A stretch of 64,000 bases of DNA, from sequence record PP328843.1; one strand, 5' to 3'. The stretch comes from Escherichia phage 215Ecol030PP. Under the pieces are notes generated by a model. The model did not search any database and had not been told where the DNA came from. It was given only the letters and a program-made list of their open reading frames with translations. The stretch's first letter is position 1; each line of letters opens with the position of its first letter. The translations under genes were made by a program, and so were the position numbers. Shown here piece after piece: positions 1-64,000 of the stretch.

Positions 1-3130
<3,130 letters not shown>

Positions 3131-3158
3131 TATTAAAGCATATTAAAGAGGATTAAAA

Positions 3159-5138
3159 ATGACTTTATTATCTCCGGGCATTGAGCTCAAAGAAACTACG
3201 GTTCAAAGCACCGTGGTTAATAACTCTACTGGTACAGCAGCTTTGGCCGGTAAATTCCAGTGGGGTCCTGCTTTTCAGATTAAACAGGTTACAAATGAAG
3301 TAGATTTAGTTAATACTTTTGGTCAACCAACCGCTGAAACTGCTGACTATTTTATGTCTGCGATGAATTTCTTGCAGTACGGAAATGACTTACGAGTAGT
3401 TCGTGCTGTTGATAGAGATACCGCTAAAAACTCATCTCCGATTGCCGGTAATATTGAATACACAATTTCTACCCCAGGTAGTAACTACGCAGTTGGAGAT
3501 AAAATCACGGTCAAATATGTTTCAGATGCTATTGAAACTGAAGGTAAAATTACTGAAGTAGACGTAGATGGAAAAATTAAGAAAATTAATATTCCTACTG
3601 CAAAAATTATCGCTAAAGCTAAAGAAGTCGGTGAATATCCAGCACTAGGTTCTAACTGGACTGCGGAAATTTCTTCATCTTCCTCTGGTTTAGCTGCAGT
3701 AATAACTCTTGGAAAAATTATTACTGATTCTGGTATTTTATTAGCTGAAATTGAAAATGCTGAAGCTGCTATGACAGAGGTTGGCTTTCAAGCAAATCTC
3801 GAAAAATACGGAATTCCAGGAGTAGTAGCGCTTTATCCAGGCGAATTAGGCGATAAAATTGAAATTGAAATCGTATCTAAAGCTGACTATGCAAAAGGAG
3901 CTTCTGCATTACTCCCAATTTATCCAGGTGGTGGTACTCGTGCATCTACTGCTAAAGCAGTGTTTGGATATGGACCACAAACTGATTCACAGTACGCTAT
4001 TATAGTTCGTCGTAATGATGCTATTGTTCAAAGCGTTGTTCTTTCAACTAAGCGTGGTGAAAAAGATATTTACGATAGTAACATCTATATCGATGACTTT
4101 TTCGCAAAAGGTGGTTCAGAATATATTTTTGCAACTGCACAAAACTGGCCAGAAGGCTTCTCTGGAATTTTAACTCTGTCTGGTGGATTATCATCAAATG
4201 CTGAAGTAACAGCAGGAGATTTGATGGAAGCTTGGGACTTCTTTGCTGACCGTGAATCCGTTGATGTTCAATTGTTTATTGCGGGTTCTTGTGCCGGTGA
4301 ATCTTTAGAAACAGCATCTACTGTCCAAAAACACGTCGTTTCAATTGGGGATGCTCGCCAAGATTGCTTAGTATTGTGCTCTCCTCCGCGTGAAACTGTA
4401 GTTGGAATTCCTGTAACTCGTGCTGTTGATAACTTAGTCAATTGGAGAACCGCAACAGGTTCATACACTGATAATAACTTTAATATCAGTTCAACCTACG
4501 CAGCAATTGATGGTAACTACAAGTATCAGTATGACAAATATAATGATGTGAATCGTTGGGTTCCATTAGCAGCTGATATTGCTGGTTTATGCGCAAGAAC
4601 TGATAACGTATCTCAGACTTGGATGTCTCCAGCTGGTTATAATCGTGGCCAAATTTTGAACGTTATTAAACTGGCTATTGAAACTCGCCAAGCTCAGCGC
4701 GACCGTTTATACCAAGAAGCTATCAACCCGGTAACTGGTACAGGTGGTGATGGTTACGTATTGTATGGTGATAAAACAGCTACTTCTGTTCCTTCTCCGT
4801 TTGATCGTATTAACGTTCGTCGTCTGTTTAATATGTTGAAAACGAATATCGGACGTAGTTCAAAATATCGTTTGTTCGAATTAAACAACGCGTTTACTCG
4901 TTCATCATTCCGCACAGAAACTGCCCAGTACTTACAGGGAATTAAAGCTCTCGGTGGAATTTATGAATATCGTGTAGTTTGCGATACAACAAATAACACT
5001 CCGTCAGTAATTGATAGAAATGAGTTTGTTGCAACATTCTACATCCAACCTGCGCGCAGTATAAATTATATCCAACTTAACTTCGTTGCGACTGCTACTG
5101 GTGCAGATTTCGATGAGTTAACTGGTCTTGCAGGTTAA
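3159..5138 (+). CDS. 18: contractile tail sheath protein gp18
   Basis: 659 aa ORF preceded by TATAAATA late promoter; T4 gp18 size and position. Confidence 0.95.
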   Translation: MTLLSPGIELKETTVQSTVVNNSTGTAALAGKFQWGPAFQIKQVTNEVDLVNTFGQPTAETADYFMSAMNFLQYGNDLRVVRAVDRDTAKNSSPIAGNIEYTISTPGSNYAVGDKITVKYVSDAIETEGKITEVDVDGKIKKINIPTAKIIAKAKEVGEYPALGSNWTAEISSSSSGLAAVITLGKIITDSGILLAEIENAEAAMTEVGFQANLEKYGIPGVVALYPGELGDKIEIEIVSKADYAKGASALLPIYPGGGTRASTAKAVFGYGPQTDSQYAIIVRRNDAIVQSVVLSTKRGEKDIYDSNIYIDDFFAKGGSEYIFATAQNWPEGFSGILTLSGGLSSNAEVTAGDLMEAWDFFADRESVDVQLFIAGSCAGESLETASTVQKHVVSIGDARQDCLVLCSPPRETVVGIPVTRAVDNLVNWRTATGSYTDNNFNISSTYAAIDGNYKYQYDKYNDVNRWVPLAADIAGLCARTDNVSQTWMSPAGYNRGQILNVIKLAIETRQAQRDRLYQEAINPVTGTGGDGYVLYGDKTATSVPSPFDRINVRRLFNMLKTNIGRSSKYRLFELNNAFTRSSFRTETAQYLQGIKALGGIYEYRVVCDTTNNTPSVIDRNEFVATFYIQPARSINYIQLNFVATATGADFDELTGLAG

Positions 5139-5154
5139 TACGGTGCATTCTAAA

Positions 5155-5172
5155 GGCCTGTTTCGGCAGGCC
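5155..5172 (+). terminator. stem-loop after gene 18
   Basis: GGCCTG-TTTCGG-CAGGCC inverted repeat. Confidence 0.4.
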
Positions 5173-5173
5173 A

Positions 5174-5181
5174 TATAAATA
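5174..5181 (+). promoter_or_regulatory. late promoter TATAAATA (first of two) upstream of gene 19
   Basis: Exact TATAAATA right after a hairpin. Confidence 0.5.
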
Positions 5182-5232
5182 CACTATATCCTTAATTCTT
5201 TAATTCTATATGCCCTAGGTTAAACATAGGGA

Positions 5233-5240
5233 TATAAATA
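5233..5240 (+). promoter_or_regulatory. late promoter TATAAATA (second) upstream of gene 19
   Basis: Exact TATAAATA 15 nt upstream of ATG. Confidence 0.55.
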
Positions 5241-5254
5241 CTACAGAGGCTAAT

Positions 5255-5746
5255 ATGTTTGTAGATGATGTAACACGAGCGTTTGAATCTGGTGATTTTG
5301 CTCGACCTAACTTATTCCAAGTAGAAATTTCTTATCTTGGACAAAATTTTACGTTTCAATGTAAAGCCACTGCTTTACCAGCTGGTATTGTAGAAAAAAT
5401 TCCAGTCGGATTTATGAACCGTAAAATTAACGTAGCAGGTGATCGTACATTCGATGACTGGACTGTTACAGTAATGAACGATGAAGCTCATGATGCTCGT
5501 CAGAAGTTCGTTGATTGGCAAAGCATTGCTGCGGGGCAAGGAAACGAAATTACTGGTGGAAAACCTGCAGAGTATAAAAAGAGCGCTATCGTTCGTCAAT
5601 ATGCTCGTGACGCTAAAACAGTAACAAAAGAAATTGAAATTAAAGGTCTGTGGCCTACTAACGTGGGTGAACTTCAATTAGATTGGGATTCAAACAATGA
5701 AATCCAAACATTTGAAGTAACTCTTGCTCTCGATTATTGGGAATAA
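5255..5746 (+). CDS. 19: tail tube protein gp19
   Basis: 163 aa ORF, two TATAAATA motifs upstream. Confidence 0.93.
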   Translation: MFVDDVTRAFESGDFARPNLFQVEISYLGQNFTFQCKATALPAGIVEKIPVGFMNRKINVAGDRTFDDWTVTVMNDEAHDARQKFVDWQSIAAGQGNEITGGKPAEYKKSAIVRQYARDAKTVTKEIEIKGLWPTNVGELQLDWDSNNEIQTFEVTLALDYWE

Positions 5747-5751
5747 AATGA

Positions 5752-5769
5752 ATGGGGAGAAATCCCCAT
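5752..5769 (+). terminator. stem-loop after gene 19 (GAAA tetraloop)
   Basis: TGGGGA-GAAA-TCCCCA. Confidence 0.4.
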
Positions 5770-5778
5770 CCTGCTTAA

Positions 5779-7403
<1,625 letters not shown>

Positions 7404-7404
<1 letters not shown>

Positions 7405-7643
7405 TGGAAGGTTTAATTGAAGCTATTAAATCAAACGACCTCGTAGCCGCTCGTAAATTATTTGCTGAAGCCATGGCTGCAAGAACGACTGATTTAATTA
7501 AAGAAGAAAAAATCGCTATCGCTCGTAATTTCTTAATCGAAGGTGAAGAACCTGATGACGAGGATGATGACGAAGACGAAGATAGTGATGATAAAGACGA
7601 CAAAAAAGACAAAGACTCTGACGAAGACGAGGATGATGAATAA
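7404..7643 (+). CDS. 67: prohead core protein gp67 with poly-acidic C-terminal tail
   Basis: 79 aa, ATGA overlap with gene 20 stop; C-terminus almost entirely D/E. Confidence 0.85.
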
Positions 7644-8068
7644 TGCTTCTGATCCCTGAAACTCATGAATTAGTTCTCGAGAATGTCGAAGCACTTATTC
7701 CTGAAGCACAGGGTCGCTTTGACGAATTGTCTTCTGCTTTAAATAAAGACGATATAAATACAATTGTCGAGAATATGCTTGATGATGAAACTGATTTAGC
7801 GGTTGCATTAGCTTCTATTAATGAAAATATGCCGTTAAATGAATTTATCGTTAAACATGTTTCTGCCCGTGGTGAAATTACTCGCACTAAAGATCGCAAA
7901 ACCCGCGAACGTAATGCATTTCAAACTACCGGGTTGTCTAAAGCAAAACGTAGACAAATTGCTCGTAAAGCTACCAAAACGAAGATTGCCAATCCAGCAG
8001 GTCAATCTCGTGCTCAGCGTAAGCGTAAAAAAGCTCTTAAACGCCGTAAAGCATTAGGATTAAGCTAA
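7643..8068 (+). CDS. 68: prohead core protein gp68
   Basis: 141 aa, basic C-terminus, ATGA overlap with gene 67. Confidence 0.85.
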
Positions 8069-8706
8069 TGAATGAACCCCAATTACTAATTGAAACTTGG
8101 GGTCAACCTGGCGAAATTATTGATGGCGTACCAATGCTTGAATCTCATGATGGAAAAGACTTAGGTTTAAAACCGGGTTTATACATCGAAGGAATATTCA
8201 TGCAAGCGGAAGTCGTCAATAGAAATAAACGTCTTTATCCAAAACGTATATTAGAAAAAGCGGTAAAAGACTATATTAATGAGCAAGTTTTAACTAAACA
8301 AGCTCTCGGAGAATTAAATCATCCTCCACGCGCTAATGTTGACCCGATGCAAGCCGCTATCATTATAGAAGATATGTGGTGGAAAGGAAATGACGTATAC
8401 GGACGAGCTCGTGTTATTGAAGGTGACCATGGTCCTGGAGATAAATTAGCAGCTAATATTCGTGCCGGATGGATTCCAGGAGTTTCTTCTCGTGGATTAG
8501 GTTCATTGACTGACACAAATAAAGGTTATCGTATCGTAAACGAAGGATTCAAATTAACTGTAGGTGTTGATGCAGTATGGGGTCCAAGTGCTCCAGATGC
8601 ATGGGTAACTCCTAAGGAAATTACCGAATCACAGACGGCGGAAGCCGATACAAGTGCCGATGACGCCTATATGGCTCTCGCAGAGGCCATGAAAAAAGCG
8701 TTATAA
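8068..8706 (+). CDS. 21: prohead core protease gp21
   Basis: 212 aa, position between 68 and 22. Confidence 0.93.
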   Translation: MNEPQLLIETWGQPGEIIDGVPMLESHDGKDLGLKPGLYIEGIFMQAEVVNRNKRLYPKRILEKAVKDYINEQVLTKQALGELNHPPRANVDPMQAAIIIEDMWWKGNDVYGRARVIEGDHGPGDKLAANIRAGWIPGVSSRGLGSLTDTNKGYRIVNEGFKLTVGVDAVWGPSAPDAWVTPKEITESQTAEADTSADDAYMALAEAMKKAL

Positions 8707-8709
8707 ATA
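8702..8709 (+). promoter_or_regulatory. late promoter TATAAATA for gene 22
   Basis: Exact motif overlapping gene 21 stop. Confidence 0.55.
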
Positions 8710-8736
8710 TTATTATCTAAACAACAGGACTACAAA

Positions 8737-9546
8737 ATGCTTAAAGAACAACTGATTGCCGAAGCGCAGAAAATTGATGCTTCCGTTGCTCTTGATAGTA
8801 TTTTCGAATCAGTTAATATTTCTCCGGAAGCAAAAGAAACTTTCGGCACTGTATTCGAAGCTACCGTCAAGCAGCACGCCGTTAAATTAGCTGAATCTCA
8901 TATCGCTAAAATTGCTGAAAAAGCAGAAGAAGAAGTAGAAAAAAATAAAGAAGAAGCAGAAGAAAAAGCTGAGAAGAAAATCGCTGAGCAAGCTTCTAAA
9001 TTCCTTGACCATCTTGCAAAAGAATGGCTCACTGAAAATAAATTAGCAGTAGATAAAGGTATCAAAGCCGAACTGTTTGAATCCATGCTTGGTGGATTGA
9101 AAGAGCTCTTTGTTGAACACAACGTTGTTGTTCCAGAAGAATCAGTTGATGTTGTAGCTGAAATGGAAGAAGAGCTGCAAGAACATAAAGAAGAATCAGC
9201 TCGTCTGTTCGAAGAACTCAATAAGCGTGACGCATATATCAATTATGTGCAGCGTGAAGTGGCATTGAGCGAAAGTACTAAAGATCTGACTGAGTCTCAA
9301 AAAGAAAAAGTCTCTGCTCTGGTCGAAGGTATGGATTATTCAGATGCATTCTCAAGTAAATTGAGTGCAATCGTAGAAATGGTGAAGAAATCTAATAAAG
9401 ATGAAAGCACTATTACTGAGAGTATAAATACTCCTGATACTGAAGCAGCCGGACTGAATTTCGTCACTGAAGCTGTAGAAGATAAAGCTGCACCTGGTGC
9501 AGAAGATATTGTAAGTGTATATGCGAAAGTCGCATCTCGTTTCTAA
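8737..9546 (+). CDS. 22: prohead core scaffold protein gp22
   Basis: 269 aa, highly charged coiled-coil-like sequence, late promoter upstream. Confidence 0.93.
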   Translation: MLKEQLIAEAQKIDASVALDSIFESVNISPEAKETFGTVFEATVKQHAVKLAESHIAKIAEKAEEEVEKNKEEAEEKAEKKIAEQASKFLDHLAKEWLTENKLAVDKGIKAELFESMLGGLKELFVEHNVVVPEESVDVVAEMEEELQEHKEESARLFEELNKRDAYINYVQREVALSESTKDLTESQKEKVSALVEGMDYSDAFSSKLSAIVEMVKKSNKDESTITESINTPDTEAAGLNFVTEAVEDKAAPGAEDIVSVYAKVASRF

Positions 9547-9564
9547 TTTTAAAGGTTAACACAA

Positions 9565-11130
9565 ATGACTATCAAAACTAAAGCTGAACTTTTGAACAAA
9601 TGGAAGCCATTACTGGAAGGTGAAGGTTTACCGGAAATTGCTAATAGCAAACAAGCGATTATCGCTAAAATCTTTGAAAACCAGGAAAAAGATTTCCAGA
9701 CAGCTCCGGAATATAAAGACGAAAAAATTGCTCAGGCATTCGGTTCTTTCTTAACAGAAGCTGAAATCGGTGGTGACCACGGTTACAATGCTACCAACAT
9801 CGCTGCAGGTCAGACTTCTGGCGCAGTAACTCAGATTGGCCCAGCTGTTATGGGTATGGTACGTCGTGCTATTCCTAACCTGATTGCTTTCGATATTTGC
9901 GGTGTTCAGCCGATGAACAACCCGACTGGCCAGGTATTCGCAATGCGCGCAGTATATGGTAAAGACCCAATTGCTTCCGGTGCTAAAGAAGCATTCCACC
10001 CAATGTATGGTCCAGATGCAATGTTCTCTGGTCAGGGTGCTGCTAAGAAATTCCCAGCTCTGGCTGCTAGCACACAAACCACAGCAGGTGATATCTATAC
10101 TCACTTCTTCCAGGACACTGGTACTGTGTATCTGCAAGCTTCTGCTCAAGTAACAATTAGTGCAAGCGCAACTGATGCAGATAAATTAGATGCTGAAATT
10201 AAGAAACAAATGGAAGCTGGTGCACTGGTAGAAATCGCTGAAGGTATGGCTACTTCTATCGCTGAACTTCAGGAAGGTTTTAACGGTTCTACCGATAACC
10301 CATGGAATGAAATGGGCTTCCGTATCGATAAACAAGTTATCGAAGCTAAATCTCGTCAGCTGAAAGCTGCTTACTCTATTGAATTAGCACAAGACCTTCG
10401 CGCTGTTCACGGTATGGATGCTGATGCTGAACTGTCTGGTATTCTGGCTACCGAAATCATGCTGGAAATCAACCGCGAAGTTGTTGATTGGATTAACTAC
10501 TCCGCACAGGTTGGTAAATCTGGTATGACCCTGACTCCGGGTTCTAAAGCTGGTGTATTTGACTTCCAGGACCCAATCGATATTCGTGGTGCTCGCTGGG
10601 CAGGTGAATCCTTTAAAGCTCTGTTGTTCCAGATTGACAAAGAAGCAGTTGAAATTGCTCGTCAGACCGGTCGTGGTGAAGGTAACTTCATTATCGCTTC
10701 CCGTAACGTAGTTAACGTTCTGGCTTCAGTTGATACTGGCATTTCTTATGCTGCACAGGGTCTGGCTACCGGCTTTAACACTGATACTACCAAGTCAGTA
10801 TTTGCTGGTGTTCTGGGTGGTAAATACCGTGTATATATCGACCAGTATGCTAAACAGGATTATTTCACTGTAGGTTATAAAGGTCCGAACGAAATGGATG
10901 CTGGTATTTACTATGCTCCATATGTAGCTCTGACTCCGCTGCGTGGTTCCGATCCGAAGAACTTCCAACCGGTAATGGGATTCAAAACTCGTTACGGTAT
11001 CGGTATCAACCCATTTGCAGAATCCGCTGCTCAGGCTCCGGCTTCTCGCATCCAGAGCGGTATGCCTTCTATTCTGAATAGCCTTGGTAAAAACGCTTAC
11101 TTTAGACGTGTATATGTTAAAGGTATCTAA
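9565..11130 (+). CDS. 23: major capsid protein gp23
   Basis: 521 aa, T4 gp23 length; codon usage typical of a highly expressed gene; strong hairpin terminator follows. Confidence 0.97.
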   Translation: MTIKTKAELLNKWKPLLEGEGLPEIANSKQAIIAKIFENQEKDFQTAPEYKDEKIAQAFGSFLTEAEIGGDHGYNATNIAAGQTSGAVTQIGPAVMGMVRRAIPNLIAFDICGVQPMNNPTGQVFAMRAVYGKDPIASGAKEAFHPMYGPDAMFSGQGAAKKFPALAASTQTTAGDIYTHFFQDTGTVYLQASAQVTISASATDADKLDAEIKKQMEAGALVEIAEGMATSIAELQEGFNGSTDNPWNEMGFRIDKQVIEAKSRQLKAAYSIELAQDLRAVHGMDADAELSGILATEIMLEINREVVDWINYSAQVGKSGMTLTPGSKAGVFDFQDPIDIRGARWAGESFKALLFQIDKEAVEIARQTGRGEGNFIIASRNVVNVLASVDTGISYAAQGLATGFNTDTTKSVFAGVLGGKYRVYIDQYAKQDYFTVGYKGPNEMDAGIYYAPYVALTPLRGSDPKNFQPVMGFKTRYGIGINPFAESAAQAPASRIQSGMPSILNSLGKNAYFRRVYVKGI

Positions 11131-11144
11131 TCTTTGACGATTTA

Positions 11145-11175
11145 AGGGACCTTCGGGTCCCTTTAGTTGTTTTTA
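11145..11175 (+). terminator. intrinsic terminator after gene 23 (UUCG tetraloop + U tract)
   Basis: AGGGACC-TTCG-GGTCCCT then TTAGTTGTTTTT. Confidence 0.65.
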
Positions 11176-11178
11176 TGG

Positions 11179-11186
11179 TATAAATA
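11179..11186 (+). promoter_or_regulatory. late promoter TATAAATA for gene 24
   Basis: Exact motif between gene 23 terminator and gene 24. Confidence 0.6.
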
Positions 11187-11213
11187 AATCATATAAACTG
11201 AAAGGAAAGCGCA

Positions 11214-12497
11214 ATGGCTAAAATCAACGAACTTCTGCGCGAATCAACCACAACGAATAGCAACTCAATCGGTCGCCCAAATCTCGTTGCTTTGACTCGC
11301 GCTACCACTAAATTAATATATTCTGACATTGTAGCAACGCAAAGAACTAATCAACCTGTTGCTGCTTTTTATGGTATCAAATACCTTAACCCAGACAATG
11401 AATTTACATTTAAAACTGGTGCTACTTACGCTGGCGAAGCCGGATATGTAGACCGAGAACAAATCACAGAATTAACAGAAGAGTCTAAATTAACTCTCAA
11501 TAAAGGCGATTTATTCAAATATAATAATATCGTTTATAAAGTATTAGAAGATACACCATTTGCTGATATTGAAGAAAGCGATTTAGAATTAGCTCTTCAG
11601 ATTGCAATCGTTCTTTTAAAGGTTCGTCTATTTTCTGATGCTGCAGTAACAAGCAAATTTGAAAACTCTGATAGCGAAATTGCGGATGCTAGATTCCAGA
11701 TTAATAAATGGCAAACCGCAGTTAAATCTCGTAAACTTAAAACTGGCATCACAGTTGAATTAGCACAAGATTTAGAAGCAAACGGATTCGATGCTCCTAA
11801 TTTCTTGGAAGATTTGCTTGCAACTGAAATGGCGGATGAAATCAATAAAGATATTCTGCAGTCTTTGATTACAGTATCAAAACGCTATAAAGTTACAGGA
11901 ATTACTGATACTGGATTCATTGATTTGAGTTATGCATCTGCACCTGAAGCTGGTCGTTCATTATACCGAATGGTATGTGAAATGGTTTCACATATCCAGA
12001 AAGAATCAACTTATACAGCAACGTTCTGTGTTGCTTCAGCTCGTGCCGCTGCGATTCTTGCTGCATCAGGTTGGTTAAAACATAAACCAGAAGATGACAA
12101 ATATCTTTCACAAAATGCCTACGGGTTCTTAGCTAATGGTTTACCGCTTTATTGCGATACCAACAGTCCATTAGATTATGTAATCGTTGGCGTAGTAGAA
12201 AATATTGGTGAAAAAGAAATTGTTGGATCAATTTTCTATGCTCCGTATACAGAAGGTCTTGACTTAGATGACCCTGAACATGTAGGTGCATTTAAAGTTG
12301 TAGTTGATCCAGAAAGTTTGCAGCCATCTATCGGTTTATTAGTTAGATATGCTTTATCTGCAAATCCTTACACTGTAGCAAAAGATGAAAAAGAAGCAAG
12401 AATAATTGATGGTGGAGACATGGATAAAATGGCGGGTCGTTCAGATTTGTCTGTTTTATTAGGTGTTAAGCTACCAAAAATTATTGTTGATGAATAA
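11214..12497 (+). CDS. 24: capsid vertex protein gp24
   Basis: 427 aa, preceded by TATAAATA; gp23 paralog position. Confidence 0.95.
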   Translation: MAKINELLRESTTTNSNSIGRPNLVALTRATTKLIYSDIVATQRTNQPVAAFYGIKYLNPDNEFTFKTGATYAGEAGYVDREQITELTEESKLTLNKGDLFKYNNIVYKVLEDTPFADIEESDLELALQIAIVLLKVRLFSDAAVTSKFENSDSEIADARFQINKWQTAVKSRKLKTGITVELAQDLEANGFDAPNFLEDLLATEMADEINKDILQSLITVSKRYKVTGITDTGFIDLSYASAPEAGRSLYRMVCEMVSHIQKESTYTATFCVASARAAAILAASGWLKHKPEDDKYLSQNAYGFLANGLPLYCDTNSPLDYVIVGVVENIGEKEIVGSIFYAPYTEGLDLDDPEHVGAFKVVVDPESLQPSIGLLVRYALSANPYTVAKDEKEARIIDGGDMDKMAGRSDLSVLLGVKLPKIIVDE

Positions 12498-12500
12498 AAC

Positions 12501-12526
12501 AAAGGGACCTTTCGGTCCCTTTTTAT
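12501..12526. terminator. bidirectional hairpin terminator between convergent genes 24 and rnlB
   Basis: AAAGGGACC-TTTC-GGTCCCTTT flanked by T/A runs. Confidence 0.65.
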
Positions 12527-13531
12527 TTAGCTCACCAATTCAATCCAAGCCGGACGAAGTACATCTTGCACCATTTTAACTAATTCCTTTTTAATCAAAG
12601 AAGGATTATCTGCTTGAGTTAAAGTAATACCTTCACGAGAAGTTTCTTCCAAAATATCTTGAACAGTTAGTCCCATCACCTTTCCAAAATCTTTAGGACC
12701 AATTTCACCAATTTTAGAAATAACGTTATTTACTCGGTTCAGTGTAACGTAACAAGCTAAAATTCCAACCAATTTGTTATCAGCTTCTGACAGTTCAACT
12801 TTAGCTTTAATAGGCTTATCAGACTTTTTCTTTTCACTAAATTTAGAGTTCTTGCATTTGATAGCTACGCGATTGCCATTAGGCATCCAAGAAGGATAAC
12901 AAGGTTTCAATACATATCCTTCAGCGGTAAATACTTCGCCTTTTACTTCAGCATTCCAAACGCATTTATTTGCATCAACTAATCCAGCATGGTCTACCGT
13001 AAAATTATAATCCTGGACGACAGAATCTAAATCATTTGGCAATTTAATAAGTTCTTCAAATTTACCGCGACCTAAAAGTGGAGCCATTTTAAATTTAAAT
13101 GTATTGCAGAATGATTCCATCATATAATCATCGACATAAGTCACATCACCACTTTCTGTAGTAACAATAATGTCAAATACATAAAAATCTTTATCGCCAT
13201 AATCGACATTCTTCTGAATGCCAGGTCCAGCGAATTCGCCAAAAACTTGATAAGATACAACCGCTGAAGTTTCCATAATATCTTGTACTGCTTTAATGGA
13301 ATCAGCGTAATTCTTCAAAATAATTTCATACCCAAAGAAATCTTCAGCAGGAAGAATAGGACCAGTACGTTTAGCACAAGTTGCTTTATCGCGTTCAATA
13401 ATCAGTGAGAAATTTGTGCCATGAATCTTTTCACGAGCTACCCATTCGCCGCCAGTCAATCCTAAACTATAAAGTTTTTCAATGAATTTAGAATTGTAAT
13501 GATTTTCAAGACTGCTATACTTTTTAAACAT
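12527..13531 (-). CDS. rnlB: RNA ligase 2 (Rnl2)
   Basis: 334 aa starting [16 protein letters not shown]; nucleotidyltransferase lysine motif KIHGTN. Confidence 0.93.
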
Positions 13532-13540
13532 AATTAATCC

Positions 13541-13819
13541 TCAAAATGTAATTTCTAACCAATCACCATCACGCTGGTCACTATTGACTTTAAAGCTAAA
13601 TCCTTCTTTTCTCAGCCAATCACCAATTTCTTCAGTAATCAATTTATCGCGAGCAGTGCAATAATAACTAAAATATGTTTTACCTTGTTCAGCTGCTTTA
13701 TTAGCAAGTTCCGAAAAATCTTTAATAAAACACTCTAGCTTAAACTGTTTGCTTTTAAGTGCTTTTTCGCGTAATTGATTAGCAAAAGATTCATTTTCAT
13801 AAAGATCATACTGTTCCAT
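13541..13819 (-). CDS. hypothetical protein (gene 24.2 position)
   Basis: 92 aa ORF between rnlB and hoc. Confidence 0.6.
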   Translation of the reverse strand: MEQYDLYENESFANQLREKALKSKQFKLECFIKDFSELANKAAEQGKTYFSYYCTARDKLITEEIGDWLRKEGFSFKVNSDQRDGDWLEITF

Positions 13820-14021
13820 TTTTCACCTTCTTATTAATATGTCTTTTTCTATAGACAACTTTTTCTCGAGTCTCAAATTTATTCTTAGCAGTCATAGCTC
13901 GAGCCCATAATACAGCCACTTCTTTCGCCTGTAAGTTCAATTCACGAGCAATTTCAATGAATGACTTTCCAGACTCATGAAGAGTAAACACCACAACCTC
14001 AGTTCTCATAATCAATCTCAT
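13806..14021 (-). CDS. small protein with possible helix-turn-helix (gene 24.3 position)
   Basis: 71 aa; segment SGKSFIEIARELNLQAKEVAVLWARA resembles an HTH. Confidence 0.5.
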   Translation of the reverse strand: MRLIMRTEVVVFTLHESGKSFIEIARELNLQAKEVAVLWARAMTAKNKFETREKVVYRKRHINKKVKNGTV

Positions 14022-14089
14022 GTTATCGAGTTGGTGCCATTATATACATCGTTTTCTGATTGTGGTTTGTGTGCTTTCAAAATGAAGAA

Positions 14090-14105
14090 AGGGGCCGAAG
14101 CCCCT
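14090..14105 (-). terminator. hairpin after hoc (UUCG loop on minus strand)
   Basis: AGGGGC-CGAA-GCCCCT; U-rich on transcribed strand. Confidence 0.5.
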
Positions 14106-14109
14106 GAGA

Positions 14110-15528
14110 TTATGGATAGGTATAGATGATACCAGTTTCTAAAGCAGTTTTATGAATGATGTATCCATTACGCGATTCTTGGACATCAACTTCTGGATAA
14201 TCTTTCATCATCTTCTGAAGAGTGTAACGATGCAGGTAGTATTTACTATCTGGATCTTCAGTTTTCCAATCTTTACCTTCTTCAGTCATTTTTTGGATTT
14301 CATCCATAACCCACCAACCGCACCAGATGTAAGCTGAGCTACGATGTGGAAGAGGATGAACATAAGGTAATTCACCTTCTGGTTCCGGAGCAGCTTTATC
14401 AGTTACCTGAACTTGACCTTCTGCTGTAATAGTTTTGCTATCATAATCAGCAGCAGTAACAGTTGCAGTAACTTCAATAGTTTGACTTCCAACAGATGAT
14501 GTATCAACGGTGTATACATTAGTTGACCCTTCTACAGGAGAAGAATCTTTCTTCCATGAATACGTAATTTGCGCTTCTTCCGGAGCATCCGTAACGTTAG
14601 CAGTAAATGTAGCCGAAGCATCTTGCTGAACATTAATAGAAGGAGGAGTCAATGTAACCTGTGGATTCATTGTCTTCTTATTAACTGTCAATGATACTTC
14701 ATTAGAAGTAACTTCCTTTTCATTATAATTTTCTGCAGTTACTTGGGCTACGCATTTAATTCTTTTTACTCCACTTGTAGTTGGAGTATAGTTAAATGTA
14801 GAGTTAGTTTCTCCACCAACTTGTGAATCATCTACATACCACTGATACGTAGCAGACGCTCCGTCAGGTTGAGAAGCTAATGCAGCAGTAAATTGAACCG
14901 GGGTTCCAATTACTCCAGCAGCAGGACTAGCAGGAGTTACTGCCAAGGTAGTTGTCTGTGTCTTTTTATTAACTGTCAATGATACTTCATTGGAAGTAAC
15001 GCTCAGTGCATCATAATCTGTCGCAGTTACTTGAGCTACACACTTAATTTTTTTAACTCCGCTTGTAGTAGGAGTATAATTGAATGTAGCAGAAGTTGCT
15101 TCGCTCACAGGAGAACCGTCAACGTACCATTGATACGTAGCAGATGCGCCCGATGGCTGCGAAGCTAAAGCAGCAGTAAATTCAACAGCTGTTCCGATTA
15201 CTCCTTCTGGAGGACTATTAGGAGTTACAGCTAAGGTAGTTGTCTGTGTCTTATTTTGAACTGTGATAGTTGTACTAATTTCAGCTGTTTCAGCTTCAGC
15301 TTCTGGAACTGTATTTGTTGCAACCACTTTAATAGTCTTTTGACCAGCAGGTCCTTTTAATACATAATTAAAGGTTGCTTCAGCTCCATCCTGTGGAACA
15401 TTATCTACACTCCAAGCATAGGTAATAGTTCCACCTTCAGTTTGACCACTGGGTGCAGCAGTAAACTGCTTGGTTTCATCAATAACCCCCGTTGGTGTTT
15501 TAGGAGTTATATCAACTGTAAAAGTCAT
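14110..15528 (-). CDS. hoc: highly immunogenic outer capsid protein Hoc, four Ig-like domains plus capsid-binding C-terminal domain
   Basis: 472 aa; C-terminal YIWCGWWVMDEIQKMTEEGKDWK... capsid-binding domain; two adjacent diverged 96-aa Ig-like units. Confidence 0.92.
   Translation of the reverse strand: MTFTVDITPKTPTGVIDETKQFTAAPSGQTEGGTITYAWSVDNVPQDGAEATFNYVLKGPAGQKTIKVVATNTVPEAEAETAEISTTITVQNKTQTTTLAVTPNSPPEGVIGTAVEFTAALASQPSGASATYQWYVDGSPVSEATSATFNYTPTTSGVKKIKCVAQVTATDYDALSVTSNEVSLTVNKKTQTTTLAVTPASPAAGVIGTPVQFTAALASQPDGASATYQWYVDDSQVGGETNSTFNYTPTTSGVKRIKCVAQVTAENYNEKEVTSNEVSLTVNKKTMNPQVTLTPPSINVQQDASATFTANVTDAPEEAQITYSWKKDSSPVEGSTNVYTVDTSSVGSQTIEVTATVTAADYDSKTITAEGQVQVTDKAAPEPEGELPYVHPLPHRSSAYIWCGWWVMDEIQKMTEEGKDWKTEDPDSKYYLHRYTLQKMMKDYPEVDVQESRNGYIIHKTALETGIIYTYP
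14677..15252 (-). repeat. tandem diverged duplication of a 288-bp Ig-like domain unit within hoc
   Basis: Hoc aa 93-188 and 189-284 both read KTQTTTLAVTP...TYQWYVD...EVSLTVNK; DNA about 80 percent identical. Confidence 0.8.
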
Positions 15529-15537
15529 AAGTTATCC

Positions 15538-16218
15538 TTATTTTAATGTTACGAAAGAAGAATTACGTGTTTCACGAATTAGAACTGATCCGTCACGATT
15601 AATGTAGTAAATTAAGCTAAATAAAGTTTGGTGTGCTGACGCGTGTTCAAAACTAGTTGGGTGAGATTTCCAATCCGGAGTTTCAGCAATCCACTGGTAA
15701 ATCCACCAAGGAACGGTGCAGAATCCTGGATTTTTTCCAATCAGCTGAAGATTCGGACTAAAGTTTTCCGGAAGAGTAAATACAGACAGCTTTTCAGATT
15801 CAATAATCTCAGCTACAGCCTGCTCGAATTTTTCTTCAACAAAAGGAGTATCTTCAATCAAAACATCGGTATTTTCAGGAATTTTATCCGTTTCTACTAC
15901 TTCAATTTTAATGTCAGATTTAACCGGAGAATCAATCAGAAGTGCTGCTTCTGGATTGACTTCTTCATCGTCATATTTTAATCCGTCTGCGGCATCAGCA
16001 GCATCAATTAAGTCTTTAATAGATAACCCATCAGTCTCTGGCATAGGTTCACTAGCGAGCTTCTGGAGAGCTTCTTCAATATCATTAACGATATTATCAA
16101 AAGATTTATTCTTTTTGACCTTTATACCAAACTGTTCAGCATATTCAGCTAATTTAGCTTTAGCTTCTTTGTTATCATCAAGAGCCTTCAGCTCTGCAAT
16201 ATAATCTTTATCTATCAT
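15538..16218 (-). CDS. inh: Inh, inhibitor of prohead protease
   Basis: 226 aa ORF directly upstream of hoc on minus strand, T4 inh size and position. Confidence 0.8.
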   Translation of the reverse strand: MIDKDYIAELKALDDNKEAKAKLAEYAEQFGIKVKKNKSFDNIVNDIEEALQKLASEPMPETDGLSIKDLIDAADAADGLKYDDEEVNPEAALLIDSPVKSDIKIEVVETDKIPENTDVLIEDTPFVEEKFEQAVAEIIESEKLSVFTLPENFSPNLQLIGKNPGFCTVPWWIYQWIAETPDWKSHPTSFEHASAHQTLFSLIYYINRDGSVLIRETRNSSFVTLK

Positions 16219-16231
16219 AATATTTCCTCAG

Positions 16232-16239
16232 TATAAATA
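16232..16239 (+). promoter_or_regulatory. late promoter TATAAATA for uvsW
   Basis: Exact motif about 30 nt upstream of uvsW ATG. Confidence 0.55.
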
Positions 16240-16268
16240 TAGATATATTTATTACATGGTATTTAGAC

Positions 16269-17780
16269 ATGACTGACATTAAAGTACATTTTTATGATTT
16301 TAGTCACGTGAGAATTGATTGTGAAGAAAGTACATTTCATGAACTCCGTGATTTCTTTAGCTTTGAAGCTGATGGGTATCGTTTTAATCCGAAGTACAGA
16401 TATGGCCACTGGGATGGACGAATCCGTCTGTTAGATTATAATCGTCTTCTTCCATTCGGCTTAGTCGGGCAAATTAAAAAGTTCTGTGATAACTTTGGCT
16501 ATAAAGCCTGGATTGACCCACAAATTAACGAAAAAGAAGAATTATCAAGAAAAGATTTTGATGAATGGCTTTCTAAATTAGAAATCTATTCAGGAAATAA
16601 AAGAATTGAACCACACTGGTATCAAAAAGATGCAGTGTTCGAAGGATTAGTTAATCGTCGTAGAATTCTTAATCTTCCAACATCCGCTGGTAAATCTTTA
16701 ATTCAAGCTTTGCTTGCGCGATATTATTTGGAAAATTATGAAGGTAAAATTCTTATCATTGTTCCAACAACTGCTCTGACAACTCAGATGGCTGATGACT
16801 TCGTCGACTATCGTTTATTCAGTCATGCAATGATAAAGAAAATTGGTGGCGGAGCATCAAAAGATGATAAATATAAAAATGATGCACCGGTCGTTGTTGG
16901 TACATGGCAAACTGTAGTAAAACAACCGAAAGAATGGTTCTCACAGTTTGGAATGATGATGAATGATGAATGTCATCTTGCTACAGGAAAAAGTATTTCA
17001 TCTATCATATCAGGTTTAAATAACTGCATGTTCAAATTTGGTCTATCAGGTTCATTACGTGATGGCAAAGCCAATATCATGCAGTATGTTGGAATGTTTG
17101 GTGAAATATTTAAGCCAGTAACGACTTCTAAGTTAATGGAAGATGGACAAGTAACTGAGCTAAAAATTAATAGTATTTTTCTTCGCTATCCCGATGAGTT
17201 CACTACTAAATTAAAGGGAAAAACTTACCAAGAAGAAATAAAAATTATTACTGGGCTCAGTAAAAGAAATAAATGGATCGCTAAATTAGCTATTAAGCTT
17301 GCACAAAAAGATGAAAACGCTTTTGTCATGTTTAAACATGTATCGCATGGTAAAGCTATTTTCGATTTAATTAAAAATGAATACGATAAAGTTTATTACG
17401 TATCAGGGGAAGTTGATACCGAAACCCGCAACGTAATGAAAACCTTAGCTGAAAATGGTAAAGGAATAATTATAGTAGCTAGTTATGGTGTATTTTCTAC
17501 TGGTATTTCAGTTAAAAATCTGCATCATGTTGTTTTAGCGCACGGCGTTAAATCAAAAATCATTGTATTACAAACAATCGGTCGTGTATTACGTAAGCAT
17601 GGTTCTAAAACAATCGCAACAGTCTGGGACCTCATAGATGACGCGGGCGTCAAGCCAAAATCTGCTAATACGAAAAAGAAATATGTTCATTTGAACTATC
17701 TTTTAAAACACGGCATTGATCGTATTCAGCGCTACGCAGATGAAAAATTTAATTACGTAATGAAAACAGTTAATTTATAA
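16269..17780 (+). CDS. uvsW: UvsW SF2 DNA/RNA helicase
   Basis: 503 aa; Walker A LPTSAGKS and DECH box MMNDECH; late promoter upstream. Confidence 0.93.
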   Translation: MTDIKVHFYDFSHVRIDCEESTFHELRDFFSFEADGYRFNPKYRYGHWDGRIRLLDYNRLLPFGLVGQIKKFCDNFGYKAWIDPQINEKEELSRKDFDEWLSKLEIYSGNKRIEPHWYQKDAVFEGLVNRRRILNLPTSAGKSLIQALLARYYLENYEGKILIIVPTTALTTQMADDFVDYRLFSHAMIKKIGGGASKDDKYKNDAPVVVGTWQTVVKQPKEWFSQFGMMMNDECHLATGKSISSIISGLNNCMFKFGLSGSLRDGKANIMQYVGMFGEIFKPVTTSKLMEDGQVTELKINSIFLRYPDEFTTKLKGKTYQEEIKIITGLSKRNKWIAKLAIKLAQKDENAFVMFKHVSHGKAIFDLIKNEYDKVYYVSGEVDTETRNVMKTLAENGKGIIIVASYGVFSTGISVKNLHHVVLAHGVKSKIIVLQTIGRVLRKHGSKTIATVWDLIDDAGVKPKSANTKKKYVHLNYLLKHGIDRIQRYADEKFNYVMKTVNL

Positions 17781-17792
17781 GGGCTTCGGCCC
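17781..17792 (+). terminator. stem-loop between uvsW and uvsW.1 (UUCG tetraloop)
   Basis: GGGC-TTCG-GCCC; likely stabilising or attenuating rather than a full terminator. Confidence 0.35.
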
Positions 17793-17805
17793 TTTGGAGA
17801 AAAAG

Positions 17806-18036
17806 ATGTTACTAGGATTTAAACAATTTCTTTATGAAGCTTCTATTGATGAATTTATGGGTAAAATTGCCTCTTGCCAAACATTAGAAGGTCTAGAAGA
17901 ACTTGAAGCTTATTACAAGAAAAGAGTCAAAGAAACTGAATTAAAAGATACTGATGACATCTCAGTCAGAGATGCTTTGGCAGGAAAAAGAGCTGAATTA
18001 GAAGATTCAGATGATGAAGTAGAAGAAAGTTTTTAA
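17806..18036 (+). CDS. uvsW.1: UvsW.1 small acidic protein
   Basis: ORF track begins at TTG 17794; ATG at 17806 with SD gives 76 aa. Confidence 0.75.
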   Translation: MLLGFKQFLYEASIDEFMGKIASCQTLEGLEELEAYYKKRVKETELKDTDDISVRDALAGKRAELEDSDDEVEESF

Positions 18037-18090
18037 ATAAAAAAGGCCCAACCAAAAAGGAAGGGCCAAAACTATAGACTAAAGGTCACA

Positions 18091-18258
18091 CTATAGCAAA
18101 AGTTGTGTTTCATTTAATTGTTCTTCCGAACTTTCTGAAACTGGTAGTTCTTTAATGTAATTATAGCAAGGCCCAGGATGTACAGGACCTTTGTCTGTTT
18201 CAACAACCAATGCAGAATCGATTGGAGTTTTACAGACAACACAAATCTTATCTGACAT
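18091..18258 (-). CDS. small Cys-containing ORF (55 aa) with its own late promoter and SD
   Basis: Hand translation MSDKICVVCKTPIDSALVVETDKGPVHPGPCYNYIKELPVSESSEEQLNETQLLL; AGGAGA 6 nt upstream; below ORF-track size cutoff. Confidence 0.35.
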   Translation of the reverse strand: MSDKICVVCKTPIDSALVVETDKGPVHPGPCYNYIKELPVSESSEEQLNETQLLL

Positions 18259-18283
18259 GATTGTCTCCTCTGAATTATATATC

Positions 18284-18291
18284 TATTTATA
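18284..18291 (-). promoter_or_regulatory. late promoter TATAAATA upstream of the 55-aa small ORF
   Basis: Minus-strand TATAAATA about 25 nt upstream of SD AGGAGA. Confidence 0.4.
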
Positions 18292-18511
18292 CAACTCTCA
18301 TATGCATATCAATGCCCATATCTTTAGAATAAAAATATTCATCAAGATATCCAGCAAATTTTCCTTTAATATAAAGGACATCTTCACCACACGGGTGGTC
18401 GGCCAGGATACGAATATCCTGACGCTTGAGATTATGCTTTTTCATTAAGAATTGAATTTCCGTTTCAAATTCTTCTTCATAATTAAAAGCATCATCAATG
18501 CTATATCTCAT
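18287..18511 (-). CDS. hypothetical protein downstream of uvsY (uvsY.-1 position)
   Basis: 74 aa ORF, ATGA overlap with uvsY stop. Confidence 0.6.
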   Translation of the reverse strand: MRYSIDDAFNYEEEFETEIQFLMKKHNLKRQDIRILADHPCGEDVLYIKGKFAGYLDEYFYSKDMGIDMHMRVV

Positions 18512-18924
18512 TATTTTCCAGCCTCAAATGCTCGCATGTCTTGAATATGCTTAATAGCAAATCCACGTGATTTAATAGCATCAAGAGCTCCGCTACAGAA
18601 ATCTAATAAAATCCCCCAATACTGTAACGAGGTATCAACCTTTAAAACATCCTTATCAGCTGATAGAACTGTCTTCATTTCTGATTTCTCGTAACGATCC
18701 ATACTAAATTCATCACCATCTCCTCGTCCCGAGTAGTAGTCTAATCTAGCTTTAAGAGCAACTTTTTTCTGTGCGTCAATTCTAAGCATTTCCTTTTTAA
18801 TACTTGAATGCTTATTAAGCCATTTACTATATAACATCACATTATTAGCTGCTTCATACTGTAATTTAGTCGAATCTATAAACACATCTTTCTTCAATTC
18901 TTCTTGAAGATCTTCTAATCTCAT
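18511..18924 (-). CDS. uvsY: UvsY recombination mediator
   Basis: 137 aa, T4 UvsY size; MotA-type middle promoter upstream. Confidence 0.93.
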   Translation of the reverse strand: MRLEDLQEELKKDVFIDSTKLQYEAANNVMLYSKWLNKHSSIKKEMLRIDAQKKVALKARLDYYSGRGDGDEFSMDRYEKSEMKTVLSADKDVLKVDTSLQYWGILLDFCSGALDAIKSRGFAIKHIQDMRAFEAGK

Positions 18925-18961
18925 ATTGTTCTCTATTCAATTGTTATTGGATGGACTTAGA

Positions 18962-18992
18962 TTCATTATACCACGTTTATACGTGAAGCATT
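18962..18992 (-). promoter_or_regulatory. MotA-dependent middle promoter upstream of uvsY
   Basis: Minus strand AATGCTTCA (MotA box) then 13 nt then TATAAT, about 40 nt upstream of uvsY ATG. Confidence 0.55.
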
Positions 18993-19389
18993 ATACTCTG
19001 TTACTGGAAGCCAGTTGTAGTTTTATCTGCTCAATATCATCAGGGTTATCGATGACCGAAAAGCGTATTTCTACTATCAGAGTATAATCATCATAAACTG
19101 GTATTACATTAACTGCTAATTTATCAATACGTGGCTCGTAGTTTCTTACTGCGCTTTCAATATTGCGCTCAACTGTGTCAGCAGTAAGAGGAGTCATATT
19201 TTCAAAAAGCTGGTCTGATAAATCACATCCAAATTCAGGGTCAAACGGTCTTGAACCTTTTCTTGTTGTAATAATTCCCAAAAGACTGTTTTTAATTGAC
19301 CTTAATCCAAGTGATCTGGAAACATCTTTGTTCCAATCCATTTTCATTTCCGGGTCAATATCAGAATAAAGCTTATTAATATTTGCCAT
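18991..19389 (-). CDS. 25: baseplate wedge protein gp25
   Basis: 132 aa, T4 gp25 size and position. Confidence 0.9.
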   Translation of the reverse strand: MANINKLYSDIDPEMKMDWNKDVSRSLGLRSIKNSLLGIITTRKGSRPFDPEFGCDLSDQLFENMTPLTADTVERNIESAVRNYEPRIDKLAVNVIPVYDDYTLIVEIRFSVIDNPDDIEQIKLQLASSNRV

Positions 19390-20015
19390 TATAGTAACTC
19401 AAAGAACTCTTTGAGGCCTCTTATTACGTGAGCATGGGTTTTTCCACACTCTGGACACTTAATTGGAACAGCCAAATAAACGGTAGGTTTTAAAAGCATA
19501 TCTTTTATAGCTACAATATCTGACTCTGTGATGATAGAATATAAATCTTCTAGTTCCTTTTCATTTAAGTCTTCAACTGGAATGCTTTCCCCGTTAGCAT
19601 GAATCGTTTCTATACATGATACTATCATGTGGGCTATATTTTTATCATCAAAAATTTTAGGGTATCGGAATTTAATTTTAATGTCACCCAGTGTATACCA
19701 GAGGTCTTCTGGTGCATCTATTTGTGTATGTAATAGATTTATATGGGTTGGTATTTCAGTTCCACAGGTGCACTTCCAGGAGTTTTCATGATTAACTTCT
19801 CCAAGAGAATGCGCCCATAAATGAATCAGCAGTAGTTCTGATTCTTGACGGTTTAAATCTTTTGCATTTGTGCATTCTTTGATTAGCTTTTTAACGATCT
19901 CTTCTACTGAACCGTTCTTTTTAGCAGTAATAAGCTCTAGATATTCTTTAAGAGTAAATGCGCGACAGTTGATTATTTTAGAACCAACTCTCACATCAAA
20001 TTTGTATTCATACAT
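19389..20015 (-). CDS. 26: baseplate hub protein gp26
   Basis: ORF track extends to 20075; ATG at 20015 with SD AAGGAGC gives 208 aa; ATGA overlap with gene 25. Confidence 0.8.
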
Positions 20016-20035
20016 ATTTAGCTCCTTTATTATCA

Positions 20036-20047
20036 TATTTATAAATA
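20036..20047. promoter_or_regulatory. overlapping divergent late promoters for gene 26 (minus) and gene 51 (plus)
   Basis: Palindromic TATTTATAAATA holds TATAAATA on both strands. Confidence 0.55.
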
Positions 20048-20064
20048 GAATAAAAGGAGCATCT

Positions 20065-20814
20065 ATGGCAAACATTATTCGTTGTAAATTACCAGATGGT
20101 GTTCATCGTTTTAAACCATTTACGGTAGAAGATTATCGAGATTTTTTGTTAGTTCGAAACGATATAGAACATCGGTCACCACAAGAACAAAAAGAAATAA
20201 TTGCTGATTTAATTGCCGATTATTTTGGAGACTATCCGAAGACTTGGCAACCATTTATATTTTTGCAGGTATTTGTAGGGTCAATAGGTAAAACAAAAGT
20301 ACCAGTCACATTCGTATGTCCAAAATGTAAAAAAGAAAAGACAGTTCCATTTGAAATATATCAAAAAGAATTAAAGGAACCTGTTTTTGATGTAGCTAAT
20401 GTTAAAATTAAATTAAAGTTTCCTTCTGAGTTTTATGAAAATAAAGCAAAGATGATTACTGAAAATATTCATTCTGTTCAAGTAGATGAAATTTGGTATG
20501 ATTGGAAGGAAATTAGCGAATCAAGTCAAATAGAACTTGTTGATGCAATCGAGATAGAAACATTAGAAAAAATTCTCGATGCAATGAATCCTATTAATTT
20601 AACTCTACATATGTCCTGCTGTGATAAGTATGTAAAAAAATACACTGATATAGTAGATGTGTTTAAGCTATTAGTTAACCCAGATGAAATATTTACTTTT
20701 TATCAAATTAATCACACACTCGTAAAAAGTAATTATAGCTTAAATTCAATAATGAAAATGATTCCTGCCGAGCGCGGATTCGTATTAAAACTGATTGAGA
20801 AGGATAAACAATAA
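20065..20814 (+). CDS. 51: baseplate hub assembly catalyst gp51
   Basis: ATG at 20065 after SD AAAGGAGC and late promoter; 249 aa ([12 protein letters not shown]...). Confidence 0.85.
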
Positions 20815-21989
20815 TGAGTATGTTGCAACGCCCTGGATATCCAAATCTCAGCGTTAAATTATTTGATAGCTACGACGCTTGGAGTAATAATAGATTTGTT
20901 GAATTAGCTGCTACTATTACCACATTAACTATGCGGGATTCTCTTTATGGCCGAAATGAAGGAATGCTGCAGTTTTATGATTCTAAAAATATTCATACAA
21001 AAATGGATGGAAATGAAATAATTCAGATTTCTGTAGCTAATGCAAACGATATTAATAATGTTAAAACACGAATTTATGGATGTAAGCATTTTTCCGTGTC
21101 AGTAGATTCAAAGGGTGATAACATCATTGCTATTGAATTGGGAACTATTCATTCTATAGAAAATCTTAAATTTGGCAGACCGTTTTTCCCTGATGCAGGT
21201 GAATCTATAAAGGAAATGCTTGGTGTCATTTATCAAGACCGCACGCTATTAACTCCAGCGATAAATGCTATAAATGCTTATGTTCCTGATATTCCATGGA
21301 CTAGCACATTTGAAAACTATTTGTCGTATGTTAGAGAAGTTGCTCTAGCTGTAGGAAGTGACAAATTTGTATTTGTATGGCAAGACATCATGGGAGTTAA
21401 CATGATGGATTATGATATGATGATAAATCAAGAACCATATCCAATGATTGTCGGTGAGCCATCTTTAATAGGTCAATTCATCCAAGAACTAAAATACCCA
21501 TTAGCGTATGATTTCGTTTGGTTGACTAAATCGAATCCTCACAAACGTGACCCAATGAAAAACGCTACTATCTATGCTCATTCATTTTTAGATTCTTCAT
21601 TGCCAATGATTACTACAGGAAAAGGCGAAAACTCTATTGTAGTGTCAAGGTCAGGTGCTTATTCTGAAATGACTTATAGGAATGGATATGAAGAAGCTAT
21701 TCGTCTTCAAACTATGGCGCAATATGATGGCTATGCTAAATGTTCTACTGTCGGTAATTTTAACTTGACCCCTGGCGTTAAAATTATTTTTAATGATAGT
21801 AAAAACCAATTTAAAACAGAATTTTACGTTGATGAAGTTATTCATGAATTATCAAATAATAATTCAGTAACTCATCTATATATGTTCACTAATGCAACGA
21901 AACTGGAAACAATAGACCCAGTTAAGGTTAAAAATGAATTTAAATCTGATACTACCACTGAAGAAAGCAGTTCTTCCAATAAGCAATAA
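20814..21989 (+). CDS. 27: baseplate hub protein gp27
   Basis: 391 aa, ATGA overlap with gene 51. Confidence 0.93.
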
Positions 21990-22467
21990 AGAAGTTTCTA
22001 TTCCTAAAATGGGTCTTAAACATTATAACATTTTAAAGGATGTTAAAGGTCCTGATGAAAATTTAAAACTTCTTATTGATTCTATTTGTCCGAATTTATC
22101 ACCGGCAGAAGTTGATTTCGTTTCTATTCATTTATTGGAATTTAATGGAAAGATTAAATCTCGTAAAGAAATAGATGGCTATACTTATGACATTAATGAT
22201 GTTTATGTATGCCAAAGATTGGAATTTCAATACCAAGGAAATACATTTTATTTTAGACCGCCTGGAAAATTTGAACAATTTTTAACGGTGAGCGATATGT
22301 TATCTAAATGCTTGCTTAAGGTCAATGATGAAGTTAAAGAAATTAATTTTCTTGAGATGCCAGCATTCGTTTTAAAATGGGCAAATGATATTTTTACAAC
22401 TTTAGCAATTCCTGGCCCTAATGGTCCAATAACCGGAATTGGCAATATTATTGGATTATTTGAATGA
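21934..22467 (+). CDS. 28: baseplate hub distal protein gp28
   Basis: 177 aa, overlaps 3' end of gene 27. Confidence 0.85.
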
Positions 22468-24236
22468 AAAAGCCACAAGAAATGCAAACGATGCGTAGAA
22501 AAGTTATTTCAGATAATAAACCAACACAGGAAGCGGCTAAATCCGCTTCTAACACTTTATCTGGACTTAACGATATATCTACGAAATTGGATGATGCTCA
22601 AGCTGCTTCTGAATTAATTGCTCAAACGGTCGAAGAAAAATCAAATGAAATAATTGGAGCAATTGATAATGTAGAAAGCGCAGTGAGTGATACTACTGCC
22701 GGTTCTGAATTAATTGCTGAAACTGTCGAAATTGGCAACAATATTAATAAAGAAATCGGTGAATCACTCGGAAGTAAATTAGATAAATTAACGAGTTTAC
22801 TCGAGCAAAAAATCCAGACAGCCGGAATTCAACAAACAGGAACTAGTTTAGCTACGGTTGAAAGCGCTATTCCTGTTAAAGTTGTTGAGGACGATACAGC
22901 TGAATCTGTTGGTCCTTTATTACCGGCTCCTGAAGCAGTTAATAATGATCCTGATGCTGATTTTTTCCCTACCCCTCAGCCAGTTGAACCTAAACAAGAA
23001 TCGCCAGAAGAAAAACAGAAAAAAGACGCATTTAACTTAAAATTATCTCAAGCTTTAGATAAATTAACGAAGACTGTTGATTTTGGATTTAAGAAATCCA
23101 TTTCAATTACTGATAAAATATCGAGCATGTTATTTAAGTATACTGTCAGTGCTGCTATTGAAGCCGCTAAAATGACTGCAATGATATTGGCTGTTGTTGT
23201 CGGAATAGATCTGTTGATGGTTCATTTCAAATATTGGTCAGATAAATTTTCGCAGGCTTGGGATTTGTTTAGTACAGACTTTACTAAATTCTCTAGCGAA
23301 ACCGGAACATGGGGTCCTTTATTACAAAGCATCTTTGGTTCTATTGATAAAATTAAGAAGCTGTGGGAAGCTGGAGATTGGGGCGGATTGACAGCAGCTA
23401 TTGTAGAAGGACTTGGAAAGGTTCTTTTTAATTTAGGAGAGCTTATTCAGCTTGGAATGGCTAAATTATCTGCTGCAATTCTTCGAGTCATTCCTGGCAT
23501 GAAGGATACCGCTGATGAAGTAGAAGGAAGAGCACTAGAAAATTTCCAAAATACTACAAATGCTTCTCTTAACAAAGAAGACCAAGAAAAAGTTGCAAAC
23601 TATCAATATAAAAGAATGAATGGAGAACTTGGTCCGATAGCAAAAGGACTAGACAAAATTGCGAACTGGAAAACTCGTGCATCTAACTGGATTCGTGGTG
23701 TTGATAATAAAGAAGCACTAACGACTGATGAAGAGAGAGCAGATGAAGAAGAAAAATTAAAGCAACTTTCTCCGGAGGAAGCTAAAATTGCTTTAATGAA
23801 AGCTAATGAAGCTCGTGCTGCTATGAATCGTTTTGATGAATATGCTAATTCAGCTGATATGAGTAAAGATTCAACAGTTAAATCAGTTGAAGCTGCCTAT
23901 GAAGACCTTAAAAAACGGATGGATGACCCGGATTTAAATAATTCACCGGCAGTTAAAAAAGAACTTGCTGCTAGATTTTCTAAAATTGATGCTACTTATC
24001 AAGAGCTCAAGAAAAATCAGCCTAATGCCAAACCTGAAACTTCTGCTAAATCACCAGAAGCGAAACAAGTCCAGGTGATTGAAAAGAACAAAGCACAGCA
24101 AGCTCCTGTTCAACAAGCATCTCCTTCAATCAATAATACTAATAATGTTATTAAGAAAAATACTGTCGTTCATAATATGACACCCGTAACGAGCACGACT
24201 GCTCCTGGTGTATTTGATGCGACTGGAGTTAATTAA
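22464..24236 (+). CDS. 29: baseplate hub / tail length determinator gp29
   Basis: 590 aa, T4 gp29 size and position. Confidence 0.92.
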   Translation: MKKPQEMQTMRRKVISDNKPTQEAAKSASNTLSGLNDISTKLDDAQAASELIAQTVEEKSNEIIGAIDNVESAVSDTTAGSELIAETVEIGNNINKEIGESLGSKLDKLTSLLEQKIQTAGIQQTGTSLATVESAIPVKVVEDDTAESVGPLLPAPEAVNNDPDADFFPTPQPVEPKQESPEEKQKKDAFNLKLSQALDKLTKTVDFGFKKSISITDKISSMLFKYTVSAAIEAAKMTAMILAVVVGIDLLMVHFKYWSDKFSQAWDLFSTDFTKFSSETGTWGPLLQSIFGSIDKIKKLWEAGDWGGLTAAIVEGLGKVLFNLGELIQLGMAKLSAAILRVIPGMKDTADEVEGRALENFQNTTNASLNKEDQEKVANYQYKRMNGELGPIAKGLDKIANWKTRASNWIRGVDNKEALTTDEERADEEEKLKQLSPEEAKIALMKANEARAAMNRFDEYANSADMSKDSTVKSVEAAYEDLKKRMDDPDLNNSPAVKKELAARFSKIDATYQELKKNQPNAKPETSAKSPEAKQVQVIEKNKAQQAPVQQASPSINNTNNVIKKNTVVHNMTPVTSTTAPGVFDATGVN

Positions 24237-24244
24237 GGAATAAT

Positions 24245-25339
24245 ATGGCAATTGTTAAAGAAATAACTGCTGATTTAATTAAAAAGTCCGGTGAGAAAAT
24301 TTCAGCCGGACAGAGTACTAAATCAGAAGTAGGAACTAAAACATACACAGCCCAGTTTCCAACTGGGCGTGCTAGTGGTAATGACACTACAGGGGACTTC
24401 CAGGTAACAGATCTATATAAGAATGGATTATTATTTACTGCATACAATATGTCATCTAGGGATTCTGGAAGTCTTAGATCGATGAGATCTAACTACTCTT
24501 CTTCATCTTCGAGTATTTTACGTACAGCTAGAAACACTATTAGTAGTACAGTATCAAAACTATCAAATGGATTAATATCAAATAATAATTCAGGAACAAT
24601 AAGTAAATCTCCTATCGCAAACATTCTTTTACCGAGATCTAAATCTGATGTTGATACATCATCACATAGATTTAATGATGTTCAAGAAAGCCTTATCAGT
24701 AGAGGCGGAGGTACTGCTACTGGAGTGCTAAGTAATATTGCTTCAACCGCAGTATTTGGGGCACTGGAAAGTATAACACAAGGTATAATGGCTGATAATA
24801 ATGAACAGATTTATACGACAGCCAGAAGTATGTATGGTGGTGCTGAAAATAGAACTAAAGTGTTTACATGGGATTTGACTCCACGTTCAACAGAAGATTT
24901 AATGGCTATTATTAATATCTATCAATATTTTAACTATTTTTCTTATGGTGAAACGGGTAAATCTCAATATGCTGCTGAAATAAAGGGGTATTTAGATGAT
25001 TGGTATCGTTCTACGTTAATTGAACCTTTATCTCCGGAAGACGCAGCTAAAAATAAAACACTATTTGAGAAAATGACATCGAGTTTAACTAACGTTCTTG
25101 TAGTTTCAAACCCGACAATTTGGATGGTGAAAAACTTTGGTGCAACATCTAAGTTTGATGGAAAAACGGAAATATTCGGTCCATGTCAAATCCAGAGTAT
25201 CAGATTTGATAAAACACCTAATGGTAACTTTAACGGATTAGCTATTGCTCCAAATCTCCCTAGTACATTTACTCTCGAGATTACTATGAGAGAAATTATC
25301 ACGTTAAACCGTGCTTCTTTATATGCGGGGACTTTTTAA
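24245..25339 (+). CDS. 48: baseplate tail tube cap gp48
   Basis: 364 aa. Confidence 0.92.
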   Translation: MAIVKEITADLIKKSGEKISAGQSTKSEVGTKTYTAQFPTGRASGNDTTGDFQVTDLYKNGLLFTAYNMSSRDSGSLRSMRSNYSSSSSSILRTARNTISSTVSKLSNGLISNNNSGTISKSPIANILLPRSKSDVDTSSHRFNDVQESLISRGGGTATGVLSNIASTAVFGALESITQGIMADNNEQIYTTARSMYGGAENRTKVFTWDLTPRSTEDLMAIINIYQYFNYFSYGETGKSQYAAEIKGYLDDWYRSTLIEPLSPEDAAKNKTLFEKMTSSLTNVLVVSNPTIWMVKNFGATSKFDGKTEIFGPCQIQSIRFDKTPNGNFNGLAIAPNLPSTFTLEITMREIITLNRASLYAGTF

Positions 25340-26304
25340 TGTATTCTTTAGAGGAATTTAATAATCAAGCAATAAACGCAGATTTCCAACGTAATAATAT
25401 GTTTAGCTGCGTTTTTGCAACAACTCCATCAACTAAAAGCTCTTCGTTGATAAGTTCAATTAGCAACTTTTCTTATAATAACTTGGGCCTAAATTCAGAT
25501 TGGTTAGGATTAACTCAAGGCGATATTAATCAGGGAATTACCACGCTAATTACTGCTGGCACACAAAAACTGATAAGAAAATCAGGGGTTAGTAAATATC
25601 TTATTGGTGCCATGAGTCAACGTACAGTTCAAAGTTTATTAGGCTCATTTACAGTTGGTACATATTTAATTGACTTCTTTAACATGGCATATAACTCATC
25701 TGGATTGATGATATACTCCGTAAAAATGCCAGAGAATAGATTATCCTATGAAACTGACTGGAACTATAATTCTCCTAATATTCGTATAACCGGAAGAGAA
25801 TTAGACCCTTTGGTTATTTCATTTAGAATGGATTCAGAGTCGTGTAATTATCGTGCAATGCAAGACTGGGTTAACGCTGTTCAAGACCCAGTAACTGGAT
25901 TGCGTGCTTTGCCGCAAGATGTCGAGGCAGATATTCAGGTTAATCTTCATTCTCGCAATGGATTACCACATACTGCGGTGATGTTCACTGGATGCATTCC
26001 AGTGTCCGTAAGCGCTCCTGAGTTATCATATGATGGAGATAACCAAATAACTACATTTGATGTTACTTTTGCGTATAGAGTGATGCAGGCTGGAGCAGTT
26101 GATAGACAAGCTGCCCTTGAATGGCTTGAATCTGCTACTATAAATGGTATTCAAAGCGTTCTCGGAAATAGTGGAGGTGTTACTGGACTATCTAATTCGC
26201 TTTCACGACTTAGTAGATTAGGGGGAACTGCAGGAAGCATTTCAAATATTAATACTATGACAGGAATTGTCAATTCGCAAAGTAAAATATTAGGAGCAAT
26301 ATAA
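25339..26304 (+). CDS. 54: baseplate tail tube initiator gp54
   Basis: 321 aa, ATGA overlap with gene 48, hairpin terminator follows. Confidence 0.92.
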   Translation: MYSLEEFNNQAINADFQRNNMFSCVFATTPSTKSSSLISSISNFSYNNLGLNSDWLGLTQGDINQGITTLITAGTQKLIRKSGVSKYLIGAMSQRTVQSLLGSFTVGTYLIDFFNMAYNSSGLMIYSVKMPENRLSYETDWNYNSPNIRITGRELDPLVISFRMDSESCNYRAMQDWVNAVQDPVTGLRALPQDVEADIQVNLHSRNGLPHTAVMFTGCIPVSVSAPELSYDGDNQITTFDVTFAYRVMQAGAVDRQAALEWLESATINGIQSVLGNSGGVTGLSNSLSRLSRLGGTAGSISNINTMTGIVNSQSKILGAI

Positions 26305-26306
26305 CA

Positions 26307-26338
26307 ATGGGGACCGAAAGGTCCCCATATTTTTATTT
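26307..26338. terminator. bidirectional terminator after gene 54
   Basis: ATGGGGACC-GAAA-GGTCCCCAT followed by ATTTTTATTT. Confidence 0.65.
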
Positions 26339-26623
26339 ACGGAATGAAATGAAAGCAGCAACTGAAGCAACTAAACTGTCTTCAATATAAACTTCAATTT
26401 TTACCGGAGCTTCTGACTCAAATTTACCTGTTACTACACCCTGAAAAATACTTTCAGTCTGTTCTGGCTTTGAAAAATTTTCAGAAGGAAAAATTCCAAA
26501 CTTTTTATCTGTTCCGAAAATTTTGATAAATTCATCATAAACCGCTTCGTTAAAAGCATTATCAGCAGGAATAACGCCTTCAACTACAAGTTCTTGACCT
26601 AAAAAGCGTAAAGAAGATTTCAT
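26333..26623 (-). CDS. hypothetical early protein (alt.-3 position)
   Basis: 96 aa ORF with SD GAGGA and early promoter upstream. Confidence 0.6.
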   Translation of the reverse strand: MKSSLRFLGQELVVEGVIPADNAFNEAVYDEFIKIFGTDKKFGIFPSENFSKPEQTESIFQGVVTGKFESEAPVKIEVYIEDSLVASVAAFISFRK

Positions 26624-26631
26624 TTTGTGTT

Positions 26632-26684
26632 CCTCATGTTATGTCAGTAAGACTACTATAACACAACACGAGGGACTTGTAAAC
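26632..26684 (-). repeat. 53-bp early promoter/leader element, copy A
   Basis: 52/53 identical to 40168-40220; contains GTTTAC and TATAGT. Confidence 0.8.
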
Positions 26685-26934
26685 TACATTTTGAACTTTT
26701 TAGTACGCGTAATAGGCATGCGTCGATTTTATACTGTTTCATTGTTTGAAGAGCAGTATCAAAAACAGCATTAATGACGCCAATTGGATTTCCACCCAAG
26801 TTTCTAAGCTTAACCAGTGATAATTTCTCGTTGACACCTATCATTACGATATGCATCATTTTATCGCCTGGCTTAACGTTTTTATTTGTATCACCGCCAG
26901 AGGTGTATGTACAAAATCTAAATCCAGGAAGCAC
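26656..26934 (-). CDS. Alt N-terminal paralog fragment (alt.-2/alt.-1 position)
   Basis: 92 aa; PGFRFCTYTSGGDTNKNVKPGDKMMHIV... parallels Alt residues about 41-140. Confidence 0.6.
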   Translation of the reverse strand: MLPGFRFCTYTSGGDTNKNVKPGDKMMHIVMIGVNEKLSLVKLRNLGGNPIGVINAVFDTALQTMKQYKIDACLLRVLKSSKCSLQVPRVVL

Positions 26935-27045
26935 GCTTTCTTCGTCGGCTTGAATAGCAAAAATTTGAGGTATTTTATGCTTAGGATTTAAGTTAACAAC
27001 CGGCGCCGAAGCGCCGTCAAATAATTATGTAATAAGTTCCATGAT
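26935..27045 (-). pseudogene. decayed 5' end of the alt paralog
   Basis: Minus strand reads ATG GAA CTT ATT ACA TAA (MELIT then stop) then a GC hairpin, then continues in Alt-like frame into the 26656-26934 ORF. Confidence 0.5.
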
Positions 27046-29103
27046 TTATCCTTGAACGAACTTGTAAGGCATGTTTGCAATATCTATGCAAGACGCAATA
27101 ATTCCAAGAGATGATTCTACTTTCTGTTTAACATTTGATGAAACAAATGATGCAAAGTCAACTCTGTCTTCTATTTCAATATCACCTGTCATTGCAACTA
27201 CTTCACCGGTTTCCATTAAACGGTCTCCGTCATAAATTACCGATTCGGTGAGTTCTTCTGTGGTCATAACTTCAGCTTGAATAAGCTTGTTGTTAGTTCT
27301 AACTGTTCCATCGTTGTAAGATGCATCGGTTATTTTATTAACTTTGACCATTAATCCACGTGGCAAAATGACTTCCATTTCATTTGAAGGCGCTAAACTT
27401 CCACCAGGTAAAACAACATTGACCTTATCAGCCCCAGTAATAACCCATCCAATTCCAACTAAATTATCGCTAGAATTTACTAGTCCTTCATCAGTTTTAT
27501 CAATAGAAACACTTAGACGTTTTTCGTCTGGTAAAACACCTATAGATGAATCAGTCATCCAAGTACCAAAAATATTTGGATATAATGATGTTGACACAAA
27601 GTTTCTAAAATAAAAAACTCGATTTTTTACCATTGCTTCATATATTGAAGGTAACATTCGTTGTGAACGATACAAAGTAATACCTTTTGGTAATCGTTCA
27701 CCATTTTTAAAGGCTGAATCTAAATTATCAATGGCTTGTTCTATTTCAGGTGCTGTTAAAATACTTGTACGCTCATCTGGATTATATAATCCCAAAAGAG
27801 CATTATTTATGTCTACATATCCTGAACCTACATATTCACGAATTCCGCGTTTTTGCGCTGGCGTGTATTTAGATGAATCTTTATTTTCGACTATAGGATG
27901 TAATGACCATCCAGCGGTAAGAGCATATCCACGTAATTCTCTTCGAATAATCTTTGTTTTTATTGCATTCCAAGAATTTTGTACTAACTCATTTGCAGCA
28001 TCTTGGTTTAAATGCGAATGTCTGTTAATATTTCTTTCAAACCAGGCACCTTTATATTTTTCTAAAGTATCATCGACGATAGAAGCAATAGTTTCTAAAG
28101 TTTTTATTGAAGTAATAGATTCTTTTCGTAATTTTTCTAAAGCTTTATTTTTTATTTCTGCATTAATAATGGATTCTTTATCTTCAGGAATTATAGAAGC
28201 TTCTCTGAATGCCATCCCAGCTGTAACACTGCTAAGAGCATTCTCTAGTGCAAATCCTGAAGTAGAAATTACCGTTAATTCATTAGAATCAGAAATTAAA
28301 GGCGCGTCCGCTGGTTTATTTAATTCTGCCGCTGAAGCCTCAAATTTTTGAAACATCGGTGTTTCAAATCTAGAAGATTCCAATGATTGACTTTGTGCAA
28401 TTGCTCTACGGGAAATTTTAACTTTAACGATTACAGCTTGGTCAGAACGTTTATCATTTTCTTGTGCAATAGATGCTGCAATTGCCTCATTTTTAGTTAC
28501 TTGAGCTCCAGTATCTTTATTGATATAAACATCACCGACCTTCGATTCAACCTTAGTAAAGAGCTCGGTACTAATTTCCGGAACTCCTGGAATGTCTTCT
28601 AGTGATACATTTTTGCGATGTATAAGAATATATGCATACTTTTTATCATAATCCCAGAGTTCCTTAAGAAGGACGTATCTGCCACCTGAACGACTACGGA
28701 TAAGTCTATCAGCAATAACTTGAATTTGTCGAGCTTGACCAGCAGTTTTAGACTTAAGAATACGAAGCATACAGGCATCAATTTTATACTGACGCATCGT
28801 CTGCATTGCAACAGTAAAAACTGAATTGATATAATTAATTGGGCTTGGACCAAGACCTTTCAATTTAGCAATTGAACCTTTAGCGGTTAATGTAAAAGGA
28901 ACAATATGCATCATTTTATCGCCCATCTTTAAATCACGATTAGTGTCACCTCCAGATGTATAGGTACATAAACGAAAGCCTGGTTGTTCAATTGCATCAT
29001 CAACATGAACTGAAAAAATTTGCGGTATTTTCTTCTTTGGATTTAAGTTTGTAATCGGAAGAGTAGTATCTTCGTCAAATAATTCTGTAATTAGTTCCAT
29101 CAT
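27046..29103 (-). CDS. alt: Alt, capsid-packaged ADP-ribosyltransferase
   Basis: 685 aa starting MMELITELFDEDTTLP; T4 Alt size and position. Confidence 0.92.
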   Translation of the reverse strand: MMELITELFDEDTTLPITNLNPKKKIPQIFSVHVDDAIEQPGFRLCTYTSGGDTNRDLKMGDKMMHIVPFTLTAKGSIAKLKGLGPSPINYINSVFTVAMQTMRQYKIDACMLRILKSKTAGQARQIQVIADRLIRSRSGGRYVLLKELWDYDKKYAYILIHRKNVSLEDIPGVPEISTELFTKVESKVGDVYINKDTGAQVTKNEAIAASIAQENDKRSDQAVIVKVKISRRAIAQSQSLESSRFETPMFQKFEASAAELNKPADAPLISDSNELTVISTSGFALENALSSVTAGMAFREASIIPEDKESIINAEIKNKALEKLRKESITSIKTLETIASIVDDTLEKYKGAWFERNINRHSHLNQDAANELVQNSWNAIKTKIIRRELRGYALTAGWSLHPIVENKDSSKYTPAQKRGIREYVGSGYVDINNALLGLYNPDERTSILTAPEIEQAIDNLDSAFKNGERLPKGITLYRSQRMLPSIYEAMVKNRVFYFRNFVSTSLYPNIFGTWMTDSSIGVLPDEKRLSVSIDKTDEGLVNSSDNLVGIGWVITGADKVNVVLPGGSLAPSNEMEVILPRGLMVKVNKITDASYNDGTVRTNNKLIQAEVMTTEELTESVIYDGDRLMETGEVVAMTGDIEIEDRVDFASFVSSNVKQKVESSLGIIASCIDIANMPYKFVQG

Positions 29104-29137
29104 ATCCTCTCTATTGTTTATTCTATTTATAAAATTA

Positions 29138-29155
29138 AAGGCCCGAAGGCCTTTA
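29138..29155 (-). terminator. hairpin between the 62-aa ORF and alt
   Basis: AAAGGCC-CGAA-GGCCTTT. Confidence 0.4.
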
Positions 29156-29341
29156 ATAATCTAGTGGTAAGAGAGTACGGTATATTTCAAACTTTGGACC
29201 TTTTTCATAGGCATCAAATGTTTCTGTGAATTTATTATAAGCATATGCATCTACAAATTCGAGAATGACTTGTGATACAGAAGTAGAAACATCTCCACCT
29301 TCTTTTTGAGCAATGACAATTGTTTCTAAGTAAGCTTTCAT
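29153..29341 (-). CDS. hypothetical small protein between gene 30 and alt
   Basis: 62 aa ORF, ATGA start/stop overlap with gene 30. Confidence 0.5.
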   Translation of the reverse strand: MKAYLETIVIAQKEGGDVSTSVSQVILEFVDAYAYNKFTETFDAYEKGPKFEIYRTLLPLDY

Positions 29342-30801
29342 AGACCAGTTACCTCATGAAAATCACCAAATACATCTTCGAACGTATTAGCTTTAGTTTT
29401 ATCTTCGCGTAAACGAATCGCAATCGGAAGAAATAATTTAACGTAATCAGTGCGGCCATCAGATTTTAACCAACCGTTGCATTCGCACTCTAGAATTTTT
29501 CCAATATAATAATTTTGGTTTTCCATAATGCGAGTACGGTCAAGTTCATGCGATTTTACACCGGCTTTATCTTTTAAGCCTGAACCAGCATTTACTTTAA
29601 TTTTTCCACACTCTGATTCAAGAATAAATCCACCTGCTTTAGTAGGGTCTTTACGGTGAGGATAAATTCCTACAATTTTTAAATCAACATCAATTACTTC
29701 TTTAAATTTATAGAGATTTTTTGAACGAGCATTTTCCCATAATCCATCGATATTTTTGAGAATAATACCTTCAAGACCTTGGTCAATATACTTTTTATAA
29801 ATTACCTTAGCTTCATCTAGGTTATTTACTACTTGGTTTTCAATTAAAATTACTTTATCATAGCCTGATGTCATTTGTTCTAGTTTAGAAAAACGTACAT
29901 CATATTTCAAACGAAATGCAGGAAGACCGTATATTTCTACCAACGGAACATAGTCCCAGACCTGAAACTTCATGCATTGAGCTTCTTTTTCAGAAATGGT
30001 TCCCTTTAAAGATTTATTAGCGATTCCATTAGAAGTAGTACGTGATTCAGCTACTTCGGCGAATTCTTTGGCTTTACTAATTTCAGGATAAGCATCAAAA
30101 AGAAAATCTAGGCCTTCTGGCTCCTTTTTAACTTGCTCATGGTATACCAATTCGCCATCAATTAACACGCCTTCTGGATGAATCTGGCGGGCTTCAGCGG
30201 TCATTTTGATTAATTCTTCCTTAAGAAGATCTAATCCTAGATATTCATTACCGGCTCGTGATAAAAGACGAACATCATCTAATTCATCACCTCTGACTTC
30301 GGCAAAGCACCGAGCTCCATCAGCTTTTAACTGGGCAAAGGCTGGAAATTTGATATTCTTATTAATGCCTTTTTCATCATAAGAACTTGCAAGCATTTGA
30401 GGTTGTTCAGGAATTAAACCTGGCCAAACTTTGTTTGCAATAGATACCGAAGCACCGCATTCAAGGTCTCGCATCATCACTCGACGCAAAACTTCAACAT
30501 CATCTTTTTTACCATCGGTGATGTATCCAGTTAATTCCTCAATTGCCGCATTTCCAGTCAATTTCCGAGTAGCTAACGTGAATTCAATGAAGTCAAGCAT
30601 ATCGGTAAGAGTCAACATTCCAAAACTCTGGGTAGCAATACCAGGTTTAGGCCATTTCTTGATATAATACTGCAACCCACGAGAATAAGTCAGACGATAT
30701 ACTCGTTTAAGCAATTCATTATCTTTATTCTTTTCAAGAATTGCTTGCTTCTGCTTAGTTGAACCAATAGATGCTATTTCGTTCAGAATTTTAAGAATCA
30801 T
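29338..30801 (-). CDS. 30: ATP-dependent DNA ligase gp30
   Basis: 487 aa; adenylation motif KADGAR. Confidence 0.95.
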   Translation of the reverse strand: MILKILNEIASIGSTKQKQAILEKNKDNELLKRVYRLTYSRGLQYYIKKWPKPGIATQSFGMLTLTDMLDFIEFTLATRKLTGNAAIEELTGYITDGKKDDVEVLRRVMMRDLECGASVSIANKVWPGLIPEQPQMLASSYDEKGINKNIKFPAFAQLKADGARCFAEVRGDELDDVRLLSRAGNEYLGLDLLKEELIKMTAEARQIHPEGVLIDGELVYHEQVKKEPEGLDFLFDAYPEISKAKEFAEVAESRTTSNGIANKSLKGTISEKEAQCMKFQVWDYVPLVEIYGLPAFRLKYDVRFSKLEQMTSGYDKVILIENQVVNNLDEAKVIYKKYIDQGLEGIILKNIDGLWENARSKNLYKFKEVIDVDLKIVGIYPHRKDPTKAGGFILESECGKIKVNAGSGLKDKAGVKSHELDRTRIMENQNYYIGKILECECNGWLKSDGRTDYVKLFLPIAIRLREDKTKANTFEDVFGDFHEVTGL

Positions 30802-31067
30802 TGTTCATCCTTCAGAGTTTGGTTTACAGCTCTATTATAAATCAATTCATCATTAAGCTCAGTCAAAGACTTATGATATGTGGTTCTAACTTTATTTCCT
30901 TGCATCCAGTGCTTGACGTAAATGAAACCTTGCTCTACACATTTTTTAAAAATTCGTTCGTCTTTTTGAGCTCGGAATTCTGGATTGCATCTAAAAAATT
31001 GATTTACGTGACCGTAATCACGTGTAGTATTACCTTCATTTTCATAAATGGTATGAACAACAAACAT
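30798..31067 (-). CDS. hypothetical early protein (30.x cluster)
   Basis: 89 aa, ATGA overlap with gene 30. Confidence 0.6.
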   Translation of the reverse strand: MFVVHTIYENEGNTTRDYGHVNQFFRCNPEFRAQKDERIFKKCVEQGFIYVKHWMQGNKVRTTYHKSLTELNDELIYNRAVNQTLKDEQ

Positions 31068-31906
31068 TAGAATGCTCCTTGGAAAATATTATCACCACTA
31101 GTAGGTCTATTATACAAATACTCTATGCCACCAGGTTTAATATAGTTCCATGTCTGAAACGGATGTGTCTGATATGGATGATATAGATGATTATAAGGAT
31201 TAAATCCAGGAGTTCTCCAGGTAGTGTTCCAAGGAAAAGAATCGTTTTTGATCATCTTCTCAATTACATCTTTTATAACTTTTTCACTATCAAAACTTTC
31301 TTTATTTTCCTTCGATGGAAAAAGCTTATTCTCTACATCATTCCATGTATAAACTCGCTGAGCAGTTTTTGGAATATTGTCACGTTCTCCTCGAGCCATC
31401 CAATAAACCGGAACATTTAATATTTCACTCGCGTGGTCGCAGTGGTGAGCGAGATCGTCAATATAACAAATTACGTTATATTTCTCTTTTGCCTTTTTAA
31501 ACAACTCTTCTTTTGAAGAATCATGACCACACATCATTACTTCTGAGAAGGCACCAGGAAAAAGAGCATTCAAATTAAATTGACGATTTAATAGAGCGTC
31601 AATAGAATCACCCAGCGCTGTAACAGCTACAAAATTATAATCTTCTTTTAATTTGTTAATTACACACAGAGCATCTTTATATGGAGACAAGTAACGAATA
31701 AAATCTGAACGATTGTATTTTTCAATTAACTTGACGCCAAGTTCTTCGTCACAATTAAAAAGTTTACCAGGAGAAATAAATTTTTCATCTTGGATCATTT
31801 TTAAAATATGTTCCAATGGAAGATTATATTTCTGGGCAAAATAAGGAAGACCCGATTGCCAGCTTAAACATACTCCATCAATATCAGTTAAAATAGTAGG
31901 CTTCAT
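31067..31906 (-). CDS. HAD-superfamily hydrolase-like protein (30.x cluster)
   Basis: 279 aa; N-terminal LTDIDGV matches HAD motif I (DxDx[TV]). Confidence 0.65.
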   Translation of the reverse strand: MKPTILTDIDGVCLSWQSGLPYFAQKYNLPLEHILKMIQDEKFISPGKLFNCDEELGVKLIEKYNRSDFIRYLSPYKDALCVINKLKEDYNFVAVTALGDSIDALLNRQFNLNALFPGAFSEVMMCGHDSSKEELFKKAKEKYNVICYIDDLAHHCDHASEILNVPVYWMARGERDNIPKTAQRVYTWNDVENKLFPSKENKESFDSEKVIKDVIEKMIKNDSFPWNTTWRTPGFNPYNHLYHPYQTHPFQTWNYIKPGGIEYLYNRPTSGDNIFQGAF

Positions 31907-32367
31907 AGAGAGTCTCTTAATAGGTTTAACACATCAATAAATTCAGCTTCGGTTAGTATTGTATCATCTTTTGTTAGACCACTAGCCATGCTGTGCTTCA
32001 AAACTTTTCCTTTCGAGGCTTGTAATGCATCACGAAATCCCTTGTTTTGGATCGCTGCTTCAAAATATGCATTTGTGTATAATTCTTTCCACGCCGGGGA
32101 GTATCTTGAAAACGGAACTCCAAGCCAAAAGAGGGTCCCGCGGTCCTGAGCTCTTGCATAAGACCTTCCAGCTTGTTGGGCGGCAAGCCCGGATAACCCA
32201 AATATACGACGTTGTTGTTCAACGTTTTTCACCTTACACCCTTGGAGGAATCCTTCGAGACCTCCAAATTGGATACCATCCATAACGAAAGGCCATTGGG
32301 CGAAATTGCTTAATGCACATGATGGCCATCTAAAATTGCTTCTTATCTCTAGCTCAGGCATTTTCAA
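31903..32367 (-). CDS. NADAR / YbiA-like (DUF1768) domain protein (30.x cluster)
   Basis: 154 aa; SNFAQWPFVMDG...EGFLQGCKV matches YbiA signature SNFA.WP...DG...EH.FQ..KF as recalled. Confidence 0.6.
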   Translation of the reverse strand: MKMPELEIRSNFRWPSCALSNFAQWPFVMDGIQFGGLEGFLQGCKVKNVEQQRRIFGLSGLAAQQAGRSYARAQDRGTLFWLGVPFSRYSPAWKELYTNAYFEAAIQNKGFRDALQASKGKVLKHSMASGLTKDDTILTEAEFIDVLNLLRDSL

Positions 32368-32560
32368 TACTTATAATTTCAACATCAGCCCAATGACCAT
32401 AGCAAGGAAGACGAAATTCAACTGGCCAGTTAGGGTCCTTTTCTAATATAATAGACTTAACTTGTGGTTCTTCATGTTCATCGGTATACGGACCTTTATA
32501 CGTTACTTTATATGTGACCTTAATGTACTGAATTCCAAAAATCTTATTAATTATATTCAT
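32354..32560 (-). CDS. hypothetical early protein (30.x cluster)
   Basis: 68 aa ORF. Confidence 0.5.
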   Translation of the reverse strand: MNIINKIFGIQYIKVTYKVTYKGPYTDEHEEPQVKSIILEKDPNWPVEFRLPCYGHWADVEIISIENA

Positions 32561-32754
32561 ACTAATTCCTTTAATCCATAGATAGGAGATAATTCATCAC
32601 CCATACGAAGGTCTTCATTTCCATCTACCCAGGAAACAATATAAGCCTCTTTTATTTGAACGTCTCTCCATTTAAATGCAGGCAAAACCTTAGAAATTAA
32701 TCCAGGTATACCGACTCCCTTTAATTCAACAGTTTGACCCAAAAAGAATTTCAT
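32557..32754 (-). CDS. hypothetical early protein (30.x cluster)
   Basis: 65 aa ORF, ATGA overlap. Confidence 0.5.
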   Translation of the reverse strand: MKFFLGQTVELKGVGIPGLISKVLPAFKWRDVQIKEAYIVSWVDGNEDLRMGDELSPIYGLKELV

Positions 32755-33041
32755 TAGAACCTCATCTGAAATCCGTGCGATTTAACATTACCACCACCAA
32801 TGTCAGAAATATTAATTTCACGCGCAATTGAAGGGTCAATGTCAATTTCACGATTGAGTTTAATGATTGCTAGAGTATCACGTCCATTTACAGTACGGAA
32901 CTCTAAAGGACATACTACATTAACGTAGTTTTTAATCGATTCACTGGTAGGTTGCAAATGAGCAGGAAGGCCTTTAGGCGCCTTTGAGAAAACCACTTCA
33001 CAGAAATTTTTACGGGTATCAAAATAAGTAGTCATAAACAT
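32754..33041 (-). CDS. hypothetical early protein (30.x cluster)
   Basis: 95 aa ORF. Confidence 0.55.
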   Translation of the reverse strand: MFMTTYFDTRKNFCEVVFSKAPKGLPAHLQPTSESIKNYVNVVCPLEFRTVNGRDTLAIIKLNREIDIDPSIAREINISDIGGGNVKSHGFQMRF

Positions 33042-33057
33042 AGTATTTTCCTCAGTA

Positions 33058-33073
33058 AGGGGCCGAAGCCCCT
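33058..33073 (-). terminator. hairpin within ligase-region early cluster
   Basis: AGGGGC-CGAA-GCCCCT. Confidence 0.4.
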
Positions 33074-33082
33074 CATTTATTT

Positions 33083-33448
33083 TTAAATATCAAATTCGTT
33101 AAGAACTACATCAAAGATTGCTTCAAGATGCTCAGGTTTAGCTCTGTTACTCAGAATATGACGAATCCAAGTTTTAACCAGAAGCTTGCGATTAACGCCA
33201 TTCCAACAAGGATGAGTACCTAAATCACGTTGACGGAAATCATCATCTAATGCGATTTTAAAGGAAGAACCTTCTTTCGTGATTGAAACCGTGATGCCAT
33301 TTTCAAATCGCATATAAACGTAGTTAGGAGTCATATACTGTTCAATTTCGCATACTGATCCATTTTGATGTTTCCAAAGGCAGATAGTATCAATAGAACC
33401 TGCAATACCATTAGAAACATATTTACGTTCAAAGTTGATGTAGTTCAT
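33083..33448 (-). CDS. hypothetical early protein (30.x cluster)
   Basis: 121 aa; SD GGAGAA and early promoter upstream. Confidence 0.6.
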   Translation of the reverse strand: MNYINFERKYVSNGIAGSIDTICLWKHQNGSVCEIEQYMTPNYVYMRFENGITVSITKEGSSFKIALDDDFRQRDLGTHPCWNGVNRKLLVKTWIRHILSNRAKPEHLEAIFDVVLNEFDI

Positions 33449-33475
33449 TTTTATTCTCCGAGATGTTTAATTGCG

Positions 33476-33514
33476 GTACAGGTATATAATATCATATCCT
33501 GTACCAAAGTAAAC
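33476..33514 (-). promoter_or_regulatory. early promoter upstream of 30.x ORF at 33448
   Basis: GTTTAC-N17-TATTAT with 8-bp inverted repeat GGTACAGG/CCTGTACC embracing the -10. Confidence 0.5.
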
Positions 33515-33516
33515 AA

Positions 33517-33849
33517 TTATTTTACTACTTTCCAATGCTGCATGTCAAGTTTACCAACTTTTTTCATCTTCTCAATCAAACGTTCGGCACGTTGACGGGC
33601 TGTAACATAATACCATTCACCTAATTCATTTTGTTCAATTTTTCCAACGATTACTGTATTCAATTCATAAATCCAACCAGTAAAGAAATTATGAACTTGA
33701 ATTGTAAAGGTGAAATCTGTTCCCATACCTTCTGTTGTTTCTACTTCAATAATATCACCTTCAACTGCCATTAAGAACCACATAGTTTCATCATATTTAC
33801 CATTGAAGCATTTAGTTTTAACTGCAGCGTTCAGATTAATCGTTTTCAT
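33517..33849 (-). CDS. hypothetical early protein (30.x cluster)
   Basis: 110 aa; SD AAGGAGA and early promoter upstream. Confidence 0.6.
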   Translation of the reverse strand: MKTINLNAAVKTKCFNGKYDETMWFLMAVEGDIIEVETTEGMGTDFTFTIQVHNFFTGWIYELNTVIVGKIEQNELGEWYYVTARQRAERLIEKMKKVGKLDMQHWKVVK

Positions 33850-33869
33850 TTTATTCTCCTTTGTTTGTG

Positions 33870-33906
33870 TAAGATAATACTATCACAAAGGAACCATACT
33901 GTAAAC
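33870..33906 (-). promoter_or_regulatory. early promoter upstream of 30.x ORF at 33849
   Basis: GTTTAC ... TAGTAT; inverted repeat TCCTTTGT/ACAAAGGA spans -10 and SD. Confidence 0.5.
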
Positions 33907-33935
33907 AACTTTATGCAATCTTTGGAAAATAAAAA

Positions 33936-33955
33936 AGGACTCCCGAAGGAGTCCT
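33936..33955 (-). terminator. hairpin downstream of the 30.9-position ORF
   Basis: AGGACTCC-CGAA-GGAGTCCT. Confidence 0.45.
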
Positions 33956-33959
33956 CAAC

Positions 33960-34136
33960 TTATGCTTTCTGCTTACCAAAACGAGAAGCATCATCTCGAA
34001 GAACCGCACGTGCTCGGCGCATGATCTTCTCAACAGTTTGATTGATACGAGAGTTCGACCCACGCTTGTAGCCAGCGCGTTTAGAATCACCAACTTTCTT
34101 TTCAACTGCTTTCTTTGCTTTAGCTTGTTTTGCCAT
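33960..34136 (-). CDS. small basic protein (30.9 position)
   Basis: ORF track extends to 34178; ATG at 34136 gives 58 aa MAKQAKAKKAVEKK... Confidence 0.5.
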   Translation of the reverse strand: MAKQAKAKKAVEKKVGDSKRAGYKRGSNSRINQTVEKIMRRARAVLRDDASRFGKQKA

Positions 34137-34380
34137 TATAAATTCTCTTTTAAATGAAAATGCAGGACTTATTGGCATTGCCTGCGCAAGCCCTCAAGGG
34201 GAACATAGGTTTTTGGATATTTAACGACCAGGATAACCATAAACCCGTCATCATTCACATTCAAGAGGTACACCGTAAAACTGCCGGGGTCTTAAAACTA
34301 TAATGATTCGCAAATCATTAATCAGACAGTTCGACGGCTCCTCGATTTAGCTCACACTAAGGCAGTGAATCTCCAATAAA

Positions 34381-34629
34381 TTACTTCAATGTTACCACAA
34401 AGTGACGAACTGCTTTTCGCGCAGCAGAAGCCAAAGGCTTAGCATATTTAAGTTCATCTTTTTCCTGAAGCTCAGCAGCTAATGCAGTTTGAGCAGGATT
34501 CAGATGTTTGAAATAACGCAGGATTTCAAGAGCTTCGGCTTCAACATCAATAGATGCGCCATAGTTTTCGTGACCATTATTCCATGCGTTTCGTTGCAGT
34601 TCAAGAGCGTGTTGTAATTGTTTAATCAT
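34381..34629 (-). CDS. rIII: rIII lysis-inhibition accessory protein
   Basis: 82 aa; position upstream of ligase cluster and downstream of gene 31; late promoter upstream. Confidence 0.75.
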   Translation of the reverse strand: MIKQLQHALELQRNAWNNGHENYGASIDVEAEALEILRYFKHLNPAQTALAAELQEKDELKYAKPLASAARKAVRHFVVTLK

Positions 34630-34768
34630 TTAAAAATTCTCGTTAGAGATTAAAACTCGGTAGTCACGTTCTTCTGAATTTCATCTTCTTTCGACAGATC
34701 TCTCAGTTGTAGACTACCACATAGAATTGTTCGGTTAACTTATTATTCCGACACCCAATTCATATTAT

Positions 34769-34776
34769 TATTTATA
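34769..34776 (-). promoter_or_regulatory. late promoter TATAAATA upstream of rIII
   Basis: Minus-strand TATAAATA in the 31-rIII intergenic region. Confidence 0.5.
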
Positions 34777-35112
34777 TCACTTATAAAGACACGGAATAGC
34801 TTTATAGTGACAAGTAACGAATTTTTGTTTAATTTCTTTTGGCTGCTTAAGACCCAGAGCTACAAAAGGATGCGGAACATTTCGAATTTGACCAACTGGA
34901 AGAGAAGTCAAATCACCAACTTCGCAGAAACCTTCAGGAACATCAGGACCGACAGAGTGAATTACACACAGTTCAGGAACTTCACCTTGAACACGTTTAC
35001 CGATAATAAGTCCTGATTCTGTAACTTCTTCATCACCGGCTTGTGCAGGTTCAGAAACTAAAATAACATATTCACCGACAGCACGAATTGGTAGCTGTTG
35101 TACTTCAGACAT
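34777..35112 (-). CDS. 31: gp31 GroES-like co-chaperonin
   Basis: 111 aa, T4 gp31 size. Confidence 0.9.
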
Positions 35113-35168
35113 CGTTTTTCCTTTTTGTTAACAGATGAATTAATAATAACAAATAATTCTTAAAGCAT

Positions 35169-35477
35169 TTATTTACCAATAAATTGGAGCAAATGCTCAA
35201 CTTTCATACCATTAACGGAAATCAATTTGTCAATAGAAAAACCTCGCCATGCACCAAGCTCAACATCAAATACTGGAACCATATCAGTAGATTCTTTCCT
35301 AGTAGATTCCGTCAATTTACCAGTTTGCATGGTTGGCATAAAGTCTGCATCACGAGTACCTTTCATAACACGAATAGTACCATCAGACTTTTCAAAAACT
35401 ACGCTTGAAACACCCATGGACAATTTAGTTTTCAAAATTTCACGAATTGCTACTTTTTGTTCAGTCGTCAGTTTCAT
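35169..35477 (-). CDS. hypothetical protein (31.1 position)
   Basis: 102 aa ORF. Confidence 0.6.
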   Translation of the reverse strand: MKLTTEQKVAIREILKTKLSMGVSSVVFEKSDGTIRVMKGTRDADFMPTMQTGKLTESTRKESTDMVPVFDVELGAWRGFSIDKLISVNGMKVEHLLQFIGK

Positions 35478-35714
35478 TTATTTACCTATTACAGTTTTAA
35501 TATGAGTTGTTCCACGTTCTTTAAGAGTGGAAAGTAATTTTTGGCATTTTTCTAAATCAGATTTCCAACTATATGGTCTATCAATACTAGTCCAATCAGT
35601 TTTATAATACTGTTTCCATTTAGAGAAAAAATATTTCTTATACTCTACAGCAAATGAGATGTTCTCGTTAGAATAAGAACTAATTGCTGTGAGCTTTACC
35701 AAACGAAATTTCAT
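35478..35714 (-). CDS. hypothetical protein (31.2 position)
   Basis: 78 aa ORF. Confidence 0.55.
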   Translation of the reverse strand: MKFRLVKLTAISSYSNENISFAVEYKKYFFSKWKQYYKTDWTSIDRPYSWKSDLEKCQKLLSTLKERGTTHIKTVIGK

Positions 35715-36295
35715 TATTCACCGCAGAATTCGTTGATATTTTCCCAGTTTAACTTATTCAAGTTTTTCTTAGGAACATTAAACACTTCAATACCTGCATT
35801 TCGCAGAATATCATCCCAGCCAGGTTTATTTTTATCATATGTTTCGCAATAAACCAGCTTTTTAATACCAGATTGAGCTATCGCTTTTGCGCAATCCGGA
35901 CATGGAGAAAGTGTTACATACATAGTAGCACCTTCAATAGAAGAACCATTTCGTGCAGCAAACAAAATTGCATTTAGTTCAGCATGAATTTCATTTTTAG
36001 ATGACCATTCCGAGTGAGCACTACGGTGTTCTTTCGCCAAGACAAAACGATCAGTTGAACCAAATGATACGCATTCAGGCTTATGACCTTGAATGATAGT
36101 ATGTTTAGGCTTATTCAACAACCAACCTTGCTCAGCAGCATAATCACAACAGTTCACACCCCCTGCGGGTGAACCATTATACCCAGTAGAAATAATACGT
36201 CCATTCTTTTCAATTACTGCTCCTACCTTCCAGGAGCAACATTTTGATTCCTGCGATACTAAATATGCAATTTGAAGTACTGTACTCGCTTTCAT
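35714..36295 (-). CDS. cd: dCMP deaminase
   Basis: 193 aa; zinc-binding HAELNAI and PCPDCA motifs. Confidence 0.93.
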   Translation of the reverse strand: MKASTVLQIAYLVSQESKCCSWKVGAVIEKNGRIISTGYNGSPAGGVNCCDYAAEQGWLLNKPKHTIIQGHKPECVSFGSTDRFVLAKEHRSAHSEWSSKNEIHAELNAILFAARNGSSIEGATMYVTLSPCPDCAKAIAQSGIKKLVYCETYDKNKPGWDDILRNAGIEVFNVPKKNLNKLNWENINEFCGE

Positions 36296-36630
36296 TTCAT
36301 AATCACCAGATAAGCAGATTTAGCAGTTTCAACACGATAAATTTCGTGACGAAGTTTAGTTATACTTTTAATAACAGAACTAATTATATTCTGCCCATCT
36401 TTAAAGCGGTTTTTCTTATCAATAAAAACTGCGCCAGTCATCTTTTTGTGAAGCTCAACTGGATACTTCGTCACAATAATAGCATCATACACGGAAGGAT
36501 GAATACTATTCACCAGAGTATCATTCATTAAAGTTATTCTAATGAACTTTGCTGTTTCAGAATCAAGCGCTCTATGATCGCCAGTATCATTTTCAAGACA
36601 ATTATCAATTATATCAGTTAAATTCATCAT
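36292..36630 (-). CDS. hypothetical protein (cd.x cluster)
   Basis: 112 aa ORF. Confidence 0.55.
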   Translation of the reverse strand: MMNLTDIIDNCLENDTGDHRALDSETAKFIRITLMNDTLVNSIHPSVYDAIIVTKYPVELHKKMTGAVFIDKKNRFKDGQNIISSVIKSITKLRHEIYRVETAKSAYLVIMK

Positions 36631-36863
36631 AGTACGCCATACACCCTTTGTGCTTCAACTAATCCATCAAAATCCAGTTTAAGATGCGATATTTGATCGC
36701 CATCGCCTGGATTCACAATTACTAATACTGAGCGAGGAGTTTCGGTAATAACACGAACCGATGTTTCAGGAAATCGTTCAGAAACCTTATTTACTAATTC
36801 CTGTGCAAATAGTTTAACTTTTTCTTGGAATTCTTTAACAGTAATTGGTTTTTCGCTTAGCAT
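36627..36863 (-). CDS. hypothetical protein (cd.x cluster)
   Basis: 78 aa; SD GAGGA; early promoter upstream. Confidence 0.55.
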   Translation of the reverse strand: MLSEKPITVKEFQEKVKLFAQELVNKVSERFPETSVRVITETPRSVLVIVNPGDGDQISHLKLDFDGLVEAQRVYGVL

Positions 36864-36889
36864 TTCAATTTCCTCATTTGTTTTGGTAG

Positions 36890-36925
36890 AGCTATAATAT
36901 CACAACTCTACCGTAAAGTAAACCA
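36890..36925 (-). promoter_or_regulatory. early promoter upstream of cd.x ORF
   Basis: GTTTAC ... TATTAT with inverted repeat GGTAGAG/CTCTACC embracing the -10. Confidence 0.5.
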
Positions 36926-37201
36926 TTAAATCGCTTTGAATTCTGCTGTCTGCGATTCAAAACGAATGTCGCCTTTGATGACTAGCTCAGCATCAAGACC
37001 GAATACGACAATGATATGCGCTGACCCAGGATACAGTTGAATAACAACAGAATCCACCTGGTCTGGAAGCAAAGTGTTTAATACATGAGTCACTTGAGCG
37101 TGGATTCGAAGTTCAGCTGCATTATCAAGCTTTTCAAACATGTTATTAGCGATAATTTGGCTAAACACTACTTCTACGATTTTAGAGTAAGTCGGAAACA
37201 T
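36926..37201 (-). CDS. hypothetical protein (cd.x cluster)
   Basis: 91 aa ORF. Confidence 0.55.
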   Translation of the reverse strand: MFPTYSKIVEVVFSQIIANNMFEKLDNAAELRIHAQVTHVLNTLLPDQVDSVVIQLYPGSAHIIVVFGLDAELVIKGDIRFESQTAEFKAI

Positions 37202-37203
37202 AT

Positions 37204-37404
37204 TTACCTCACATAATTTTCTTCAAGCCAATCAATAACATCCAAAGCGTTATCAAAAATTGAACCATCTACTTTGTCTTCTGTTTCATAATCAAGAACA
37301 TCTAAGCCTACTCTTCCGTCAACAATAGGCCATAGACAAAATAGATATTTCTTTTCTTTTTCGATTTTATCACAAAGACGATAAATCTTTTCTAGATTAT
37401 TCAT
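37204..37404 (-). CDS. hypothetical protein (cd.x cluster)
   Basis: 66 aa ORF. Confidence 0.5.
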   Translation of the reverse strand: MNNLEKIYRLCDKIEKEKKYLFCLWPIVDGRVGLDVLDYETEDKVDGSIFDNALDVIDWLEENYVR

Positions 37405-37587
37405 AAGTTTTCCATGGTAAAGGCAGTTTAGTTTTCTTTACTGTTAGTTCAACATCAGGATTCTTTTCTCTTAATTTAAGGCATTCCTCCCAAGCTCTGA
37501 TTTCACTAGTGAATATACAAAATTGCCCATTACTAGTACCAACTAAACCACTATTTACAATAGCCCAAGTTTCATGATGCCAAGCCA

Positions 37588-37588
<1 letters not shown>
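37397..37588 (-). CDS. hypothetical protein (cd.x cluster)
   Basis: 63 aa ORF. Confidence 0.5.
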
Positions 37589-38788
<1,200 letters not shown>

Positions 38789-38792
<4 letters not shown>

Positions 38793-39025
38793 TTATTTTT
38801 CTCAACCAATGATTGAATATAATCATGCAGGTCTTTAGATGCTTTACCCCACTTATTTTGGTATTCATTTTTAAGATTAGCCCGAGATTGAGCTAATAAA
38901 ACATCATTAGTTGGAGGTAAAGATTCTAATCGTTGAATCTGGCGTCCATAAATCATTGCAGCCATCTCAGATTCATAAATCAATCCTTTGAGATGTTCAA
39001 ATTGATGCCATGAAATCATTTGCAT
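38789..39025 (-). CDS. hypothetical protein (pseT.x cluster)
   Basis: 78 aa ORF. Confidence 0.5.
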
Positions 39026-39315
39026 TTATCCTCTTTTAACTCTTGGCGATAATAACATATCATAGTTTTCTGATCATGTACATATCGTTTTACATCATTA
39101 AGCCAAATACGAAATTCCTGGGAATCTTCAAATGGCATACCGACCCAAGCTTTACCATCGATAACTTTAACTTGCCAAGATAGTTTAGCTTCATCATATG
39201 ACTTTATCTGCACAGGCCAATTAGGATGAACTGTTTCTTTCTTTACTTCTAGAGGCTTTGTCGAACAACCAACTAGAAGACCAATAGATAATATTACTGC
39301 TGATAGTTTAATCAT
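39016..39315 (-). CDS. outer-membrane lipoprotein, probable o-spanin
   Basis: 99 aa; signal peptide and lipobox LLVGC; directly downstream of and overlapping the membrane/coiled-coil ORF. Confidence 0.7.
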   Translation of the reverse strand: MIKLSAVILSIGLLVGCSTKPLEVKKETVHPNWPVQIKSYDEAKLSWQVKVIDGKAWVGMPFEDSQEFRIWLNDVKRYVHDQKTMICYYRQELKEDKCK

Positions 39316-39665
39316 TTAGAAAGGTCCTGGATGTCTTCTGCGAACTTATTAAAGGAGTTGTTGATTTGTTTTTCAACCAATCCTGGCTTATGAGCCACCA
39401 CATCCGCCTTCTTTGCGTCTTTGCGCAGTTTTTCATTTTCACGCTCAATAGCAGCAATTGCCTCACGATTTTTATTATTCATCGCATCAATATAATTATA
39501 TTGAATTTTTAAATCATTTAATGCTAAAGCGTTTTCATTGGCCGTTTTTGTAATTTCTACAACAGACGTTTCTAATCTTTCAATTTTACTTTTTAAAATT
39601 AAAGAAGTTCCGCCCAATGCAATTACAATTAATAACAAACCTGCTGTCGTATTACTTAATTGCAT
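39312..39665 (-). CDS. N-terminally anchored coiled-coil protein, probable i-spanin
   Basis: 117 aa; N-terminal hydrophobic helix LLLIVIALGGTSLIL then charged coiled-coil; 4-nt overlap with the lipoprotein ORF. Confidence 0.7.
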   Translation of the reverse strand: MQLSNTTAGLLLIVIALGGTSLILKSKIERLETSVVEITKTANENALALNDLKIQYNYIDAMNNKNREAIAAIERENEKLRKDAKKADVVAHKPGLVEKQINNSFNKFAEDIQDLSK

Positions 39666-40162
39666 AAAGTTTTAATAACCTCTACAATATCGTCTTGAGA
39701 AAGACCGTTAATTAAAATATGATGTTCAGCCGGAGATTTAGAAATTTTAAAGCATGCCTCAACATCTTCTGCCATATCTGATGCGCTACGATTTGGATTA
39801 CTAATTCCAAGACGATGTTTTCCCGTTAAAGGATTAACGATGATATAACATTTACAGTTGTTAATATGAACATTAGGTTGAGTCTGATTAATGAACACTT
39901 CACAGTCGTATTTCGCAAGCTGATTTTCTAAAAAGACTTTCATCTCTTCAACCGCATCAGGAAGCATATCACGGGCTTGCTCAAGACGACGATTTCGATA
40001 TTCTTTAATGGTCGTTTTCCGCTTGACTTGCTTAGCTAAATCTTTCTTAAGATCGGTGATATATCCAACTCGCCGATTTCCTTTAAATACAGAAATCCCA
40101 TCTGTAGTATCACCGTATGCTTCAACGACCATTTCAGTAGTAATAAGCTGCAAATCCATCAT
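39656..40162 (-). CDS. alc: Alc, inhibitor of host transcription
   Basis: 168 aa (MMDLQLITTEMVVEAYG...); early promoter upstream. Confidence 0.85.
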   Translation of the reverse strand: MMDLQLITTEMVVEAYGDTTDGISVFKGNRRVGYITDLKKDLAKQVKRKTTIKEYRNRRLEQARDMLPDAVEEMKVFLENQLAKYDCEVFINQTQPNVHINNCKCYIIVNPLTGKHRLGISNPNRSASDMAEDVEACFKISKSPAEHHILINGLSQDDIVEVIKTLCN

Positions 40163-40167
40163 AAAGT

Positions 40168-40220
40168 CCTCATGTTATGTCAGTAAGACTACTATAACAC
40201 AACACGAAGGACTTGTAAAC
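40168..40220 (-). repeat. 53-bp early promoter/leader element, copy B (upstream of alc)
   Basis: 52/53 identical to 26632-26684. Confidence 0.8.
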
Positions 40221-40223
40221 AGC

Positions 40224-41811
<1,588 letters not shown>

Positions 41812-41819
41812 AATAAAAT

Positions 41820-41833
41820 GGGCCTTGCGGCCC
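41820..41833 (-). terminator. hairpin between nrdB and denA
   Basis: GGGCC-TTGC-GGCCC. Confidence 0.4.
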
Positions 41834-41838
41834 ACTCC

Positions 41839-42341
41839 TTAAAAGTATTTTTTAAAACTCATCATAACTTTATCATCAACATCATTATCAATCTGTGCAA
41901 CAAGGTAAGATGACAATTCTACTTCTTGTGGCGCAGATTGAACATTATCAGAATTAAGATATTCACGAATCCAAGGATATGGATGTTTAACCGGAGCATC
42001 GGTAATTGGGCATGGAAGACCACACTGCTTCATACGAGATACAGTTAAGTAATCAATAAAGCTCCACATGCTATTTGTATTTAATCCAGGAACATCTCCA
42101 TCTTTAAATAAATGAACTGCCCAATCTTTTTCTTGGCGGTTAACTTCCATGAAAATATCAACTGCTTCTTGTTCACACTCTTGAGCAATTTTAACCCATT
42201 GATCGCCATCAGTACCAGATTGAAGTTGACGAATAATATATTGGGTGCCTTTAAGGTGAAGCTGTTCATCGCGTGCAATGAACTTCATAATCTTGGCATT
42301 ACCTTCCATGATTTCCATATTCTTATGGAAGTTAAAGGTAC
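41839..42341 (-). CDS. nrdB: ribonucleotide reductase small subunit NrdB, exon 2
   Basis: Frame continues ...TFNFHKNMEIMEGNAKIM...; joins exon 1 in frame via codon T|GT (Cys). Confidence 0.85.
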
Positions 42342-42932
42342 CGTATGTTCGATTGAGCTCGCTAATTCTCAACCCGTTCTCTTATGAACTGCTGCATGTT
42401 ACCATGCAGTCCAGACTATATCACAATCCCGGAGGGATTCTCCCCATTTCGAGTCGCTTGACCCTACGTCCGAAGACTAGTCGTTGAACCTTGTTTTGCA
42501 ATTGTCGCCGTGCCATCGTTTATATGTTGATGGTGATAAATCTTTCTTATCACAATATGGACAATTCAATTGAATTCTATTTGGATTTAATTTACATCTG
42601 TCATTATGTTTTAGATAAAATCCAGGACCTTTACCAATGTGACCGCAGAAATCACATGTGATTTCTTTTTGTGCAGGATGGGTCCCGTTCTTAACCATTT
42701 CTAATGTTTTGCTGATGTTCTTTTCTTATGGTCTTCCATCAGAATCTTTAGGTATAGGTCCGTTAGCATCTATCCAAATTTTTCTATAGTTCAATTGTGC
42801 ATCCTCTTAAAAGTATAATCATATTATACTAATTAAAGGTGCAAGCAAAACCTTGGCTGCTAGTTTTCCATAAAGGACTTTCCAGCAATTAAAGGAGTTT
42901 TCGATAAACGTTACCGTTTAAAGGCGCATTTT
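42342..42932 (-). mobile_element. group I intron in nrdB with degenerate homing-endonuclease ORF
   Basis: In-frame stop right after exon 1; 3' region GACTGCATGGTAACATGCAG parallels td intron P7; splice sites placed after U (42933) and G (42342) restore a 1179-nt ORF. Confidence 0.75.
42477..42698 (-). pseudogene. truncated intron endonuclease remnant (I-TevIII-like)
   Basis: 73-codon ORF inside the nrdB intron with Cys/His cluster CDFCGH...CPYCDKK...HGDNC; too short for an intact endonuclease. Confidence 0.55.
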
Positions 42933-43608
42933 ACGCAAAAGATACATAAAAACGAATAGCTTCTAAGGCATTAATAACGTGCAAACAGAGGTAAAGAGAT
43001 TTCATTAAAGCACGTTTAGCTTCGGCTTCTTGTTTAATAGCTCGGTTTAAACGAAAGACGGCATCAGGAGATTCTTTAGCTAGTTCTACAAATTCTTTAG
43101 CATTTTCCCATTCACGGGTTTTAATCAGAACATCATCATAATAACGTCCAATTGATTCAGCACGTTTCATAATAGCTTCATCTAATACAATCTCATCAAA
43201 TACCTTCGATGGATCAGTATAAAGATTTCGCATGATATGAGTATATGAACGACTGTGAATAGTTTCACTAAAAGTCCATGTAGCAACCCATGTATCAAGA
43301 CTTGGGTCTGAAATTAATGACATAAGTACAGCAGACGGTGCACGGCCCTGAATGCTATCCAAAAGTGATTGATACTTCAGATTATTAGTAAAAATATCTT
43401 GCTGATATTGAGGAAGCTTATTAAACTGTGCAGCATCCATCATTAAGTTAACTTCTTCGGGACGCCAGAAAAAACTGATCTGCCGCTCAATGAGTTCTTC
43501 AAATACTCGATGTCGTTGAATATCATATCGAGCTAAACCTAATCCAGAACCAAAGAACATCGGTTCATTCAAAACATCAACAGGGGATGTATTAAAAACT
43601 GTACTCAT
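42933..43608 (-). CDS. nrdB: ribonucleotide reductase small subunit NrdB, exon 1
   Basis: N-terminal 225 aa ending ...LEAIRFYVSFA then intron. Confidence 0.88.
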
Positions 43609-43659
43609 AAATTTTCCTCTTAGTTAATAGTTAGTGACTCGTCCATGAGTCATATTATA

Positions 43660-45924
43660 TCATAATTTACAGGATGAACAATCTTCAGCTTTTGGAGTTT
43701 CTATTTCATAATCATCAGTACCAGAACCATCACGGGTATTATGATAATAGAAATTTTTAATGCCATAATACCATCCGTATAGCATGTCATCAATCATTAT
43801 TGACATTGGAACCTTGCCTTTAGGGAAGATTTGGGGGTCATAGTATGTATTCGCCGAAGCTGATTGACAAACCCATTTCAGCATAATAGCTACCTGCGTA
43901 AGATAAGGTTTATTACCTTTCTTAGCTAATTTCCATGTATAATCATAGAGGTCTATGTTATGCTCAATATTGGGCACGACTTGATTAAAGGAGCCCTCTT
44001 TTGATTCTTTAACAGAGACTGGTCCACGTGGAGGCTCGATACCGTTTGTACTGTTAGAAACTTGGGAAGATGACTCACATGGCATAAGTGCTGATAATGT
44101 GCTATTACGGATGCCAAAGAGCTTAAGGTCTTCCCGCAGCGCCGACCAGTCACAAACGTATTTTGGAGCTGCGATTTGGTCAATCTTTTTATTGTACCAG
44201 TCGATAGGTAGTTCGCCTCGAGACCAACGAGTGTCTGAATAATATTCGCAAGGTCCTTTTTCTTTGGCGAGCTTAATGGATGCTTTAATGAGTCCATACT
44301 GTAATCTCTCAAATAGTTCATGTGTTAAATCGTTAGCATCTTCATAAGAAGCAAAGTTACTTGCCAGCCAAGCTGCATAGTTAGTAACACCTACACCGAG
44401 GTTACGACGCTTTTTAGCTTTTTCTGCTTCAGGAACTGGATATCCTTGGTAATCCAACAGATTATCAAGAGCACGAACTTGAACTTCTGCCAATTCATTA
44501 ATTTTATCTTGGTCTTGCCAGTCAAAATTATCTAGTACGAATGCGCTAAGGGTACACAATCCAATTTCAGCATCAGGGCTATTCACATCATTTGTTGGAA
44601 TAGCAATTTCACAACACAAGTTACTCTGACGAATAGGTGCCTTTTCACGAATAAACGGAGTATAGTTATTCGTATTATCAATGAACTGTACATAAATCCT
44701 TGCTGTTCCTGAACGTTCAGTCATGAGCAATTCAAATAGTTCACGGGCTTTAATACGCTTTTTACGAATATTAGGGTCTTTTTCTGCTGCTTCGTATAAT
44801 TCACGGAAACGGTCTTGGTCTTTAAAATAAGAATAATAAAGCTCTCCACCCATTTCATGTGGACTGAACAAAGTAATGTAATCGTTCTTTCCAAATCGTT
44901 CCATCATCAAATCATTCAACTGAACACCATAATCCATATGACGGATGCGGTTTTCTTCTACGCCTTTGTTATTTTTCAAAACGAGAAGATTTTCAACTTC
45001 CAAATGCCAAATAGGATAATAAGCAGTAGCAGCGCCGCCACGAATTCCACCCTGTGAACATGATTTAACTGCAGTCTGAAAATGTTTCCAAAAAGGAATA
45101 ACACCAGTATGGCGTACTTCACCTGTGCCAATCTTAGAACCTTCAGCACGAATCATACCAACGTTAATACCAATTCCAGCGCGTTTAGAGATATATTCAA
45201 CAATTGAAGCAGAAGCCTTATTGATAGACTTCAGTGAATCGCCTGCCTCAATAACAACGCATGAACTAAACTGCCGAGTTGGAGTACGGCAACCAGCCAT
45301 AATAGGAGTTGGTAATGAAATCTGTCGAGTAGATACCGCTTCATAAAAACGGATAACATGTTTTAATCTATCAACAGGTTCATCTTGATGCAATGCCATT
45401 CCAATAGTCATAAATGCAAACTGTGGAGTTTCATAAATTTGACCAGTGGTTTTATCTTTAACTAGATATTTTTCTTTTAATTGCATCGCCCCGGAATAAG
45501 TAAATTCCATATCCCGCTCGTGCTTAATTTTTGATTCTAAAAATGTAATTTCTTCTGCTGAATATTTTGACAATAATTCAGGGTCATATTTACCTTCATT
45601 TACACAGTAAGAAATATGGTCAATAAATGAACGTGGTTCATATTGTCCGTAAACATGCTTACGAAGAGCAAACATTAAACAGCGTGCAGCTACATATTGA
45701 TAATCAGGCTCTTCAACCGAAATAGAATTCGCAGCAGCCTTAATGACAATAGTCTGAATATCATCAGTTGTCATTCCATCACGGAGATAAGATTTAATAT
45801 TTTCATATAATTCATAAGGATCTACTGATGTTCCCTCAGCTGCCCAAGATAAAACTTTAATAATTTTTTGTGGGTCAAAGCTCTGAGAAACACCACTACT
45901 TTTGATAACATTAATTAATTGCAT
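43660..45924 (-). CDS. nrdA: ribonucleotide reductase large subunit NrdA
   Basis: 754 aa, T4 NrdA size. Confidence 0.95.
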   Translation of the reverse strand: MQLINVIKSSGVSQSFDPQKIIKVLSWAAEGTSVDPYELYENIKSYLRDGMTTDDIQTIVIKAAANSISVEEPDYQYVAARCLMFALRKHVYGQYEPRSFIDHISYCVNEGKYDPELLSKYSAEEITFLESKIKHERDMEFTYSGAMQLKEKYLVKDKTTGQIYETPQFAFMTIGMALHQDEPVDRLKHVIRFYEAVSTRQISLPTPIMAGCRTPTRQFSSCVVIEAGDSLKSINKASASIVEYISKRAGIGINVGMIRAEGSKIGTGEVRHTGVIPFWKHFQTAVKSCSQGGIRGGAATAYYPIWHLEVENLLVLKNNKGVEENRIRHMDYGVQLNDLMMERFGKNDYITLFSPHEMGGELYYSYFKDQDRFRELYEAAEKDPNIRKKRIKARELFELLMTERSGTARIYVQFIDNTNNYTPFIREKAPIRQSNLCCEIAIPTNDVNSPDAEIGLCTLSAFVLDNFDWQDQDKINELAEVQVRALDNLLDYQGYPVPEAEKAKKRRNLGVGVTNYAAWLASNFASYEDANDLTHELFERLQYGLIKASIKLAKEKGPCEYYSDTRWSRGELPIDWYNKKIDQIAAPKYVCDWSALREDLKLFGIRNSTLSALMPCESSSQVSNSTNGIEPPRGPVSVKESKEGSFNQVVPNIEHNIDLYDYTWKLAKKGNKPYLTQVAIMLKWVCQSASANTYYDPQIFPKGKVPMSIMIDDMLYGWYYGIKNFYYHNTRDGSGTDDYEIETPKAEDCSSCKL

Positions 45925-46241
45925 AAGTCCTCAATTTGAAAATCGTCTTTAAACAGTCGGTTAACTATATGAGCTATTATATCACCATGACACGGCTTTG
46001 GTTTACATGTGCATCCTAGCCTCATTCCACGTAAAGGCTCTAAATGTGCTTTAGTTATTTCTCCGGATTTAATTCGACGTATAAAATCTTTTTTGAATAA
46101 TTCAATGGCAGCCTCCCGGCTGCCAGCATCTTTACCGACGTAATTCCCCCAAAATGTACCACGGTGAATATTAACATCAAAGTCGGATTTGTATTTATTC
46201 ACTACCCGGCATAGACGGCCCGCGCGGTGATAATTCGGCAT
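45915..46241 (-). CDS. hypothetical protein (nrdA.1 position)
   Basis: 108 aa ORF. Confidence 0.55.
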
Positions 46242-46458
46242 ATTGTTTTTCCGTTAAAACAGTAATATCGTAGTAACAGTCAGAAGAAGTTTTAACTGTG
46301 GAAATTTTATTATCAAAATACTCACGAGTCATTTTATGAGTATAATATTTTTTGCCATAAATGATAATAGGCTGATTTGGTCCTGGAACTTCTAACTCGC
46401 TTGGGTTAGGAAGTGTAAAAAGAACGGCACCAGAAGTATCTTTAAATCGTAAAATCAT
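46195..46458 (-). CDS. hypothetical protein (nrdA.2 position)
   Basis: 87 aa ORF. Confidence 0.5.
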
Positions 46459-46482
46459 ATATCCTCACAATTAATAAATTAA

Positions 46483-46794
46483 TTACACCGCCATTTTTCC
46501 TTTCAAGACACCATGGGACTGATAATCTTTGAGAACGAAATCTTTAGGCCTGAGTTTAAGAATGTATTCCAATTGTTCTTTAGTAGAAAGATAGCGGAAT
46601 TTATAAGGCAATCCGCCTATTACCAGTTCACAAAGCTCTTTAGGTTCACGACGCAAAATTTCTTTACATTGTTCCACGTGATTCATATAGATATGAGTAT
46701 TACCACCAGAAAATATCAAATCTCCTGGAATAAGATTACACATCTTAGCTACAATATGAACTAACGCAGCATATGATGCAATGTTGAATGGAAG
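46483..46794 (-). CDS. td: thymidylate synthase, exon 2
   Basis: Begins CTT CCA TTC AAC (LPFN...) right after intron-terminal G; 103 codons. Confidence 0.88.
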   Translation of the reverse strand, partial: LPFNIASYAALVHIVAKMCNLIPGDLIFSGGNTHIYMNHVEQCKEILRREPKELCELVIGGLPYKFRYLSTKEQLEYILKLRPKDFVLKDYQSHGVLKGKMAV

Positions 46795-47056
46795 CATTAT
46801 GTTCAGATAAGGTCGTTAATCTTATCCCGGAATTATATCCAGCTGCATGTCACCATGCAGAGCAGACTATATCTCCAACTTGTTAAAGCAAGTTGTCTAT
46901 CGTTTCGAGTCACTTGACCCTACTCCCTAAAGGGATAGTCGTTAGGCATTTAGGTAGAACCAAAGTCCTACAATTTAGCACGGGATTGTCTACTAGAGAG
47001 GTTCCCCGTTTAGATAGATTACAAGTATAAGTCACCTTATACTCAGGCCTCAATTA
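46795..47056 (-). other. group I self-splicing intron in td, 262 nt, no endonuclease ORF
   Basis: Starts UAAUUGAGGCCUGAGUAUAAGG... right after exon-1 GGU and ends ...CUGAACAUAAUG, as recalled for the T4 td intron; only a 16-nt loop where T4 carries I-TevI. Confidence 0.8.
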
Positions 47057-47746
47057 ACCCAAGAAAACATCTACTGAGCGTTGATACCACTGCAAATCCA
47101 AATAGCCATTACGCACATTAAACTGATAGAACATATGACAAGGCGGTAATGCCATATATTTAAGTTCAGCTGGATTCCATGCAGAAACAATTTGACGCCT
47201 ATCATTTGGCAATTTTTTAATACGATCAATAACTTCTACAATTTGGTCTACACCGCCAAAATCACGCCATTGTTTTCCATAAATTGGACCAAGTTCACCG
47301 CTATGGTATCCTAAATCTTTTGCTTGATTTTCGTAATTTTCATCCCAGACTGTTTTGCCTTGAATTAATGAATCATGCTGAATTTGGTCTACACCGCCAA
47401 AATCACGCCATTGTTTTCCATAAATTGGACCAAGTTCACCGCTATGGTATCCTAAATCTTTTGCTTGATTTTCGTAATTTTCATCCCAGACTGTTTTGCC
47501 TTGAATTAATGAATCATGCTGAATTAATCGTAAATCATTTACGTTAGTACTTCCTGATAAGAACCAAAGTAGCTCAGCAATGCAAGCTTTCCAAGCGAGC
47601 TTCTTAGTTGTTACCGCAGGAAAACCTTTAGTTAAATCCCAGCGTAATTTAGTACCGAACAAAGCAATTGTTCCTGTGCCTGTTCGGTCATCGGTTTCAT
47701 AGCCATTTTCAAAAATGTCTTTAATTAAATCTTGGTATTGTTTCAT
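47057..47746 (-). CDS. td: thymidylate synthase, exon 1, carrying an in-frame 47-codon tandem duplication
   Basis: 230 codons; IQHDSLIQGKTVWDENYENQAKDLGYHSGELGPIYGKQWRDFGGVDQ occurs twice in tandem. Confidence 0.88.
47241..47522 (-). repeat. exact 141-bp tandem duplication (2 copies) inside td exon 1
   Basis: Copy 1 at 47241-47381 and copy 2 at 47382-47522 read identical by eye; short AATT-type microhomology at the junction. Confidence 0.85.
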
Positions 47747-47790
47747 TTAGTACCTTATATAAATTATAATACATTTTATGAAGCTAATAA

Positions 47791-48138
47791 TCAATACGGT
47801 TTAGCATCAAATTTTCTTTCGATTTCAGGAGTGAAATATAATTCTTTACCGCGTTTGGAAAAGCGACCAATAATATGATAATTATTCTCATCAAACGTAA
47901 TATTACCAATATCCATAGCTTTCAACCAAATATCGATATTTCTATCCAGCTTTATGTCAAAATTCCAATACGGAGAACTATTACCGAAAATACTGCAAGC
48001 AGATTCAGTGAAACAACTGCTATAAATCTTGTCTTTAGGAACTACTAATTGATAGACACCTTTAATAAACTGAGGACCCTGCCACTTTGGCTGTTTCGCG
48101 TCTTCTTCTAATAGAATAGGGTAATAATTAAAGTTCAT
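47791..48138 (-). CDS. hypothetical protein inserted between frd and td
   Basis: ORF track begins at GTG 48150; ATG at 48138 gives 115 aa (MNFNYYPILLEEDAKQPK...). Confidence 0.55.
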   Translation of the reverse strand: MNFNYYPILLEEDAKQPKWQGPQFIKGVYQLVVPKDKIYSSCFTESACSIFGNSSPYWNFDIKLDRNIDIWLKAMDIGNITFDENNYHIIGRFSKRGKELYFTPEIERKFDAKPY

Positions 48139-48158
48139 ATTTTCCGCCACGCGTTATT

Positions 48159-48988
<830 letters not shown>

Positions 48989-48998
48989 ATTATTTTCC

Positions 48999-49241
48999 TT
49001 AAACAGACTTTTTCACAATTTTCCAATCAGCTTTAAACTGATCGACGTCAGAATGGTAAATCCAGAATCCTGCGCTTTCTCCGTCTTCATAAAGAGGACA
49101 TCCATCACATTCATCTTCCCATCCCATGTCACGTAAAAGATGTTCAGCTTTTTCAACAAGTTCAGAATCTTTACCGATGATATTAAAATACCATTTACCT
49201 CTAACTTCTGAATCTTTGATGCTCTGGCGTTGTAATCTCAT
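48999..49241 (-). CDS. hypothetical protein (frd.x cluster)
   Basis: ORF track begins at TTG 49298; ATG at 49241 with SD AAGGAGAA gives 80 aa; early promoter occupies 49262-49296. Confidence 0.5.
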   Translation of the reverse strand: MRLQRQSIKDSEVRGKWYFNIIGKDSELVEKAEHLLRDMGWEDECDGCPLYEDGESAGFWIYHSDVDQFKADWKIVKKSV

Positions 49242-49261
49242 TTTATTCTCCTTAGTTGATA

Positions 49262-49296
49262 AGGCTATAGTATCATTACCATAGCCCGTTGTAAAC
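49262..49296 (-). promoter_or_regulatory. early promoter inside frd.x cluster
   Basis: GTTTAC ... TACTAT with inverted repeat GGCTAT/ATAGCC embracing the -10. Confidence 0.45.
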
Positions 49297-49298
49297 AA

Positions 49299-49592
49299 TT
49301 ATTTTTGAATTTTATCGAGCCACTTACCAAGCTTAATCATTTCTTTAGTAGCCTTTTCCATACTTCTGAACTTAACCAATAGAGGATAGGTATCGACACC
49401 CATAACTAAACTGGTTACAAGACTGTGTTCACCCACAAGCCATAACGAATACGTTTGAATATCGAGCCCGTAATTTCTGTCTTTATGGACCCGTACACCC
49501 ATCACTTCAAATTTCTCACTAGCTTTTTCTACCGCATCCAGGAAATCATCTTTAGTCATATTAGGCCTTAAAAGTTTTTCGCAAAAGTTCAA
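49299..49592 (-). CDS. hypothetical protein (frd.x cluster)
   Basis: 97 aa ORF. Confidence 0.55.
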   Translation of the reverse strand: MNFCEKLLRPNMTKDDFLDAVEKASEKFEVMGVRVHKDRNYGLDIQTYSLWLVGEHSLVTSLVMGVDTYPLLVKFRSMEKATKEMIKLGKWLDKIQK

Positions 49593-49947
49593 TGATTTCG
49601 TCTACATTGTTTTCGTCAACAATGCAGTGAATTTTTGTTACGCCAGAAACCTTGTCTTTGACTTCATCCTCTTCAGAAGTTGGTTCTTTATATTCGCGGA
49701 AACAATAAAACTCTTCTTCACTAAGTTCAAAATAATCATCACCCATACCATCATCATTATAGATTTCACCGTTAGCACAAATGATTTCGGTTACATAATC
49801 AAAGCCATCTAAACTTGATATTGATTTAACTTCAAACCAACCACCATTTTCTTGAATGATGCCGACCATATTAGCATTTGATGAACTAATATCAATGAAA
49901 GATTTAATACGGTGTGGATTTAACTCGTATTTTTTGCCGATTTCCAT
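49561..49947 (-). CDS. hypothetical protein in frd-32 variable region
   Basis: 128 aa from the SD-preceded ATG at 49947; acidic C-terminal half. Confidence 0.5.
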   Translation of the reverse strand: MEIGKKYELNPHRIKSFIDISSSNANMVGIIQENGGWFEVKSISSLDGFDYVTEIICANGEIYNDDGMGDDYFELSEEEFYCFREYKEPTSEEDEVKDKVSGVTKIHCIVDENNVDEIIELLRKTFKA

Positions 49948-49992
49948 TTTGATTTTCCTCATTTTAATAGGGGCTTAATAGCCCCTTGATAA

Positions 49993-50220
49993 TTATTGTT
50001 CAATCAGTCCCATGTAAAATTCTGCGTCTTCAGAATCCATGCCATCACAATATTCATTAGCCATAAAGCGGGTGAGGTCTTCAAGAGGACCTTCAATAAC
50101 GATTTGAATACTCCAAAACTTAGAATCTTGTACGCTTGTGATACTAAGTTCAGGATAACGATTACGAATAATCTCTTCAATATATTCAAAATCAACGATG
50201 TCAATATCAACTTTAGCCAT
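49993..50220 (-). CDS. hypothetical protein in frd-32 variable region
   Basis: ATG at 50220 with SD AAGAGGAAAA gives 75 aa ([17 protein letters not shown]...). Confidence 0.5.
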
Positions 50221-50324
50221 ATTATTTTCCTCTTTAATCATCAGCAGTATTGCCGATAGTTGTATAGTACCATGGAAGGACAAGGATGTAAACCGTTTTG
50301 TGAAAAAATTTTTGAAATAAAAAA

Positions 50325-50342
50325 GGGGACCTCTAGGGTCCC
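50325..50342 (-). terminator. intrinsic terminator after gene 32
   Basis: GGGGACC-TCTA-GGGTCCC then U tract on minus strand. Confidence 0.6.
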
Positions 50343-50365
50343 CAATTAATTAGTAATATAATCTA

Positions 50366-51271
50366 TTAAAGGTCATTCAAAAGGTCATCCAGGTCCGTGT
50401 CATCAGCACTAGATGAACTGCCAGAGCTTGAGCTCATAAAATCATCTTCAGTTTTTGTTTTGAAGTCATCAACATTGAATGCATCCAAATCATCAGCAAC
50501 TTTATCAGCTTTCTTAGCGGCAGTTGCAGCGGCACCACCCATAGCAGCAGTTCCCATAACTTGACTGAACTTAGTGCTCAGTTCTTCAAACGATTTGAAT
50601 TTATCTTTAGAAGTCATTTCAGAAAGGTCAACCATTTGTTCGAACAGTTCTTTCTGGAAAGATTCATCGTCAATGTTTGGAATCGCAGATTGATTCAGGA
50701 ATTTAGATTCGTCGTAGTTACTAAATCCAGAAACTTGTTTAACTTTCAGTACAAAGTTAGCACCTTCCCACGGACAAGTTACATCAACCGGAGTTTCACC
50801 CATTTCAACATCAACCGCAATCATTGCATTGATTTTATCCCAGATTTTCTTACCGAAGCGGTATTTAAATACTTTACCTTCGTTTTCTGGAGCAGCTGGA
50901 TCTTTTACTACAAGAATGTTAGCCCAGTAAGAAGTTTTACGTTTAACAAGACTGTACTCTTTATTGTCAGTGTTGTACAGATCATTTTTACTGATGTACT
51001 GACATACTGGGCAAGAATCGTAATCACCGTGGGTAGATGAACATGTTTCAATATACCATTTACCATTTTTCTTGAAACCGTGATTTACAAGAATTGCGAA
51101 TGGTGCTTGTTCATCATTTTTAGACGGAAGAAAACGAATTACTGCTTGACCGTTACCCGCATTGTCGAGTTTCAGTTTCCACTCGCCTTTATCTTCAGAA
51201 GAAAAACCTTTATTGCCATTCAGTTTAGCCATTTGTGCAGCGAGTTCAGCAGTAGATTTACGTTTAAACAT
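50366..51271 (-). CDS. 32: single-stranded DNA-binding protein gp32
   Basis: 301 aa; acidic C-terminal tail; zinc-binding H/C cluster; leader operator upstream. Confidence 0.97.
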
Positions 51272-51345
51272 TTTTATTTCCTTTTTAATTTAATTAACAG
51301 TTGGTGCTATGACGATGTATGACCTCATAGCTGGTCAGTGAGATA
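51272..51345 (-). promoter_or_regulatory. gene 32 mRNA leader: autoregulatory operator with pseudoknot
   Basis: Minus strand ...GCUAUGAGGUCAUACAUCGUCAUAGCACCAACUGUUAAUUAAAUUAAAAAGGAAAUAAAAAUG matches the T4 gene 32 translational operator as recalled. Confidence 0.7.
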
Positions 51346-51354
51346 ATTATAATC

Positions 51355-51362
51355 TATTTATA
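51355..51362 (-). promoter_or_regulatory. late promoter TATAAATA for gene 32
   Basis: Plus TATTTATA = minus TATAAATA. Confidence 0.5.
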
Positions 51363-51370
51363 ATAAGCAA

Positions 51371-52024
51371 TTAATACTTACAAGATTTCACAGTTTCAAT
51401 GAAAACATTTTTAGCTTTCTGTGAATCAATATTTAAAATTTTTCTATAAGCCTTTAACTTTATAGAATAATTATTCCAGACTAAATTATCAGTCTGTTCA
51501 TCATGTTTATCAATTATATTTAAAAATGAATCAAGCAAGATAAACGTCTCAAACGAAATTATGTTCGATTGCAGAAGTTTAAAAATATAACTCGACTGAA
51601 CTTTTGGATTATACTCAAAGATTTCTTTAAAAGCAGAAACTTCAACTTTTTTACTAAAATAATAGATATTCCTAATATCTTCTTCAAACTTAAATTTAAT
51701 TTGCTTTAAGCGTCCGATATATTCACGATAAAACACAAGTGCATCAGCGTCAGAGATGTCACCAATCCAAGCATCTTGGTTAGCAACCAAATTACTTATA
51801 AAGATTAAAGCAAGTTCCTTTAATTTATATTTTTCTGATAACTTCTGGAAAAAATACTTATCCCTTCGCTTTTGATAAGCGGCATCAGACACCCGCATGC
51901 ACCAATTATACTTAATTACATCATACTTTCCATTCATATGTTGTTTTATCATTAAGTATAATTTATAAACTGATTTACCATCAATGTATCTTTCACCACC
52001 AGCAGGCATGCGGAGTTTAATCAT
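51371..52024 (-). CDS. 59: helicase loader gp59
   Basis: 217 aa, T4 gp59 size. Confidence 0.9.
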   Translation of the reverse strand: MIKLRMPAGGERYIDGKSVYKLYLMIKQHMNGKYDVIKYNWCMRVSDAAYQKRRDKYFFQKLSEKYKLKELALIFISNLVANQDAWIGDISDADALVFYREYIGRLKQIKFKFEEDIRNIYYFSKKVEVSAFKEIFEYNPKVQSSYIFKLLQSNIISFETFILLDSFLNIIDKHDEQTDNLVWNNYSIKLKAYRKILNIDSQKAKNVFIETVKSCKY

Positions 52025-52359
52025 AGTAGAAAATCTAATGTATTAGTTTTTTCACAACGAACAACAGAAGGACGTAAAAGATTTTCGTCAATAGCTTCTG
52101 ACTGGATTTTTTCAATTATCCCCGAAGGAATAAATTTAGCAAATTGAGTTTCAGGAATAGAGTTTTCTTCCAAGAATGCTGTTGTAGCTTCAAGATAACT
52201 CATTCCAAACTCTTCTACCATTTTTTCAATAATAAATCCGTTTTCTTGACGGTCAAGAAGCTTTGCTATTTCATCCTTTTCTTTCTTAATTGAAAGTTCT
52301 TTTTCTGAAAGACCGGTCTCATCGACCGGACGAATATCATTTAGAGAAAACTGTGTCAT
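52021..52359 (-). CDS. 33: late transcription coactivator gp33
   Basis: ATG at 52359 gives 112 aa MTQFSLNDIRPVDE... Confidence 0.85.
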   Translation of the reverse strand: MTQFSLNDIRPVDETGLSEKELSIKKEKDEIAKLLDRQENGFIIEKMVEEFGMSYLEATTAFLEENSIPETQFAKFIPSGIIEKIQSEAIDENLLRPSVVRCEKTNTLDFLL

Positions 52360-52606
52360 AAAGTTCAACTACCTCTTCAGTTTCAGCTTCAAACACATCA
52401 CGGTTATCTTTATGATACAAAGCTAATAGACGATTAAACATCTTACCATCAACGCCAAGTTCATCTTTGGCACGAATTCGAATATCTTTAATCAGTTCAT
52501 TATAACCGGAAATTTTCAGTTTATGATCAGATGCTTCTTTAATAAATTTAGCCAAGTCTTCGCCATGGATAGCTTCATCAAATTCAACCATTTCTTTTTT
52601 AGCCAT
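52337..52606 (-). CDS. dsbA: DsbA double-stranded DNA-binding protein
   Basis: 89 aa ORF overlapping gene 33 start. Confidence 0.8.
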   Translation of the reverse strand: MAKKEMVEFDEAIHGEDLAKFIKEASDHKLKISGYNELIKDIRIRAKDELGVDGKMFNRLLALYHKDNRDVFEAETEEVVELYDTVFSK

Positions 52607-52614
52607 TATTCACC

Positions 52615-53532
52615 TCAAAATTCATTAATGCTATTAGTTAATTTAGAAAGACCCGCTTTTACAAAATATGAATAAATTTTGCCACGCGGTGGTAATTTAT
52701 ATGAATTATAGTAATTCACAATGTTTGAAGCAATATTATCAGGAATATAATCAAAATCAATTAGAACTAAATTTTCTTTATAACGATTATATTCAGATTC
52801 TGTGAGAAGCACCTTAGCTTGCTCACGGTCATTAGCAATAGCTTCAACGATTGAAGTTTTCATTGAAGGAGTTCGTTCACCTTCAACTCTAGTAAACCAA
52901 AAGTCAGATCGTACTTTAACTGAAGCAACGTTATCCTTTTTGTCTCCCTTAAGGATTTTAGTCATACAGTCAATTTCAGCAGAACCGCTTTTAATTTTAA
53001 CCCATTTCTTGTGCATCGGTGACCATTGCTTAACATTTGGATATTTGTGAAGCTGTGTAAAGTCACCATCCGATGAAATGATTAAAATCTTGTGTCCTTC
53101 TAAAGAGAACTTTTTAACAAGAACAGCAATATGGTCATCTGCTTCATACTTATCAATATCCATAACAATGTATGGCATATAAGCTTTCAATTCATCTATA
53201 ACTTTATGGCTGGATTCAAAATAACCTTCCCAATCCCAAGTAGATTCTTCTCGTGCTTTTCCACGGTTTTTCTTATAATAATAAGCAAAATCACGACGCC
53301 AATATCCAGATTTCGCGTTATCAATACACAGCACAATTTTAGTGTATCCAAGCGTTTTTGCTTTTTTGACATTAAACTTAATTGAGTTCAATATCAAATG
53401 ACGAACCATTGATAAATTAATTTTTTCTTTATCTGGAAAGTTTACCAAAGCAGTTGAAAGCGCAATTTGACTAAAGTCAATTAAGCAGATTCCTTCTTTG
53501 TAATCTTCATCCAACATCATTTCTAAATCCAT
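52615..53532 (-). CDS. rnh: RNase H (5'-3' exonuclease, FEN-like)
   Basis: ATG at 53532 gives 305 aa MDLEMMLDEDYKEG...; early promoter upstream. Confidence 0.92.
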   Translation of the reverse strand: MDLEMMLDEDYKEGICLIDFSQIALSTALVNFPDKEKINLSMVRHLILNSIKFNVKKAKTLGYTKIVLCIDNAKSGYWRRDFAYYYKKNRGKAREESTWDWEGYFESSHKVIDELKAYMPYIVMDIDKYEADDHIAVLVKKFSLEGHKILIISSDGDFTQLHKYPNVKQWSPMHKKWVKIKSGSAEIDCMTKILKGDKKDNVASVKVRSDFWFTRVEGERTPSMKTSIVEAIANDREQAKVLLTESEYNRYKENLVLIDFDYIPDNIASNIVNYYNSYKLPPRGKIYSYFVKAGLSKLTNSINEF

Positions 53533-53555
53533 ATGAACCTCGTTCAATTAGTGAG

Positions 53556-53592
53556 ATTTCTATTATATACTATCTAAATCTTAAAGTAAACA
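53556..53592 (-). promoter_or_regulatory. early promoter for rnh (GTTTAC -35, TATAAT -10)
   Basis: Minus strand GTTTAC-N18-TATAAT about 25 nt upstream of rnh ATG. Confidence 0.55.
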
Positions 53593-53594
53593 GG

Positions 53595-53602
53595 TATAAA
53601 TA
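53595..53602 (+). promoter_or_regulatory. late promoter TATAAATA for gene 34
   Basis: Exact motif about 35 nt upstream of ATG. Confidence 0.6.
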
Positions 53603-53636
53603 CTTATTATTGAAAACACAATAGGAGCCCGGGAGA

Positions 53637-56600
53637 ATGGCCGAGATTAAAAGAAAGTTCAGAGCAGAAGATGGTCTGGACGCAGGTGGCGATAAAATAA
53701 TCAACGTAGCTTTAGCTGATCGTACCGTAGGAACTGACGGTGTTAACGTTGATTACTTAATTCAAGAAAACACAGTTCAACAATATGATCCAACTCGTGG
53801 ATATTTAAAAGATTTTGTAATCATTTATAATAATCGTTTTTGGGCAGCAACGGATGATATTCCAAAACCTGCTGGAAATTTTAATAGAATTCGTTGGAAA
53901 GCATTACGTACTGATGCTGTATATACAACCGTATCATCTGGACCATATCAATTAAAATCCGGAGAAGCAATTTCAGTAGATACATCAGTTGGCAATGACA
54001 TTGAGTTTACTTTACCACCTTCTCCGCTTGATGGAGAAACCGTAATAATTCAAGATATCGGTGGAAAACCTGGCATAAATCAGGTTAAAATAAATTCTTC
54101 AAATCAGAGTATTGTCAATTTTAGAGGTGAACAGGTACGTTCAGTTTTAATGACTCATCCAAAGTCACAGATGGTATTCATTTTTAATAATCGTTTGTGG
54201 CAAATGTATGTTGCTGATTATAGCAGAGAAGCTGCGATTGTTACTCCATCGACTGCATATCAAGCACAATCTAATGATTTTATCGTGCGTAGATTTACTT
54301 CCGCTGCGCCGATTAATGTTAAGCTTCCAAGATTTGCTAATCATGGCGATATTATTAATTTCGTCGATTTAGATAAATTAAATCCACTTTATCATACAAT
54401 TGTCACGACATATGATGAAACGACGTCAGTGCAAGAAGTTGGAACTCATTCCATTGAAGGCCGTACAACGATTGACGGTTTCTTGATGTTTGATGATAAT
54501 GAGAAATTGTGGAGATTGTTTGACGGGGATAGTAAAGCGCGTTTACGCATTATAACGACTAATTCTAATATTCGTCCAAATGAAGAAGTTATGGTATTTG
54601 GTGCGAATAATGGAACAGCTCAGACAATTGAACTTCAGCTTCCGACTGATATTTCTGTTGGTGATACTGTTAAAATTTCCATGAATTACATGAGAAAAGG
54701 ACAAACAGTTAAAATCAAAGCTGCCGGTGAAGATAAAATTGCTTCTTCAGTTCAATTGCTGCAATTCCCAAAACGTTCAGAATATCCGCCTGAAGCTGAA
54801 TGGGTTACAGTTCAAGAATTAGTTTTTAACGGTGAAACTAATTATGTTCCAGTTTTGGAGCTTGCTTATATTGAAGATTCTGATGGAAAATATTGGGTTG
54901 TACAGCAAAACGTTCCAACTGTAGAAAGAGTAGACTCTTTAAATGCTTCTACTAGAGCAAGATTAGGCGTAATTGCTTTAGCTACGCAAGCTCAAGCAAA
55001 TGCTGATTTAGAAAATTCTCCACAAAAAGAATTGGCAATTACTCCAGAAACGTTAGCTAATCGTACTGCTACTGAAACTCGCAGAGGTATTGCAAGAATA
55101 GCAACTACTGCTCAAGTGAATCAGAACACCACATTCTCTTTTGCAGATGACCTTATCATCACTCCTAAAAAGCTGAATGAAAGAACTGCTACAGAAACTC
55201 GTAGAGGTGTCGCTGAAATTGCTACGCAGCAGGAAACTAATACAGGTACTGATGATACTACAATCATTACTCCTAAAAAGCTTCAAGCTCGTCAAGGTTC
55301 TGAGTCATTATCTGGTATTGTAACTTTTGTATCTACTGCAGGTGCTACTCCAGCTTCTAGCCGTGAATTAAATGGTACGAATGTTTATAATAAAAACACT
55401 AATAATTTAGTTGTTTCACCTAAAGCTTTGGATCAGTATAAAGCTACTCCAACACAACAAGGTGCGGTAATTTTAGCAGTTGAAAGTGAAGTAATTGCTG
55501 GACAAAGCCAAGAAGGATGGGCAAATGCGGTTGTAACGCCAGAAACGTTACATAAAAAGACATCAACTGATGGAAGAATTGGTTTAATTGAAATTGCTAC
55601 GCAAAGTGAAGTTAATACAGGAACTGATTATACTCGTGCAGTCACTCCTAAAACTTTAAATGACCGTAAAGCAACTGAAAGTTTAAGTGGTATAGCTGAA
55701 ATTGCTACGCAAGTTGAATTCGACGCAGGCGTCGACGATACTCGTATCTCTACACCATTAAAAATTAAAACTAGATTTAATAGTACTGATCGTACTTCTG
55801 TTGTTGCTCTATCTGGATTAGTTGAATCAGGAACTCTCTGGGACCATTATACCCTTAATATTCTTGAAGCAAATGAGACACAGCGTGGTACACTTCGTGT
55901 AGCTACACAAGTTGAAGCTGCTGCAGGAAAATTAGATAATGTTTTAATAACTCCTAAAAAGCTTTTAGGTACTAAATCTACTGAAGCACAAGAAGGTGTT
56001 ATTAAAGTTGCAACTCGGTCTGAAACTGTAGCTGGAACGTCAGCAAATACTGCTGTATCTCCAAAAAATTTAAAATGGATTGTGCAGAGTGAACCTACTT
56101 GGGCAGCTACTACTGCGATAAGAGGTTTTGTTAAAACTTCATCTGGTTCAATTACGTTCGTTGGTAATGATACGGTAGGTTCAACACAGCCATTAGAATC
56201 ATATGAGAAAAATGGTTATGCAGTATCACCATATGAATTAAATCGCGTATTAGCAAATTATTTGCCATTAAAAGCAAAAGCTGTAGATAGTAATTTATTA
56301 GATGGTCTAGATTCGCTCCAGTTCATTCGTAGGGACATTGCACAGACGGTTAATGGTTCACTAACCTTAACCCAACAAACGAATCTGAGTGCCCCTCTTG
56401 TATCATCTAGTACTGCTACATTCGGTGGATCAGTTTCAGCAAATAGTACATTAACTATTTCTAATACTGGAACGGCAACTCGTCTGATTTTTGAGAAAGG
56501 ACCTCAAACTGGAACAAACCCGACTCAAACGATGACTGTCAGAGTGTGGGGAAATCAATTTAGTGGGGAATCAGACACAACACGTTCTACCGTATTTGAA

Positions 56601-57506
56601 GTTAGTGATGAAACGTCTAGTCATTTTTATTCTCAGCGTAATAAAGCTGGTAATATAACATTTAATATAAACGGTACAGTAACGCCGATAAATGTGAATG
56701 CTTCAGGAACATTGAATGCGAATGGCGTTGCAACATTCGGTAGTTCAGTTACTGCTAATGGCGAATTTATCAGTAAATCATCGAATGCTTTTAGAGCAAT
56801 AAACGGTGATTATGGATTCTTTATTCGTAATGATGGTGCTAACACCTATTTTATGCTTACTGCATCTGGCGATCAGACCGGTGGATTTAATGGATTACGT
56901 CCTTTAACTATTAATAATGCATCTGGTCAAGTAACGATTGGTGAAAGCTTAATCATTGCCAAAGGTGCTACTATAAGTTCAGGTGGTTTAACTGTTAACT
57001 CGAGAATTCGTTCTCAGGGTACTAAAACCTCTGATTTATATACCCGTGCGCCAACATCTGATACTGTAGGATTCTGGTCAATCGATATTAATGATTCAGC
57101 CACTTATAACCAGTTCCCGGGTTATTTTAAGATGGTTGAAAAAACTAATGAAGTGACTGGGCTTCCATACTTAGAACGTGGCGAAGAAGTTAAATCTCCT
57201 GGTACATTGACTCAGTTTGGTAACACGCTTGATTCACTTTACCAAGATTGGATTACTTATCCAACGACTCCAGAAGCACGTACCACTCGCTGGACACGTA
57301 CATGGCAGAAAACCAAAAACTCTTGGTCAAGTTTTGTTCAGGTATTTGACGGAGGTAACCCTCCTCAACCTTCAGATATAGGAGCGATCCCATCTGATAA
57401 TGGAATAATAGGTAATCTTACTATTCGCGATTTCTTGCGAATTGGTAATGTTCGCATTATTCCTGACCCAGTGAATAAAACTGTTAAATTTGAGTGGATT
57501 GAATAA
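53637..57506 (+). CDS. 34: long tail fibre proximal subunit gp34
   Basis: 1289 aa, late promoter upstream, repeated T-x-ETRRGIA-like motifs. Confidence 0.95.
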   Translation: MAEIKRKFRAEDGLDAGGDKIINVALADRTVGTDGVNVDYLIQENTVQQYDPTRGYLKDFVIIYNNRFWAATDDIPKPAGNFNRIRWKALRTDAVYTTVSSGPYQLKSGEAISVDTSVGNDIEFTLPPSPLDGETVIIQDIGGKPGINQVKINSSNQSIVNFRGEQVRSVLMTHPKSQMVFIFNNRLWQMYVADYSREAAIVTPSTAYQAQSNDFIVRRFTSAAPINVKLPRFANHGDIINFVDLDKLNPLYHTIVTTYDETTSVQEVGTHSIEGRTTIDGFLMFDDNEKLWRLFDGDSKARLRIITTNSNIRPNEEVMVFGANNGTAQTIELQLPTDISVGDTVKISMNYMRKGQTVKIKAAGEDKIASSVQLLQFPKRSEYPPEAEWVTVQELVFNGETNYVPVLELAYIEDSDGKYWVVQQNVPTVERVDSLNASTRARLGVIALATQAQANADLENSPQKELAITPETLANRTATETRRGIARIATTAQVNQNTTFSFADDLIITPKKLNERTATETRRGVAEIATQQETNTGTDDTTIITPKKLQARQGSESLSGIVTFVSTAGATPASSRELNGTNVYNKNTNNLVVSPKALDQYKATPTQQGAVILAVESEVIAGQSQEGWANAVVTPETLHKKTSTDGRIGLIEIATQSEVNTGTDYTRAVTPKTLNDRKATESLSGIAEIATQVEFDAGVDDTRISTPLKIKTRFNSTDRTSVVALSGLVESGTLWDHYTLNILEANETQRGTLRVATQVEAAAGKLDNVLITPKKLLGTKSTEAQEGVIKVATRSETVAGTSANTAVSPKNLKWIVQSEPTWAATTAIRGFVKTSSGSITFVGNDTVGSTQPLESYEKNGYAVSPYELNRVLANYLPLKAKAVDSNLLDGLDSLQFIRRDIAQTVNGSLTLTQQTNLSAPLVSSSTATFGGSVSANSTLTISNTGTATRLIFEKGPQTGTNPTQTMTVRVWGNQFSGESDTTRSTVFEVSDETSSHFYSQRNKAGNITFNINGTVTPINVNASGTLNANGVATFGSSVTANGEFISKSSNAFRAINGDYGFFIRNDGANTYFMLTASGDQTGGFNGLRPLTINNASGQVTIGESLIIAKGATISSGGLTVNSRIRSQGTKTSDLYTRAPTSDTVGFWSIDINDSATYNQFPGYFKMVEKTNEVTGLPYLERGEEVKSPGTLTQFGNTLDSLYQDWITYPTTPEARTTRWTRTWQKTKNSWSSFVQVFDGGNPPQPSDIGAIPSDNGIIGNLTIRDFLRIGNVRIIPDPVNKTVKFEWIE

Positions 57507-57514
57507 GAGGTATT

Positions 57515-58630
57515 ATGGAAAAATTTATGGCAGAGTTTGGACAAGGATATGTCCAAACGCCATTTTTATCGGAAAGTAATTCAGTAAGATACAAAATAAG
57601 TATAGCGGGTTCTTGCCCGCTTTCTACAGCAGGACCATATGTTAAATTTCAGGATAACCCTGTCGGAAATCAAACATTTAGCGCAGGTCTTCATTTAAGA
57701 GTTTTTGACCCTTCAACAGGAGCATTAGTTGATAGTAAGTCATATGCTTTTTCTACTTCAAATAATACTACATCAGCTGCTTTTGTTAGTTTCATGAATT
57801 CTTTGTCAAACAATAGACTTGTTGCTATACTAACTAGCGGAAAGGTTAATTTTCCTCCTGAAGTGGTATCTTGGTTAAGGGGAGCAGGAACTTCAGTTTT
57901 TCCATCAGATTCAGTATTGTCAAGATTTGACGTATCATATGCTGCTTTTTATACTTCTTCTAAAAGAGCTATTGCATTAGAGCATGTTAAACTAAGTAAT
58001 AGAAAAAGCACAGATGATTATCAAACTATTTTAGATGTTGTATTTGATAGTTTAGAAGACGTCGGAGCTACGGGATTTCCTAAAAGAACATATGAAAGTG
58101 TCGAGCAATTTATGTCAGCGGTTGGTGGAACTAATAACGAAATTGCGCGATTGCCAACTTCAGCTGCTATAAGTAAACTTTCTGACTATAATTTAATTCC
58201 TGGTGATGTTCTTTATCTTAAAGCACAGTTATATGCTGATGCTGATTTACTTGATCTTGGAACTACAAACATATCCATTCGTTTTTATGATGCATCAAAT
58301 GGATATATTTCCTCGACCCAAGCTGAGTTTACTGGGCAAGCTGGGTCTTGGGAATTAAAAGAAGACTATGTAGTTGTTCCAGAAAACGCCGTAGGATTTA
58401 CGATATATGCACAAAGAACTGCTCAAGCAGGTCAAGGCGGCATGAGAAATTTAAGTTTTTCTGAAGTATCAAGAAATGGCGGCATTTCAAAACCTGCCGA
58501 ATTTGGCGTCAACGGTATTCGCGTTAATTATGTCTGTGAATCGGCTTCACCTCCAGATATAATGGTACTTCCTACACAAGCCTCTTCTAAAACTGGCAAA
58601 GTGTTTGGACAGGAATTTAGAGAAGTTTAA
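57515..58630 (+). CDS. 35: long tail fibre hinge protein gp35
   Basis: 371 aa. Confidence 0.9.
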   Translation: MEKFMAEFGQGYVQTPFLSESNSVRYKISIAGSCPLSTAGPYVKFQDNPVGNQTFSAGLHLRVFDPSTGALVDSKSYAFSTSNNTTSAAFVSFMNSLSNNRLVAILTSGKVNFPPEVVSWLRGAGTSVFPSDSVLSRFDVSYAAFYTSSKRAIALEHVKLSNRKSTDDYQTILDVVFDSLEDVGATGFPKRTYESVEQFMSAVGGTNNEIARLPTSAAISKLSDYNLIPGDVLYLKAQLYADADLLDLGTTNISIRFYDASNGYISSTQAEFTGQAGSWELKEDYVVVPENAVGFTIYAQRTAQAGQGGMRNLSFSEVSRNGGISKPAEFGVNGIRVNYVCESASPPDIMVLPTQASSKTGKVFGQEFREV

Positions 58631-58633
58631 ACT

Positions 58634-58660
58634 GAGGGAGCCTTCGGGCTCCCTTTTTCT
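58634..58660 (+). terminator. intrinsic terminator after gene 35 (UUCG tetraloop + U tract)
   Basis: GAGGGAGCC-TTCG-GGCTCCC-TTTTTCTTT. Confidence 0.65.
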
Positions 58661-58661
58661 T

Positions 58662-58669
58662 TATAAATA
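58662..58669 (+). promoter_or_regulatory. late promoter TATAAATA for gene 36
   Basis: Exact motif right after gene 35 terminator hairpin. Confidence 0.6.
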
Positions 58670-58692
58670 ATATTAAAATAAAGGGGCATATA

Positions 58693-59343
58693 ATGGCTGA
58701 TTTAAAAGTAGGTTCAACTGTGGGTGGATCTGTCATTTGGCATCAAGGAAATTTTCCATTGAATTCAGCCGGTGACGATGTACTCTACAAATCATTTAAA
58801 ATATATTCAGAATATAATAAACCGCAGGCAGCTGATAACGATTTCGTTTCTAAAGCTAATGGTGGTACTTACACCGGTCCAATTACTATTAATTACGGGG
58901 TAAATAGTTATCTTCAATTAAGTAATAATGAAACCCCCATCCGAATTCGTTCTGGTGGCGGCACTGGTAATACTCTTGTAGTTGGTGGCTCTTCTGGCGG
59001 TATTAGTTTTAGACCAGCAGGTAGTGAAATCACTACTGGACAAATTACGATTACGCCAGAAGGTTTGACAACATTTACCAAAGCTGTAACGGCTCCATCT
59101 GTAACTGTTACATCTACTCCTTCCGCAGCATCTGATGTTACTCGTAAAGATTATGTTGATGGAGCAATAAATACTGTTACAGCAAATGCAAACTCTAGGG
59201 TATTACGCTCTGGAGACACTATGACAGGAAATTTAACTGCGCCAAACCTTTTTTCACAGAATCCTGCATCTCAACCTTCACACGTTCCACGATTTGACCA
59301 AATCGTAATGAAGGATTCTGTTCAAGATTTCGGCTATTATTAA
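58693..59343 (+). CDS. 36: long tail fibre distal connector gp36
   Basis: 216 aa, late promoter upstream. Confidence 0.9.
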
Positions 59344-59351
59344 GAGGACTT

Positions 59352-62297
59352 ATGGCTACTTTAAAACAAATACAATTTAAAAGAAGCAAAACTGCAGGTC
59401 AACGTCCTGCTGCTTCAGTATTAGCCGAAGGTGAATTGGCTATAAACTTAAAAGATAAAACAATTTTCACAAAAGATGACTCAGGTAGTGTTATAGAATT
59501 AGGTTTAAAATATGGAGGAACTATAAATGGGTCTTTAGAGGTTACAGAAAATATAACTGGAACTTTAATTGGAAATTCTAGCACAGCTACTAAATTGCAA
59601 ACACCTAGGAAAATTAATGGTATATCTTTTGATGGGTCAAAGGACATTACCTTAACTCCATCTGACATAAATGTCAATAGCACAACATTTATAAAAAATA
59701 ATGGCGAATTACCTGTTGATGCTAATTTAGATACGTATGGGCCTGTTGAAGAATATCTTGGAGTTTGGTCGAAAGCAACTTCAACCAACGCTCAACCAGC
59801 AAATAAATTTCCAGAAGAAAATGCTGTAGGTGTGCTAGAAGTATTTGTGGCCGGTCAATTTGCTGGTACTCAGAGATATACAACTAGATACGGAAATGTT
59901 TATATTCGTTCCTTGACTGCTACATGGAACGGAGTAAATGGTCCGTGGAGTGTGTGGCGAAATATTCAATCCGGTACTCGTCCACTGTCAACAACAATTG
60001 ATCTTAATGATCTAGGAGGCGCTGAACACCTTGGTTTGTGGCGAAATAGTTCAAATTCCATTGCTACCTTTGACAGAAATTTCCCAGAAGAGGGGTCGTC
60101 AGCTCAAGGTCTTTTGGAAGTATATGAAGGTGGAAACTATTCTCGTACACAAAGATATACAACCAGATTTGGTGTTGTATATACTCGTTGTCTTGCTGCC
60201 GCGTGGGATGCTTCCGCGCCTAAATGGGGACCGTGGCAACAAGTCGGTAATGTCACACCAGCGACTTTCTATGACGGAAACCTGAATGATTTTAAAACTC
60301 CTGGGTTATATAACATTTTAGGCACTGATGCCGTTATTAACTGTCCTACTGGTGAAGGTTTACCAGCCGTTATTGTTGGTTTGCTGGAAGTTAAACAGCG
60401 TGCTTCTGGTGGTGCTATTTTCCAAAAATTTACTACTGCCGGAACAGGTGCAACTACCCGCGATCGTATTTTTGAGCGCGCATATACCGGCGGTGTGTGG
60501 GGTGAATGGAACGAAGTATACACATCCTATTCTCTACCAATTACTTTGGGTATGGGCGGTATTAAATCTAACTTAGCTGAGTTAGACTGGCAAACCTTTG
60601 ATTTTGTCCCTGGTAGTATGTTTAGTGTTCCTTTGAACAAAATAAAGAACATGCCAGCTAATATGAATTGGGGCACGATTGACGGAAACTTAATTATGTT
60701 TTCTGTTGGTCCTAGCGAACATACTAGCACAGGGCGTACTGTTCAGGTTTGGCGCGGTACTGTATCCCAGACAAACTACCGTTATTTTGTCGTTCGTGTG
60801 TTCGGTAATTCTGGAAATAGAACTTGCACAGTCCGCCGTGTTGTTCTTGAAGACGGATCACATACTTGGACTGCTCAACAAAACTTTAGGGGATTGCTGA
60901 ATATCACTGCTGCTGTTAATCTTGGTGCTAATCAGAAAATTTCACTTGCTCCAGGAGCATATATTCAAGCCCCTGCTAGCGGTTCTGGTTCTAATACTTA
61001 CGCAAATCAGAATACTACCATTGCACCATTATATCAGGCCATTGACGATTCAAATAAAAACCAGTTTGCACCAATTGTTAAACAGAAAAACACTGTAAGT
61101 AATATCACCTTTGCCACTGGTATGGCTATAGGTACATCCGAATATAAGATCATTGCTCAGGGTGATTTATCCGCTAATGGAACAGCAGATGGGTTAAAAC
61201 AATGGACTTTCATGCCGTCAGGTTATTTTAAATCTCCAGGGCGTGTATATGTCGGTGATGCGTTCCTTAATACAGATGGTAATATTGCCGGTTCAATCTG
61301 GAAGAAATATAACAATGCGACAAATTTAGATGCTGCCTTGAATACTCGCGTAGGTAAAGGCGGTGATACGATGACAGGTCGGTTAACAATCAATGCACCT
61401 AATGATTCTATTGTATTATCAACAACTGCTAGTAATTCTTTGCATATTCGCGGTGACATAGACGGGACTGGTAACTGGTATATTGGCAAGGGTGGTGCTG
61501 ATAATTCGCTAGCATTTTATAGCTATGCTTCTCAGGCGGCAGTACATATCACAAACAATGGTGAGATTGCGTTAAACCCGCAAAATACCGCAATGGTTAA
61601 CGTTAACCGCGACCGTGTACACATTAACGGTTCTGGATGGATTGCTAGACAACCGGGTGATTGGGGCAACCAATGGCGAGTAGAAGCTCCATTATTCGTC
61701 GATCATGGTTATGTTTCACAGGATTGTTATTATCCTATTCTTAAAGCAAGAAGCGTTATAACCAATCAAGGATATAGCACCTCTGTTGACTTTGGTATGC
61801 GTCGTACTCCATCACAGTGGGGGCAAGCAATCATTCGTGTCGGATCCACGGAGGCTTCTCCTGATGCTGGACACCCACAAGCTGTGTTTGCATTCCATCA
61901 TGATGGATTCTTTTATACACCAGGAAATGGTAGCTTTAGCGATGTGTATATTCGTTCTGATGGTCGTCTTAAGATTAATAAAAAAGAGCTAGAAAACGGA
62001 GCGGTCGAAAAAGTTTGCCGACTGAAAGTTTATATTTACGATAAAGTTAAGTCTATTAAAGACCGTAGTGTTATTAAACGTGAAGTTGGTATTATTGCTC
62101 AGGATCTTGAAAAGGAATTACCGGAAGCTGTATCTAAAGTTGAAGTTGATGGATCTGATGTTCTGACAATTTCTAACTCTGCTGTGAATGCTCTTTTAAT
62201 TAAAGCTATTCAGGAAATGAGTGAGGAAATTAAAGAATTGAAAACGCCTCTCTTTACTAAAATTGCTCGCAAAATTAGTAAATATTTTAAATTCTAA
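59352..62297 (+). CDS. 37: long tail fibre distal subunit gp37 (T2-type, with C-terminal intramolecular chaperone domain)
   Basis: 981 aa; N-terminus [13 protein letters not shown] conserved; C-terminal 113 aa begin SDGRLK. Confidence 0.9.
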
Positions 62298-62302
62298 CAA
62301 CA

Positions 62303-62320
62303 AGGGGGAAATGCCCCCTT
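62303..62320 (+). terminator. stem-loop after gene 37
   Basis: AGGGGG-AAATG-CCCCCT between 37 stop and 38 start. Confidence 0.45.
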
Positions 62321-62333
62321 TGGAGTATAAATT

Positions 62334-63131
62334 ATGGCAGTAGTTGGAGTTCCTGGCTGGATTGGAAGTTCAGCCGTAAATGAAACAGGACAGCGCTGGA
62401 TGAGTCAAGCGGCTGGTCAATTAAGATTGGGTGTTCCTTGCTGGATGAGTCAATTTGCAGGTCGCTCACGAGAAATTATTCACACGCTTGGAGCAGACCA
62501 TAACTTCAATGGTCAATGGTTCCGAGATAGATGTTTTGAGGCAGGTAATGCACCTATAGTGTTTAATATTACAGGTGATTTAGTATCATATTCTAAAGAT
62601 GTTCCTTTATTCTTCATGTACGGAGATACACCAAATGAATATGTTCAGTTAAATATTATTGGCGCTCATATGTGGGGTAGAGGTGGACAAGGTGGATGGA
62701 CTCATTCCGGTGGAGATGGTAATGGACAACAAGGCGGGCATTGTATTCAAAACGACATTGGTGGACGATTAAGAATTAACAACGGTGGAGTAATTTGCGG
62801 TGGAGGTGGCGGTGGTGGCGGTATCGCTTATCGTCCTCACTCTGGCGCAAACTGGCAGGATATTGGTGGCGGTGGAGGAAGACCATTTGGCCCAGGAGGT
62901 GGCGGTGGTTATTCAGGAGGTGCTGCTTCTTATGACGGCCCAGGAGGTGGTTATAATTATGGTAATGCTCATTCTGGTCAGGGCGGTGATGCCGGAGGAA
63001 ATGGACAAAATGCCTGGTCTGATGGCGGTAAAGTACTAAAAGTCGGTGCAGGAGGAGCAGCAGGTTATGCTGTCATAGGATCTGCTCCAACTTGGCAAAA
63101 TGTTGGAGTAATATATGGTCCAAGAGTATAA
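62334..63131 (+). CDS. 38: gp38 receptor-binding adhesin with glycine-rich motifs (T2/S16 type)
   Basis: 265 aa; GGGGGGGG, GGGGG and GGGGG runs separated by variable segments. Confidence 0.85.
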
Positions 63132-63162
63132 TTTTGAATAAATACCCCTAAAAGGAGGGTCT

Positions 63163-63819
63163 ATGGCAGCACCTAGAATATCATTTTCGCCCTCTGATAT
63201 TCTATTTGGTGTTCTAGATCGCTTGTTCAAAGATAACGCTACCGGGAAAGTTCTTGCTTCCCGGGTAGCTGTCGTAATTCTTTTGTTTATGATGGCGATT
63301 GTTTGGTATAGGGGAGATAGTTTCTTTGAGTACTATAAGCAATCAAAGTATGAAACATACAGTGAAATTATTGAAAAGGAAAGAAATGCACGCTTTGAAT
63401 CTGTCGCCCTGGAACAACTCCAGATAGTTCACATATCATCTGAGGCAGACTTTAGTGCGGTGTATTCTTTCCGCCCTAAAAACTTAAACTATTTTGTTGA
63501 TATTATAGCATATGAAGGAAAATTACCTTCAACAATAAGTGAAAAATCACTTGGAGGATATCCTGTTGATAAAACTATGGATGAATATACAGTTCATTTA
63601 AATGGACGTCATTATTATTCCGACTCAAAATTTGCTTTTTTACCAACTAAAAAGCCTACTCCCGAAATAAACTACATGTACAGTTGTCCATATTTTAATT
63701 TGGATAATATCTATGCTGGAACGATAACCATGTACTGGTATAGAAATGATCATATAAGTAATGACCGCCTTGAATCAATATGTGCTCAGGCGGCCAGAAT
63801 ATTAGGAAGGGCTAAATAA
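63163..63819 (+). CDS. t: holin T
   Basis: 218 aa with one N-terminal transmembrane segment VAVVILLFMMAIVWY. Confidence 0.9.
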   Translation: MAAPRISFSPSDILFGVLDRLFKDNATGKVLASRVAVVILLFMMAIVWYRGDSFFEYYKQSKYETYSEIIEKERNARFESVALEQLQIVHISSEADFSAVYSFRPKNLNYFVDIIAYEGKLPSTISEKSLGGYPVDKTMDEYTVHLNGRHYYSDSKFAFLPTKKPTPEINYMYSCPYFNLDNIYAGTITMYWYRNDHISNDRLESICAQAARILGRAK

Positions 63820-64000
63820 TTATTTGTTCGTATACATTTCTAGATATCGATATACACCCTCAAAACCCTCGTTGAATTCATCGATGAGGGTTTTCTTATC
63901 TTCTTGAGTTAATTCAGAAACAATTTTACGAAATGAATTCTGATTTAACTTTCTACCTTCATGCGTTACTCCAATCTCATTAAGAAATGCAATAAAATTA
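63820..64000 (-). CDS. asiA: anti-sigma70 factor AsiA, C-terminal part (5' end beyond window)
   Basis: Minus strand ends ...NFIAFLNEIGVTHEGRKLNQNSFRKIVSELTQEDKKTLIDEFNEGFEGVYRYLEMYTNK then stop. Confidence 0.8.
   Translation of the reverse strand, partial: NFIAFLNEIGVTHEGRKLNQNSFRKIVSELTQEDKKTLIDEFNEGFEGVYRYLEMYTNK

Follow-up and report, generated by a model that had tools for sequence, protein, structure and literature searches.

A tandem pair of diverged domain-2 units in the Hoc head decoration protein of Escherichia phage 215Ecol030PP

The hoc locus and its architecture

The stretch of DNA analysed here, which we refer to as the window, covers 64,000 nucleotides of Escherichia phage 215Ecol030PP (PP328843.1). 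It hosts a hoc gene on the minus strand. A first-pass annotation, made from the sequence, had noted that the product is 472 residues long, 96 more than the 376 residues of T4 Hoc, and both the open reading frame and an alignment with T4 agree with this. The features of the locus are as follows.

14110..15528, minus strand: hoc coding sequence, 472 aa plus stop (open reading frame); the product is the highly immunogenic outer capsid (head decoration) protein
15253..15528, minus strand: Ig-like domain 1, residues 1-92, distal fibre tip (AF2 beta-sandwich, pLDDT about 76-91)
14965..15252, minus strand: unit A, 'alpha' type, an Ig/PKD-like module, residues 93-188 (tandem repeat; T4 lacks a module at this position)
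14677..14964, minus strand: unit B, 'beta' type, residues 189-284 (orthologous to domain 2 of T4 Hoc)
14395..14676, minus strand: Ig-like domain matching T4 domain 3, residues 285-378 (Pfam Ig_3 and I-set at 289-374; AF2 beta-sandwich)
14113..14394, minus strand: C-terminal capsid-binding domain, residues 379-472 (near-identical to T4 residues 283-376; PHROG 1149/21694)
15535..15539, minus strand: AAGGA, a Shine-Dalgarno-like sequence that overlaps the stop codon of inh and lies 6 nt upstream of the ATG of hoc (direct sequence reading)
14090..14105, minus strand: candidate terminator-like element 5 nt past the hoc stop, consisting of a GC-rich hairpin, AGGGGCTTCGGCCCCT, and a T-run (consensus scan only)

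The protein matches the T4 Hoc chains 5vf3_Z/8t1x (E=8.6e-222) and PHROG 1149, 'Hoc-like head decoration' (E=5e-139); the capsid-binding domain by itself also matches PHROG 1149 (E=2e-54). When the open reading frames of the window are compared with the T4 annotation (UniProt P18056; PDB 5VF3, 8T1X; hoc is 1131 bp in NC_000866), this is the same gene at the same locus, flanked by inh, which PHROG 1051 confirms, and 24.3. The gene order gene 24 - rnlB - 24.2 - 24.3 - hoc - inh - uvsW is conserved, the sole difference from T4 being the absence of segE. Phages NBG2 and fPS-2 have an annotated terminator under hoc. The minus strand lacks a canonical T4 late promoter (TATAAATA) between hoc and position 18284, and sigma-70-like matches upstream of hoc occur at chance level only.

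The window Hoc is organised as Ig1 - Ig2alpha - Ig2beta - Ig3 - capsid-binding domain, that is, four Ig-like domains, where T4 Hoc has one domain-2 unit and three Ig-like domains; both end in the capsid-binding domain. The first-pass annotation had proposed this four-domain count, and Pfam and the AF2 model agree with it. PKD scores 43.8 bits (cutoff 23.5) and Ig_2 27.3 (cutoff 27), while Ig_3 and I-set reach significant E-values at scores under their Pfam cutoffs. Unit A carries Ig_2 and BiPBP_C stretches at 120-186 and unit B a PKD stretch at 197-267, and AF2 predicts each as a separate beta-sandwich (pLDDT about 85-94 and 92-96, respectively). The model as a whole holds four such domains (pLDDT about 85-96), and the boundaries of the repeat units coincide with domain boundaries in it. 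Domain 1 matches an HMM of the units weakly (38 bits), and at the nucleotide level it is 89% identical to T4 and 100% identical to RB32. Residues 285-378 align to T4 Hoc residues 189-282; T4 domains 1 and 3 are 89-92% identical in nucleotides to those of the window.

The structural model has its limits. Foldseek matches are multi-Ig strings, including RB49 Hoc (3shs), with TM-scores that are low for the whole model because the domains flex relative to one another; this search is informative only as confirmation of the multi-Ig character. The model is poor for the C-terminal domain (pLDDT 37-68), and with a pTM of 0.54 the inter-domain geometry is unreliable. No evidence that we encountered contradicts the four-Ig architecture.

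Two old paralogues in tandem

Two repeat finders agree on a tandem repeat at 14671-15264 (288 nt, 2.1 copies, 79% matches, TRF score 750), which is far above chance expectation. Units A and B fall exactly where the first-pass annotation had placed a pair of paralogous Ig-like units (14677-15252), and its estimate of about 20 percent nucleotide divergence is matched by the 78.8% identity that we measure. The two differ at 61/288 nt and share 79.2% (76/96) of their residues, in frame and with zero indels. Their ends are much better conserved than their middles. T4 Hoc aligns to window residues 1-106 and 189-472, thus the window protein exceeds it by exactly one 96-aa unit. The single unit of T4 is 91% identical in nucleotides to unit B versus 81% to unit A. 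Among other phages, the nearest relatives of unit A are the first-position units of two- and three-unit Hocs, and those of unit B are second-position units.

Could the repeat be an artefact of assembly or sequencing? This is extremely improbable. The copies are in frame and yet diverged as described, and roughly 200 independent genomes in GenBank, RB27 and PP01 among them, have the same 1419-bp gene. This divergence, together with the recurrence of the architecture in hundreds of independently sequenced phages, rules out a misassembly, and a chance repeat was rejected as well.

The duplication is old, as the first-pass annotation had also supposed. The dS between units A and B is 0.71, compared with 0.14-0.37 between the window and T4 in the other domains. 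Across the phages compared, the mean distance between units is 0.126 for the same position and 0.205 for different positions, the smallest paralogue distance within one protein is 14.6%, and in 73/78 cases the nearest neighbour of a unit is the same-position unit of another phage. Because of this positional pattern and the high dS, we conclude that the duplication predates the divergence of the compared phages, and that positional orthologues exist. Both units are under purifying selection (dN/dS of A versus B is 0.20). Their differences cluster in loops (14/41 loop versus 6/55 strand positions, Fisher p=0.01), and none of 170 units inspected was frameshifted or decayed.

Copy number among Tequatrovirus hoc genes

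A two-unit hoc is not peculiar to Escherichia phage 215Ecol030PP. About 35% of the Tequatrovirus genomes in GenBank carry one. The 1419-bp gene is present in 19 of about 54 evenly sampled records, and a junction search gives about 225 of 616 records, a tally that rests on places arithmetic and single-piece rows; a junction-spanning query joins the two half-matches of one-unit genes, so its coverage counts do not discriminate. The 472-aa Hocs of Pu-Krd-SF1, VEc20, PP01, RB27, IME340 and NBG2 have the architecture and length of the window protein at 92-97% nucleotide identity over 1419 bp, and their annotations read Hoc, 'PKD domain protein' or 'capsid and scaffold protein'. The differences are allelic only, and the window allele matches none of the listed records exactly (best 96.6%). 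Some Tequatrovirus genomes also host a 1707-bp, three-unit hoc. Its 568-aa product, e.g. in Escherichia phages UGKSEcP1/UGKSEcP2 and ENA contig L003, has the same array in the same alpha-beta order and adds a third unit, gamma, which brings the Ig-like domains to five where the window has four.

Our population analysis uses representatives of 90%-identity clusters and a UPGMA tree, in a gene that recombines. Among 121 representatives the unit types are distributed as beta (49), alpha-beta (23), alpha (17), gamma (8), alpha-beta-gamma (4), alpha-gamma (3) and beta-gamma (1). The window allele is therefore the common alpha-beta state. These are all order-preserving subsets of alpha-beta-gamma, and they cover nearly every architecture observed. 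The three types are equidistant from each other (77-81% in nucleotides) and have identical boundaries. Strongly diverged 'delta' units, about 50% identical, occur in register at positions 2 and 3 in P0040 and P0043, which are otherwise typical Tequatrovirus Hocs.

Unit number shows almost no correlation with the flanking-domain phylogeny. On the flank tree it requires 29 parsimony changes versus 36 when shuffled, where 'changes' mix true copy-number events with allele shuffling. Furthermore, one-, two- and three-unit alleles occur on identical flank protein sequences. A good example is the two-unit hoc of UoN_LDJ77_1, whose flanks are 100% nucleotide-identical to those of a three-unit allele and whose first unit is a chimera with 0 mismatches, made of nucleotides 1-78..92 of unit 1 and the remainder of unit 2 (13 informative sites of type '1' followed by 54 of type '2'); its last unit differs from that of the three-unit allele, therefore the two are not a simple parent-offspring pair. 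The single unit of P0086 is an alpha/beta/alpha/gamma mosaic between flanks identical to a three-unit allele. The domain-2 region is thus a tandem array of 1-3 copies, repeatedly resized by unequal recombination.

The single units of T4 and RB32 are also A/B mosaics relative to the window. That of T4 is beta-type with an alpha-like patch at about nt 217-260, in the F-G loop region. A plain deletion was rejected as its source, as an alpha x beta deletion would leave a patch of the opposite polarity. The patch sequences, ATDYDALSV versus AENYNEKEV, segregate independently of unit type. For RB32/RB33, a one-crossover collapse of a window-like alpha-beta array was rejected because the informative sites are mosaic (A..BBBB..A-run..B-run..AA); the best one-breakpoint A/B chimera still leaves 12 mismatches to the RB32 unit.

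Origin and possible consequences of the array

We hold with considerable confidence that the window gene is an ordinary, intact Tequatrovirus hoc in which an alpha and then a beta paralogue, both ancient, take the place of the T4 'domain 2' module. The paralogue types are old, and in-register unequal homologous recombination between the 288-nt units repeatedly alters their number, yielding 376-, 472- and 568-aa forms of Hoc plus chimeric units. For the window allele itself the rate of such switching may be low, given that the longest identical in-register run between A and B is just 26 nt. The first-pass annotation described the duplication as maintained. This stands for the paralogue types and fails for copy number, which has often changed by unequal recombination.

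The same annotation called the domain 'extra'. Relative to T4 there is indeed one unit more, while the gain that the word implies is another matter, since loss in T4-like short alleles fits the data equally well or better. The crossover product in UoN_LDJ77_1 and the lability of copy number suggest that the short form of T4 may be derived. We give roughly even odds to a multi-unit array, alpha-beta or alpha-beta-gamma, being ancestral in Tequatrovirus, with the T4-type 376-aa Hoc a product of unit loss. In its favour, single-unit alleles come as alpha, beta and gamma types and chimeras thereof, the alpha-to-beta-to-gamma order is retained in nearly every multi-unit allele, a 3-to-2 collapse via an exact in-register crossover is demonstrable, and the P0086, T4 and RB32 units are mosaics, the first of them between the flanks of a three-unit allele. 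Set against this, the analysis is not outgroup-rooted, a single beta unit is the most frequent state (49/121), expansions also arise from unequal crossover, and gene conversion between alleles could make mosaic units with copy number unchanged. A different source for the second unit could be the hoc of a diverged T4-like phage ('allele stacking'), which would make the units xenologues and not in-situ paralogues. The delta units of P0040 and P0043 show that foreign cassettes can be inserted in register, and the conserved unit ends supply recombination anchors. We nevertheless consider such an import unlikely: the constant order of the types in nearly all multi-unit alleles favours a single origin over repeated stacking, and alpha, beta and gamma are equally close with identical boundaries.

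What would a second domain-2 unit do? In T4, Hoc forms 155 fibres with a length of about 180 A, and Y293, H295, H299, R300, W309 and W310 are described as capsid contacts (PMC10385173). The corresponding window residues (Y389, H391, H395, R396, W405 and W406) are invariant in the alignment, and the near-identity of the binding domains suggests that the window Hoc binds capsids as well. By homology with T4, the C-terminal domain would anchor a single molecule to the middle of every gp23* hexamer (about 155 molecules per head), and the Ig string would project as a fibre one module longer, roughly 220 A versus 180 A if linear. Given the poor C-terminal model and the low pTM, a linear and longer fibre is an assumption.

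With the added module, these variable loops would be present as two sets and the SLT strand motif in two copies; in the window the motif lies at residues 183-185 and 279-281, one per unit. In the Hoc of phage PNJ-9, S183/L184/T185 of domain 2 bind MUC2, and the conserved SLT motif is reported in contact with MUC2 fucose (PMC11853027); the support is co-immunoprecipitation of strand mutants, which may simply unfold the domain. That study is a published case in which closely related T4-like coliphages have Hocs with different numbers of domains, and it shows that the mucin-binding module can be domain 2 (PMC11853027). Its 'variant Hoc' lacks domain 3 and so has fewer domains, whereas the window protein has an additional domain 2 and two SLT motifs. 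The literature on binding to mucin glycans or bacterial surfaces through the Ig-like domains concerns the Hocs of T4, PNJ-6 and PNJ-9. A possible longer reach, altered mucin or cell adherence and altered display geometry, which the first-pass annotation had envisaged, are reasonable ideas, and antigenicity may be affected too.

The length variation might be without consequence, i.e. selectively neutral slippage in a dispensable gene, with an extra module that has no effect on adherence, antigenicity or display. Hoc is dispensable in the laboratory, so differences in length could be nearly neutral; the phylogeny of the flanks hardly predicts copy number, and Hoc homologues tolerate from 1 to about 15 modules. 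We regard neutrality as possible, though doubtful, as both units are under purifying selection, their cores are conserved while their loops vary, decayed units are absent from the set of 170, and the identities of the paralogues are kept across many phages. A further reading, rather unlikely in our view, is that the ordered alpha-beta-gamma cassettes expand, collapse and re-assort by unequal recombination often enough to form a population-level variation system. It would adjust how long the 155 fibres are (3, 4 or 5 Ig modules), how many glycan-binding sites they carry and which antigenic surface they present, under mucosal or host-antibody selection. If true, the hoc array would be a phage counterpart of bacterial repeat-number surface variation. 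For example, streptococcal Rib/alpha C proteins carry in-frame tandem Ig-fold modules whose number, projection length and antigenicity are changed by homologous recombination. Repeats of that type are usually near-identical and numerous, whereas the Hoc units are 20% diverged, ordered and present in 1-3 copies.

That Hoc homologues vary in their number of Ig domains has been published before. [quoted passage not shown] 2023, PMC10385173). In our comparison the N-terminal arms of the family have lengths that are multiples of about 93 aa and hold between 1 and about 15 modules. The published variation spans distant genera, whereas here it is found among near-identical alleles of one genus and inside one module type. 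This within-genus domain-2 array is undescribed in the full-text literature that we searched, a scope outside which Sathaliyawala 2010 and Fokine 2011 fall. The window gene itself is an ordinary allele of an already-deposited type.

T4 Hoc is the standard capsid display vaccine scaffold and a model protein for 'bacteriophage adherence to mucus'. As a reference, its three-Ig form covers only about 60% of natural T-even alleles; Hocs with four modules are common, and there are also some with five. This bears on the choice of Hoc scaffold, where antigens at the tip would sit about 40 A further out, and on how adhesion differences between therapeutic T4-like phages are read. The natural series of one, two and three units on identical backgrounds is well suited for tests of fibre length or module number against mucin binding. 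Finally, the results are relevant for annotation, as such hoc genes carry inconsistent labels: 'PKD domain protein', 'capsid and scaffold protein', 'capsid whiskers' and even 'endonuclease'.

A Hoc with four Ig-like domains in the window

The hoc gene of the window carries a 288-nt tandem repeat, detected by two independent repeat finders (14671-15264, 2.1 copies, 79% matches, TRF score 750). The gene and its repeat units are laid out as follows.

14110..15528, minus strand: hoc open reading frame, 472 aa
14965..15252, minus strand: unit A, residues 93-188
14677..14964, minus strand: unit B, residues 189-284

Units A and B share 78.8% of their DNA sequence and 79.2% of their protein sequence (76/96) with zero indels, and their first 11 and last 12 residues are the same. 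T4 Hoc has 376 aa (PDB 5vf3_Z; the NC_000866 gene is 1131 bp) and its alignment covers residues 1-106 and 189-472 of the window protein. The latter thus amounts to T4 Hoc with a single 96-aa unit added. The first-pass annotation had proposed both this excess length and the paralogous units. The length is borne out by the reading frame and the T4 alignment, and the unit coordinates proved exact given the repeat finders, the codon register and the protein identity.

The Pfam PKD model matches the window Hoc at 43.8 bits (cutoff 23.5). PKD and Ig_2 each have two stretches, one in each unit, and Ig_3 and I-set map to residues 289-374. An AlphaFold2 model (47 sequences in the input alignment, mean pLDDT 83) contains four distinct beta-sandwich domains at residues 1-91, 93-188, 189-284 and 285-377, mostly with pLDDT 85-96; model confidence is low for the C-terminal helical/beta domain. 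Foldseek matches in the PDB are to multi-Ig strings only, namely four-domain fragments of Dscam, Sidekick and ICAM-5, and RB49 Hoc (3SHS). The capsid-binding domain is almost identical between the window and T4. The T4 residues that contact gp23* by cryo-EM (Y293, H295, H299, R300, W309 and W310; PMC10385173) are kept as Y389, H391, H395, R396, W405 and W406. Taken together, the predicted sandwiches, the Pfam and Foldseek matches and the conserved capsid-binding domain describe a protein of four Ig-like domains and a capsid-binding domain, where T4 Hoc has three such domains and the capsid-binding domain (PMC10385173). This agrees with the domain count first suggested for the window, and the independent folding of both units is likewise predicted by the model.

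The two units differ with dS=0.71, dN=0.14 and dN/dS=0.20 (Nei-Gojobori), compared with dS=0.14-0.37 when window domains are set against their T4 orthologues. Amino-acid differences between A and B are biased to predicted loops (14/41 loop versus 6/55 strand positions, Fisher p=0.01), and column entropy across the population has the same loop bias. These values argue for an old duplication with both copies kept functional, so the earlier view of its age and maintenance was right; the units are under purifying selection.

In T4 there are 155 Hoc per head, one per gp23* hexamer, each forming a fibre of ~180 A (PMC10385173). By inference from T4, the window Hoc would also stand as a fibre, one per gp23* hexamer and 155 per head. 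If the string is linear, the extra module of ~45 A would give a fibre of roughly 220 A, and the duplication would also present twice the domain 2 variable loops. The SLT strand motif occurs twice (residues 183-185 and 279-281). In PNJ-9 Hoc, SLT has been reported as a MUC2/fucose contact, a report to be taken with caution as its basis is strand mutants. By analogy, this putative contact motif would be doubled in the window. Adherence, aggregation, antigenicity and display geometry might all be affected.

Hoc length among related phages

Variation in the number of Ig-like domains in Hoc has been published, and hundreds of annotated genomes share the architecture of the window. Most members of the Hoc family consist of Ig-like domains in a string, the maximum being the 10 of phage Muldoon (PMC10385173), and a coliphage Hoc without domain 3 has been characterised (PMC11853027). 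A search of 1.84 billion representatives with the 94-aa capsid-binding domain found 138 proteins. The lengths of their N-terminal arms are multiples of ~93 aa, corresponding to between 1 and ~15 modules. Two modules are commonest, and four occur in several independent clusters. This family-wide variation reproduces the published statements. Among the papers covered by the literature search, none was found to describe the domain-2 array within Tequatrovirus or its recombinational dynamics.

The Hoc homologues recovered by our protein search fall into three separate length classes of 376, 472 and 568 aa, with one, two and three units respectively. The full 1419-bp gene is present as one piece in many GenBank phage records, including PP01, RB27, IME340, NBG2 and PhiZZ30. 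In an evenly spaced sample from 656 matching records, hoc is ~1419 bp in 19 and ~1131 bp in ~35. A junction-spanning query hit 1066 places in 616 records; if each record with the junction accounts for three places and every other record for one, ~225 records (~36%) carry the junction. The two estimates agree, and the T4 reference length is thus merely the majority allele. The decoration protein is known and variable, and the window hoc is one of its ordinary, common alleles, deposited many times.

The 472-aa and 376-aa Hoc clusters are named inconsistently across public databases ('PKD domain-containing protein', 'capsid and scaffold protein', 'capsid whiskers protein', 'capsid vertex protein'), and two (P0014 and P0118) are even labelled 'endonuclease'. 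This annotation noise deserves correction. Two individual loci also stand out. In Escherichia phage T2 (LC348380.1, 105474-106590, match H101) the hoc region is just 1117 bp long and carries annotations for two hypothetical proteins, which suggests a disrupted gene; in classical work T2 heads were reported to lack Hoc. In Shigella phage KNP5 (NC_055713.1, a 193.6-kb record; 109965-112036, match H130) the two pieces of the match extend over 2072 bp yet cover only 76% of the query; the locus is unusual or carries an insertion.

An ordered array reshaped by recombination

We excised 170 domain-2 units from 121 Hoc proteins and clustered them. Apart from a few very divergent 'delta' units, there are three main types.

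alpha: motif GSPVxEATxAT
beta, the T4 type: motif DDSQVGGETNST
gamma: motif GSLVDGETTTT...VGAKTV

In multi-unit proteins alpha comes first with one exception, beta second, and gamma last without exception.

Domain-2 architectures among the 121 proteins (chimeric variants also occur)
beta: 49
alpha-beta: 23, including the window
alpha: 17
gamma: 8
alpha-beta-gamma: 4
alpha-gamma: 3
beta-gamma: 1

Chimeric variants apart, every one is an order-preserving subset of alpha-beta-gamma. Units of different proteins lie at a mean distance of 0.126 at the same position and 0.205 at different positions, and the nearest neighbour is the same-position unit of another protein in 73/78 cases. Paralogues within a protein are never less than 14.6% apart, so the sampled proteins contain no recent duplications.

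Unit number changes readily on a tree of the flanks (domains 1 and 3 plus the C-terminal domain), with 29 parsimony changes against a mean of 36 and a minimum of 31 for shuffled labels, and one, two or three units are found on identical protein flanks. At the DNA level, one case is the two-unit hoc of UoN_LDJ77_1 (OK570375.1), whose flanks (276 nt + 564 nt) are 100% identical to those of a three-unit hoc from an ENA contig. Its first unit is a zero-mismatch chimera of the longer gene's unit 1 (nt 1 to 78..92) and, for the remainder, unit 2; the informative sites read 13 of unit 1, then 54 of unit 2. A single unequal crossover in register that removes exactly 288 nt leaves this signature. Single units can be mosaic too: that of P0086 is alpha/beta/alpha/gamma, that of T4 is of beta type apart from an alpha-like patch in the F-G loop, and that of RB32 is alpha with beta-like patches. 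The unit-number polymorphism of hoc is driven by recombination. Because of the ordered subsets and the chimeras, loss from a longer array, yielding T4-type alleles, would be at least as likely as gain in the window. That the array serves as a recombinational system of length and antigenic variation is a doubtful, though conceivable, extension.

Domain 1 of RB32 (NC_008515.1; positions 301-576 of L002, its hoc locus) is 100% identical over 276 nt to window 15253-15528 and the two phages share 95.8% nucleotide identity in domain 3 and the C-terminal domain, implying a recombination breakpoint within hoc. The F-G loop segment (unit nt ~217-260; window 14993-15036 in unit A, 14705-14748 in unit B) has discrete haplotypes (ATDYDALSV, AENYNEKEV, ATDYDAKEV) that segregate independently of unit type, the T4 beta unit carrying the ALS patch and the RB32 alpha unit ENYNEKE. 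Such a pattern points to a mini-cassette that is exchanged on its own, or to a tract of gene conversion. Delta units, ~50% identical to beta and in register, occur in P0040 (unit 2) and P0043 (units 2-3), Hoc proteins otherwise typical of Tequatrovirus; they may be cassettes imported from a more distant T4-like lineage.

Genomic setting

The window is a Tequatrovirus (T-even) segment with ~97% identity over 24 kb to Pu-Krd-SF5 and vB_EcoM_112, among others. Its Hoc matches PHROG 1149, 'Hoc-like head decoration' (E=5e-139), and the locus has the T4-like order gene 24, rnlB, 24.2, 24.3, hoc, inh, uvsW. In the T4 annotation the GIY-YIG homing endonuclease gene segE sits between inh and uvsW, whereas the window lacks segE and has a gap of just 50 bp (16219-16268). 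Two signals border hoc.

6 nt 5' of the hoc ATG: Shine-Dalgarno-like AAGGA
14090-14105, minus strand, directly 3' of the hoc stop codon: terminator-like GC-rich hairpin AGGGGCTTCGGCCCCT with a T-run

No canonical late-promoter octamer was found directly upstream of hoc on its strand. Elsewhere, a 981-aa gp37-like reading frame (59352-62297, plus strand) is followed by a 265-aa frame (62334-63131, plus strand) whose entire length matches PHROG 2056, 'tail fiber protein; host specificity'. We take this pair to be the T2/T6-style gp38 tip adhesin arrangement, unlike T4, in which gp38 is a short chaperone.

Follow-up and report, generated by a model that had tools for sequence, protein, structure and literature searches.

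The alt gene of bacteriophage T4 encodes a packaged NAD+:arginine ADP-ribosyltransferase (gpAlt, P12726). Between alt and alt.-3, T4 carries two small genes, alt.-1 and alt.-2 (UniProt P39495 and P39494; T4Tp203 and T4Tp202 in HM137666), which have been counted among the paralogous duplications of alt (Nolan et al. 2006, PMC1524935). According to a note in the GenBank record of T4T, both ORFs [quoted passage not shown]. In Yersinia phage fPS-2, the corresponding 92-aa ORF is annotated as "similar to N-terminal of ... Alt; putative pseudogene". The locus analyzed here, from a 64,000-nucleotide stretch of Escherichia phage 215Ecol030PP (PP328843.1; hereafter the window), occupies the same place and shares the arrangement of fPS-2. 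The T4 genes, with which the initial annotation had proposed a comparison, proved to be its right counterpart: nucleotide identity amounts to 97.5% over 801 nt (column identity 97%). The locus is therefore already known and explained in T4, and a nonsense mutation here replaces the T4 frameshift.

The genes of the region follow each other on the minus strand in the order gene 30 (DNA ligase, 29338-30801), alt.1 (29153-29341), alt (27046-29103), the remnant (26656-27042), and alt.-3 (26333-26623), while genes 54 and 48 (baseplate) lie on the plus strand and converge on the end of alt.-3; the whole order is that of T4T. The segment 24000-31000 is approximately 98% identical to the nearest records, none of which is identical to it. 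The first copy of alt encodes an intact, packaged ADP-ribosyltransferase of 685 aa (Pfam ADPrib_exo_Tox, E-value 8e-35) and is 97% identical to T4 alt. Near its C-terminus, the protein has a two-residue insertion in comparison to T4 Alt (GDIEIEDRVDF versus GDIEDRVDF), while the first copy in phage PP01 encodes 697 aa and is strongly diverged in the middle, so that the first copy, too, is mosaic among Tequatroviruses.

The alt stop codon (TAA, 27048-27046) is followed by ATC and the ATG of the remnant. As the initial annotation had read it, this ancestral start is followed by a premature stop (ATG GAA CTT ATT ACA TAA, 27042-27025 on the minus strand), giving MELIT. Alignment with T4T and fPS-2 places the lesion in codon 6, which is TAA in the window (T at 27027) and GAA in T4 and in the intact copies, so that the original beginning, MELITE, is identical to that of T4 Alt. 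With the TAA read as a sense codon, the remnant comprises 128 codons. Downstream of the five-codon stub, there is an ORF of 92 codons with a GTG start (26656-26934, minus strand), which begins at ancestral codon 37.

The remnant had been described as a repeat of the first ~400 bp of alt, with the ORF paralleling Alt residues 41-140. The similarity holds, over a shorter length: the minus-strand segment 27042-26695 repeats approximately 350 nt of the alt 5' end, with 64.8% identity over 348 nt in a global alignment, and the core 210 nt show 72% identity (BLASTN E-values from 1e-26 to 1e-28). Likewise, the ORF matches Alt from residue 41 on, as proposed, and the match ends at residue 118 (residues 3-80 of the ORF versus Alt 41-118, 51 of 78 residues or 65% identical, BLASTP E-value 8e-36). 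A profile match to phrog_802 (E-value 1.8e-34, profile positions 41-120) and matches to the PHROG families of alt.-1, alt.-2, and Alt-like proteins were also obtained, and the repeat is clearly real, far above chance. The homology to alt as a whole spans Alt residues ~1-118 and stops at 26695; the last 39 nt (26694-26656) correspond to the extreme 3' end of a lost gene and the DNA beyond it, out of frame. Beyond the ~118 homologous N-terminal residues, the remnant differs from T4 Alt in that it has lost the catalytic domain and carries a premature stop, and no protein from it has been detected; it is what remains of a paralog and not an isoform of Alt. Pfam returned no match for the reconstructed 128-aa product, and an Rfam search of 26200-27300 returned no RNA family, only two sub-threshold chance matches outside the remnant. 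Three plus-strand ORFs over the remnant (49, 59, and 46 aa) were considered and set aside as unsupported.

The origin of the remnant becomes apparent from phages in which the second copy is complete. Both PP01 (KMC22_gp215) and RB33 (RB33_195, there named "alt.-2") encode a 685-aa second copy between alt and alt.-3, and an intact second Alt-like gene is present in T2 and RB68 as well. Over its full length, the intact second copy shares 41% identity with Alt (E-value 4e-161), and its ADPrib_exo_Tox domain (PF03496) covers residues 416-620 according to Pfam. In a tblastn search with the repaired 128-aa sequence, residues 1-116 matched many phages at 97-98%, inside genes annotated as Alt-like ADP-ribosyltransferases. 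At the nucleotide level, the first 348 nt (116 codons) of the remnant are 94.5-97.1% identical to the intact copies of PP01 and RB33. The intact paralog and the remnant occupy the same site directly after alt, with the TAAATCATG overlap region, whereas codons 117-682 are wholly missing from the window.

The missing part has a well-defined junction. A 9-bp direct repeat, CTAAAAAGT, survives in one copy at 26695-26703 (minus strand), where the BLAST break points overlap by 9 nt. In RB33, both end points carry CTAAAAAGT (at 5340-5348 and 7039-7047 of the locus); the match of the remnant to the intact copy runs to 5348 and restarts at 7039. The lost DNA thus amounts to 1699 bp, including the catalytic domain (residues 416-620). 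As 1699 equals 3 x 566 + 1, the deletion shifts the frame, and the sequence reads ...LRVLKS|SKCSLQVPRVVL*. What is left consists of the first 116 codons, the last few codons out of frame, and the promoter of alt.-3. A 71-nt probe spanning the junction was fully covered in 89 phage records (megablast), and T4T shares the junction. The same 1699-bp junction, the same GC-rich hairpin near the beginning, and the same out-of-frame tail running into the alt.-3 promoter are found in T4 alt.-1/alt.-2, which demonstrates that 1699 bp of a second alt gene disappeared in one common event, in an ancestor shared by T4 and this phage. The deletion probably occurred by slipped mispairing or by illegitimate recombination between the 9-bp repeats. 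Deletions between short direct repeats are a classical feature of T4, known from the end points of rII deletions. As in those cases, each end point has a short repeat, of which a single copy is kept; the rII deletions, however, are laboratory mutants, whereas the present one is a natural event fixed in a wild phage lineage. We estimate at roughly 90% the probability that the remnant is a non-functional pseudogene of a second, full-length tandem alt-like ADP-ribosyltransferase gene. The view of the initial annotation, a decaying tandem paralog of the alt N-terminus, was accurate as to decay, paralogy, and adjacency to alt; what decayed, though, was once a full-length gene and not an N-terminus only.

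The distribution of the two states was surveyed with short diagnostic megablast queries against a phage collection and with a sample of 16 remnants; a survey of IMG/VR with a 116-aa query had given only eight loci, and the survey was therefore moved to the phage collection. A probe for the intact left boundary was covered in 321 phage records. The intact second paralog is hence the majority state in Tequatrovirus, and its loss places T4 and this phage in the minority. Relatives at approximately 64% identity encode two tandem full-length copies of alt, which indicates that the two-copy state is ancestral. In one of these relatives (IMGVR_UViG_2974573174_000001, L007, 3501-5623), the second paralog is split into ORFs of 392 and 315 aa in different frames, and the gene is intact, at 707 aa, in the sisters of this relative (L008 and L009); the split may represent an independent inactivation or a sequencing error.

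Consequently, T4 and about 90 sequenced relatives, this phage included, have lost a second injected Alt-like ADP-ribosyltransferase, while approximately 320 Tequatrovirus records keep one, and laboratory T4 is not representative for the Alt-type host-takeover function. The biologically interesting object is the intact second paralog, 41% identical to Alt, and the remnant itself matters little. For annotation, the 92-aa ORF should be described as a pseudogene fragment rather than as "RNA polymerase ADP-ribosyltransferase" or "hypothetical protein", and alt.-1 and alt.-2 in other records should be treated likewise.

The remnants differ in how their reading frame is broken. In T4, codon 6 is GAA and a 1-nt deletion in an A-run leaves overlapping ORFs of 61 and 67 aa, whereas in the window codon 6 is TAA and the frame is not shifted, hence the five-codon stub and the 92-codon ORF. 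The A-run (26879-26883, minus strand) is an intact A5 in the window versus A4 in T4, and it is this deletion that splits the T4 remnant into alt.-1 and alt.-2. Among the 16 remnants compared (15 aligned, with N2 added later), AV121 and N2 retain an uninterrupted 128-codon ORF. Only the TAA at codon 6 is present in the window, fPS-2, and EC128, and only the A-run deletion in T4T, G2540-3, RPN226, Pu-Krd-SF4, and two IMG/VR contigs. Both lesions are combined in ESh36, ELT1, GRNsp7, and T-01, while F25 has the A-run deletion and a second 1-nt deletion further on, in the alt.-2 part. There are, therefore, four ORF states in the sample, plus a fifth lesion in F25. In the phage collection, the exact 61-mer with the TAA was found in approximately 42-44 of 489 records.

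The occurrence of the two main lesions in every combination points to recurrent mutation or recombination and to the lack of selection for an open frame. We infer both an order for these later lesions and their independence. Variants found only in remnants are spread over codon positions 1, 2, and 3 as 8, 5, and 9, while those common to remnants and intact copies are distributed as 2, 2, and 11; this contrast suggests relaxed constraint, although the counts are small and only four intact copies served as reference. The divergence of the remnant from the intact copies (94.5-97.1% identity) is similar to that of the functional neighbor alt.-3 (95.9-97.6%), which implies that the loss is recent. 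By the same comparison, divergence alone is no sign of decay, and only the lesions that break the ORF are. In some lineages, a product may be possible, given the open frames of AV121 and N2. Moreover, the retention of ~390 nt of seemingly useless DNA in approximately 89 records, within a compact genome, could hint at a role at the RNA level or in spacing.

Such a role forms the first alternative: the remnant would be kept for its RNA, a hairpin stabilizing or partly terminating the 3' end of the late alt transcript, with the rest serving as a spacer that insulates alt from the alt.-3 promoter. This explanation is compatible with a pseudogene origin and only adds a present-day cis role; we regard it as rather unlikely. 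The hairpin, GGCGC-UUCG-GCGCC (GGCGCTTCGGCGCC), is located at 27002-27015 on the minus strand, starts 31 nt past the alt stop codon, and is extended by a sixth pair to 27001-27016. In the minimum free energy fold, the hairpin indeed forms, as a stable GC stem of 6 bp capped by a UUCG loop; on the other hand, folding of the 101-nt context gave a z-score of only -1.4. In 485 of 489 records, identity over the 61 nt around the hairpin reaches at least 95%, and none of the 16 sampled remnants varies inside the 14-nt hairpin, but with ~8% of sites variable, a 14-nt stretch free of variants is not significant. The C(UUCG)G motif recurs in a similar hairpin after alt.1, and a terminator-like hairpin follows alt.-3. 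Hairpins of the C(UUCG)G type are reportedly a classical observation in T4 intercistronic regions, made by Tuerk et al. in 1988.

Termination in the strict sense receives little encouragement from the sequence. The hairpin was considered as a canonical intrinsic terminator and found unsupported as such, since the GC stem-loop is there but the T-run is missing: the terminator scan did not call it, and the stem is directly followed by GTTGTTAACTT. Detection of alt.-1/alt.-2 RNA in T4 further implies that transcription is not cleanly stopped at this point. The evolutionary history argues in the same direction. Contrary to the initial annotation, which took the GC hairpin of the decaying copy for an insertion, the intact paralogs have the identical 14 nt as in-frame coding sequence (codons 10-15, D-G-A-S-A-P, in PP01 and IMG/VR loci), and the high identity of the remnant to these copies includes the hairpin codons. 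In comparison to alt, the region is a 15-nt segment in place of 18 nt. Since the hairpin sits within a translated gene in most phages, it was not selected as a 3'-UTR element, and it is absent from the second copy of the more distant relatives at ~64% identity. Still, it may act as a 3' stabilizer or weak terminator for alt mRNA, and its retention could set the 3' end and the dosage of this mRNA.

According to the favored pseudogene reading, alt transcripts would now extend through the remnant DNA as an untranslated 3' tail, with at most a five-residue MELIT peptide potentially produced by re-initiation past the alt stop. Any remaining role would probably reside in RNA or spacing, through the hairpin just past that stop and the alt.-3 early promoter abutting the 3' end. 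Time-resolved omics data for T4 are consistent with such read-through, because alt.-1 and alt.-2 RNA are listed there in the "middle" class, as is alt (PMC9697503).

The second alternative, which we consider very improbable, is that a fragment of the Alt N-domain is made, either from the 92-aa ORF or from a 67-aa alt.-2-like ORF starting at ATGATG (26859), and is packaged or modulates the packaging or activity of Alt. The ORF provides 92 open codons with 65% identity to Alt over its residues 3-80, T4 transcribes this region, and ORFs of the alt.-2 type form a family in PHROGs (phrog_15247). Translation, however, would have to overcome the TAA at codon 6 after the ancestral start. Neither the GTG at 26934, preceded by GAAGAAAGC, nor the ATGATG at 26859 has a convincing Shine-Dalgarno sequence. 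The product of the GTG would lack the first 36 residues, MELITE included, and its last 12 residues (SKCSLQVPRVVL) are a frame-shifted reading of the 3' end of the old gene and of the early promoter of alt.-3, i.e., translated promoter DNA. That relatives differ in their lesions, with an extra frameshift within the alt.-2 part in F25, also speaks against translation.

The available T4 proteome points the same way, with the reservation that it represents whole infection by T4 and not this phage, and that small proteins are easily missed. In the tables of that study, the protein class of both alt.-1 and alt.-2 is NA, Alt.-1 (P39495) has an LFQ of 0 in all 24 samples listed, and Alt.-2 (P39494) is not among the proteins listed (PMC9697503). 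Neither of the two is thus quantified among the proteins listed, at 85% proteome coverage, while Alt, Alt.1, and Alt.-3 all are (PMC9697503). As the start of alt.-1 is intact in T4, whereas a stop follows at codon 6 here, a product is even less likely in the window. Peptides specific to the 92-aa ORF would include GFRFCTYTSGGDTNK and the junction tail SSKCSLQVPR.

Packaging of such a peptide had been suggested on the grounds that the Alt N-terminus contains a capsid-targeting region. This turned out to be an assumption: among the internal proteins of the T4 head, a capsid-targeting sequence (CTS) is defined for IPII and IPIII only, that of Alt is undefined in the literature, and for gpAlt the literature gives only the removal of a small N-terminal peptide by gp21. 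The 92-aa ORF, moreover, differs from gp21-processed head proteins, as the expressed ORF would have no N-terminal targeting or propeptide sequence. In view of the early stop, the GTG 36 codons in without a good Shine-Dalgarno sequence, the promoter-derived tail, the differing lesions, and the T4 proteomics, a packaged peptide is unlikely. Equally hard to credit is a broader proposal, in which an Alt N-domain fragment (from the 128-codon frames of AV121 and N2, or by internal initiation here) would compete with or chaperone Alt or the partners of the lost paralog in head-core assembly and, separately, the hairpin would set the alt mRNA 3' end. If either the peptide or the hairpin had such a role, a pseudogene stump would have been co-opted in the compact genome of a lytic phage.

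A duplication of the alt 5' end only, in which a complete gene never existed and which the initial annotation had offered as a relic of a partial duplication, can practically be dismissed: although the window by itself repeats no more than ~350 nt of alt, identity of the remnant to the 5' end of the full-length paralog at this locus is 94.5-97.1%, versus ~65% to the adjacent alt, the 3' tail of the remnant is 94-100% identical to the last codons of that paralog, the 1699-bp junction bears the 9-bp microhomology that is the signature of a deletion, full-length tandem pairs exist in more distant relatives, and intact 685-aa copies (PP01, RB33, ~321 records) refute it directly.

The sequences on either side of the remnant contain further elements. 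The promoter scan identified an early-promoter-like site for alt.-3 at 26655-26683 (minus strand; (G)TTTACA, 17 nt, TG-n-TATAGT), which shares sequence with the last codons of the 92-aa ORF. The site agrees with GTTTAC, the -35 consensus of T4 early promoters (PMC1524935), and T4 alt.-3 is listed as early at both the RNA and the protein level in the time-resolved data (PMC9697503). The alt.-3 gene itself (26333-26623, minus strand; DUF5498) is intact and lies outside the remnant. T4 escapes the CmdTAC ADP-ribosyltransferase defense system when its Alt.-3 is lengthened at the C-terminus to 110 or 117 aa (PMC11618068); in the window, the protein has the normal length of 96 aa.

A 54-nt block occurs twice on the minus strand, at 26631-26684 and 40167-40220, with 53 of 54 bases identical and none expected by chance. 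It comprises early-promoter-like -35 and -10 elements, a leader, and a Shine-Dalgarno sequence (GTTTACAAGTCC[C/T]TCGTGTTGTGTTATAGTAGTCTTACTGACATAACATGAGGA). One copy is located upstream of alt.-3 and the other upstream of alc (Pfam ALC, E-value 8e-92), just after rnlA. As direct repeats 13.5 kb apart, the two copies could mediate duplication or deletion, and a second match place seen in many T4-type records may correspond to this repeat.

Between the convergent alt.-3 and gene 54, a GC-rich palindromic hairpin of 9 bp (ATGGGGACC GAAA GGTCCCCAT; 26307-26328, both strands) resembles a bidirectional terminator, and the annotations of fPS-2 and G2540-3 list it as a terminator. At the opposite end of the region, a hairpin with a T-run (AAAGGCC-UUCG-GGCCUUU; 29137-29160, minus strand) follows alt.1 and precedes a late-promoter-like TATAAATA (29124-29131, minus strand) approximately 20 nt upstream of the alt start. 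The combination of this late-promoter-like element with the preceding hairpin fits late synthesis of Alt for packaging.

Follow-up and report, generated by a model that had tools for sequence, protein, structure and literature searches.

The genes alt.-3 and alc of Escherichia phage 215Ecol030PP are each preceded by a copy of the same 54-nt cassette, in which an early promoter is embedded in a predicted RNA hairpin: the spacer of the promoter is complementary to the leader and Shine-Dalgarno (SD) sequence that follow it. We consider it probable that this early promoter-in-hairpin ties translation of alc and alt.-3 to their own early promoter, and that the near-identity of the two copies is the product of an old copying event together with constraint. 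The cassette lies in a window of 64,000 nucleotides (sequence record PP328843.1) from a Tequatrovirus, about 97% identical to T4; "the window" refers throughout to this whole stretch.

An earlier note, made from the letters of the window, had reported direct repeats with 52/53 identical positions at 26632-26684 and 40168-40220. Site reading and a pattern search reproduce this count and extend the repeat by one base, to 26631-26684 (copy A) and 40167-40220 (copy B), with 53/54 positions identical, a spacing of 13,536 bp (repeat family D8) and a sole mismatch at 26672 (G on the plus strand) versus 40208 (A on the plus strand). The note had also placed a promoter, a leader and an SD on a strand shared by the two copies; these parts are present, but the strand on which they are read had to be corrected, the functional strand of both copies being the minus strand. 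Read in this direction, the cassette is GTTTACAAGTCC[C/T]TCGTGTTGTGTTATAGTAGTCTTACTGACATAACATGAGGA, followed by the ATG of alt.-3 (26623) or alc (40162) at an SD-to-ATG distance of 7-8 nt in both copies. The cassettes and their neighbours are arranged as follows.

26631-26684, minus strand: copy A of the 54-nt cassette, in the gap between an alt.-2-like remnant and alt.-3
40167-40220, minus strand: copy B of the cassette, between rnlA (gene 63) and alc
26333-26623, minus strand: alt.-3 (96 amino acids, Pfam DUF5498; ORF and Pfam), served by copy A
39656-40162, minus strand: alc (host transcription inhibitor, Pfam ALC; ORF and Pfam), served by copy B
26656-26934, minus strand: alt.-2/alt.-1-like remnant of a second alt copy (ORF list, repeats D3 and D15)
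27046-29103, minus strand: alt, expected source of late read-through RNA toward copy A
29124-29131, minus strand: late promoter TATAAATA, just upstream of alt
40224-41384, minus strand: rnlA (gene 63), expected source of read-through RNA across copy B

At both loci the cassette takes up all of the intergenic DNA between the upstream stop and the downstream ATG, and for this reason the edges of identity are sharp; the DNA flanking copies A and B is unrelated on both sides. Copy B begins 3 nt past the rnlA stop. Copy A encodes the last 9 codons and the stop of the alt.-2-like ORF, which in the window and in T4 ends at a TAG (26656-26658) inside the copy A -10 box. In other phages the gap is bordered by a second alt gene instead of the remnant, and in T6, KIT03, PP01 and others, which have two full-length alt genes, the first base of copy A is the last base of the stop codon that ends the second alt. 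The alt.-1/alt.-2-like ORFs are what remains of the 5' end of this second alt, which is full length in T6, PP01, KIT03 and many other phages; direct repeats of 72-90% identity connect 26846-27045 with 28901-29103.

Between the copies lie alt, alt.1, 30, 30.1-30.9, rIII, 31, cd, pseT and small neighbours, a gene content that agrees with the description of this interval in the earlier note as an alt-to-alc block. The 13.5-kb interval thus includes the essential genes 30 and 31; in T4, gene 30 encodes DNA ligase, and gene 31, which encodes a co-chaperonin, is essential for head assembly. Repeats of other kinds occur elsewhere in the window. The td gene (ORF 47054-47746, minus strand; Pfam Thymidylat_synt, matched in 2 stretches) contains a perfect in-frame 141-nt tandem duplication (47240-47521) that is absent from RB3-type relatives, where the 601-nt query spans 460 nt; it could be a recent real event or an assembly artefact. 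At 14671-15246, a 288-nt unit is present in two tandem copies with 79% identity, presumably encoding repeated protein domains.

Promoter motifs bear out the claim that each copy holds an early promoter ahead of its leader and SD. Both copies have a -35 TTTACA, a 17-nt spacer, an extended -10 TGn and a -10 TATAGT (10/12 matches), which we read as a strong sigma-70 promoter, at the following positions.

26678-26683, minus strand: copy A -35 TTTACA (T4 form GTTTAC at 26679-26684)
26655-26660, minus strand: copy A -10 TATAGT, preceded by TGT (extended -10)
40214-40219, minus strand: copy B -35 TTTACA
40191-40196, minus strand: copy B -10 TATAGT with extended -10 TG

The sequences 5' of the -35, where an A/T-rich UP element would lie, are coding, differ between the copies (...ACTAAAAAGTTCAAAATGTA in A, ...AAAAAATTTATCCCAGAAGGATACTAAGCT in B) and are partly A-rich. 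One GenBank record annotates a promoter at exactly the 30 promoter nt of copy A. From the position of the -10 and the CTTAC motif conserved in other early cassettes, we infer that transcription starts at an A about 7 nt past the -10, at element position 37 (~26648 in copy A and ~40184 in copy B). In a T4 time course, alt.-3 and alc are early in both RNA and protein, alt.-1/-2 are middle, alt is late, and rnlA is early as RNA but late as protein (PMC9697503); the timing of alt.-3 and alc fits transcription from their own early promoters.

The similarity between the copies goes well beyond what is shared by early promoters in general, as the earlier note had argued. Among eight early-promoter cassettes of the window, 16-36 of 54 positions agree (mean 24); in the pair, 53/54 do. 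Searching the window with up to 3 mismatches returns the two copies and no others, and at the same threshold 100 dinucleotide-preserving shuffles yield 0 chance matches. Of 50,697 phage records queried by BLAST with the 54-mer, 499 match, all of them Tequatrovirus as judged by record names and hosts; they contain 997 places with 94-100% identity, or about two per genome. This genome-wide copy search had been set beforehand as the test on which the claim could fail; many copies were not found, and the reading of the repeat as a duplicated regulatory cassette stands. It is true that the T4 early consensus is unusually long, comprising an UP element, the -35, TGn and the -10 (PMC2988021), and that cassettes in the window have in common GTTTAC, GTG-TAnnAT, a CTTAC start motif and an AUGAGGA-like SD. 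That the two copies resemble each other merely as instances of T4 early promoters joined to ribosome-binding sites, with no specific relation, is nevertheless close to inconceivable, and the window search, the BLAST counts and the promoter comparison together rule out consensus as the sole explanation. An Rfam scan of 26300-40500 gave chance matches below the gathering score, none of them at the element.

The duplicated-cassette reading, right in itself, had missed why the whole unit is constrained, namely that the spacer pairs with the leader and SD. Folding of the minus-strand RNA pairs element positions 12-25 with positions 40-53 in a hairpin of 18 pairs, including three G-U pairs, with a 2-nt bulge, an inner 4-bp stem and a GUCU loop; this interrupted 18-bp helix spans the -10. 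Its parts map as follows.

26660-26673, minus strand: copy A 5' arm CCUCGUGUUGUGUU, the promoter spacer with anti-SD CCUC (element positions 12-25)
26646-26657, minus strand: copy A inner 4-bp stem and GUCU loop (element positions 28-39)
26632-26645, minus strand: copy A 3' arm GACAUAACAUGAGG, the leader and SD GAGG (26632-26635; element positions 40-53)
40196-40209, minus strand: copy B 5' arm
40168-40181, minus strand: copy B 3' arm with SD GAGG (40168-40171)

The anti-SD CCUC and GUGUUGUGUU of the spacer are complementary to the leader and SD GACAUAACAUGAGG, and in copy B the stem extends outward through pairing of AAGUCC with GGACUU. The sense folds have energies of -23.0 (A) and -24.4 (B) kcal/mol (z = -4.5 and -4.6), with 0/200 shuffles as stable, whereas the antisense folds are weaker (-17.2 and -15.4 kcal/mol); the three G-U pairs exist solely on the mRNA strand. 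RNA that begins at the expected start has no 5' arm, and its leader is predicted to be unstructured (-0.8 kcal/mol). The predicted probability that the SD is unpaired is accordingly ~0.00 in read-through RNA and 0.4-0.9 in promoter-started RNA.

These predictions suggest how the cassette may work. On the minus strand, a terminator scan finds no terminator-like site that would separate either cassette from its upstream genes, and alt is preceded by a late promoter; for these reasons, read-through RNA is expected to cross both cassettes. RNA entering from upstream, from rnlA into alc or from alt (through its late promoter) and the remnants into alt.-3, would carry both arms and would fold into the 18-bp hairpin, burying the SD, and the downstream gene would therefore be poorly translated from it. 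RNA started at the cassette promoter would begin about 7 nt after the -10, inside the hairpin, and thus lack the 5' arm and leave the SD free. Translation of alc and alt.-3 would in this way be limited to the first minutes of infection. This translational masking is predicted from modelled folds, and several features of the loci bear on it. The alt.-2-like ORF crosses the 5' arm of copy A and, if it is translated, ribosomes would open the hairpin, giving coupling rather than masking; the Alt.-2 protein was undetected in the T4 proteome (PMC9697503). A ribosome terminating on rnlA could fray the base of the copy B stem. Some of the complementarity may also ride on promoter constraint, since part of the spacer (GTTGTG, TGn) is itself promoter consensus.

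Comparison within Tequatrovirus gives the hairpin modest covariation support. The element is represented by 23 distinct haplotypes, drawn from GenBank, IMG/VR and metagenome loci; the panel stretches of teqskov and Shfl2 end just short of copy A and contributed copy B alone. Across the haplotypes, 98.3% of cells are paired on the proposed structure and the -35 region (element positions 1-10) is invariant. Variation is concentrated in unpaired sites (6/8 variable, versus 10/36 paired sites; Fisher p = 0.019). Pair 15-50 appears as C-G (19 sequences), U-G (2) or U-A (2), and pairs 13-52, 16-49, 21-44, 23-42 and 25-40 each show a one-sided change to another standard pair. Pairing is broken in seven cells: 12 C>A, 16 G>T, 18 G>A, 29 G>A (three times) and 40 G>T. 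The covariation score, which within the genus includes one compensatory pair, was reached by 11 of 500 shuffles.

Across the Tevenvirinae, the layout is conserved at alc while the sequence of the arms is not. The alc cassettes of Dhakavirus, Gelderlandvirus, Kanagawavirus and several other Tevenvirinae contigs have in common a -35 GTTTACA, directly followed by the anti-SD strand, a -10 close to the loop, and a 3' strand with the SD at its end, with different arms in each case (5' arm / 3' arm).

Dhakavirus alc: UCUCCUCAU / AUGAGGAGA
Gelderlandvirus alc: UCUCCGUUUAGUU / AACCAAACGGAGA
Kanagawavirus alc: CUCCAUUUCGUUGUGU / ACACUAACGAAAUGGAG
Further contigs, alc, examples: UCUCCAUUUGGUUGUGU / ACACUAACCAAAUGGAGA; UCCUCAUUUUGUUG / CAACAAAAUGAGGA

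RNAalifold on 15 alc cassettes recovers 8 anti-SD/SD pairs, 6 of them with compensatory changes, an under-count, as the MAFFT alignment misplaces the arms of Tequatrovirus and Dhakavirus (the stretch from Marfa does not include the alc start). Because of this misalignment of two lineages, we added a comparison of cognate and non-cognate arm duplexes: cognate arms average -20.8 kcal/mol versus -13.4 kcal/mol for non-cognate ones, and 0/20,000 permutations reach the observed value. Most of the other genera have GGAG as the masked SD. SD masking is missing from the RB69-type (Mosigvirus) and a few other alc cassettes, which have instead a small spacer hairpin or a hairpin beside the SD, so that alc can do without masking.

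RB69, VR5, IME08, Marfa, Melville and related contigs have a different type of cassette before alt.-3, one with a free SD. Its spacer, outside Tequatrovirus, holds a small co-varying hairpin, e.g., CCACA-AGGA-UGUGG, with stems CCACA/UGUGG, GCAC/GUGC, UCCAC/GUGGA and AUCC/GGAU around an A(A/U)GGA(A/U) loop, and the RB69-type alc cassettes carry this same small hairpin. In Kosakonia phage 305 and two contigs, the alt.-3 spacer GAAUGAACG is paired to AUGCGUUCAUUC, the start codon and the first codons of the gene, and the SD lies within an inner stem (predicted -25 to -30 kcal/mol); as modelled, this fold is a different way to mask the start of the same gene. In VR25/VR26-type contigs and the GenBank records P479 and TH44, the alc match extends over about 740 nt in two pieces, and the gene seems to be split or to contain an insertion; upstream of it are a strong terminator-like hairpin and a different SD-masking hairpin.

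The alc-type cassette is found before alt.-3 in Tequatrovirus only, and since the alt.-3 of other lineages has another cassette type, we infer from this sequence distribution that the alt.-3 position received a copy of the alc cassette no later than the base of Tequatrovirus. A copy of that age, in a unit where the promoter, the two hairpin arms and the SD overlap and leave few free sites, would account for the near-identity of A and B. A similar transfer appears in Dhakavirus. The six genomes sampled have a common alt.-3 leader ACCTTACACAAACATGAGGAGAACATTATG, and five of them have a different alc leader; VR5 alone has the alt.-3 leader before alc, identical over 32 nt including the ATG, which on this sequence comparison is a second, independent and polarised conversion event. 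It is quite possible, if short of probable, that early-promoter hairpins conserved in the Tevenvirinae confine translation of alc, and in Tequatrovirus also of alt.-3, to the genes' own early RNA, the cassette having also passed from one of these loci to the other at least twice, through short-tract gene conversion; the two moves would be of the whole 54 bp in the Tequatrovirus stem lineage and of the 32-bp leader in Dhakavirus VR5.

Other roles for the hairpin and other origins for the identity have to be weighed against these readings. A terminator or attenuator, or an RNA processing or stability site (RNase III, protection from RegB), in place of a translation mask is an improbable account of the helix. 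It is suggested by the PeSL units of T4-like phages, which consist of a sigma-70-type early promoter (PST/T4 consensus TTTACW-N17-TAYWAT), a stem-loop, and an SD and ATG, and whose stem-loops have been read by their authors as terminators and recombination linkers (PMC2839356, PMC4122927), having attenuated transcription in a reporter (PMC2839356). The GenBank record SA20RB, moreover, has a WebGeSTer "terminator" over copy A. Yet neither strand has a U tract after the stem, what lies downstream is A-rich, and the part of the helix that is conserved and co-varies is specifically the anti-SD/SD pairing; an intrinsic terminator was rejected on the negative scans at both copies, a true terminator-like hairpin being found at 26307-26328. 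Processing draws some support from the masked GGAG of most other genera, which is a RegB target and a motif that RNA structure can shield from RegB (PMC3014915), but the Tequatrovirus SD is GAGGA, without GGAG. The hairpin at 26307-26328 is a G+C-rich palindrome (ATGGGGACCGAAAGGTCCCCAT) between the convergent genes 54 and alt.-3, annotated in other records as a bidirectional terminator, and an arm resembling it occurs at 12496-12519 (inverted repeat I5).

As to the identity of the copies, continuing gene conversion (concerted evolution) in place of an old copy plus constraint is unlikely in our judgement, yet has real points in its favour. No fixed difference separates A from B in Tequatrovirus, and the A-B distance (~2.7/54) is about the orthologous diversity (A-A 3.0, B-B 2.2); a double variant, TATAAT-AAT, occurs at both loci in PP01 and UFV10, and the conversion in VR5, whose five sister phages differ, shows the same kind of exchange. 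In a first test of conversion p was 0.023, with p = 0.002 for shared polymorphic sites; with the larger genome set, the A-B distance is 2.36 within a genome and 2.68 between genomes (p = 0.049), but p rises to 0.12 once identical genome types are collapsed, in a sample of 22 genomes. Most of the shared polymorphic sites fall in the loop, the bulge or wobble pairs, where the hairpin leaves the sequence free to change, and recurrent mutation can for this reason explain the shared variants. Evidence for ongoing concerted evolution within Tequatrovirus is thus weak, and we keep it as a possibility. We give still less credence to the cassettes being PeSL-type recombination linkers whose main role is deleting, duplicating, circle-excising or shuffling the DNA between them, a role close to that in the earlier note, which saw in the repeats homology for deleting or shuffling the alt-to-alc block. 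PeSL units do mediate indels and mini-circles in RB49/phi1 and PST/T4 (PMC2839356, PMC4122927), and 54 bp is about the homology needed by T4 recombination (Singer et al. 1982, as cited in PMC2839356). The region next to copy A is variable, with at least 80% of 26300-27000 covered in only 90 of the 499 records, and cassette sequence has been exchanged between the two loci, where the comparative data show it moving as short tracts. Against a linker role, and against the deletion or shuffling claim, stand the essential genes 30 and 31 within the interval, the constancy of about two copies per genome in the 499 records, and the junctions themselves: a search for deletion variants found parental junctions, alt'->alt.-3 or rnlA->alc, in 61/61 copies with flanks read, and no rnlA->alt.-3 or alt'->alc junction among them. 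Scanning IMG/VR and metagenome contigs recovered just 8 and 9 stretches, and the junctions in these were again parental. To judge from headful packaging, moreover, a duplication of 13.5 kb would be more than the terminal redundancy of T4 allows.

Related structures are present at other early cassettes of the window. Before gene 30.8 (ORF 33517-33849), at 33847-33906 on the minus strand, the spacer UUCCUUUGUG pairs with the SD region CACAAACAAAGGAG of the same cassette, with a predicted probability of 0.00 that the SD is unpaired and a predicted fold energy of -12.5 kcal/mol; its leader resembles the Dhakavirus alt.-3 leader. At the promoter starts 49296, 36923 and 33514 (minus strand), a stable hairpin lies over the -10 and the SD is free, an arrangement that is PeSL-like, with the 5' arm in the spacer and the 3' arm around +1.

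If the promoter-in-hairpin reading is true, the cassette represents an unlisted class of T4 cis-acting RNA control, in which the spacer of a host-type early promoter doubles as an anti-Shine-Dalgarno strand, and alc and alt.-3 would be made solely from their own early transcripts, not from abundant rnlA or alt read-through RNA. The genes concerned are host-takeover or accessory genes: alc terminates transcription on cytosine DNA, and mutants with a C-terminal extension of alt.-3 let T4 escape the CmdTAC defence (PMC11618068). The model would account for the near-invariance of the whole promoter, leader and SD unit, and would illustrate cleanly, in a highly recombinogenic phage, how a regulatory cassette can be copied to a distant locus. 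For phage engineering, it would mean that the two 54-bp repeats are not to be handled as independent promoters, and that the cassette is a compact part that might give promoter-dependent translation.

We regard the cassette as a variant of control devices already known from T4, the PeSL units and the hairpins that mask translation starts. With T4 early promoters (PMC2988021), it shares GTTTAC, TGn, a TAnnnT -10, a CTTAC-like start and early downstream genes; those promoters differ from the cassette pair in that no spacer, leader and SD is common to another promoter, whereas here the shared unit is 54 nt. With PeSL units, it has in common a G-U-containing stem-loop placed over the -10 or in the interval from -35 to -10, a 3' end made up of the SD and start codon, and repetition in the genome with copies that can exchange sequence. 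Unlike them, its 3' stem arm is the SD itself and no U tract is present; the use of the SD as stem arm points to translation masking rather than termination. Its copies, moreover, number just two, are nearly identical and stand 13.5 kb apart with essential genes between them; they do not gather around ORFans in a hyperplastic region, and no indel or circle bounded by them was seen. The closest functional parallel is with T4 e (lysozyme), soc, 49 and I-TevI, where hairpins mask the translation start in long transcripts (PMC3014915) and transcripts from an internal promoter lack the 5' strand of the helix and are translatable, the temporal gating that we predict for the cassette. In those genes the internal promoter is the late promoter TATAAATA and translation is late only; that motif is absent from both copies, and in the cassette the promoter is an early sigma-70 one whose spacer forms the 5' arm, and the gating would be the early-only mirror image. 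Among the masking-hairpin examples in PMC3014915, the list with which the two genes were compared, neither alc nor alt.-3 appears. What is added here to these systems is a conserved hairpin with an internal early promoter, predicted from its modelled folds to act as a gate on alc and, by transfer, on alt.-3.

Follow-up and report, generated by a model that had tools for sequence, protein, structure and literature searches.

Why is the −10 element of an early phage promoter enclosed by an inverted repeat whose arms change from one promoter to the next, and is it the DNA or a transcript that makes use of the repeat? The question arises from the window, a stretch of 64,000 nucleotides of Escherichia phage 215Ecol030PP (PP328843.1) that is a segment of a T4-like (Tequatrovirus) genome. 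Its positions 33000-37000 are ~98% identical to hundreds of Tequatrovirus genomes (RB3, phage 107 and others), and the entire window has its counterpart in T4 at ~95.4-161 kb, with 92-98% identity and a few mosaic gaps. A mechanical scan of the minus strand for GTTTAC-N17/18-TANNNT finds eight sites in the window, all of which have the sigma-70-type early form GTTTAC-N17/18-TG-n-TAnnnT and an AT-rich upstream region. A preliminary description had listed five inverted repeats at such promoters, and direct reading of the minus strand recovers every one of them, at 33475-33505 (site 1), 36885-36912 (site 2), 49263-49286 (site 3), 53554-53581 (site 4) and 33857-33892 (site 5). By comparison with the T4 record, the genes 3′ of these sites are the orthologues of 30.7 (33514), cd.2 (36923), frd.1 (49296), rnh (53591) and 30.8 (33906), respectively.

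Site 1 belongs to the early promoter of the 30.7 orthologue (33486-33514, minus strand; −35 GTTTAC at 33509-33514, 17-nt spacer, TG-extended −10 TATTAT at 33486-33491). Its arms GGTACAGG (33498-33505) and CCTGTACC (33475-33482) are part of a hairpin (33474-33506, minus strand) whose helix runs on through the −10 core and whose predicted RNA stability is −16.1 kcal/mol (z −5.0 against shuffles); the expected start site falls within the 3′ arm, and the Shine-Dalgarno sequence GGAG (33456-33459) follows 15 nt downstream. At the early promoter of the cd.2 orthologue (36894-36923, minus strand), identified by the sequence scan and by the T4 record, where it is called Pe133295, GGTAGAG/CTCTACC together with G.U pairs makes a 12-bp RNA helix capped by an AUAU loop (36885-36912, minus strand; −16.3 kcal/mol, z −6.4), and its orthologues covary. 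The promoter scan places the early promoter of the frd.1 orthologue at 49267-49296 (minus strand); here the perfect arms GGCTAT (49281-49286) and ATAGCC (49263-49268), the latter sharing the last 2 bases of the −10, give an 11-bp RNA helix (49262-49287, minus strand; −14.7 kcal/mol, z −5.2). What appears as a loop in these repeats is largely paired in RNA, where the TGTGATATTATA core joins by G.U pairs, so that the helices are continuous over 11-14 bp and end in a tetraloop inside the −10.

The hairpin at site 5 (33857-33892, minus strand) lies in the promoter of the 30.8 orthologue (−35 at 33901-33906, −10 at 33877-33882) and pairs TCCTTTGT with ACAAAGGA; the latter, its 3′ arm, overlies the GGA of the Shine-Dalgarno GGAG (33856-33859), and the RNA folds at −12.1 kcal/mol (z −2.9). 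Four of the five listed repeats reach −12 to −16 kcal/mol as RNA, far more stable than shuffled sequence (z −2.9 to −6.4). The remaining one, a weak AGATTT/AAATCT repeat at the rnh promoter (53554-53581, minus strand; −35 at 53586-53591), reaches −2.8 kcal/mol with z +0.4, no better than shuffles, and taken alone is indistinguishable from chance; its place in the original list was not borne out.

Two further repeats, at 40164-40214 and 26625-26666, were missing from that list. The former, at the promoter of the alc orthologue (minus strand; −35 at 40215-40220), combines AAGTCCT/AGGACTT with an inner helix; its Shine-Dalgarno GAGGA is fully paired, and the RNA fold of 40159-40219 amounts to −24.4 kcal/mol (z −5.7). 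The latter belongs to a paralogous promoter cassette (26634-26671, minus strand; −35 at 26679-26684) with 59/70 positions identical to 40156-40226, which retains the inner helix and leaves the Shine-Dalgarno free (−15.4 kcal/mol, z −3.1). The two copies of the duplicated cassette (26620-26690 and 40156-40226, minus strand) thus differ in that only the 40.2-kb copy pairs its Shine-Dalgarno; window positions 26631-26684 are 100% identical to the T4 promoter 5′ of alc. An early-type promoter at 50264-50293 (minus strand) provides a negative example, its longest embracing repeat being 4 bp.

The hairpins share a layout in which the 5′ arm occupies the promoter spacer (~−28 to −18) and the 3′ arm either runs from just past the −10 over the start site, placed at the usual 7-nt distance, or lies lower down, over the Shine-Dalgarno. 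Sums of paired coordinates split them into two groups. In class A, to which sites 1-3 belong, the midpoint of the helix falls within the −10 (sum +1 or +2) and the arms abut the constrained core; the 3′ arm lies across the expected start site and is separated from the Shine-Dalgarno by 1-18 nt, with one outlier at 27 nt. In class B, represented by site 5 and 40164-40214, the helix centre is displaced downstream by 5-8 nt, the 5′ arm follows directly on the −35 and reads like an anti-Shine-Dalgarno (TCTCC...), and the 3′ arm holds GGAGA; the stems measure 9-15 bp, with many compensatory variants.

Are such repeats more frequent than expected? Counting as embracing a repeat with one arm in the promoter spacer and the other downstream of the −10, the longest perfect examples at the eight window promoters measure 8, 8, 7, 7, 7, 6, 6 and 4 bp. 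The corresponding background probabilities, taken over all 3230 TANNNT hexamers in the window, are 0.26 for at least 6 bp, 0.093 for at least 7 bp and 0.030 for at least 8 bp, which gives a binomial probability of ~3-5e-4 for a set in which two of the eight promoters are paralogues. Applying the same promoter rule to the whole T4 genome yields 42 sites, all on the minus strand, 16 of which carry a repeat of at least 7 bp (3.9 expected, binomial p 5e-7); repeats of at least 8 bp are found at 8/42 (1.4 expected) and of at least 10 bp at 5/42 (0.2 expected), the best stems being those of the ipII and mobD.2 promoters, with 14 bp and 8-nt loops. When spacer and downstream flank of the T4 promoters are shuffled around a fixed core, 300 trials yield on average 2.6 sites with at least 7 bp and never more than 7, so that the scan of predicted early promoters against shuffled controls, proposed with the original list, returns a clear excess at the −10. 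Moving the anchor by 15-120 nt in either direction lowers the T4 count to background (0-4), and structures wholly within the promoter's own 5′UTR do not exceed background (a shift of +30 gives 0/42). Such a hairpin is missing from about half of the early promoters. Enrichment is weaker at T4 late promoters (TATAAATA; 8/32, including the known cases of e and I-TevII/III) and absent at MotA-type middle promoters of T4, where 2/35 have a repeat of at least 7 bp.

Wider sampling gave the same picture. Scanning IMG/VR with gp30.7 and with dCMP deaminase retrieved 56 loci (cd identity 61-100%), and T4, the window and 50+ related contigs together supplied 184 unique promoter segments; 36% of these have a repeat of at least 8 bp and 23% one of at least 10 bp, compared to 2.5% and 0.5% of the null set. 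Chance repeats in AT-rich DNA are the best reading for 53554-53581 alone, with its z of +0.4, and a 6-bp embracing repeat does occur at 26% of TANNNT hexamers; as an account of the whole set, chance has next to no probability and is already refuted by an enrichment that is set-wide and genome-wide, positionally specific and backed by covariation.

This covariation, which the preliminary description had named as a check, is present at the cd.2-type promoters. Their stems occupy a single register and read GGTAGAG/CTCTACC, GGTGGAGTT/AACTCTACC, YGGTAGGACT/AGTCCTACCR and CCGGAAGT/ACTTCCGG, with series of U-A, U.G and C-G pairs at single positions; in two lineages the stem is lost. In an ungapped alignment of 14 cd.2-type promoters, 75.9% of the cells are paired, against 61.8% after shuffling and at most 57.6% on sliding, and 10/16 pairs have changed on both sides; double changes occupy 35 cells versus 14 expected, a value matched by 0/500 shuffles, although the members were hand-picked and the structure was derived from them, which biases the count toward structure. 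Orthologues are, moreover, non-independent, so that the p-values are optimistic. An evolutionary count of 38 wobble events versus 20 A.C events is suggestive only, and the static count of G.U versus A.C in extended stems, 12 versus 10, is not significant. At the 30.7 promoter the arms GGTACAGG/CCTGTACC are invariant in relatives, with a stem lengthened to 12 bp in phages further removed, while loop and flanks diverge.

That orthologous promoters keep the pairing with differing arms indicates that it is the structure that is under selection, as had been proposed from the fact that the arms differ at each site, rather than a shared protein site. The same observation bears on palindromic operators for dimeric DNA-binding regulators over the −10. 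Repressor operators typically overlap this element; here, however, the arms differ per promoter and change between orthologues with pairing kept, and there is no common half-site, which makes operators a highly improbable explanation. A non-adaptive origin can also be envisaged, whereby the near-palindromic TG-extended −10 seeds intrastrand pairing as the DNA replicates and templated (quasi-palindrome) mutation extends the palindrome outwards, so that changes look compensatory without functional selection. Templated mutation is well documented in T4, the core is self-complementary with G.U pairs, and the register of class A is fixed and centred on the promoter core (sums of +1/+2 in 32/84). 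We nevertheless regard such a by-product as distinctly unlikely: enrichment is absent from middle promoters (2/35 with at least 7 bp), whose −10 and TGn are no different, arms are conserved beside a diverging loop and flanks, and the class B helices, which lie 5-8 nt further downstream and pair the Shine-Dalgarno, are left unexplained, as is the relation to terminators described below.

The presence of the repeat at a promoter is linked to what lies upstream. With a canonical terminator within 100 nt upstream, a repeat of at least 7 bp is found in 4/33 promoters, and without one in 80/151 (Fisher p 1.3e-5); by promoter family the figures are 1/16 and 28/68 (Fisher p 0.008), and mean repeat length is 5.1 bp, the background value, in the former case and 7.6 bp in the latter. 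The sole family with both terminator and repeat is that of the class B promoter of 30.8, which in the window has directly 5′ of it a canonical intrinsic terminator (33935-33956, minus strand; GAGGACTCC-TTCG-GGAGTCCTT followed by a T-run). The near-exclusion of repeat and terminator ties the repeat to read-through RNA and not to promoter DNA, since a property of the promoter DNA would be independent of whether upstream transcription is stopped; it thereby supports hairpins acting in read-through transcripts, one of the roles originally suggested.

A canonical-terminator reading of the embedded hairpins was considered and ruled out, because they lack U-tracts: the 8 nt past the stem contain on average 1.4 T, with no case of 5 or more, and the tails are 53% A. 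Like intrinsic terminators, they are stable hairpins at the 3′ border of a transcription unit, and the two types replace one another; unlike these, which consist of a GC-rich hairpin and a U-tract, they end in the A-rich tails just described. The rnh promoter is divergent from gene 34 and thus free of co-directional read-through. Repeats at this first promoter are weak or absent in four lineages (6, 4, at most 4 and 6 bp in the orthologues), in the direction predicted with an n that is too small. One distant lineage among the rnh loci L064-L069, namely L069, carries another 6-bp repeat, ACTCAG/CTGAGT, in this place.

Folding alone leaves the choice between RNA and DNA undecided. Across the T4 promoters the sense strand folds slightly better than the antisense strand (−9.8 versus −8.1 kcal/mol, p 0.006), with similar z (−1.64 versus −1.32), so that strand specificity is only suggestive. 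A DNA-level element could be a hairpin or cruciform that adjusts how the promoter melts or is shut off, or else a hot spot at which recombination or template switching reassorts cassettes of promoter and ORF, as in the 'modular shuffling' idea connected with promoter-early stem-loops. Such an element would agree with the near-equal folding of the two strands and with several signs of rearrangement. The old T4 clone X03007.1 has the exact 14-nt inter-arm segment of the cd.2 promoter inverted, which suggests that the arms are able to mediate rearrangement; the frd.2-frd.1 promoter-plus-ORF modules differ between T4 and the window; one promoter cassette is present twice, at 26.6 and at 40.2 kb; and mini-circles between elements of this kind are described in the literature on promoter-early stem-loops (PMC2839356). 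DNA cruciforms modulating promoter melting, as suggested in the preliminary description, are implausible on energetic grounds: extrusion calls for a near-perfect palindrome with a very short centre, whereas the Watson-Crick arms of 6-8 bp are 12-20 bp apart and the single-stranded DNA hairpins reach only −5 to −8 kcal/mol. Nor does a DNA-level role predict the near absence of the repeat below an upstream terminator or the anti-Shine-Dalgarno/Shine-Dalgarno arms; the inverted loop is found in 0 of ~660 phage genomes, and a mosaic junction with T4 coincides with only 1/8 window promoters. We therefore judge an action in DNA to be unlikely. The pairing of the ribosome-binding site by class B arms favours RNA arriving from upstream, and, taken together, the feature is real and under selection and probably acts at the RNA level.

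The inversion itself is recorded in the T4 genome (NC_000866), where a misc_feature at 133300-133313 reads 'inverted complement of previously reported sequence; corrects the early promoter Pe133295'; the annotated 14 nt coincide exactly with the segment that the two arms enclose at the cd.2 promoter (window repeat 36885-36912). A natural flip-flop of the −10 between the arms was considered and rejected, the inversion being confined to the 1980s clone X03007.1, with ~660 genomes in promoter orientation; the clone probably reflects either an arm-mediated inversion that was selected when a toxic promoter was cloned or a sequencing error. The frd.2-frd.1 interval (window 49256-49567, T4 146019-146149) has the look of an exchanged cassette: in T4 an early promoter precedes an apparently unannotated ORF of 22 aa (MFAPYIMAAVMLVCLYLLIKAC), and in the window an ORF of 86 aa (MTKDDFLDAVEK...) precedes a different early promoter.

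How do these elements relate to known ones? The repeats are a T4-lineage member of a described class, the promoter-early stem-loops (PeSLs). According to the abstracts, legends and matched passages of the two papers concerned, PeSLs of RB49 and phi1 are early promoters with a stem-loop located mostly in the −35/−10 interval or over the −10 (Arbiol et al. 2010, PMC2839356), with terminator-like activity demonstrated for one RB49 stem-loop only; Comeau et al. 2014 (PMC4122927) extended the class to PST/T4, with stem-loops just 5′ of the promoter. The window promoters fit the PST/T4 consensus TTTACW-N17-TAYWAT given in those passages (PMC4122927), and the elements share the described order of early promoter, AT-rich upstream region, stem-loop, Shine-Dalgarno, ATG of a small and mostly uncharacterised ORF, and variable region: the sites 5′ of the 30.7, 30.8, cd.2 and frd.1 orthologues are intergenic and are followed by a Shine-Dalgarno and a small ORF. 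A stem-loop inside or next to the promoter, for which the same material distinguishes five positional subclasses, overlap with the −10 included (PMC2839356), is likewise found here. The position described for the PST/T4 stem-loops (PMC4122927) corresponds in the window to the terminator at 33935-33956, which together with the 30.8 promoter makes up a PST/T4-style arrangement.

PeSLs are further linked, in the same passages, to ORF swaps between close relatives; near the window sites there is one clear case, at site 3 (frd.2-frd.1), besides the duplicated cassette, the other sites lying in collinear blocks. The stems themselves differ from those reported, which are Gn-loop-Cn (G-run/C-run) in RB49 and AGNA-loop-TCNT in PST/T4: the arms studied here are idiosyncratic, embrace the −10 and are without a U-tract, and among the stems of the window only the terminator at 33935-33956 resembles the characteristic sequence (AGGA...TCCT). 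With respect to the terminator or attenuator function of PeSLs, the near-exclusive alternation with upstream terminators fits an equivalent role despite the missing U-tract. Shine-Dalgarno masking and terminator exclusivity are not mentioned in the abstracts, legends and matched passages of PMC2839356 and PMC4122927; relative to that text, a subclass that masks the ribosome site at early promoters and the exclusivity with terminators are additions. Repeats around the early-promoter −10 go unmentioned in T4 reviews of early transcription and post-transcriptional control, and the literature yielded no usable T4 transcript-end maps spanning these sites.

A second parallel is provided by the T4 switches in which a promoter sits within a hairpin, namely e, soc, 49 and I-TevI/II/III (PMC3014915, PMC2988022). 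As in e, soc and I-TevI, the 5′ arm lies above the internal start site and would be lacking from the internal promoter's own transcript, given the start site expected at the usual distance, and at 33857-33892 and 40164-40214 the long RNA is predicted to hide the Shine-Dalgarno that the promoter-proximal RNA exposes. The differences are that the internal promoter is here an early sigma-70 promoter instead of a late one (TATAAATA) serving a late gene, hairpins that sequester the ribosome-binding site being 'all late genes' according to a review (PMC2988022), and that the Shine-Dalgarno is outside the helix in sites 1-3. The preliminary suggestion of ribosome-site occlusion accordingly holds in part: in the folded long transcript the Shine-Dalgarno is paired at site 5 and at 40164-40214, while at sites 1-4 the Shine-Dalgarno is located ~9-18 nt beyond the helix and, at sites 1-3, is free. 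For the Shine-Dalgarno, the probability of being unpaired is predicted to be 0.57 when the RNA starts at the promoter itself and 0.32 when it reads through; in T4 alone, occlusion in read-through RNA (0.39) is not above that of control genes (0.40). Occlusion thus fits class B and was rejected as a general role, failing as it does across T4.

Intercistronic stabilising or processing hairpins, such as the REP elements of E. coli and the RNase III sites of T7 early RNA, offer a third comparison. Like these, the hairpins stand between cistrons of a polycistronic mRNA and, by analogy, could stop 3′ exonucleases once the RNA has been cut further down; at 11-14 bp the helices fall short of the usual length of RNase III substrates, and they are embedded in a promoter. 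Putative RegB sites follow sites 1, 5 and 3: the Shine-Dalgarno regions at 33449-33459, 33849-33859 and ~49241-49251 (minus strand) read GGAGAATAAAA and agree at every position with GGAGRAYARAA, the consensus for RegB cleavage given in PMC3014915. According to this review, RNA that is folded into secondary structure is protected from RegB.

These comparisons lead us to favour, with moderate confidence, the reading that the repeats are promoter-embedded stem-loops of the PeSL type, with the hairpin serving as mark and insulator of read-through RNA where each early-gene cassette begins or ends, in place of an intrinsic terminator. RNA initiated at the promoter would begin downstream of the 5′ arm, if the start site is where its usual distance places it, and have an open leader; RNA reading through from an upstream early promoter would contain both arms and fold, so that only read-through RNA should adopt the hairpin. 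In class B, folding would mask the ribosome-binding site, which is also the GGAG target of RegB, and the gene would be translated only from its own promoter, so that an early promoter would follow the logic of e, soc and I-TevI. For sites 1-3, of class A, an intercistronic barrier is the most likely role of the hairpin, candidates for its action being 3′-end protection or processing of the upstream message, or a non-canonical attenuator. More tentatively, and with somewhat more doubt than belief, the embedded hairpin might be a general and maintained alternative to a terminator that reports the origin of an RNA, upstream RNA being folded, with ribosome and RegB sites masked or its 3′ end capped, and the promoter's own RNA being open.

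If this were so, the switch of e, soc and I-TevI, confined to late genes according to the reviews, would reach a large share of early genes, and each early-gene cassette would be autonomous in expression at any place of insertion, carrying both a promoter and a device that neutralises transcripts from the neighbouring cassette. The correct expression of small early genes after their shuffling between the genomes of T4-like phages would thereby be explained. The rule that a promoter has either an embedded hairpin or an upstream terminator, and rarely both, could aid the annotation of transcription units in hundreds of T4-like phages, and ~15 T4 promoters are flagged at which read-through and promoter-proximal RNAs should behave differently. 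Since T4 is well studied and the class of element has a name, the gain is one of refinement rather than discovery.

Late promoters of the window also lie within repeats. Late motifs (TATAAATA) are found inside repeats of 7-8 bp at 20021-20060 (both strands), 34744-34798 (minus strand), 5222-5260 (plus strand) and 16209-16245 (plus strand). The repeat at 20021-20060, GCTCCTTT/AAAGGAGC, is common to the two divergent late promoters of genes 51 and 26 and holds both of their Shine-Dalgarno sequences.

Follow-up and report, generated by a model that had tools for sequence, protein, structure and literature searches.

A T4-type nrdB group I intron with a truncated and further decayed I-TevIII gene in a T4-like Escherichia phage

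What interrupts the nrdB gene of Escherichia phage 215Ecol030PP (PP328843.1), and can the interrupting element still splice and move? The window, i.e., the whole 64,000-nt stretch of DNA that was analyzed, is a segment of a T4-like (Tequatrovirus) phage genome that is approximately 95 to 96% identical to SHFML-11, RB3, and relatives over 20 kb and matches none of them identically. Its minus-strand gene order is likewise that of T4, with rnlA, denA, nrdB, nrdA, two small open reading frames (ORFs), and td following one another. The features that frame the locus are listed below.

40224-41384, minus strand: rnlA
41401-41835, minus strand: denA, with a GIY-YIG domain
41839..42341, minus strand: nrdB exon 2, 503 nt including the stop codon, 5' end GUACCUUUAAC
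42342..42932, minus strand: group I intron of the T4 nrdB type, 591 nt, 5' end AAAAUGCGCC, 3' end ...AACAUACG, terminal G at 42342
42933..43608, minus strand: nrdB exon 1, 676 nt, 3' end ...UUUUGCGU, its final U (42933) lying in the P1 U.G pair
43660-45924, minus strand: nrdA
46795-47056, minus strand: td group I intron, 262 nt, Rfam score of 65.5 bits
47240-47525, minus strand: tandem duplication in td exon 1, 141 nt, 2.0 copies, 100% identity

Boundaries and identity of the nrdB interruption

Read from 43608, the nrdB frame proceeds to ...RFYVSFA and then meets TAA at once, just as the original prediction had stated, the stop codon being composed of the last exon-1 base and the first two intron bases. 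Excising 42932..42342 joins ...UUUUGCGU to GUACCUUUAAC and produces a 1,179-nt ORF of 392 amino acids, the product of which reads ...YVSFAC followed across the junction by TFNFHKNMEIMEGNAK. This spliced NrdB is collinear with E. coli R2 (1piy; E value, 1.8e-125) over residues 3-388, with no gap at the junction (RFYVSFAC-TFNF versus RFYVSFAC-SFAF), and is the same as T4 NrdB around that point, ...YVSFAC-TFNF... being present in both. Although T4 NrdB counts 388 amino acids rather than 392, the two proteins differ only by scattered substitutions and in a variable patch at about residues 171-200, which is of a non-T4 kind here and has four extra residues. The proposed 591-nt interruption and restoration of the frame were thus upheld, since the 392-residue product is continuous against both T4 NrdB and E. 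coli R2.

The insertion point lies inside codon Cys226 of nrdB, which is the canonical T4 site. The splice sites had been placed by the rule that an exon ends in U and the intron in G; the last exon-1 base is indeed U (42933), the last intron base is G (42342) at the end of ...CAUACG, and these boundaries coincide with those of the annotated T4 intron. A megablast search with the 591-nt intron retrieved the same element in 190 phage records. Positions 1-591 align end to end with the 598-nt T4 intron at 98.5% identity, and the matched T4 interval (AF158101 138458-139055; X04140 1201-1798) is exactly what separates the two segments of the nrdB coding sequence as annotated in T4. When the window is aligned with T4, LH2, and SHFML-11, no intron position within 1-92 or 430-591 varies among the four. 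The window, T4, and SHFML-11 also agree in the 20 exon bases that flank the intron on either side, whereas two exon-2 bases differ in LH2. Every difference from the T4 intron falls in the ORF-holding loop L6a. The interruption is a real intron and no chance pattern, because as many as 190 phage records hold the same element, and the element itself is already known, being an allelic form of the T4 nrdB intron and its defective I-TevIII gene.

Ribozyme fold and related introns

The element shows a complete group I fold in which all core helices from P3 to P8 are present, including the P3/P7 pseudoknot. Its parts are distributed as follows.

42924..42936, minus strand: P1, read from the sequence, in which exon GCGU (42936-42933) pairs with guide GCGC (intron 6-9, 42927-42924)
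42845..42920, minus strand: ribozyme 5' half, placed by the pair table and identical to T4, with P2 (intron 13-28), the P3 5' strand (36-41), P4/P5 (46-75), and the P6/P6a 5' strands (76-88)
42500..42844, minus strand: loop L6a (intron 89-433), holding what is left of the I-TevIII ORF and its expression unit
42342..42499, minus strand: ribozyme 3' half, placed by the Rfam match and the pair table and identical to T4, with the P6a/P6 3' strands (intron 434-445), P7 (451-455/515-519), the P3 3' strand (488-493), and P7.1, P7.2, P8, P9, P9.1, P9.2, and the terminal G

P1 is short (4 bp), sets the pair U42933.G42927 at the 5' splice site, and is identical in T4. P3 consists of CUCCUU paired with GGGGAG and P7 of GACUA paired with UAGUC, while P6a closes the loop that holds the ORF. 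The 3' ribozyme core is common to 871 phage records.

The fold was examined for covariation by aligning the ORF-deleted nrdB intron with six relatives, all of them phage group I introns: the td intron of the window (65.5 bits), two Staphylococcus phage introns (103.7 and 95.1 bits), one from Pseudomonas phage KIL1 (71.9 bits), the first intron of the DNA polymerase gene of Pectobacterium phage phiTE (52.1 bits), and one intron of Pectobacterium phage PcaP1EGY. Automatic alignment with MAFFT misplaced the short P5/P6 of the nrdB intron and was replaced by a block-wise alignment, anchored by hand on conserved single-stranded joints. Canonical pairs occupied 444 of 456 cells and compensatory changes were found at 45 of the 67 pairs, both counts being biased upward by an alignment that is partly structure guided. 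Covariation was seen in P3, P4, P7.1, P7.2, P8, P9, and P9.2, with P7 invariant; the covariations in P3, P4, P7.1, P7.2, P8, and P9, which lie between invariant anchors, are robust.

A comparison within the same DNA is offered by the td intron. P7, J8/7, P7.2, and P9 of the td intron (window, T4/RB3) are nearly identical in sequence to those of the nrdB intron, the helix set from P2 to P9.2 is common to both, and the endonuclease ORF likewise belongs in L6a, whereas the host gene and the splice context differ, as does the endonuclease family, which is GIY-YIG (I-TevI) for td. The likeness of the nrdB intron 3' region to td, which the original prediction had pointed out, was borne out, as this region and the td intron of the same window are alignable, with P7 (GACUA/UAGUC) invariant. 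The two introns belong to the same phage intron lineage. The td intron of the window is itself without the I-TevI ORF, 754 nt of L6a being cleanly missing relative to RB3 (GTAGGACT joined directly to TTGGTTCTAC; blastn HSPs), while the ORF-containing form of approximately 1 kb is found in 25 of the 25 best phage-database matches.

Two further observations concern these relatives. The polymerase gene of phiTE has two introns, the first of which (L005 929-1655) is 76% identical to the nrdB intron in its 3' core, has a P9.1 hairpin (GUUCAUAAGAGAAC) identical to that of the nrdB intron, and carries in L6a an HNH ORF whose 3' end reaches into the P6/P7 strands. Such resemblances point to what may be an intron lineage widespread among phages, one that has passed from gene to gene and from host to host. 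Separately, the duplication in td exon 1 is in frame, repeats 47 codons (QHDSLIQGKTVWDENYENQAKDLGYHSGELGPIYGKQWRDFGGVDQI) in thymidylate synthase, and has no counterpart in RB3 or the remaining best matches; it may have arisen recently in the phage, or it may be an assembly artefact.

Differences among nrdB introns themselves spare the fold. In both ESh36 and FL23, a G-C pair of P9 has become A-U by changes on both sides, and the other ribozyme changes in these two alleles are only of the G.U type, in P6a and P9. Structure-preserving changes of this kind are the expectation under continuing selection for splicing, which they would indicate. The T4 nrdB intron self-splices (PMC2988022), and the intron described here is probably splicing competent as well, because its ribozyme and splice sites are 100% identical to those of T4. 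The nrdB pre-mRNA would fold so that P1 (GCGU/GCGC) sets the U.G pair at the 5' splice site, next to a P3-P8 core with the guanosine pocket in P7 and the peripheral elements P2, P7.1, P7.2, and P9-P9.2. Exogenous guanosine would then attack after U42933 and the freed exon after G42342, thereby joining the exons for the 392-residue NrdB, whereas on unspliced RNA the TAA at the boundary would halt ribosomes.

One may ask instead whether splicing has been lost, nrdB being a pseudogene for which the host reductase compensates. The td gene of the same window also looks perturbed, by its 47-codon duplication, which would agree with such a loss. However, all ribozyme nucleotides and both splice-site contexts are those of the self-splicing T4 intron, both nrdB exons are intact and highly conserved, and the structure-preserving substitutions in related alleles indicate continuing selection on the fold, so that we regard the loss of splicing as hardly credible.

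A scan for group I introns with Rfam had been suggested as a check and gave a divided answer. The nrdB intron matches RF00028 with an E value of 2.8e-7, yet its score of 35.7 bits remains below the gathering threshold of 50 bits; scanning the whole window at the gathering threshold therefore reports the td intron only, and the nrdB intron appears when an E-value threshold is used. RF00028 places only the 3' half correctly and forces the 5' half onto ORF sequence. The T4 nrdB intron obtains the same 35.7 bits and the SHFML-11 long form 35.6 bits. We considered the low score as evidence against the intron and rejected it, since the proven intron of T4 falls short equally; the scan cannot decide the matter. 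The shortfall is due to the ORF in L6a (approximately 340 nt or more) and not to the fold.

The same threshold has left its mark on public annotations. In GenBank records such as those of LH2, SHFML-11, Manna, and FL18, nrdB is routinely annotated as two separate genes because the Rfam gathering threshold misses the nrdB intron, and some of these records add spurious antisense "hypothetical proteins" within it. That the gathering cut-off misses both this intron and that of T4 is a caveat for annotation pipelines.

The I-TevIII remnant and its decay

Loop L6a would formerly have housed the HNH homing endonuclease I-TevIII, of which the following pieces can be located.

42798..42843, minus strand: hairpin hiding the I-TevIII Shine-Dalgarno sequence (AAGAGG), -14.9 kcal/mol, z = -3.6
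42726..42794, minus strand: N-terminal stub of I-TevIII with a TTG start, 22 codons (LNYRKIWIDANGPIPKDSDGRP), stopping just past the deletion junction
42727..42736, minus strand: deletion junction GAAGACCATA, the one remaining, hybrid copy of a direct repeat of 10 nt
42707..42710, minus strand: A4 run, A5 in T4 and all other alleles, hence a 1-nt deletion
42477..42698, minus strand: 73-codon ATG ORF, 100% identical to I-TevIII residues 197-269

The long form of the element is represented by SHFML-11 (RB3 type), whose 1,090-nt intron has the same site and ribozyme as the one described here and contains a TTG-started ORF of 269 amino acids; it occurs in approximately 80% of about 100 intron-bearing phage records. 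Compared with this long form, the window is without 491 nt encoding the HNH motif and linker and without the late-promoter motif. The deletion is out of frame, is flanked by the repeats GAAGA[A/C]CATA (GAAGAACATA upstream and GAAGACCATA downstream), and takes away I-TevIII residues from about 22 to 190, including the HNH motif. Pfam places PF13392 HNH_3 at residues 4-48 of the full-length 269-residue homologue (E value, 6e-13), and a Pfam search of the 73-codon ORF did not detect this domain. Nor is a full-length endonuclease hidden by a frameshift, the 491 nt being physically absent. What is left upstream is the stub, corresponding to I-TevIII residues 1-21 and using the native TTG start as annotated in SHFML-11.

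The 73-codon ORF with a Cys/His cluster that had been read as a truncated endonuclease of the I-TevIII type was recovered at 42477..42698, and comparison with full-length I-TevIII resolved the remnant into a C-terminal module with two zinc fingers and the 21-codon N-terminal piece, the HNH domain being gone. Both zinc fingers of the ORF (CX2CX12-13HX3C) are intact, with C15/C18/H31/C35 in the first and C46/C49/H63/C67 in the second. The last 23 nt of the ORF (42477-42499) double as the P6a/P6 3' strands, J6/7, and the P7 5' strand. RB3-type I-TevIII is active as an HNH endonuclease, has two zinc fingers, and functions as a dimer; its zinc ligands include C211, C214, C242, and C245 (PMC1865063). 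Its minimal DNA-binding construct is 166C, while the protease-stable fragment 194C binds two zinc ions and dimerizes but does not shift homing-site DNA (PMC1865063). The ORF described here closely matches 194C in extent and is shorter than 166C. As judged from these sequence comparisons, the remnant derives from I-TevIII and is no functional HNH homing endonuclease. Among IMG/VR contigs, distant matches (27 to 56% identity) to the second zinc finger were found in many unrelated viral contigs, presumably within other homing endonucleases.

The signals that would serve expression of the remnant have decayed as well. The sequence TATAAATA is the T4 late-promoter consensus. It is present in the T4, SHFML-11, and Manna introns but absent from the whole intron described here, where, compared with T4, a 6-nt deletion in the hairpin loop has taken it out. 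The stem of the hairpin, which pairs UGCACCUUU with AAGAGGAUGCA, is the same as in T4, whose loop is longer. In the known system, hairpin and late promoter together regulate I-TevIII, as the ribosome-binding site becomes free in late transcripts that start from the loop (PMC2988022). Upstream of the ATG at 42698 there is no Shine-Dalgarno sequence. The remnant is probably not expressed. A scan of the region for sigma-70 promoters and terminators was uninformative, with 6 sites against 5.0 expected.

Set against T4, whose 598-nt intron has the same site, the same 491-nt deletion, and the same repeats as the 591-nt intron described here, and whose ORF likewise lies in L6a with a 3' end that forms the P6/P7 strands, the allele of the window differs in a small number of positions. 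The junction reads GAAGAACATA (A) in T4 and GAAGACCATA (C) here, there is one synonymous TGT-to-TGC change, and the promoter motif and one base of the A run have been lost. In T4, a 97-codon URF leads from an out-of-frame ATG (42769 here) into the zinc-finger frame, whereas here that reading stops after 22 codons. Through the loss of the promoter motif and the extra frameshift, the present allele is one step more decayed than that of T4.

Truncation and decay recur among wild phages, each with its own lesions. The deletion and its C-type junction GAAGACCATA are shared by the window with six other wild truncated alleles, i.e., those of Salmonella phage Manna, Escherichia phages LH2, FL18, and FL23, Shigella phage ESh36, and the IMG/VR contig UViG_2974742932, the last being the one close relative, another truncated allele, retrieved by an IMG/VR scan with the 73-residue ORF. 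The C and A junctions would reflect either independent deletions via the same 10-nt microhomology or a later single-base change; the truncation may have arisen more than once through this microhomology. The 6-nt promoter deletion is shared with LH2, FL18, FL23, and the IMG/VR contig. LH2, FL23, and the IMG/VR contig carry a 2-nt deletion of their own, FL18 and ESh36 a 1-nt deletion that differs from that of the window; ESh36 has, moreover, lost 12 nt in frame and has a promoter motif altered by a point mutation. FL18 likewise ends up with a 73-codon ORF, via a different deletion. Such allele-specific lesions are the pattern expected for a neutrally decaying gene beside a conserved ribozyme.

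The A4 variant at 42707-42710 calls for caution. None of 50,697 phage records contains it, and the best hits (99.0% and 98.4%) have one gap each; either this phage alone carries it or it is a homopolymer error. Should sequencing or assembly have erred here, the actual allele would carry the 97-codon URF of the T4/Manna type, with the rest unchanged. The site lies in an A5 homopolymer and the best matches differ by exactly that gap, and the suspicious perfect 141-nt td duplication in the same window might signal assembly problems. On the other hand, FL18, ESh36, LH2, FL23, and the IMG/VR contig have 1-nt or 2-nt deletions of their own nearby, so that lesions of this kind are expected in a decaying ORF, and the 73-codon ORF of FL18 is reached by another deletion. 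We thus consider an error unlikely, while keeping it in mind for this single position.

A different reading concerns the zinc fingers themselves. The 73-residue module might be an expressed small protein under selection, for instance, a dimerizing or operator-binding factor. From Met197 onward to its stop, the frame is uninterrupted in 8 of 8 truncated alleles, all three independent frameshifting indels fall within 96 nt upstream of the ATG, and the sole indel inside the frame (12 nt, in ESh36) is itself in frame; by a rough post hoc estimate, such a pattern has a probability of about 0.01 to 0.04. The 194C fragment is, moreover, a stable zinc-loaded dimer (PMC1865063). Several points weigh against such a role, i.e., 194C does not bind homing-site DNA (PMC1865063), the ATG at 42698 has no Shine-Dalgarno sequence before it, the late-promoter motif is gone, and the only good ribosome-binding site is hidden in the hairpin. 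In addition, substitutions and events among the alleles are so few that the open frame has little statistical weight, and the ribozyme constrains the final 23 nt of the ORF in any case. That residues 197-269 are retained by selection as a stand-alone protein in truncated introns, rather than being neutral debris, or that they act as an expressed factor of the kind just named, is accordingly very unlikely in our judgment.

Neutral decay, which we prefer, would have taken the following course. A 491-nt deletion between the repeats would have left the 22-codon stub and the two-zinc-finger module, and later lesions, i.e., the 6-nt deletion of the promoter motif and the 1-nt deletion in the A5 run, would have followed, the 73-codon ORF alone being left.

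Mobility, the nrdB mosaic, and what the element represents

An intron that has lost its own nuclease may still be spread by a neighbor. The defunct T4 intron is inherited at high frequency only via mobE, a free-standing HNH gene whose product nicks intron-less nrdB near codon 42 and carries the intron along (PMC2790892). T4 has mobE and nrdB.1 between nrdA and nrdB, whereas the window has neither: between the nrdA stop (43660) and the nrdB start (43608) lies a 51-nt spacer (43609-43659) with no mobE, nrdB.1, or other ORF. The intron has neither a nuclease of its own nor a neighboring helper gene, and it is probably immobile, because the HNH motif is lost and mobE is absent. The element would be unable by itself to cut intron-less nrdB and would persist as a harmless, splicing-competent passenger.

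The host gene bears traces of its own history. The first approximately 450 nt of exon 1 are T4-like, and its last approximately 150 to 200 nt, which encode the variable patch that is longer by 4 residues, resemble LH2 and SHFML-11, as does the intron. Codon 42 is CGG (Arg) and lies within the T4-like part. The CGG allele at this codon has been tied to mobE-bearing phages (Wilson and Edgell, PMC2790892). The nrdB gene is a recombinant mosaic, and this fits the recombinational mosaicism known for the region.

The interruption is almost certainly the T4 nrdB group I (IA2-type) self-splicing intron from which the I-TevIII gene has been deleted and then decayed further, leaving what would be a splicing-competent but immobile passenger. 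As a textbook element in another T4-like phage, it carries little weight as a discovery. Its modest value is that of a natural record of late degeneration in the life cycle of a homing element: the ribozyme is frozen in the T4 state, mobE is absent, and, in different wild phages, different lesions erode the endonuclease gene together with its late-promoter motif and reading frame.

Follow-up and report, generated by a model that had tools for sequence, protein, structure and literature searches.

A td group I intron without its I-TevI gene in a T4-like phage: probably a natural deletion allele with a complete ribozyme core

How should one read a td group I intron that sits at its usual place in a T4-like phage and yet, at 262 nt, carries no homing-endonuclease gene? 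It could be a natural allele, a laboratory construct recombined into a phage, or an assembly artefact; if natural, it could have lost its endonuclease gene or never have received one; and in either case one may ask whether the RNA can still splice and whether the intron can still move. We address these questions in a stretch of 64,000 nucleotides, analysed as a whole and hereafter called the window. The joint explanation that we favor, and that we consider very probably correct, is that of a natural endonuclease-less td allele which arose by deletion, retains the full catalytic core and is expected to self-splice.

The window comes from a T4-like phage (Tequatrovirus), and the minus-strand genes follow each other in the order frd (48159-48743), a 119-aa ORF, td exon 1, the intron, td exon 2, nrdA.2, nrdA.1 and nrdA. 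The order from frd to nrdA is the same in T4, apart from the additional 119-aa ORF, at whose place the frd and td genes of T4 overlap. This ORF (47791-48150, minus strand; phrog_1928) gave no match in a Pfam search, and at the same spot related phages have an ORF of either 115-119 aa or 68 aa. The best matches to the 22-kb neighbourhood in the phage collection that we searched are only 95-96% identical, and the phage in the window is therefore none of the records in that collection. The elements of the td gene that matter here are the following:

47057 to 47746, minus strand: td (thymidylate synthase) exon 1, from the ORF list and Pfam PF00303
46795 to 47056, minus strand: td group I intron without a homing-endonuclease ORF, 262 nt
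46795, minus strand: terminal guanosine (omega G) at the 3' splice site, aligned to the T4 intron end ...AACAUAAUG
46483 to 46794, minus strand: td exon 2, stop codon included (PF00303 profile positions 176-266, E 1e-23)

The intron interrupts the coding sequence within thymidylate synthase, at the same site as in T4 (...UUGGGU / CU...), and the exon ends match those of T4. Exon 1 covers positions 1-113 of the PF00303 profile together with a second stretch (E 3e-70), such that profile positions up to approximately 175 lie in exon 1 and positions 176-266 in exon 2. On the minus strand, the 5' splice site reads ...TTCTTGGGT(47057) followed by the intron start TAATTGAGGCC..., and at the 3' splice site the intron ends in ...CTGAACATAATG(46795), followed by exon 2 with CTTCCATTC(46794...); read over a longer distance, the two junctions are UUCUUGGGU(47057) / UAAUUGAGGCC ... 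CUGAACAUAAUG(46795) / CUUCCAUUC. If left unspliced, the exon 1 frame runs into a UAA formed by intron nt 1-3, while the computed spliced product, with 47057 joined to 46794, keeps the td reading frame. Identity to T4 is 96% for exon 1 and 87.5% for exon 2 (88-96% for the exons and flanks overall), and the spliced Td protein, once one copy of a duplication in exon 1 is removed, has 286 aa, 274 of which are identical to T4 Td.

To what extent is this the intron of T4? The Rfam model RF00028 (Intron_gpI) matches at 47066-46843 over its entire length (model positions 1-253 of 253) with 65.5 bits (E 2.2e-14), where the gathering score of 50 serves as the threshold for membership in the group I family; it is the sole match above that score within the 64 kb, and the td-specific P9.1/P9.2 extension falls outside the model. 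The last intron residue, G262 (window 46795), is the omega G that one expects of a group I intron. In the T4 reference (NC_000866), the intron has 1017 nt and the I-TevI ORF occupies intron nt 133-870. Aligned with it, the window intron is identical over nt 1-94 and agrees at 166 of its last 169 positions; exactly 755 nt, T4 intron nt 94-848, are absent, with the two retained stretches sharing one T. Of the three differences, A104C is located at the foot of P6a, G129A in the L7.1 loop and G232A in P9.2, where a G.U pair becomes A-U; two of them lie in the core outside the P6a region, and none disrupts a core helix. Although the T4 intron is much longer (1016/1017 nt, versus 262 nt in the window), it shares with the intron studied here the gene, the insertion site, the P1-P10 architecture including P7.1/P7.2 and P9.1/P9.2, and identical P1 and P10 guide pairings. 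In other words, the element is the T-even td group I intron, the same intron as that of T4. A first-pass annotation, made from the letters alone, had placed a 262-nt td group I intron at 46795-47056 with ends like those of T4, and both the covariance-model match at the canonical td site and the T4 alignment, with its identical first 94 nt, bear this out.

We wrote out P1, P2, P3, P4, P5, P6, P6a, P7, P7.1, P7.2, P8, P9, P9.1, P9.2 and P10 for the window; landmarks are the following:

47043 to 47048, minus strand: internal guide sequence GCCUGA, intron nt 9-14 (helix check; pairs kept in 10/10 introns)
46954 to 46971, minus strand: P6a hairpin, intron nt 86-103, 18 nt (T4 comparison and helix check)
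46936 to 46941, minus strand: P7 5' strand, intron nt 116-121 (invariant in the 10 aligned introns and equal to T4)
46863 to 46869, minus strand: P7 3' strand, intron nt 188-194 (helix check and 10-intron alignment)

All 79 of the 79 pairs in P1-P10 are canonical, including the P3/P7 pseudoknot and the 2-bp P10. In particular, P1 is formed by the exon 1 residues UUGGGU and the guide sequence GCCUGA, with the wobble pair U-1.G9 at the 5' splice site; P10 consists of A7-U and G8-C, pairing with the exon 2 residues CU; and the two strands of P7 (46936-46941 and 46863-46869) pair with each other and, together with P3, make up the core pseudoknot. P6a has a 7-bp stem, GUAGGAC/GUUCUAC, closed by the tetraloop UUUG, and at its foot the residues U85 and A104, pairable in T4, are U and C in the window. 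An alignment of 10 natural td introns gives standard pairs in 99.5% of the pair cells, as compared with 29-45% when the partners are slid by 1-3 columns. The 10 introns are closely related, so most pairs never vary; two-sided, compensatory changes occur in four pairs, namely one in P6a, one in P8 and two in P9.2. What is more, the thermodynamic centroid fold recovers 12 of the helices (P2, P3, P4, P5, P6, P6a, P7.1, P7.2, P8, P9, P9.1 and P9.2). All core helices P1-P10 can thus form, and the outcome that had been named as fatal to the annotation, a T4 core unable to form, was not seen.

Does the intron then splice? The core is nearly identical to that of T4, and T4 td introns from which the ORF was deleted in the laboratory do splice; on these grounds we infer, by analogy, that the window intron self-splices as well. 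A 265-nt ORF-deleted T4 td intron is a substrate for self-splicing in vitro (PMC13172499), and tdDelta1-3 and tdDeltaP6-2 are standard splicing constructs (PMC1920258), which supports the notion that loss of the L6a contents leaves splicing intact. The RNA would fold into the complete catalytic core and would go through the usual two guanosine-initiated transesterifications, so that exon 1, ending at 47057, would be joined in frame to exon 2, starting at 46794.

The missing 755 nt comprise the upstream region of I-TevI and its gene except for the final 7 codons, the trace of which is one further feature:

46942 to 46962, minus strand: relic of the I-TevI frame, the 6 last sense codons plus stop (W F Y L N A stop), from sequence comparison

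The same bases supply the 3' strands of P6a and P6 as well as the beginning of J6/7, and it is because of their role in P6a and P6 that the final codons were retained; in T4, likewise, the 3' end of the I-TevI ORF overlaps the intron core (PMC3073962). On its sense strand, the intron has ATG-started ORFs of at most 9 codons, and tblastn searches of the 64-kb window with I-TevI proteins (T4 I-TevI, its ortholog from EnC07 and the free-standing paralog of phage N2, with T4 MobE as a further query) returned nothing except a 21-aa tail that overlaps the intron core. The intact homing-endonuclease ORF (I-TevI, GIY-YIG) by which a mobile intron would be recognized is hence absent, as the annotation had stated. 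It had also described a 16-nt loop in place of the ORF; while the ORF is indeed gone, the "16 nt" are merely residues left unaligned by Rfam, and the real element is the 18-nt P6a hairpin. Its UUUG loop (46961-46964) is the deletion junction, and it is there that T4 has its 755 nt including I-TevI. The junction has no linker; its microhomology amounts to only 1 nt, and for this reason it does not itself reveal the mechanism.

What does the loss mean for mobility? I-TevI recognises a 38-bp site, within which its DNA-binding domain covers a primary binding region of approximately 20 bp that spans the point of intron insertion; in intronless DNA, the cuts fall 23/25 nt upstream of that point (PMC2988022). 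Typically, homing sites have the insertion site at their centre, such that a resident intron interrupts them and makes the allele immune (PMC3984707). Here the intron splits the 38-bp homing site, and the intron-bearing allele is therefore immune to I-TevI. This runs counter to the proposal of the first-pass annotation that the allele offers I-TevI-positive phages a target for intron homing (PMC2988022, PMC3984707). The occupied insertion site would accordingly protect the allele against the I-TevI of co-infecting phages, and the allele could gain the ORF only through ordinary homologous recombination. Since T4 nt 94-848 are missing, the 262-nt intron is not self-mobile; without I-TevI, it would be inherited passively together with td. 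The stretch upstream of the ORF that bears the I-TevI operator in T4 (PMC2988022) is deleted as well. A donor from which I-TevI had been deleted, tdDelta1-3, gave 1% homing, as opposed to 33% with the intact intron (PMC1865063), and by analogy the window allele should be a poor donor too. As a separate observation, phage N2 (ON645936) combines a 254-nt ORF-less td intron with a free-standing I-TevI paralog of 243 aa (46% identical), which lies at 2324-3055 on the strand opposite to td, about 260 nt downstream of exon 2 and in place of nrdA.1; collaborative or trans homing of the ORF-less intron could occur in that phage.

Short td introns are not confined to the window. A td intron at at least 90% identity is found in about 240 phage records, and 38 of these (approximately 32 distinct phages) have short forms, 250-445 nt in length, that represent four or more different deletion endpoints:

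262 nt: Escherichia phages vB_vPM_PD112 and vB_EcoM_CE1, junction same as in the window
263 nt: Escherichia phage BYEP01, junction same as in the window
254 nt: N2 and others; P6a is another hairpin, with 4 bp
250 nt: SEA1; P6a is likewise another hairpin, with 4 bp
315 nt: Klebsiella phage EI
320 nt: HP3, MLP2 and about 14 others
445 nt: G28, F1, 112 and others, with a 55-aa in-frame I-TevI remnant

PD112, CE1 and BYEP01 have the deletion junction GGACUUUGGUUC and the length class in common with the window. Their introns are 98.9% (PD112 and CE1) and 97.0% (BYEP01) identical to that of the window, with three substitutions, G6U, C104A and A174G, separating it from PD112 and CE1. Their td exons, by comparison, are only 91-94% identical to those of the window, which places the intron allele in a different exon background. 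In the records of all three phages, td is annotated as two CDSs only, without an intron feature. The short hairpin of N2 and SEA1 is GUUC-NNNN-GAAC. Relative to T4, the 315-, 320- and 445-nt deletions end at distinct short direct repeats (GGAAT, TTTAA-type and CATTTTAAA). The types represented by HP3/MLP2, EI and G28/F1/112 resemble the window in their intron core and in the process of I-TevI loss; unlike the window allele, which retains the core alone and none of the I-TevI upstream region, they keep fragments of the ORF or of that region. Given these distinct endpoints, the I-TevI ORF was lost several times independently, and the range of short alleles fits, as far as their sequences go, a repeated decay of the endonuclease gene. 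Beyond the phage records, an exact-pattern scan for the P6a deletion junction found none in IMG/VR and none in the GTDB genomes, and the E. coli complete-genome collection gave no match. Three junction matches in JGI metagenomes were set aside as chance occurrences, formed by an unrelated hairpin without td context. In phage EI (MN106245), the td exon 1 entry around the intron at 1501-1815 is labelled 'dTMP synthase, with intron of plasmid pMTL007C-E2'; its submitters took a natural td intron of 315 nt for the laboratory version used in ClosTron vectors.

The td gene of the window has a second peculiarity, which lies outside the intron, 183 nt upstream of the 5' splice site:

47240 to 47525, minus strand: perfect 141-bp tandem duplication in td exon 1 (TRF period 141, 100% matches)

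It amounts to 2 x 141 nt plus 4 nt, is in frame and adds 47 aa; its copies are bounded by AATT microhomology, and the duplicated residues include the conserved thymidylate synthase segment LGPIYGKQWR. In the 10 records, out of 358 phage records, that best match a query spanning the duplication junction, this query falls on a stretch of only 145 nt, meaning that the duplication is present in none of these 10, and an exact scan of IMG/VR for the same junction gave no match. The duplication is either a very recent spontaneous event or an assembly artefact; if real, it is probably damaging to Td. With 47 aa duplicated in frame, this genome may be under relaxed selection for td function and, in consequence, for splicing. 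We see no link between the duplication and the intron deletion. The td duplication mentioned in the first-pass annotation is indeed present in the sequence, and the annotation's suggestion that the region was recently rearranged holds for the 141-bp duplication in exon 1 only, and not for the unlinked deletion in the intron. Elsewhere in the window, a diverged tandem repeat at 14671-15264 (period 288 nt or 96 aa, 2.1 copies, 79% identity) probably represents repeated protein domains in a structural gene.

Could the intron have come from the laboratory, or could its shortness be an error of assembly? ORF-deleted T4 td introns of nearly equal length (265 nt) are common reagents (PMC13172499, PMC1920258), and the neighbouring exon carries an unusual perfect duplication, so that recombination of a construct of the tdDelta1-3, tdDeltaP6-2 or 265-nt type into a phage deserves consideration. 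These constructs do resemble the window intron in that the contents of L6a were removed, and they splice in vitro (PMC13172499, PMC1920258). That said, by their descriptions they derive from T4, whereas the window intron has wild-type polymorphisms and resides in a non-T4 genome. Namely, instead of T4 sequence in a T4 or vector context, one finds three substitutions, all of them shared with wild isolates, an exon 2 with the 87.5% identity given above, exons and flanks at 88-96% to T4, and a 22-kb neighbourhood that reaches at most about 96% to any phage record. The junction has neither a linker nor a restriction-site scar, and the identical junction occurs in PD112 as well as in CE1 and BYEP01 (China). 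A search of the plasmid collection produced no laboratory td construct and nothing vector-like, just a distant group I core in a Yersinia plasmid. We consequently regard a laboratory origin, which had been raised earlier on account of the resemblance to ORF-deleted constructs, as highly improbable. An assembly artefact, in which the true genome would have a full-length intron, strikes us as extremely improbable. The perfect tandem duplication in the same gene could hint at local misassembly; assemblers, however, collapse repeats, and the junction offers them no repeat, only 1 nt of microhomology. Moreover, three genomes that were sequenced independently have the same junction, and the outcome is a structurally exact P6a hairpin. 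Judged by its sequence and by its company in PD112, CE1 and BYEP01, the intron is a natural allele and not a laboratory construct, in line with the other possibility that had been put forward at the outset, that of a natural ORF-less variant.

If the allele is natural, was I-TevI lost from it, or had I-TevI never been there? One could argue that the 262-nt allele is ancestral, a surviving pre-invasion, 'empty' form that segregates beside I-TevI alleles and is shuffled among them by recombination, and that I-TevI entered the UUUG loop later, in other lineages. The "deletion" corresponds exactly to the loop of an intact hairpin, with an ambiguity of 1 nt; the last 7 I-TevI codons are core sequence, as one would expect if the ORF of an invader had read through into it ('core creep', PMC3073962); the ORF-less introns of N2 and SEA1 have a different short P6a hairpin, GUUC-NNNN-GAAC; and group I introns are thought to have been ORF-less ancestrally (PMC3073962). 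Against this, an ortholog of I-TevI (73% aa identity) occupies the same position within L6a in Karamvirus EnC07, a distant phage, while the window core differs from that of EnC07 at 19 positions and from that of T4 at only 2. In addition, among the loci with exactly the exon 2 protein of the window, 6 of the 6 examined carry the full 245-aa I-TevI, and elsewhere this ORF has been partly deleted on at least three further, independent occasions, which indicates that its loss is frequent. Core SNPs, for their part, occur in mixed combinations across introns with and without the ORF. The window intron is a mosaic whose 5' half resembles T4 and whose 3' half resembles TuIa, the latter half differing at only one position from the I-TevI-positive introns of TuIa and VEc20; BYEP01 shares the junction with the window and yet differs at 7 core sites. 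With SNP patterns this mosaic, core similarity cannot rigorously date the loss of the ORF, and we did not accept core SNP distances as decisive. On balance, we judge the ancestral reading to be unlikely and infer that the change was a deletion of I-TevI. If the 'empty' form were real after all, with the small probability that we attach to it, it would offer a natural acceptor in which the entry of an endonuclease gene into an intron loop, and the extension of its frame into the core, could be studied.

The td intron is not the only one in the window. The nrdB gene is also split by a T4-type group I intron, at approximately 42373-42930 on the minus strand, between the fragments 42931-43608 and 41839-42372. 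Its Rfam score of 35.7 bits (E 3e-7) is below the gathering score, the nrdB region including the intron is 94.8% identical to T4, and a 73-aa ORF at 42477-42698 matches the C-terminal part alone of intact I-TevIII. With only this fragment in nrdB and an ORF-less intron in td, both introns of the window are without a working endonuclease. The nrdB intron of T4, with its defunct I-TevIII remnant, is likewise a T-even group I intron with a decayed endonuclease gene; it differs from the td intron in that it lies in another gene, involves an HNH-family endonuclease and still has a 73-aa ORF fragment left. At 43609-43659, nrdA is directly followed by nrdB exon 1, the intervening mobE and nrdB.1 genes of T4 being absent; the tblastn search with T4 MobE found nothing in the window.

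The architecture of this endonuclease-less td allele already occurs, unannotated, in several GenBank phages, and established biology explains it. The finding matters little past annotation, where td should be given as one spliced gene with a 262-nt intron and not as two genes. Nonetheless, the allele is one data point on the life cycle of T4-like homing endonucleases, from invasion and fixation through decay and loss of the ORF to a ribozyme that is kept. Together with the approximately 32 other phages with short introns, it could support a population-level study of the rate at which I-TevI is lost, and the same set could show why ORF-less introns persist, be it because precise loss of the intron is rare or because the intron is useful.
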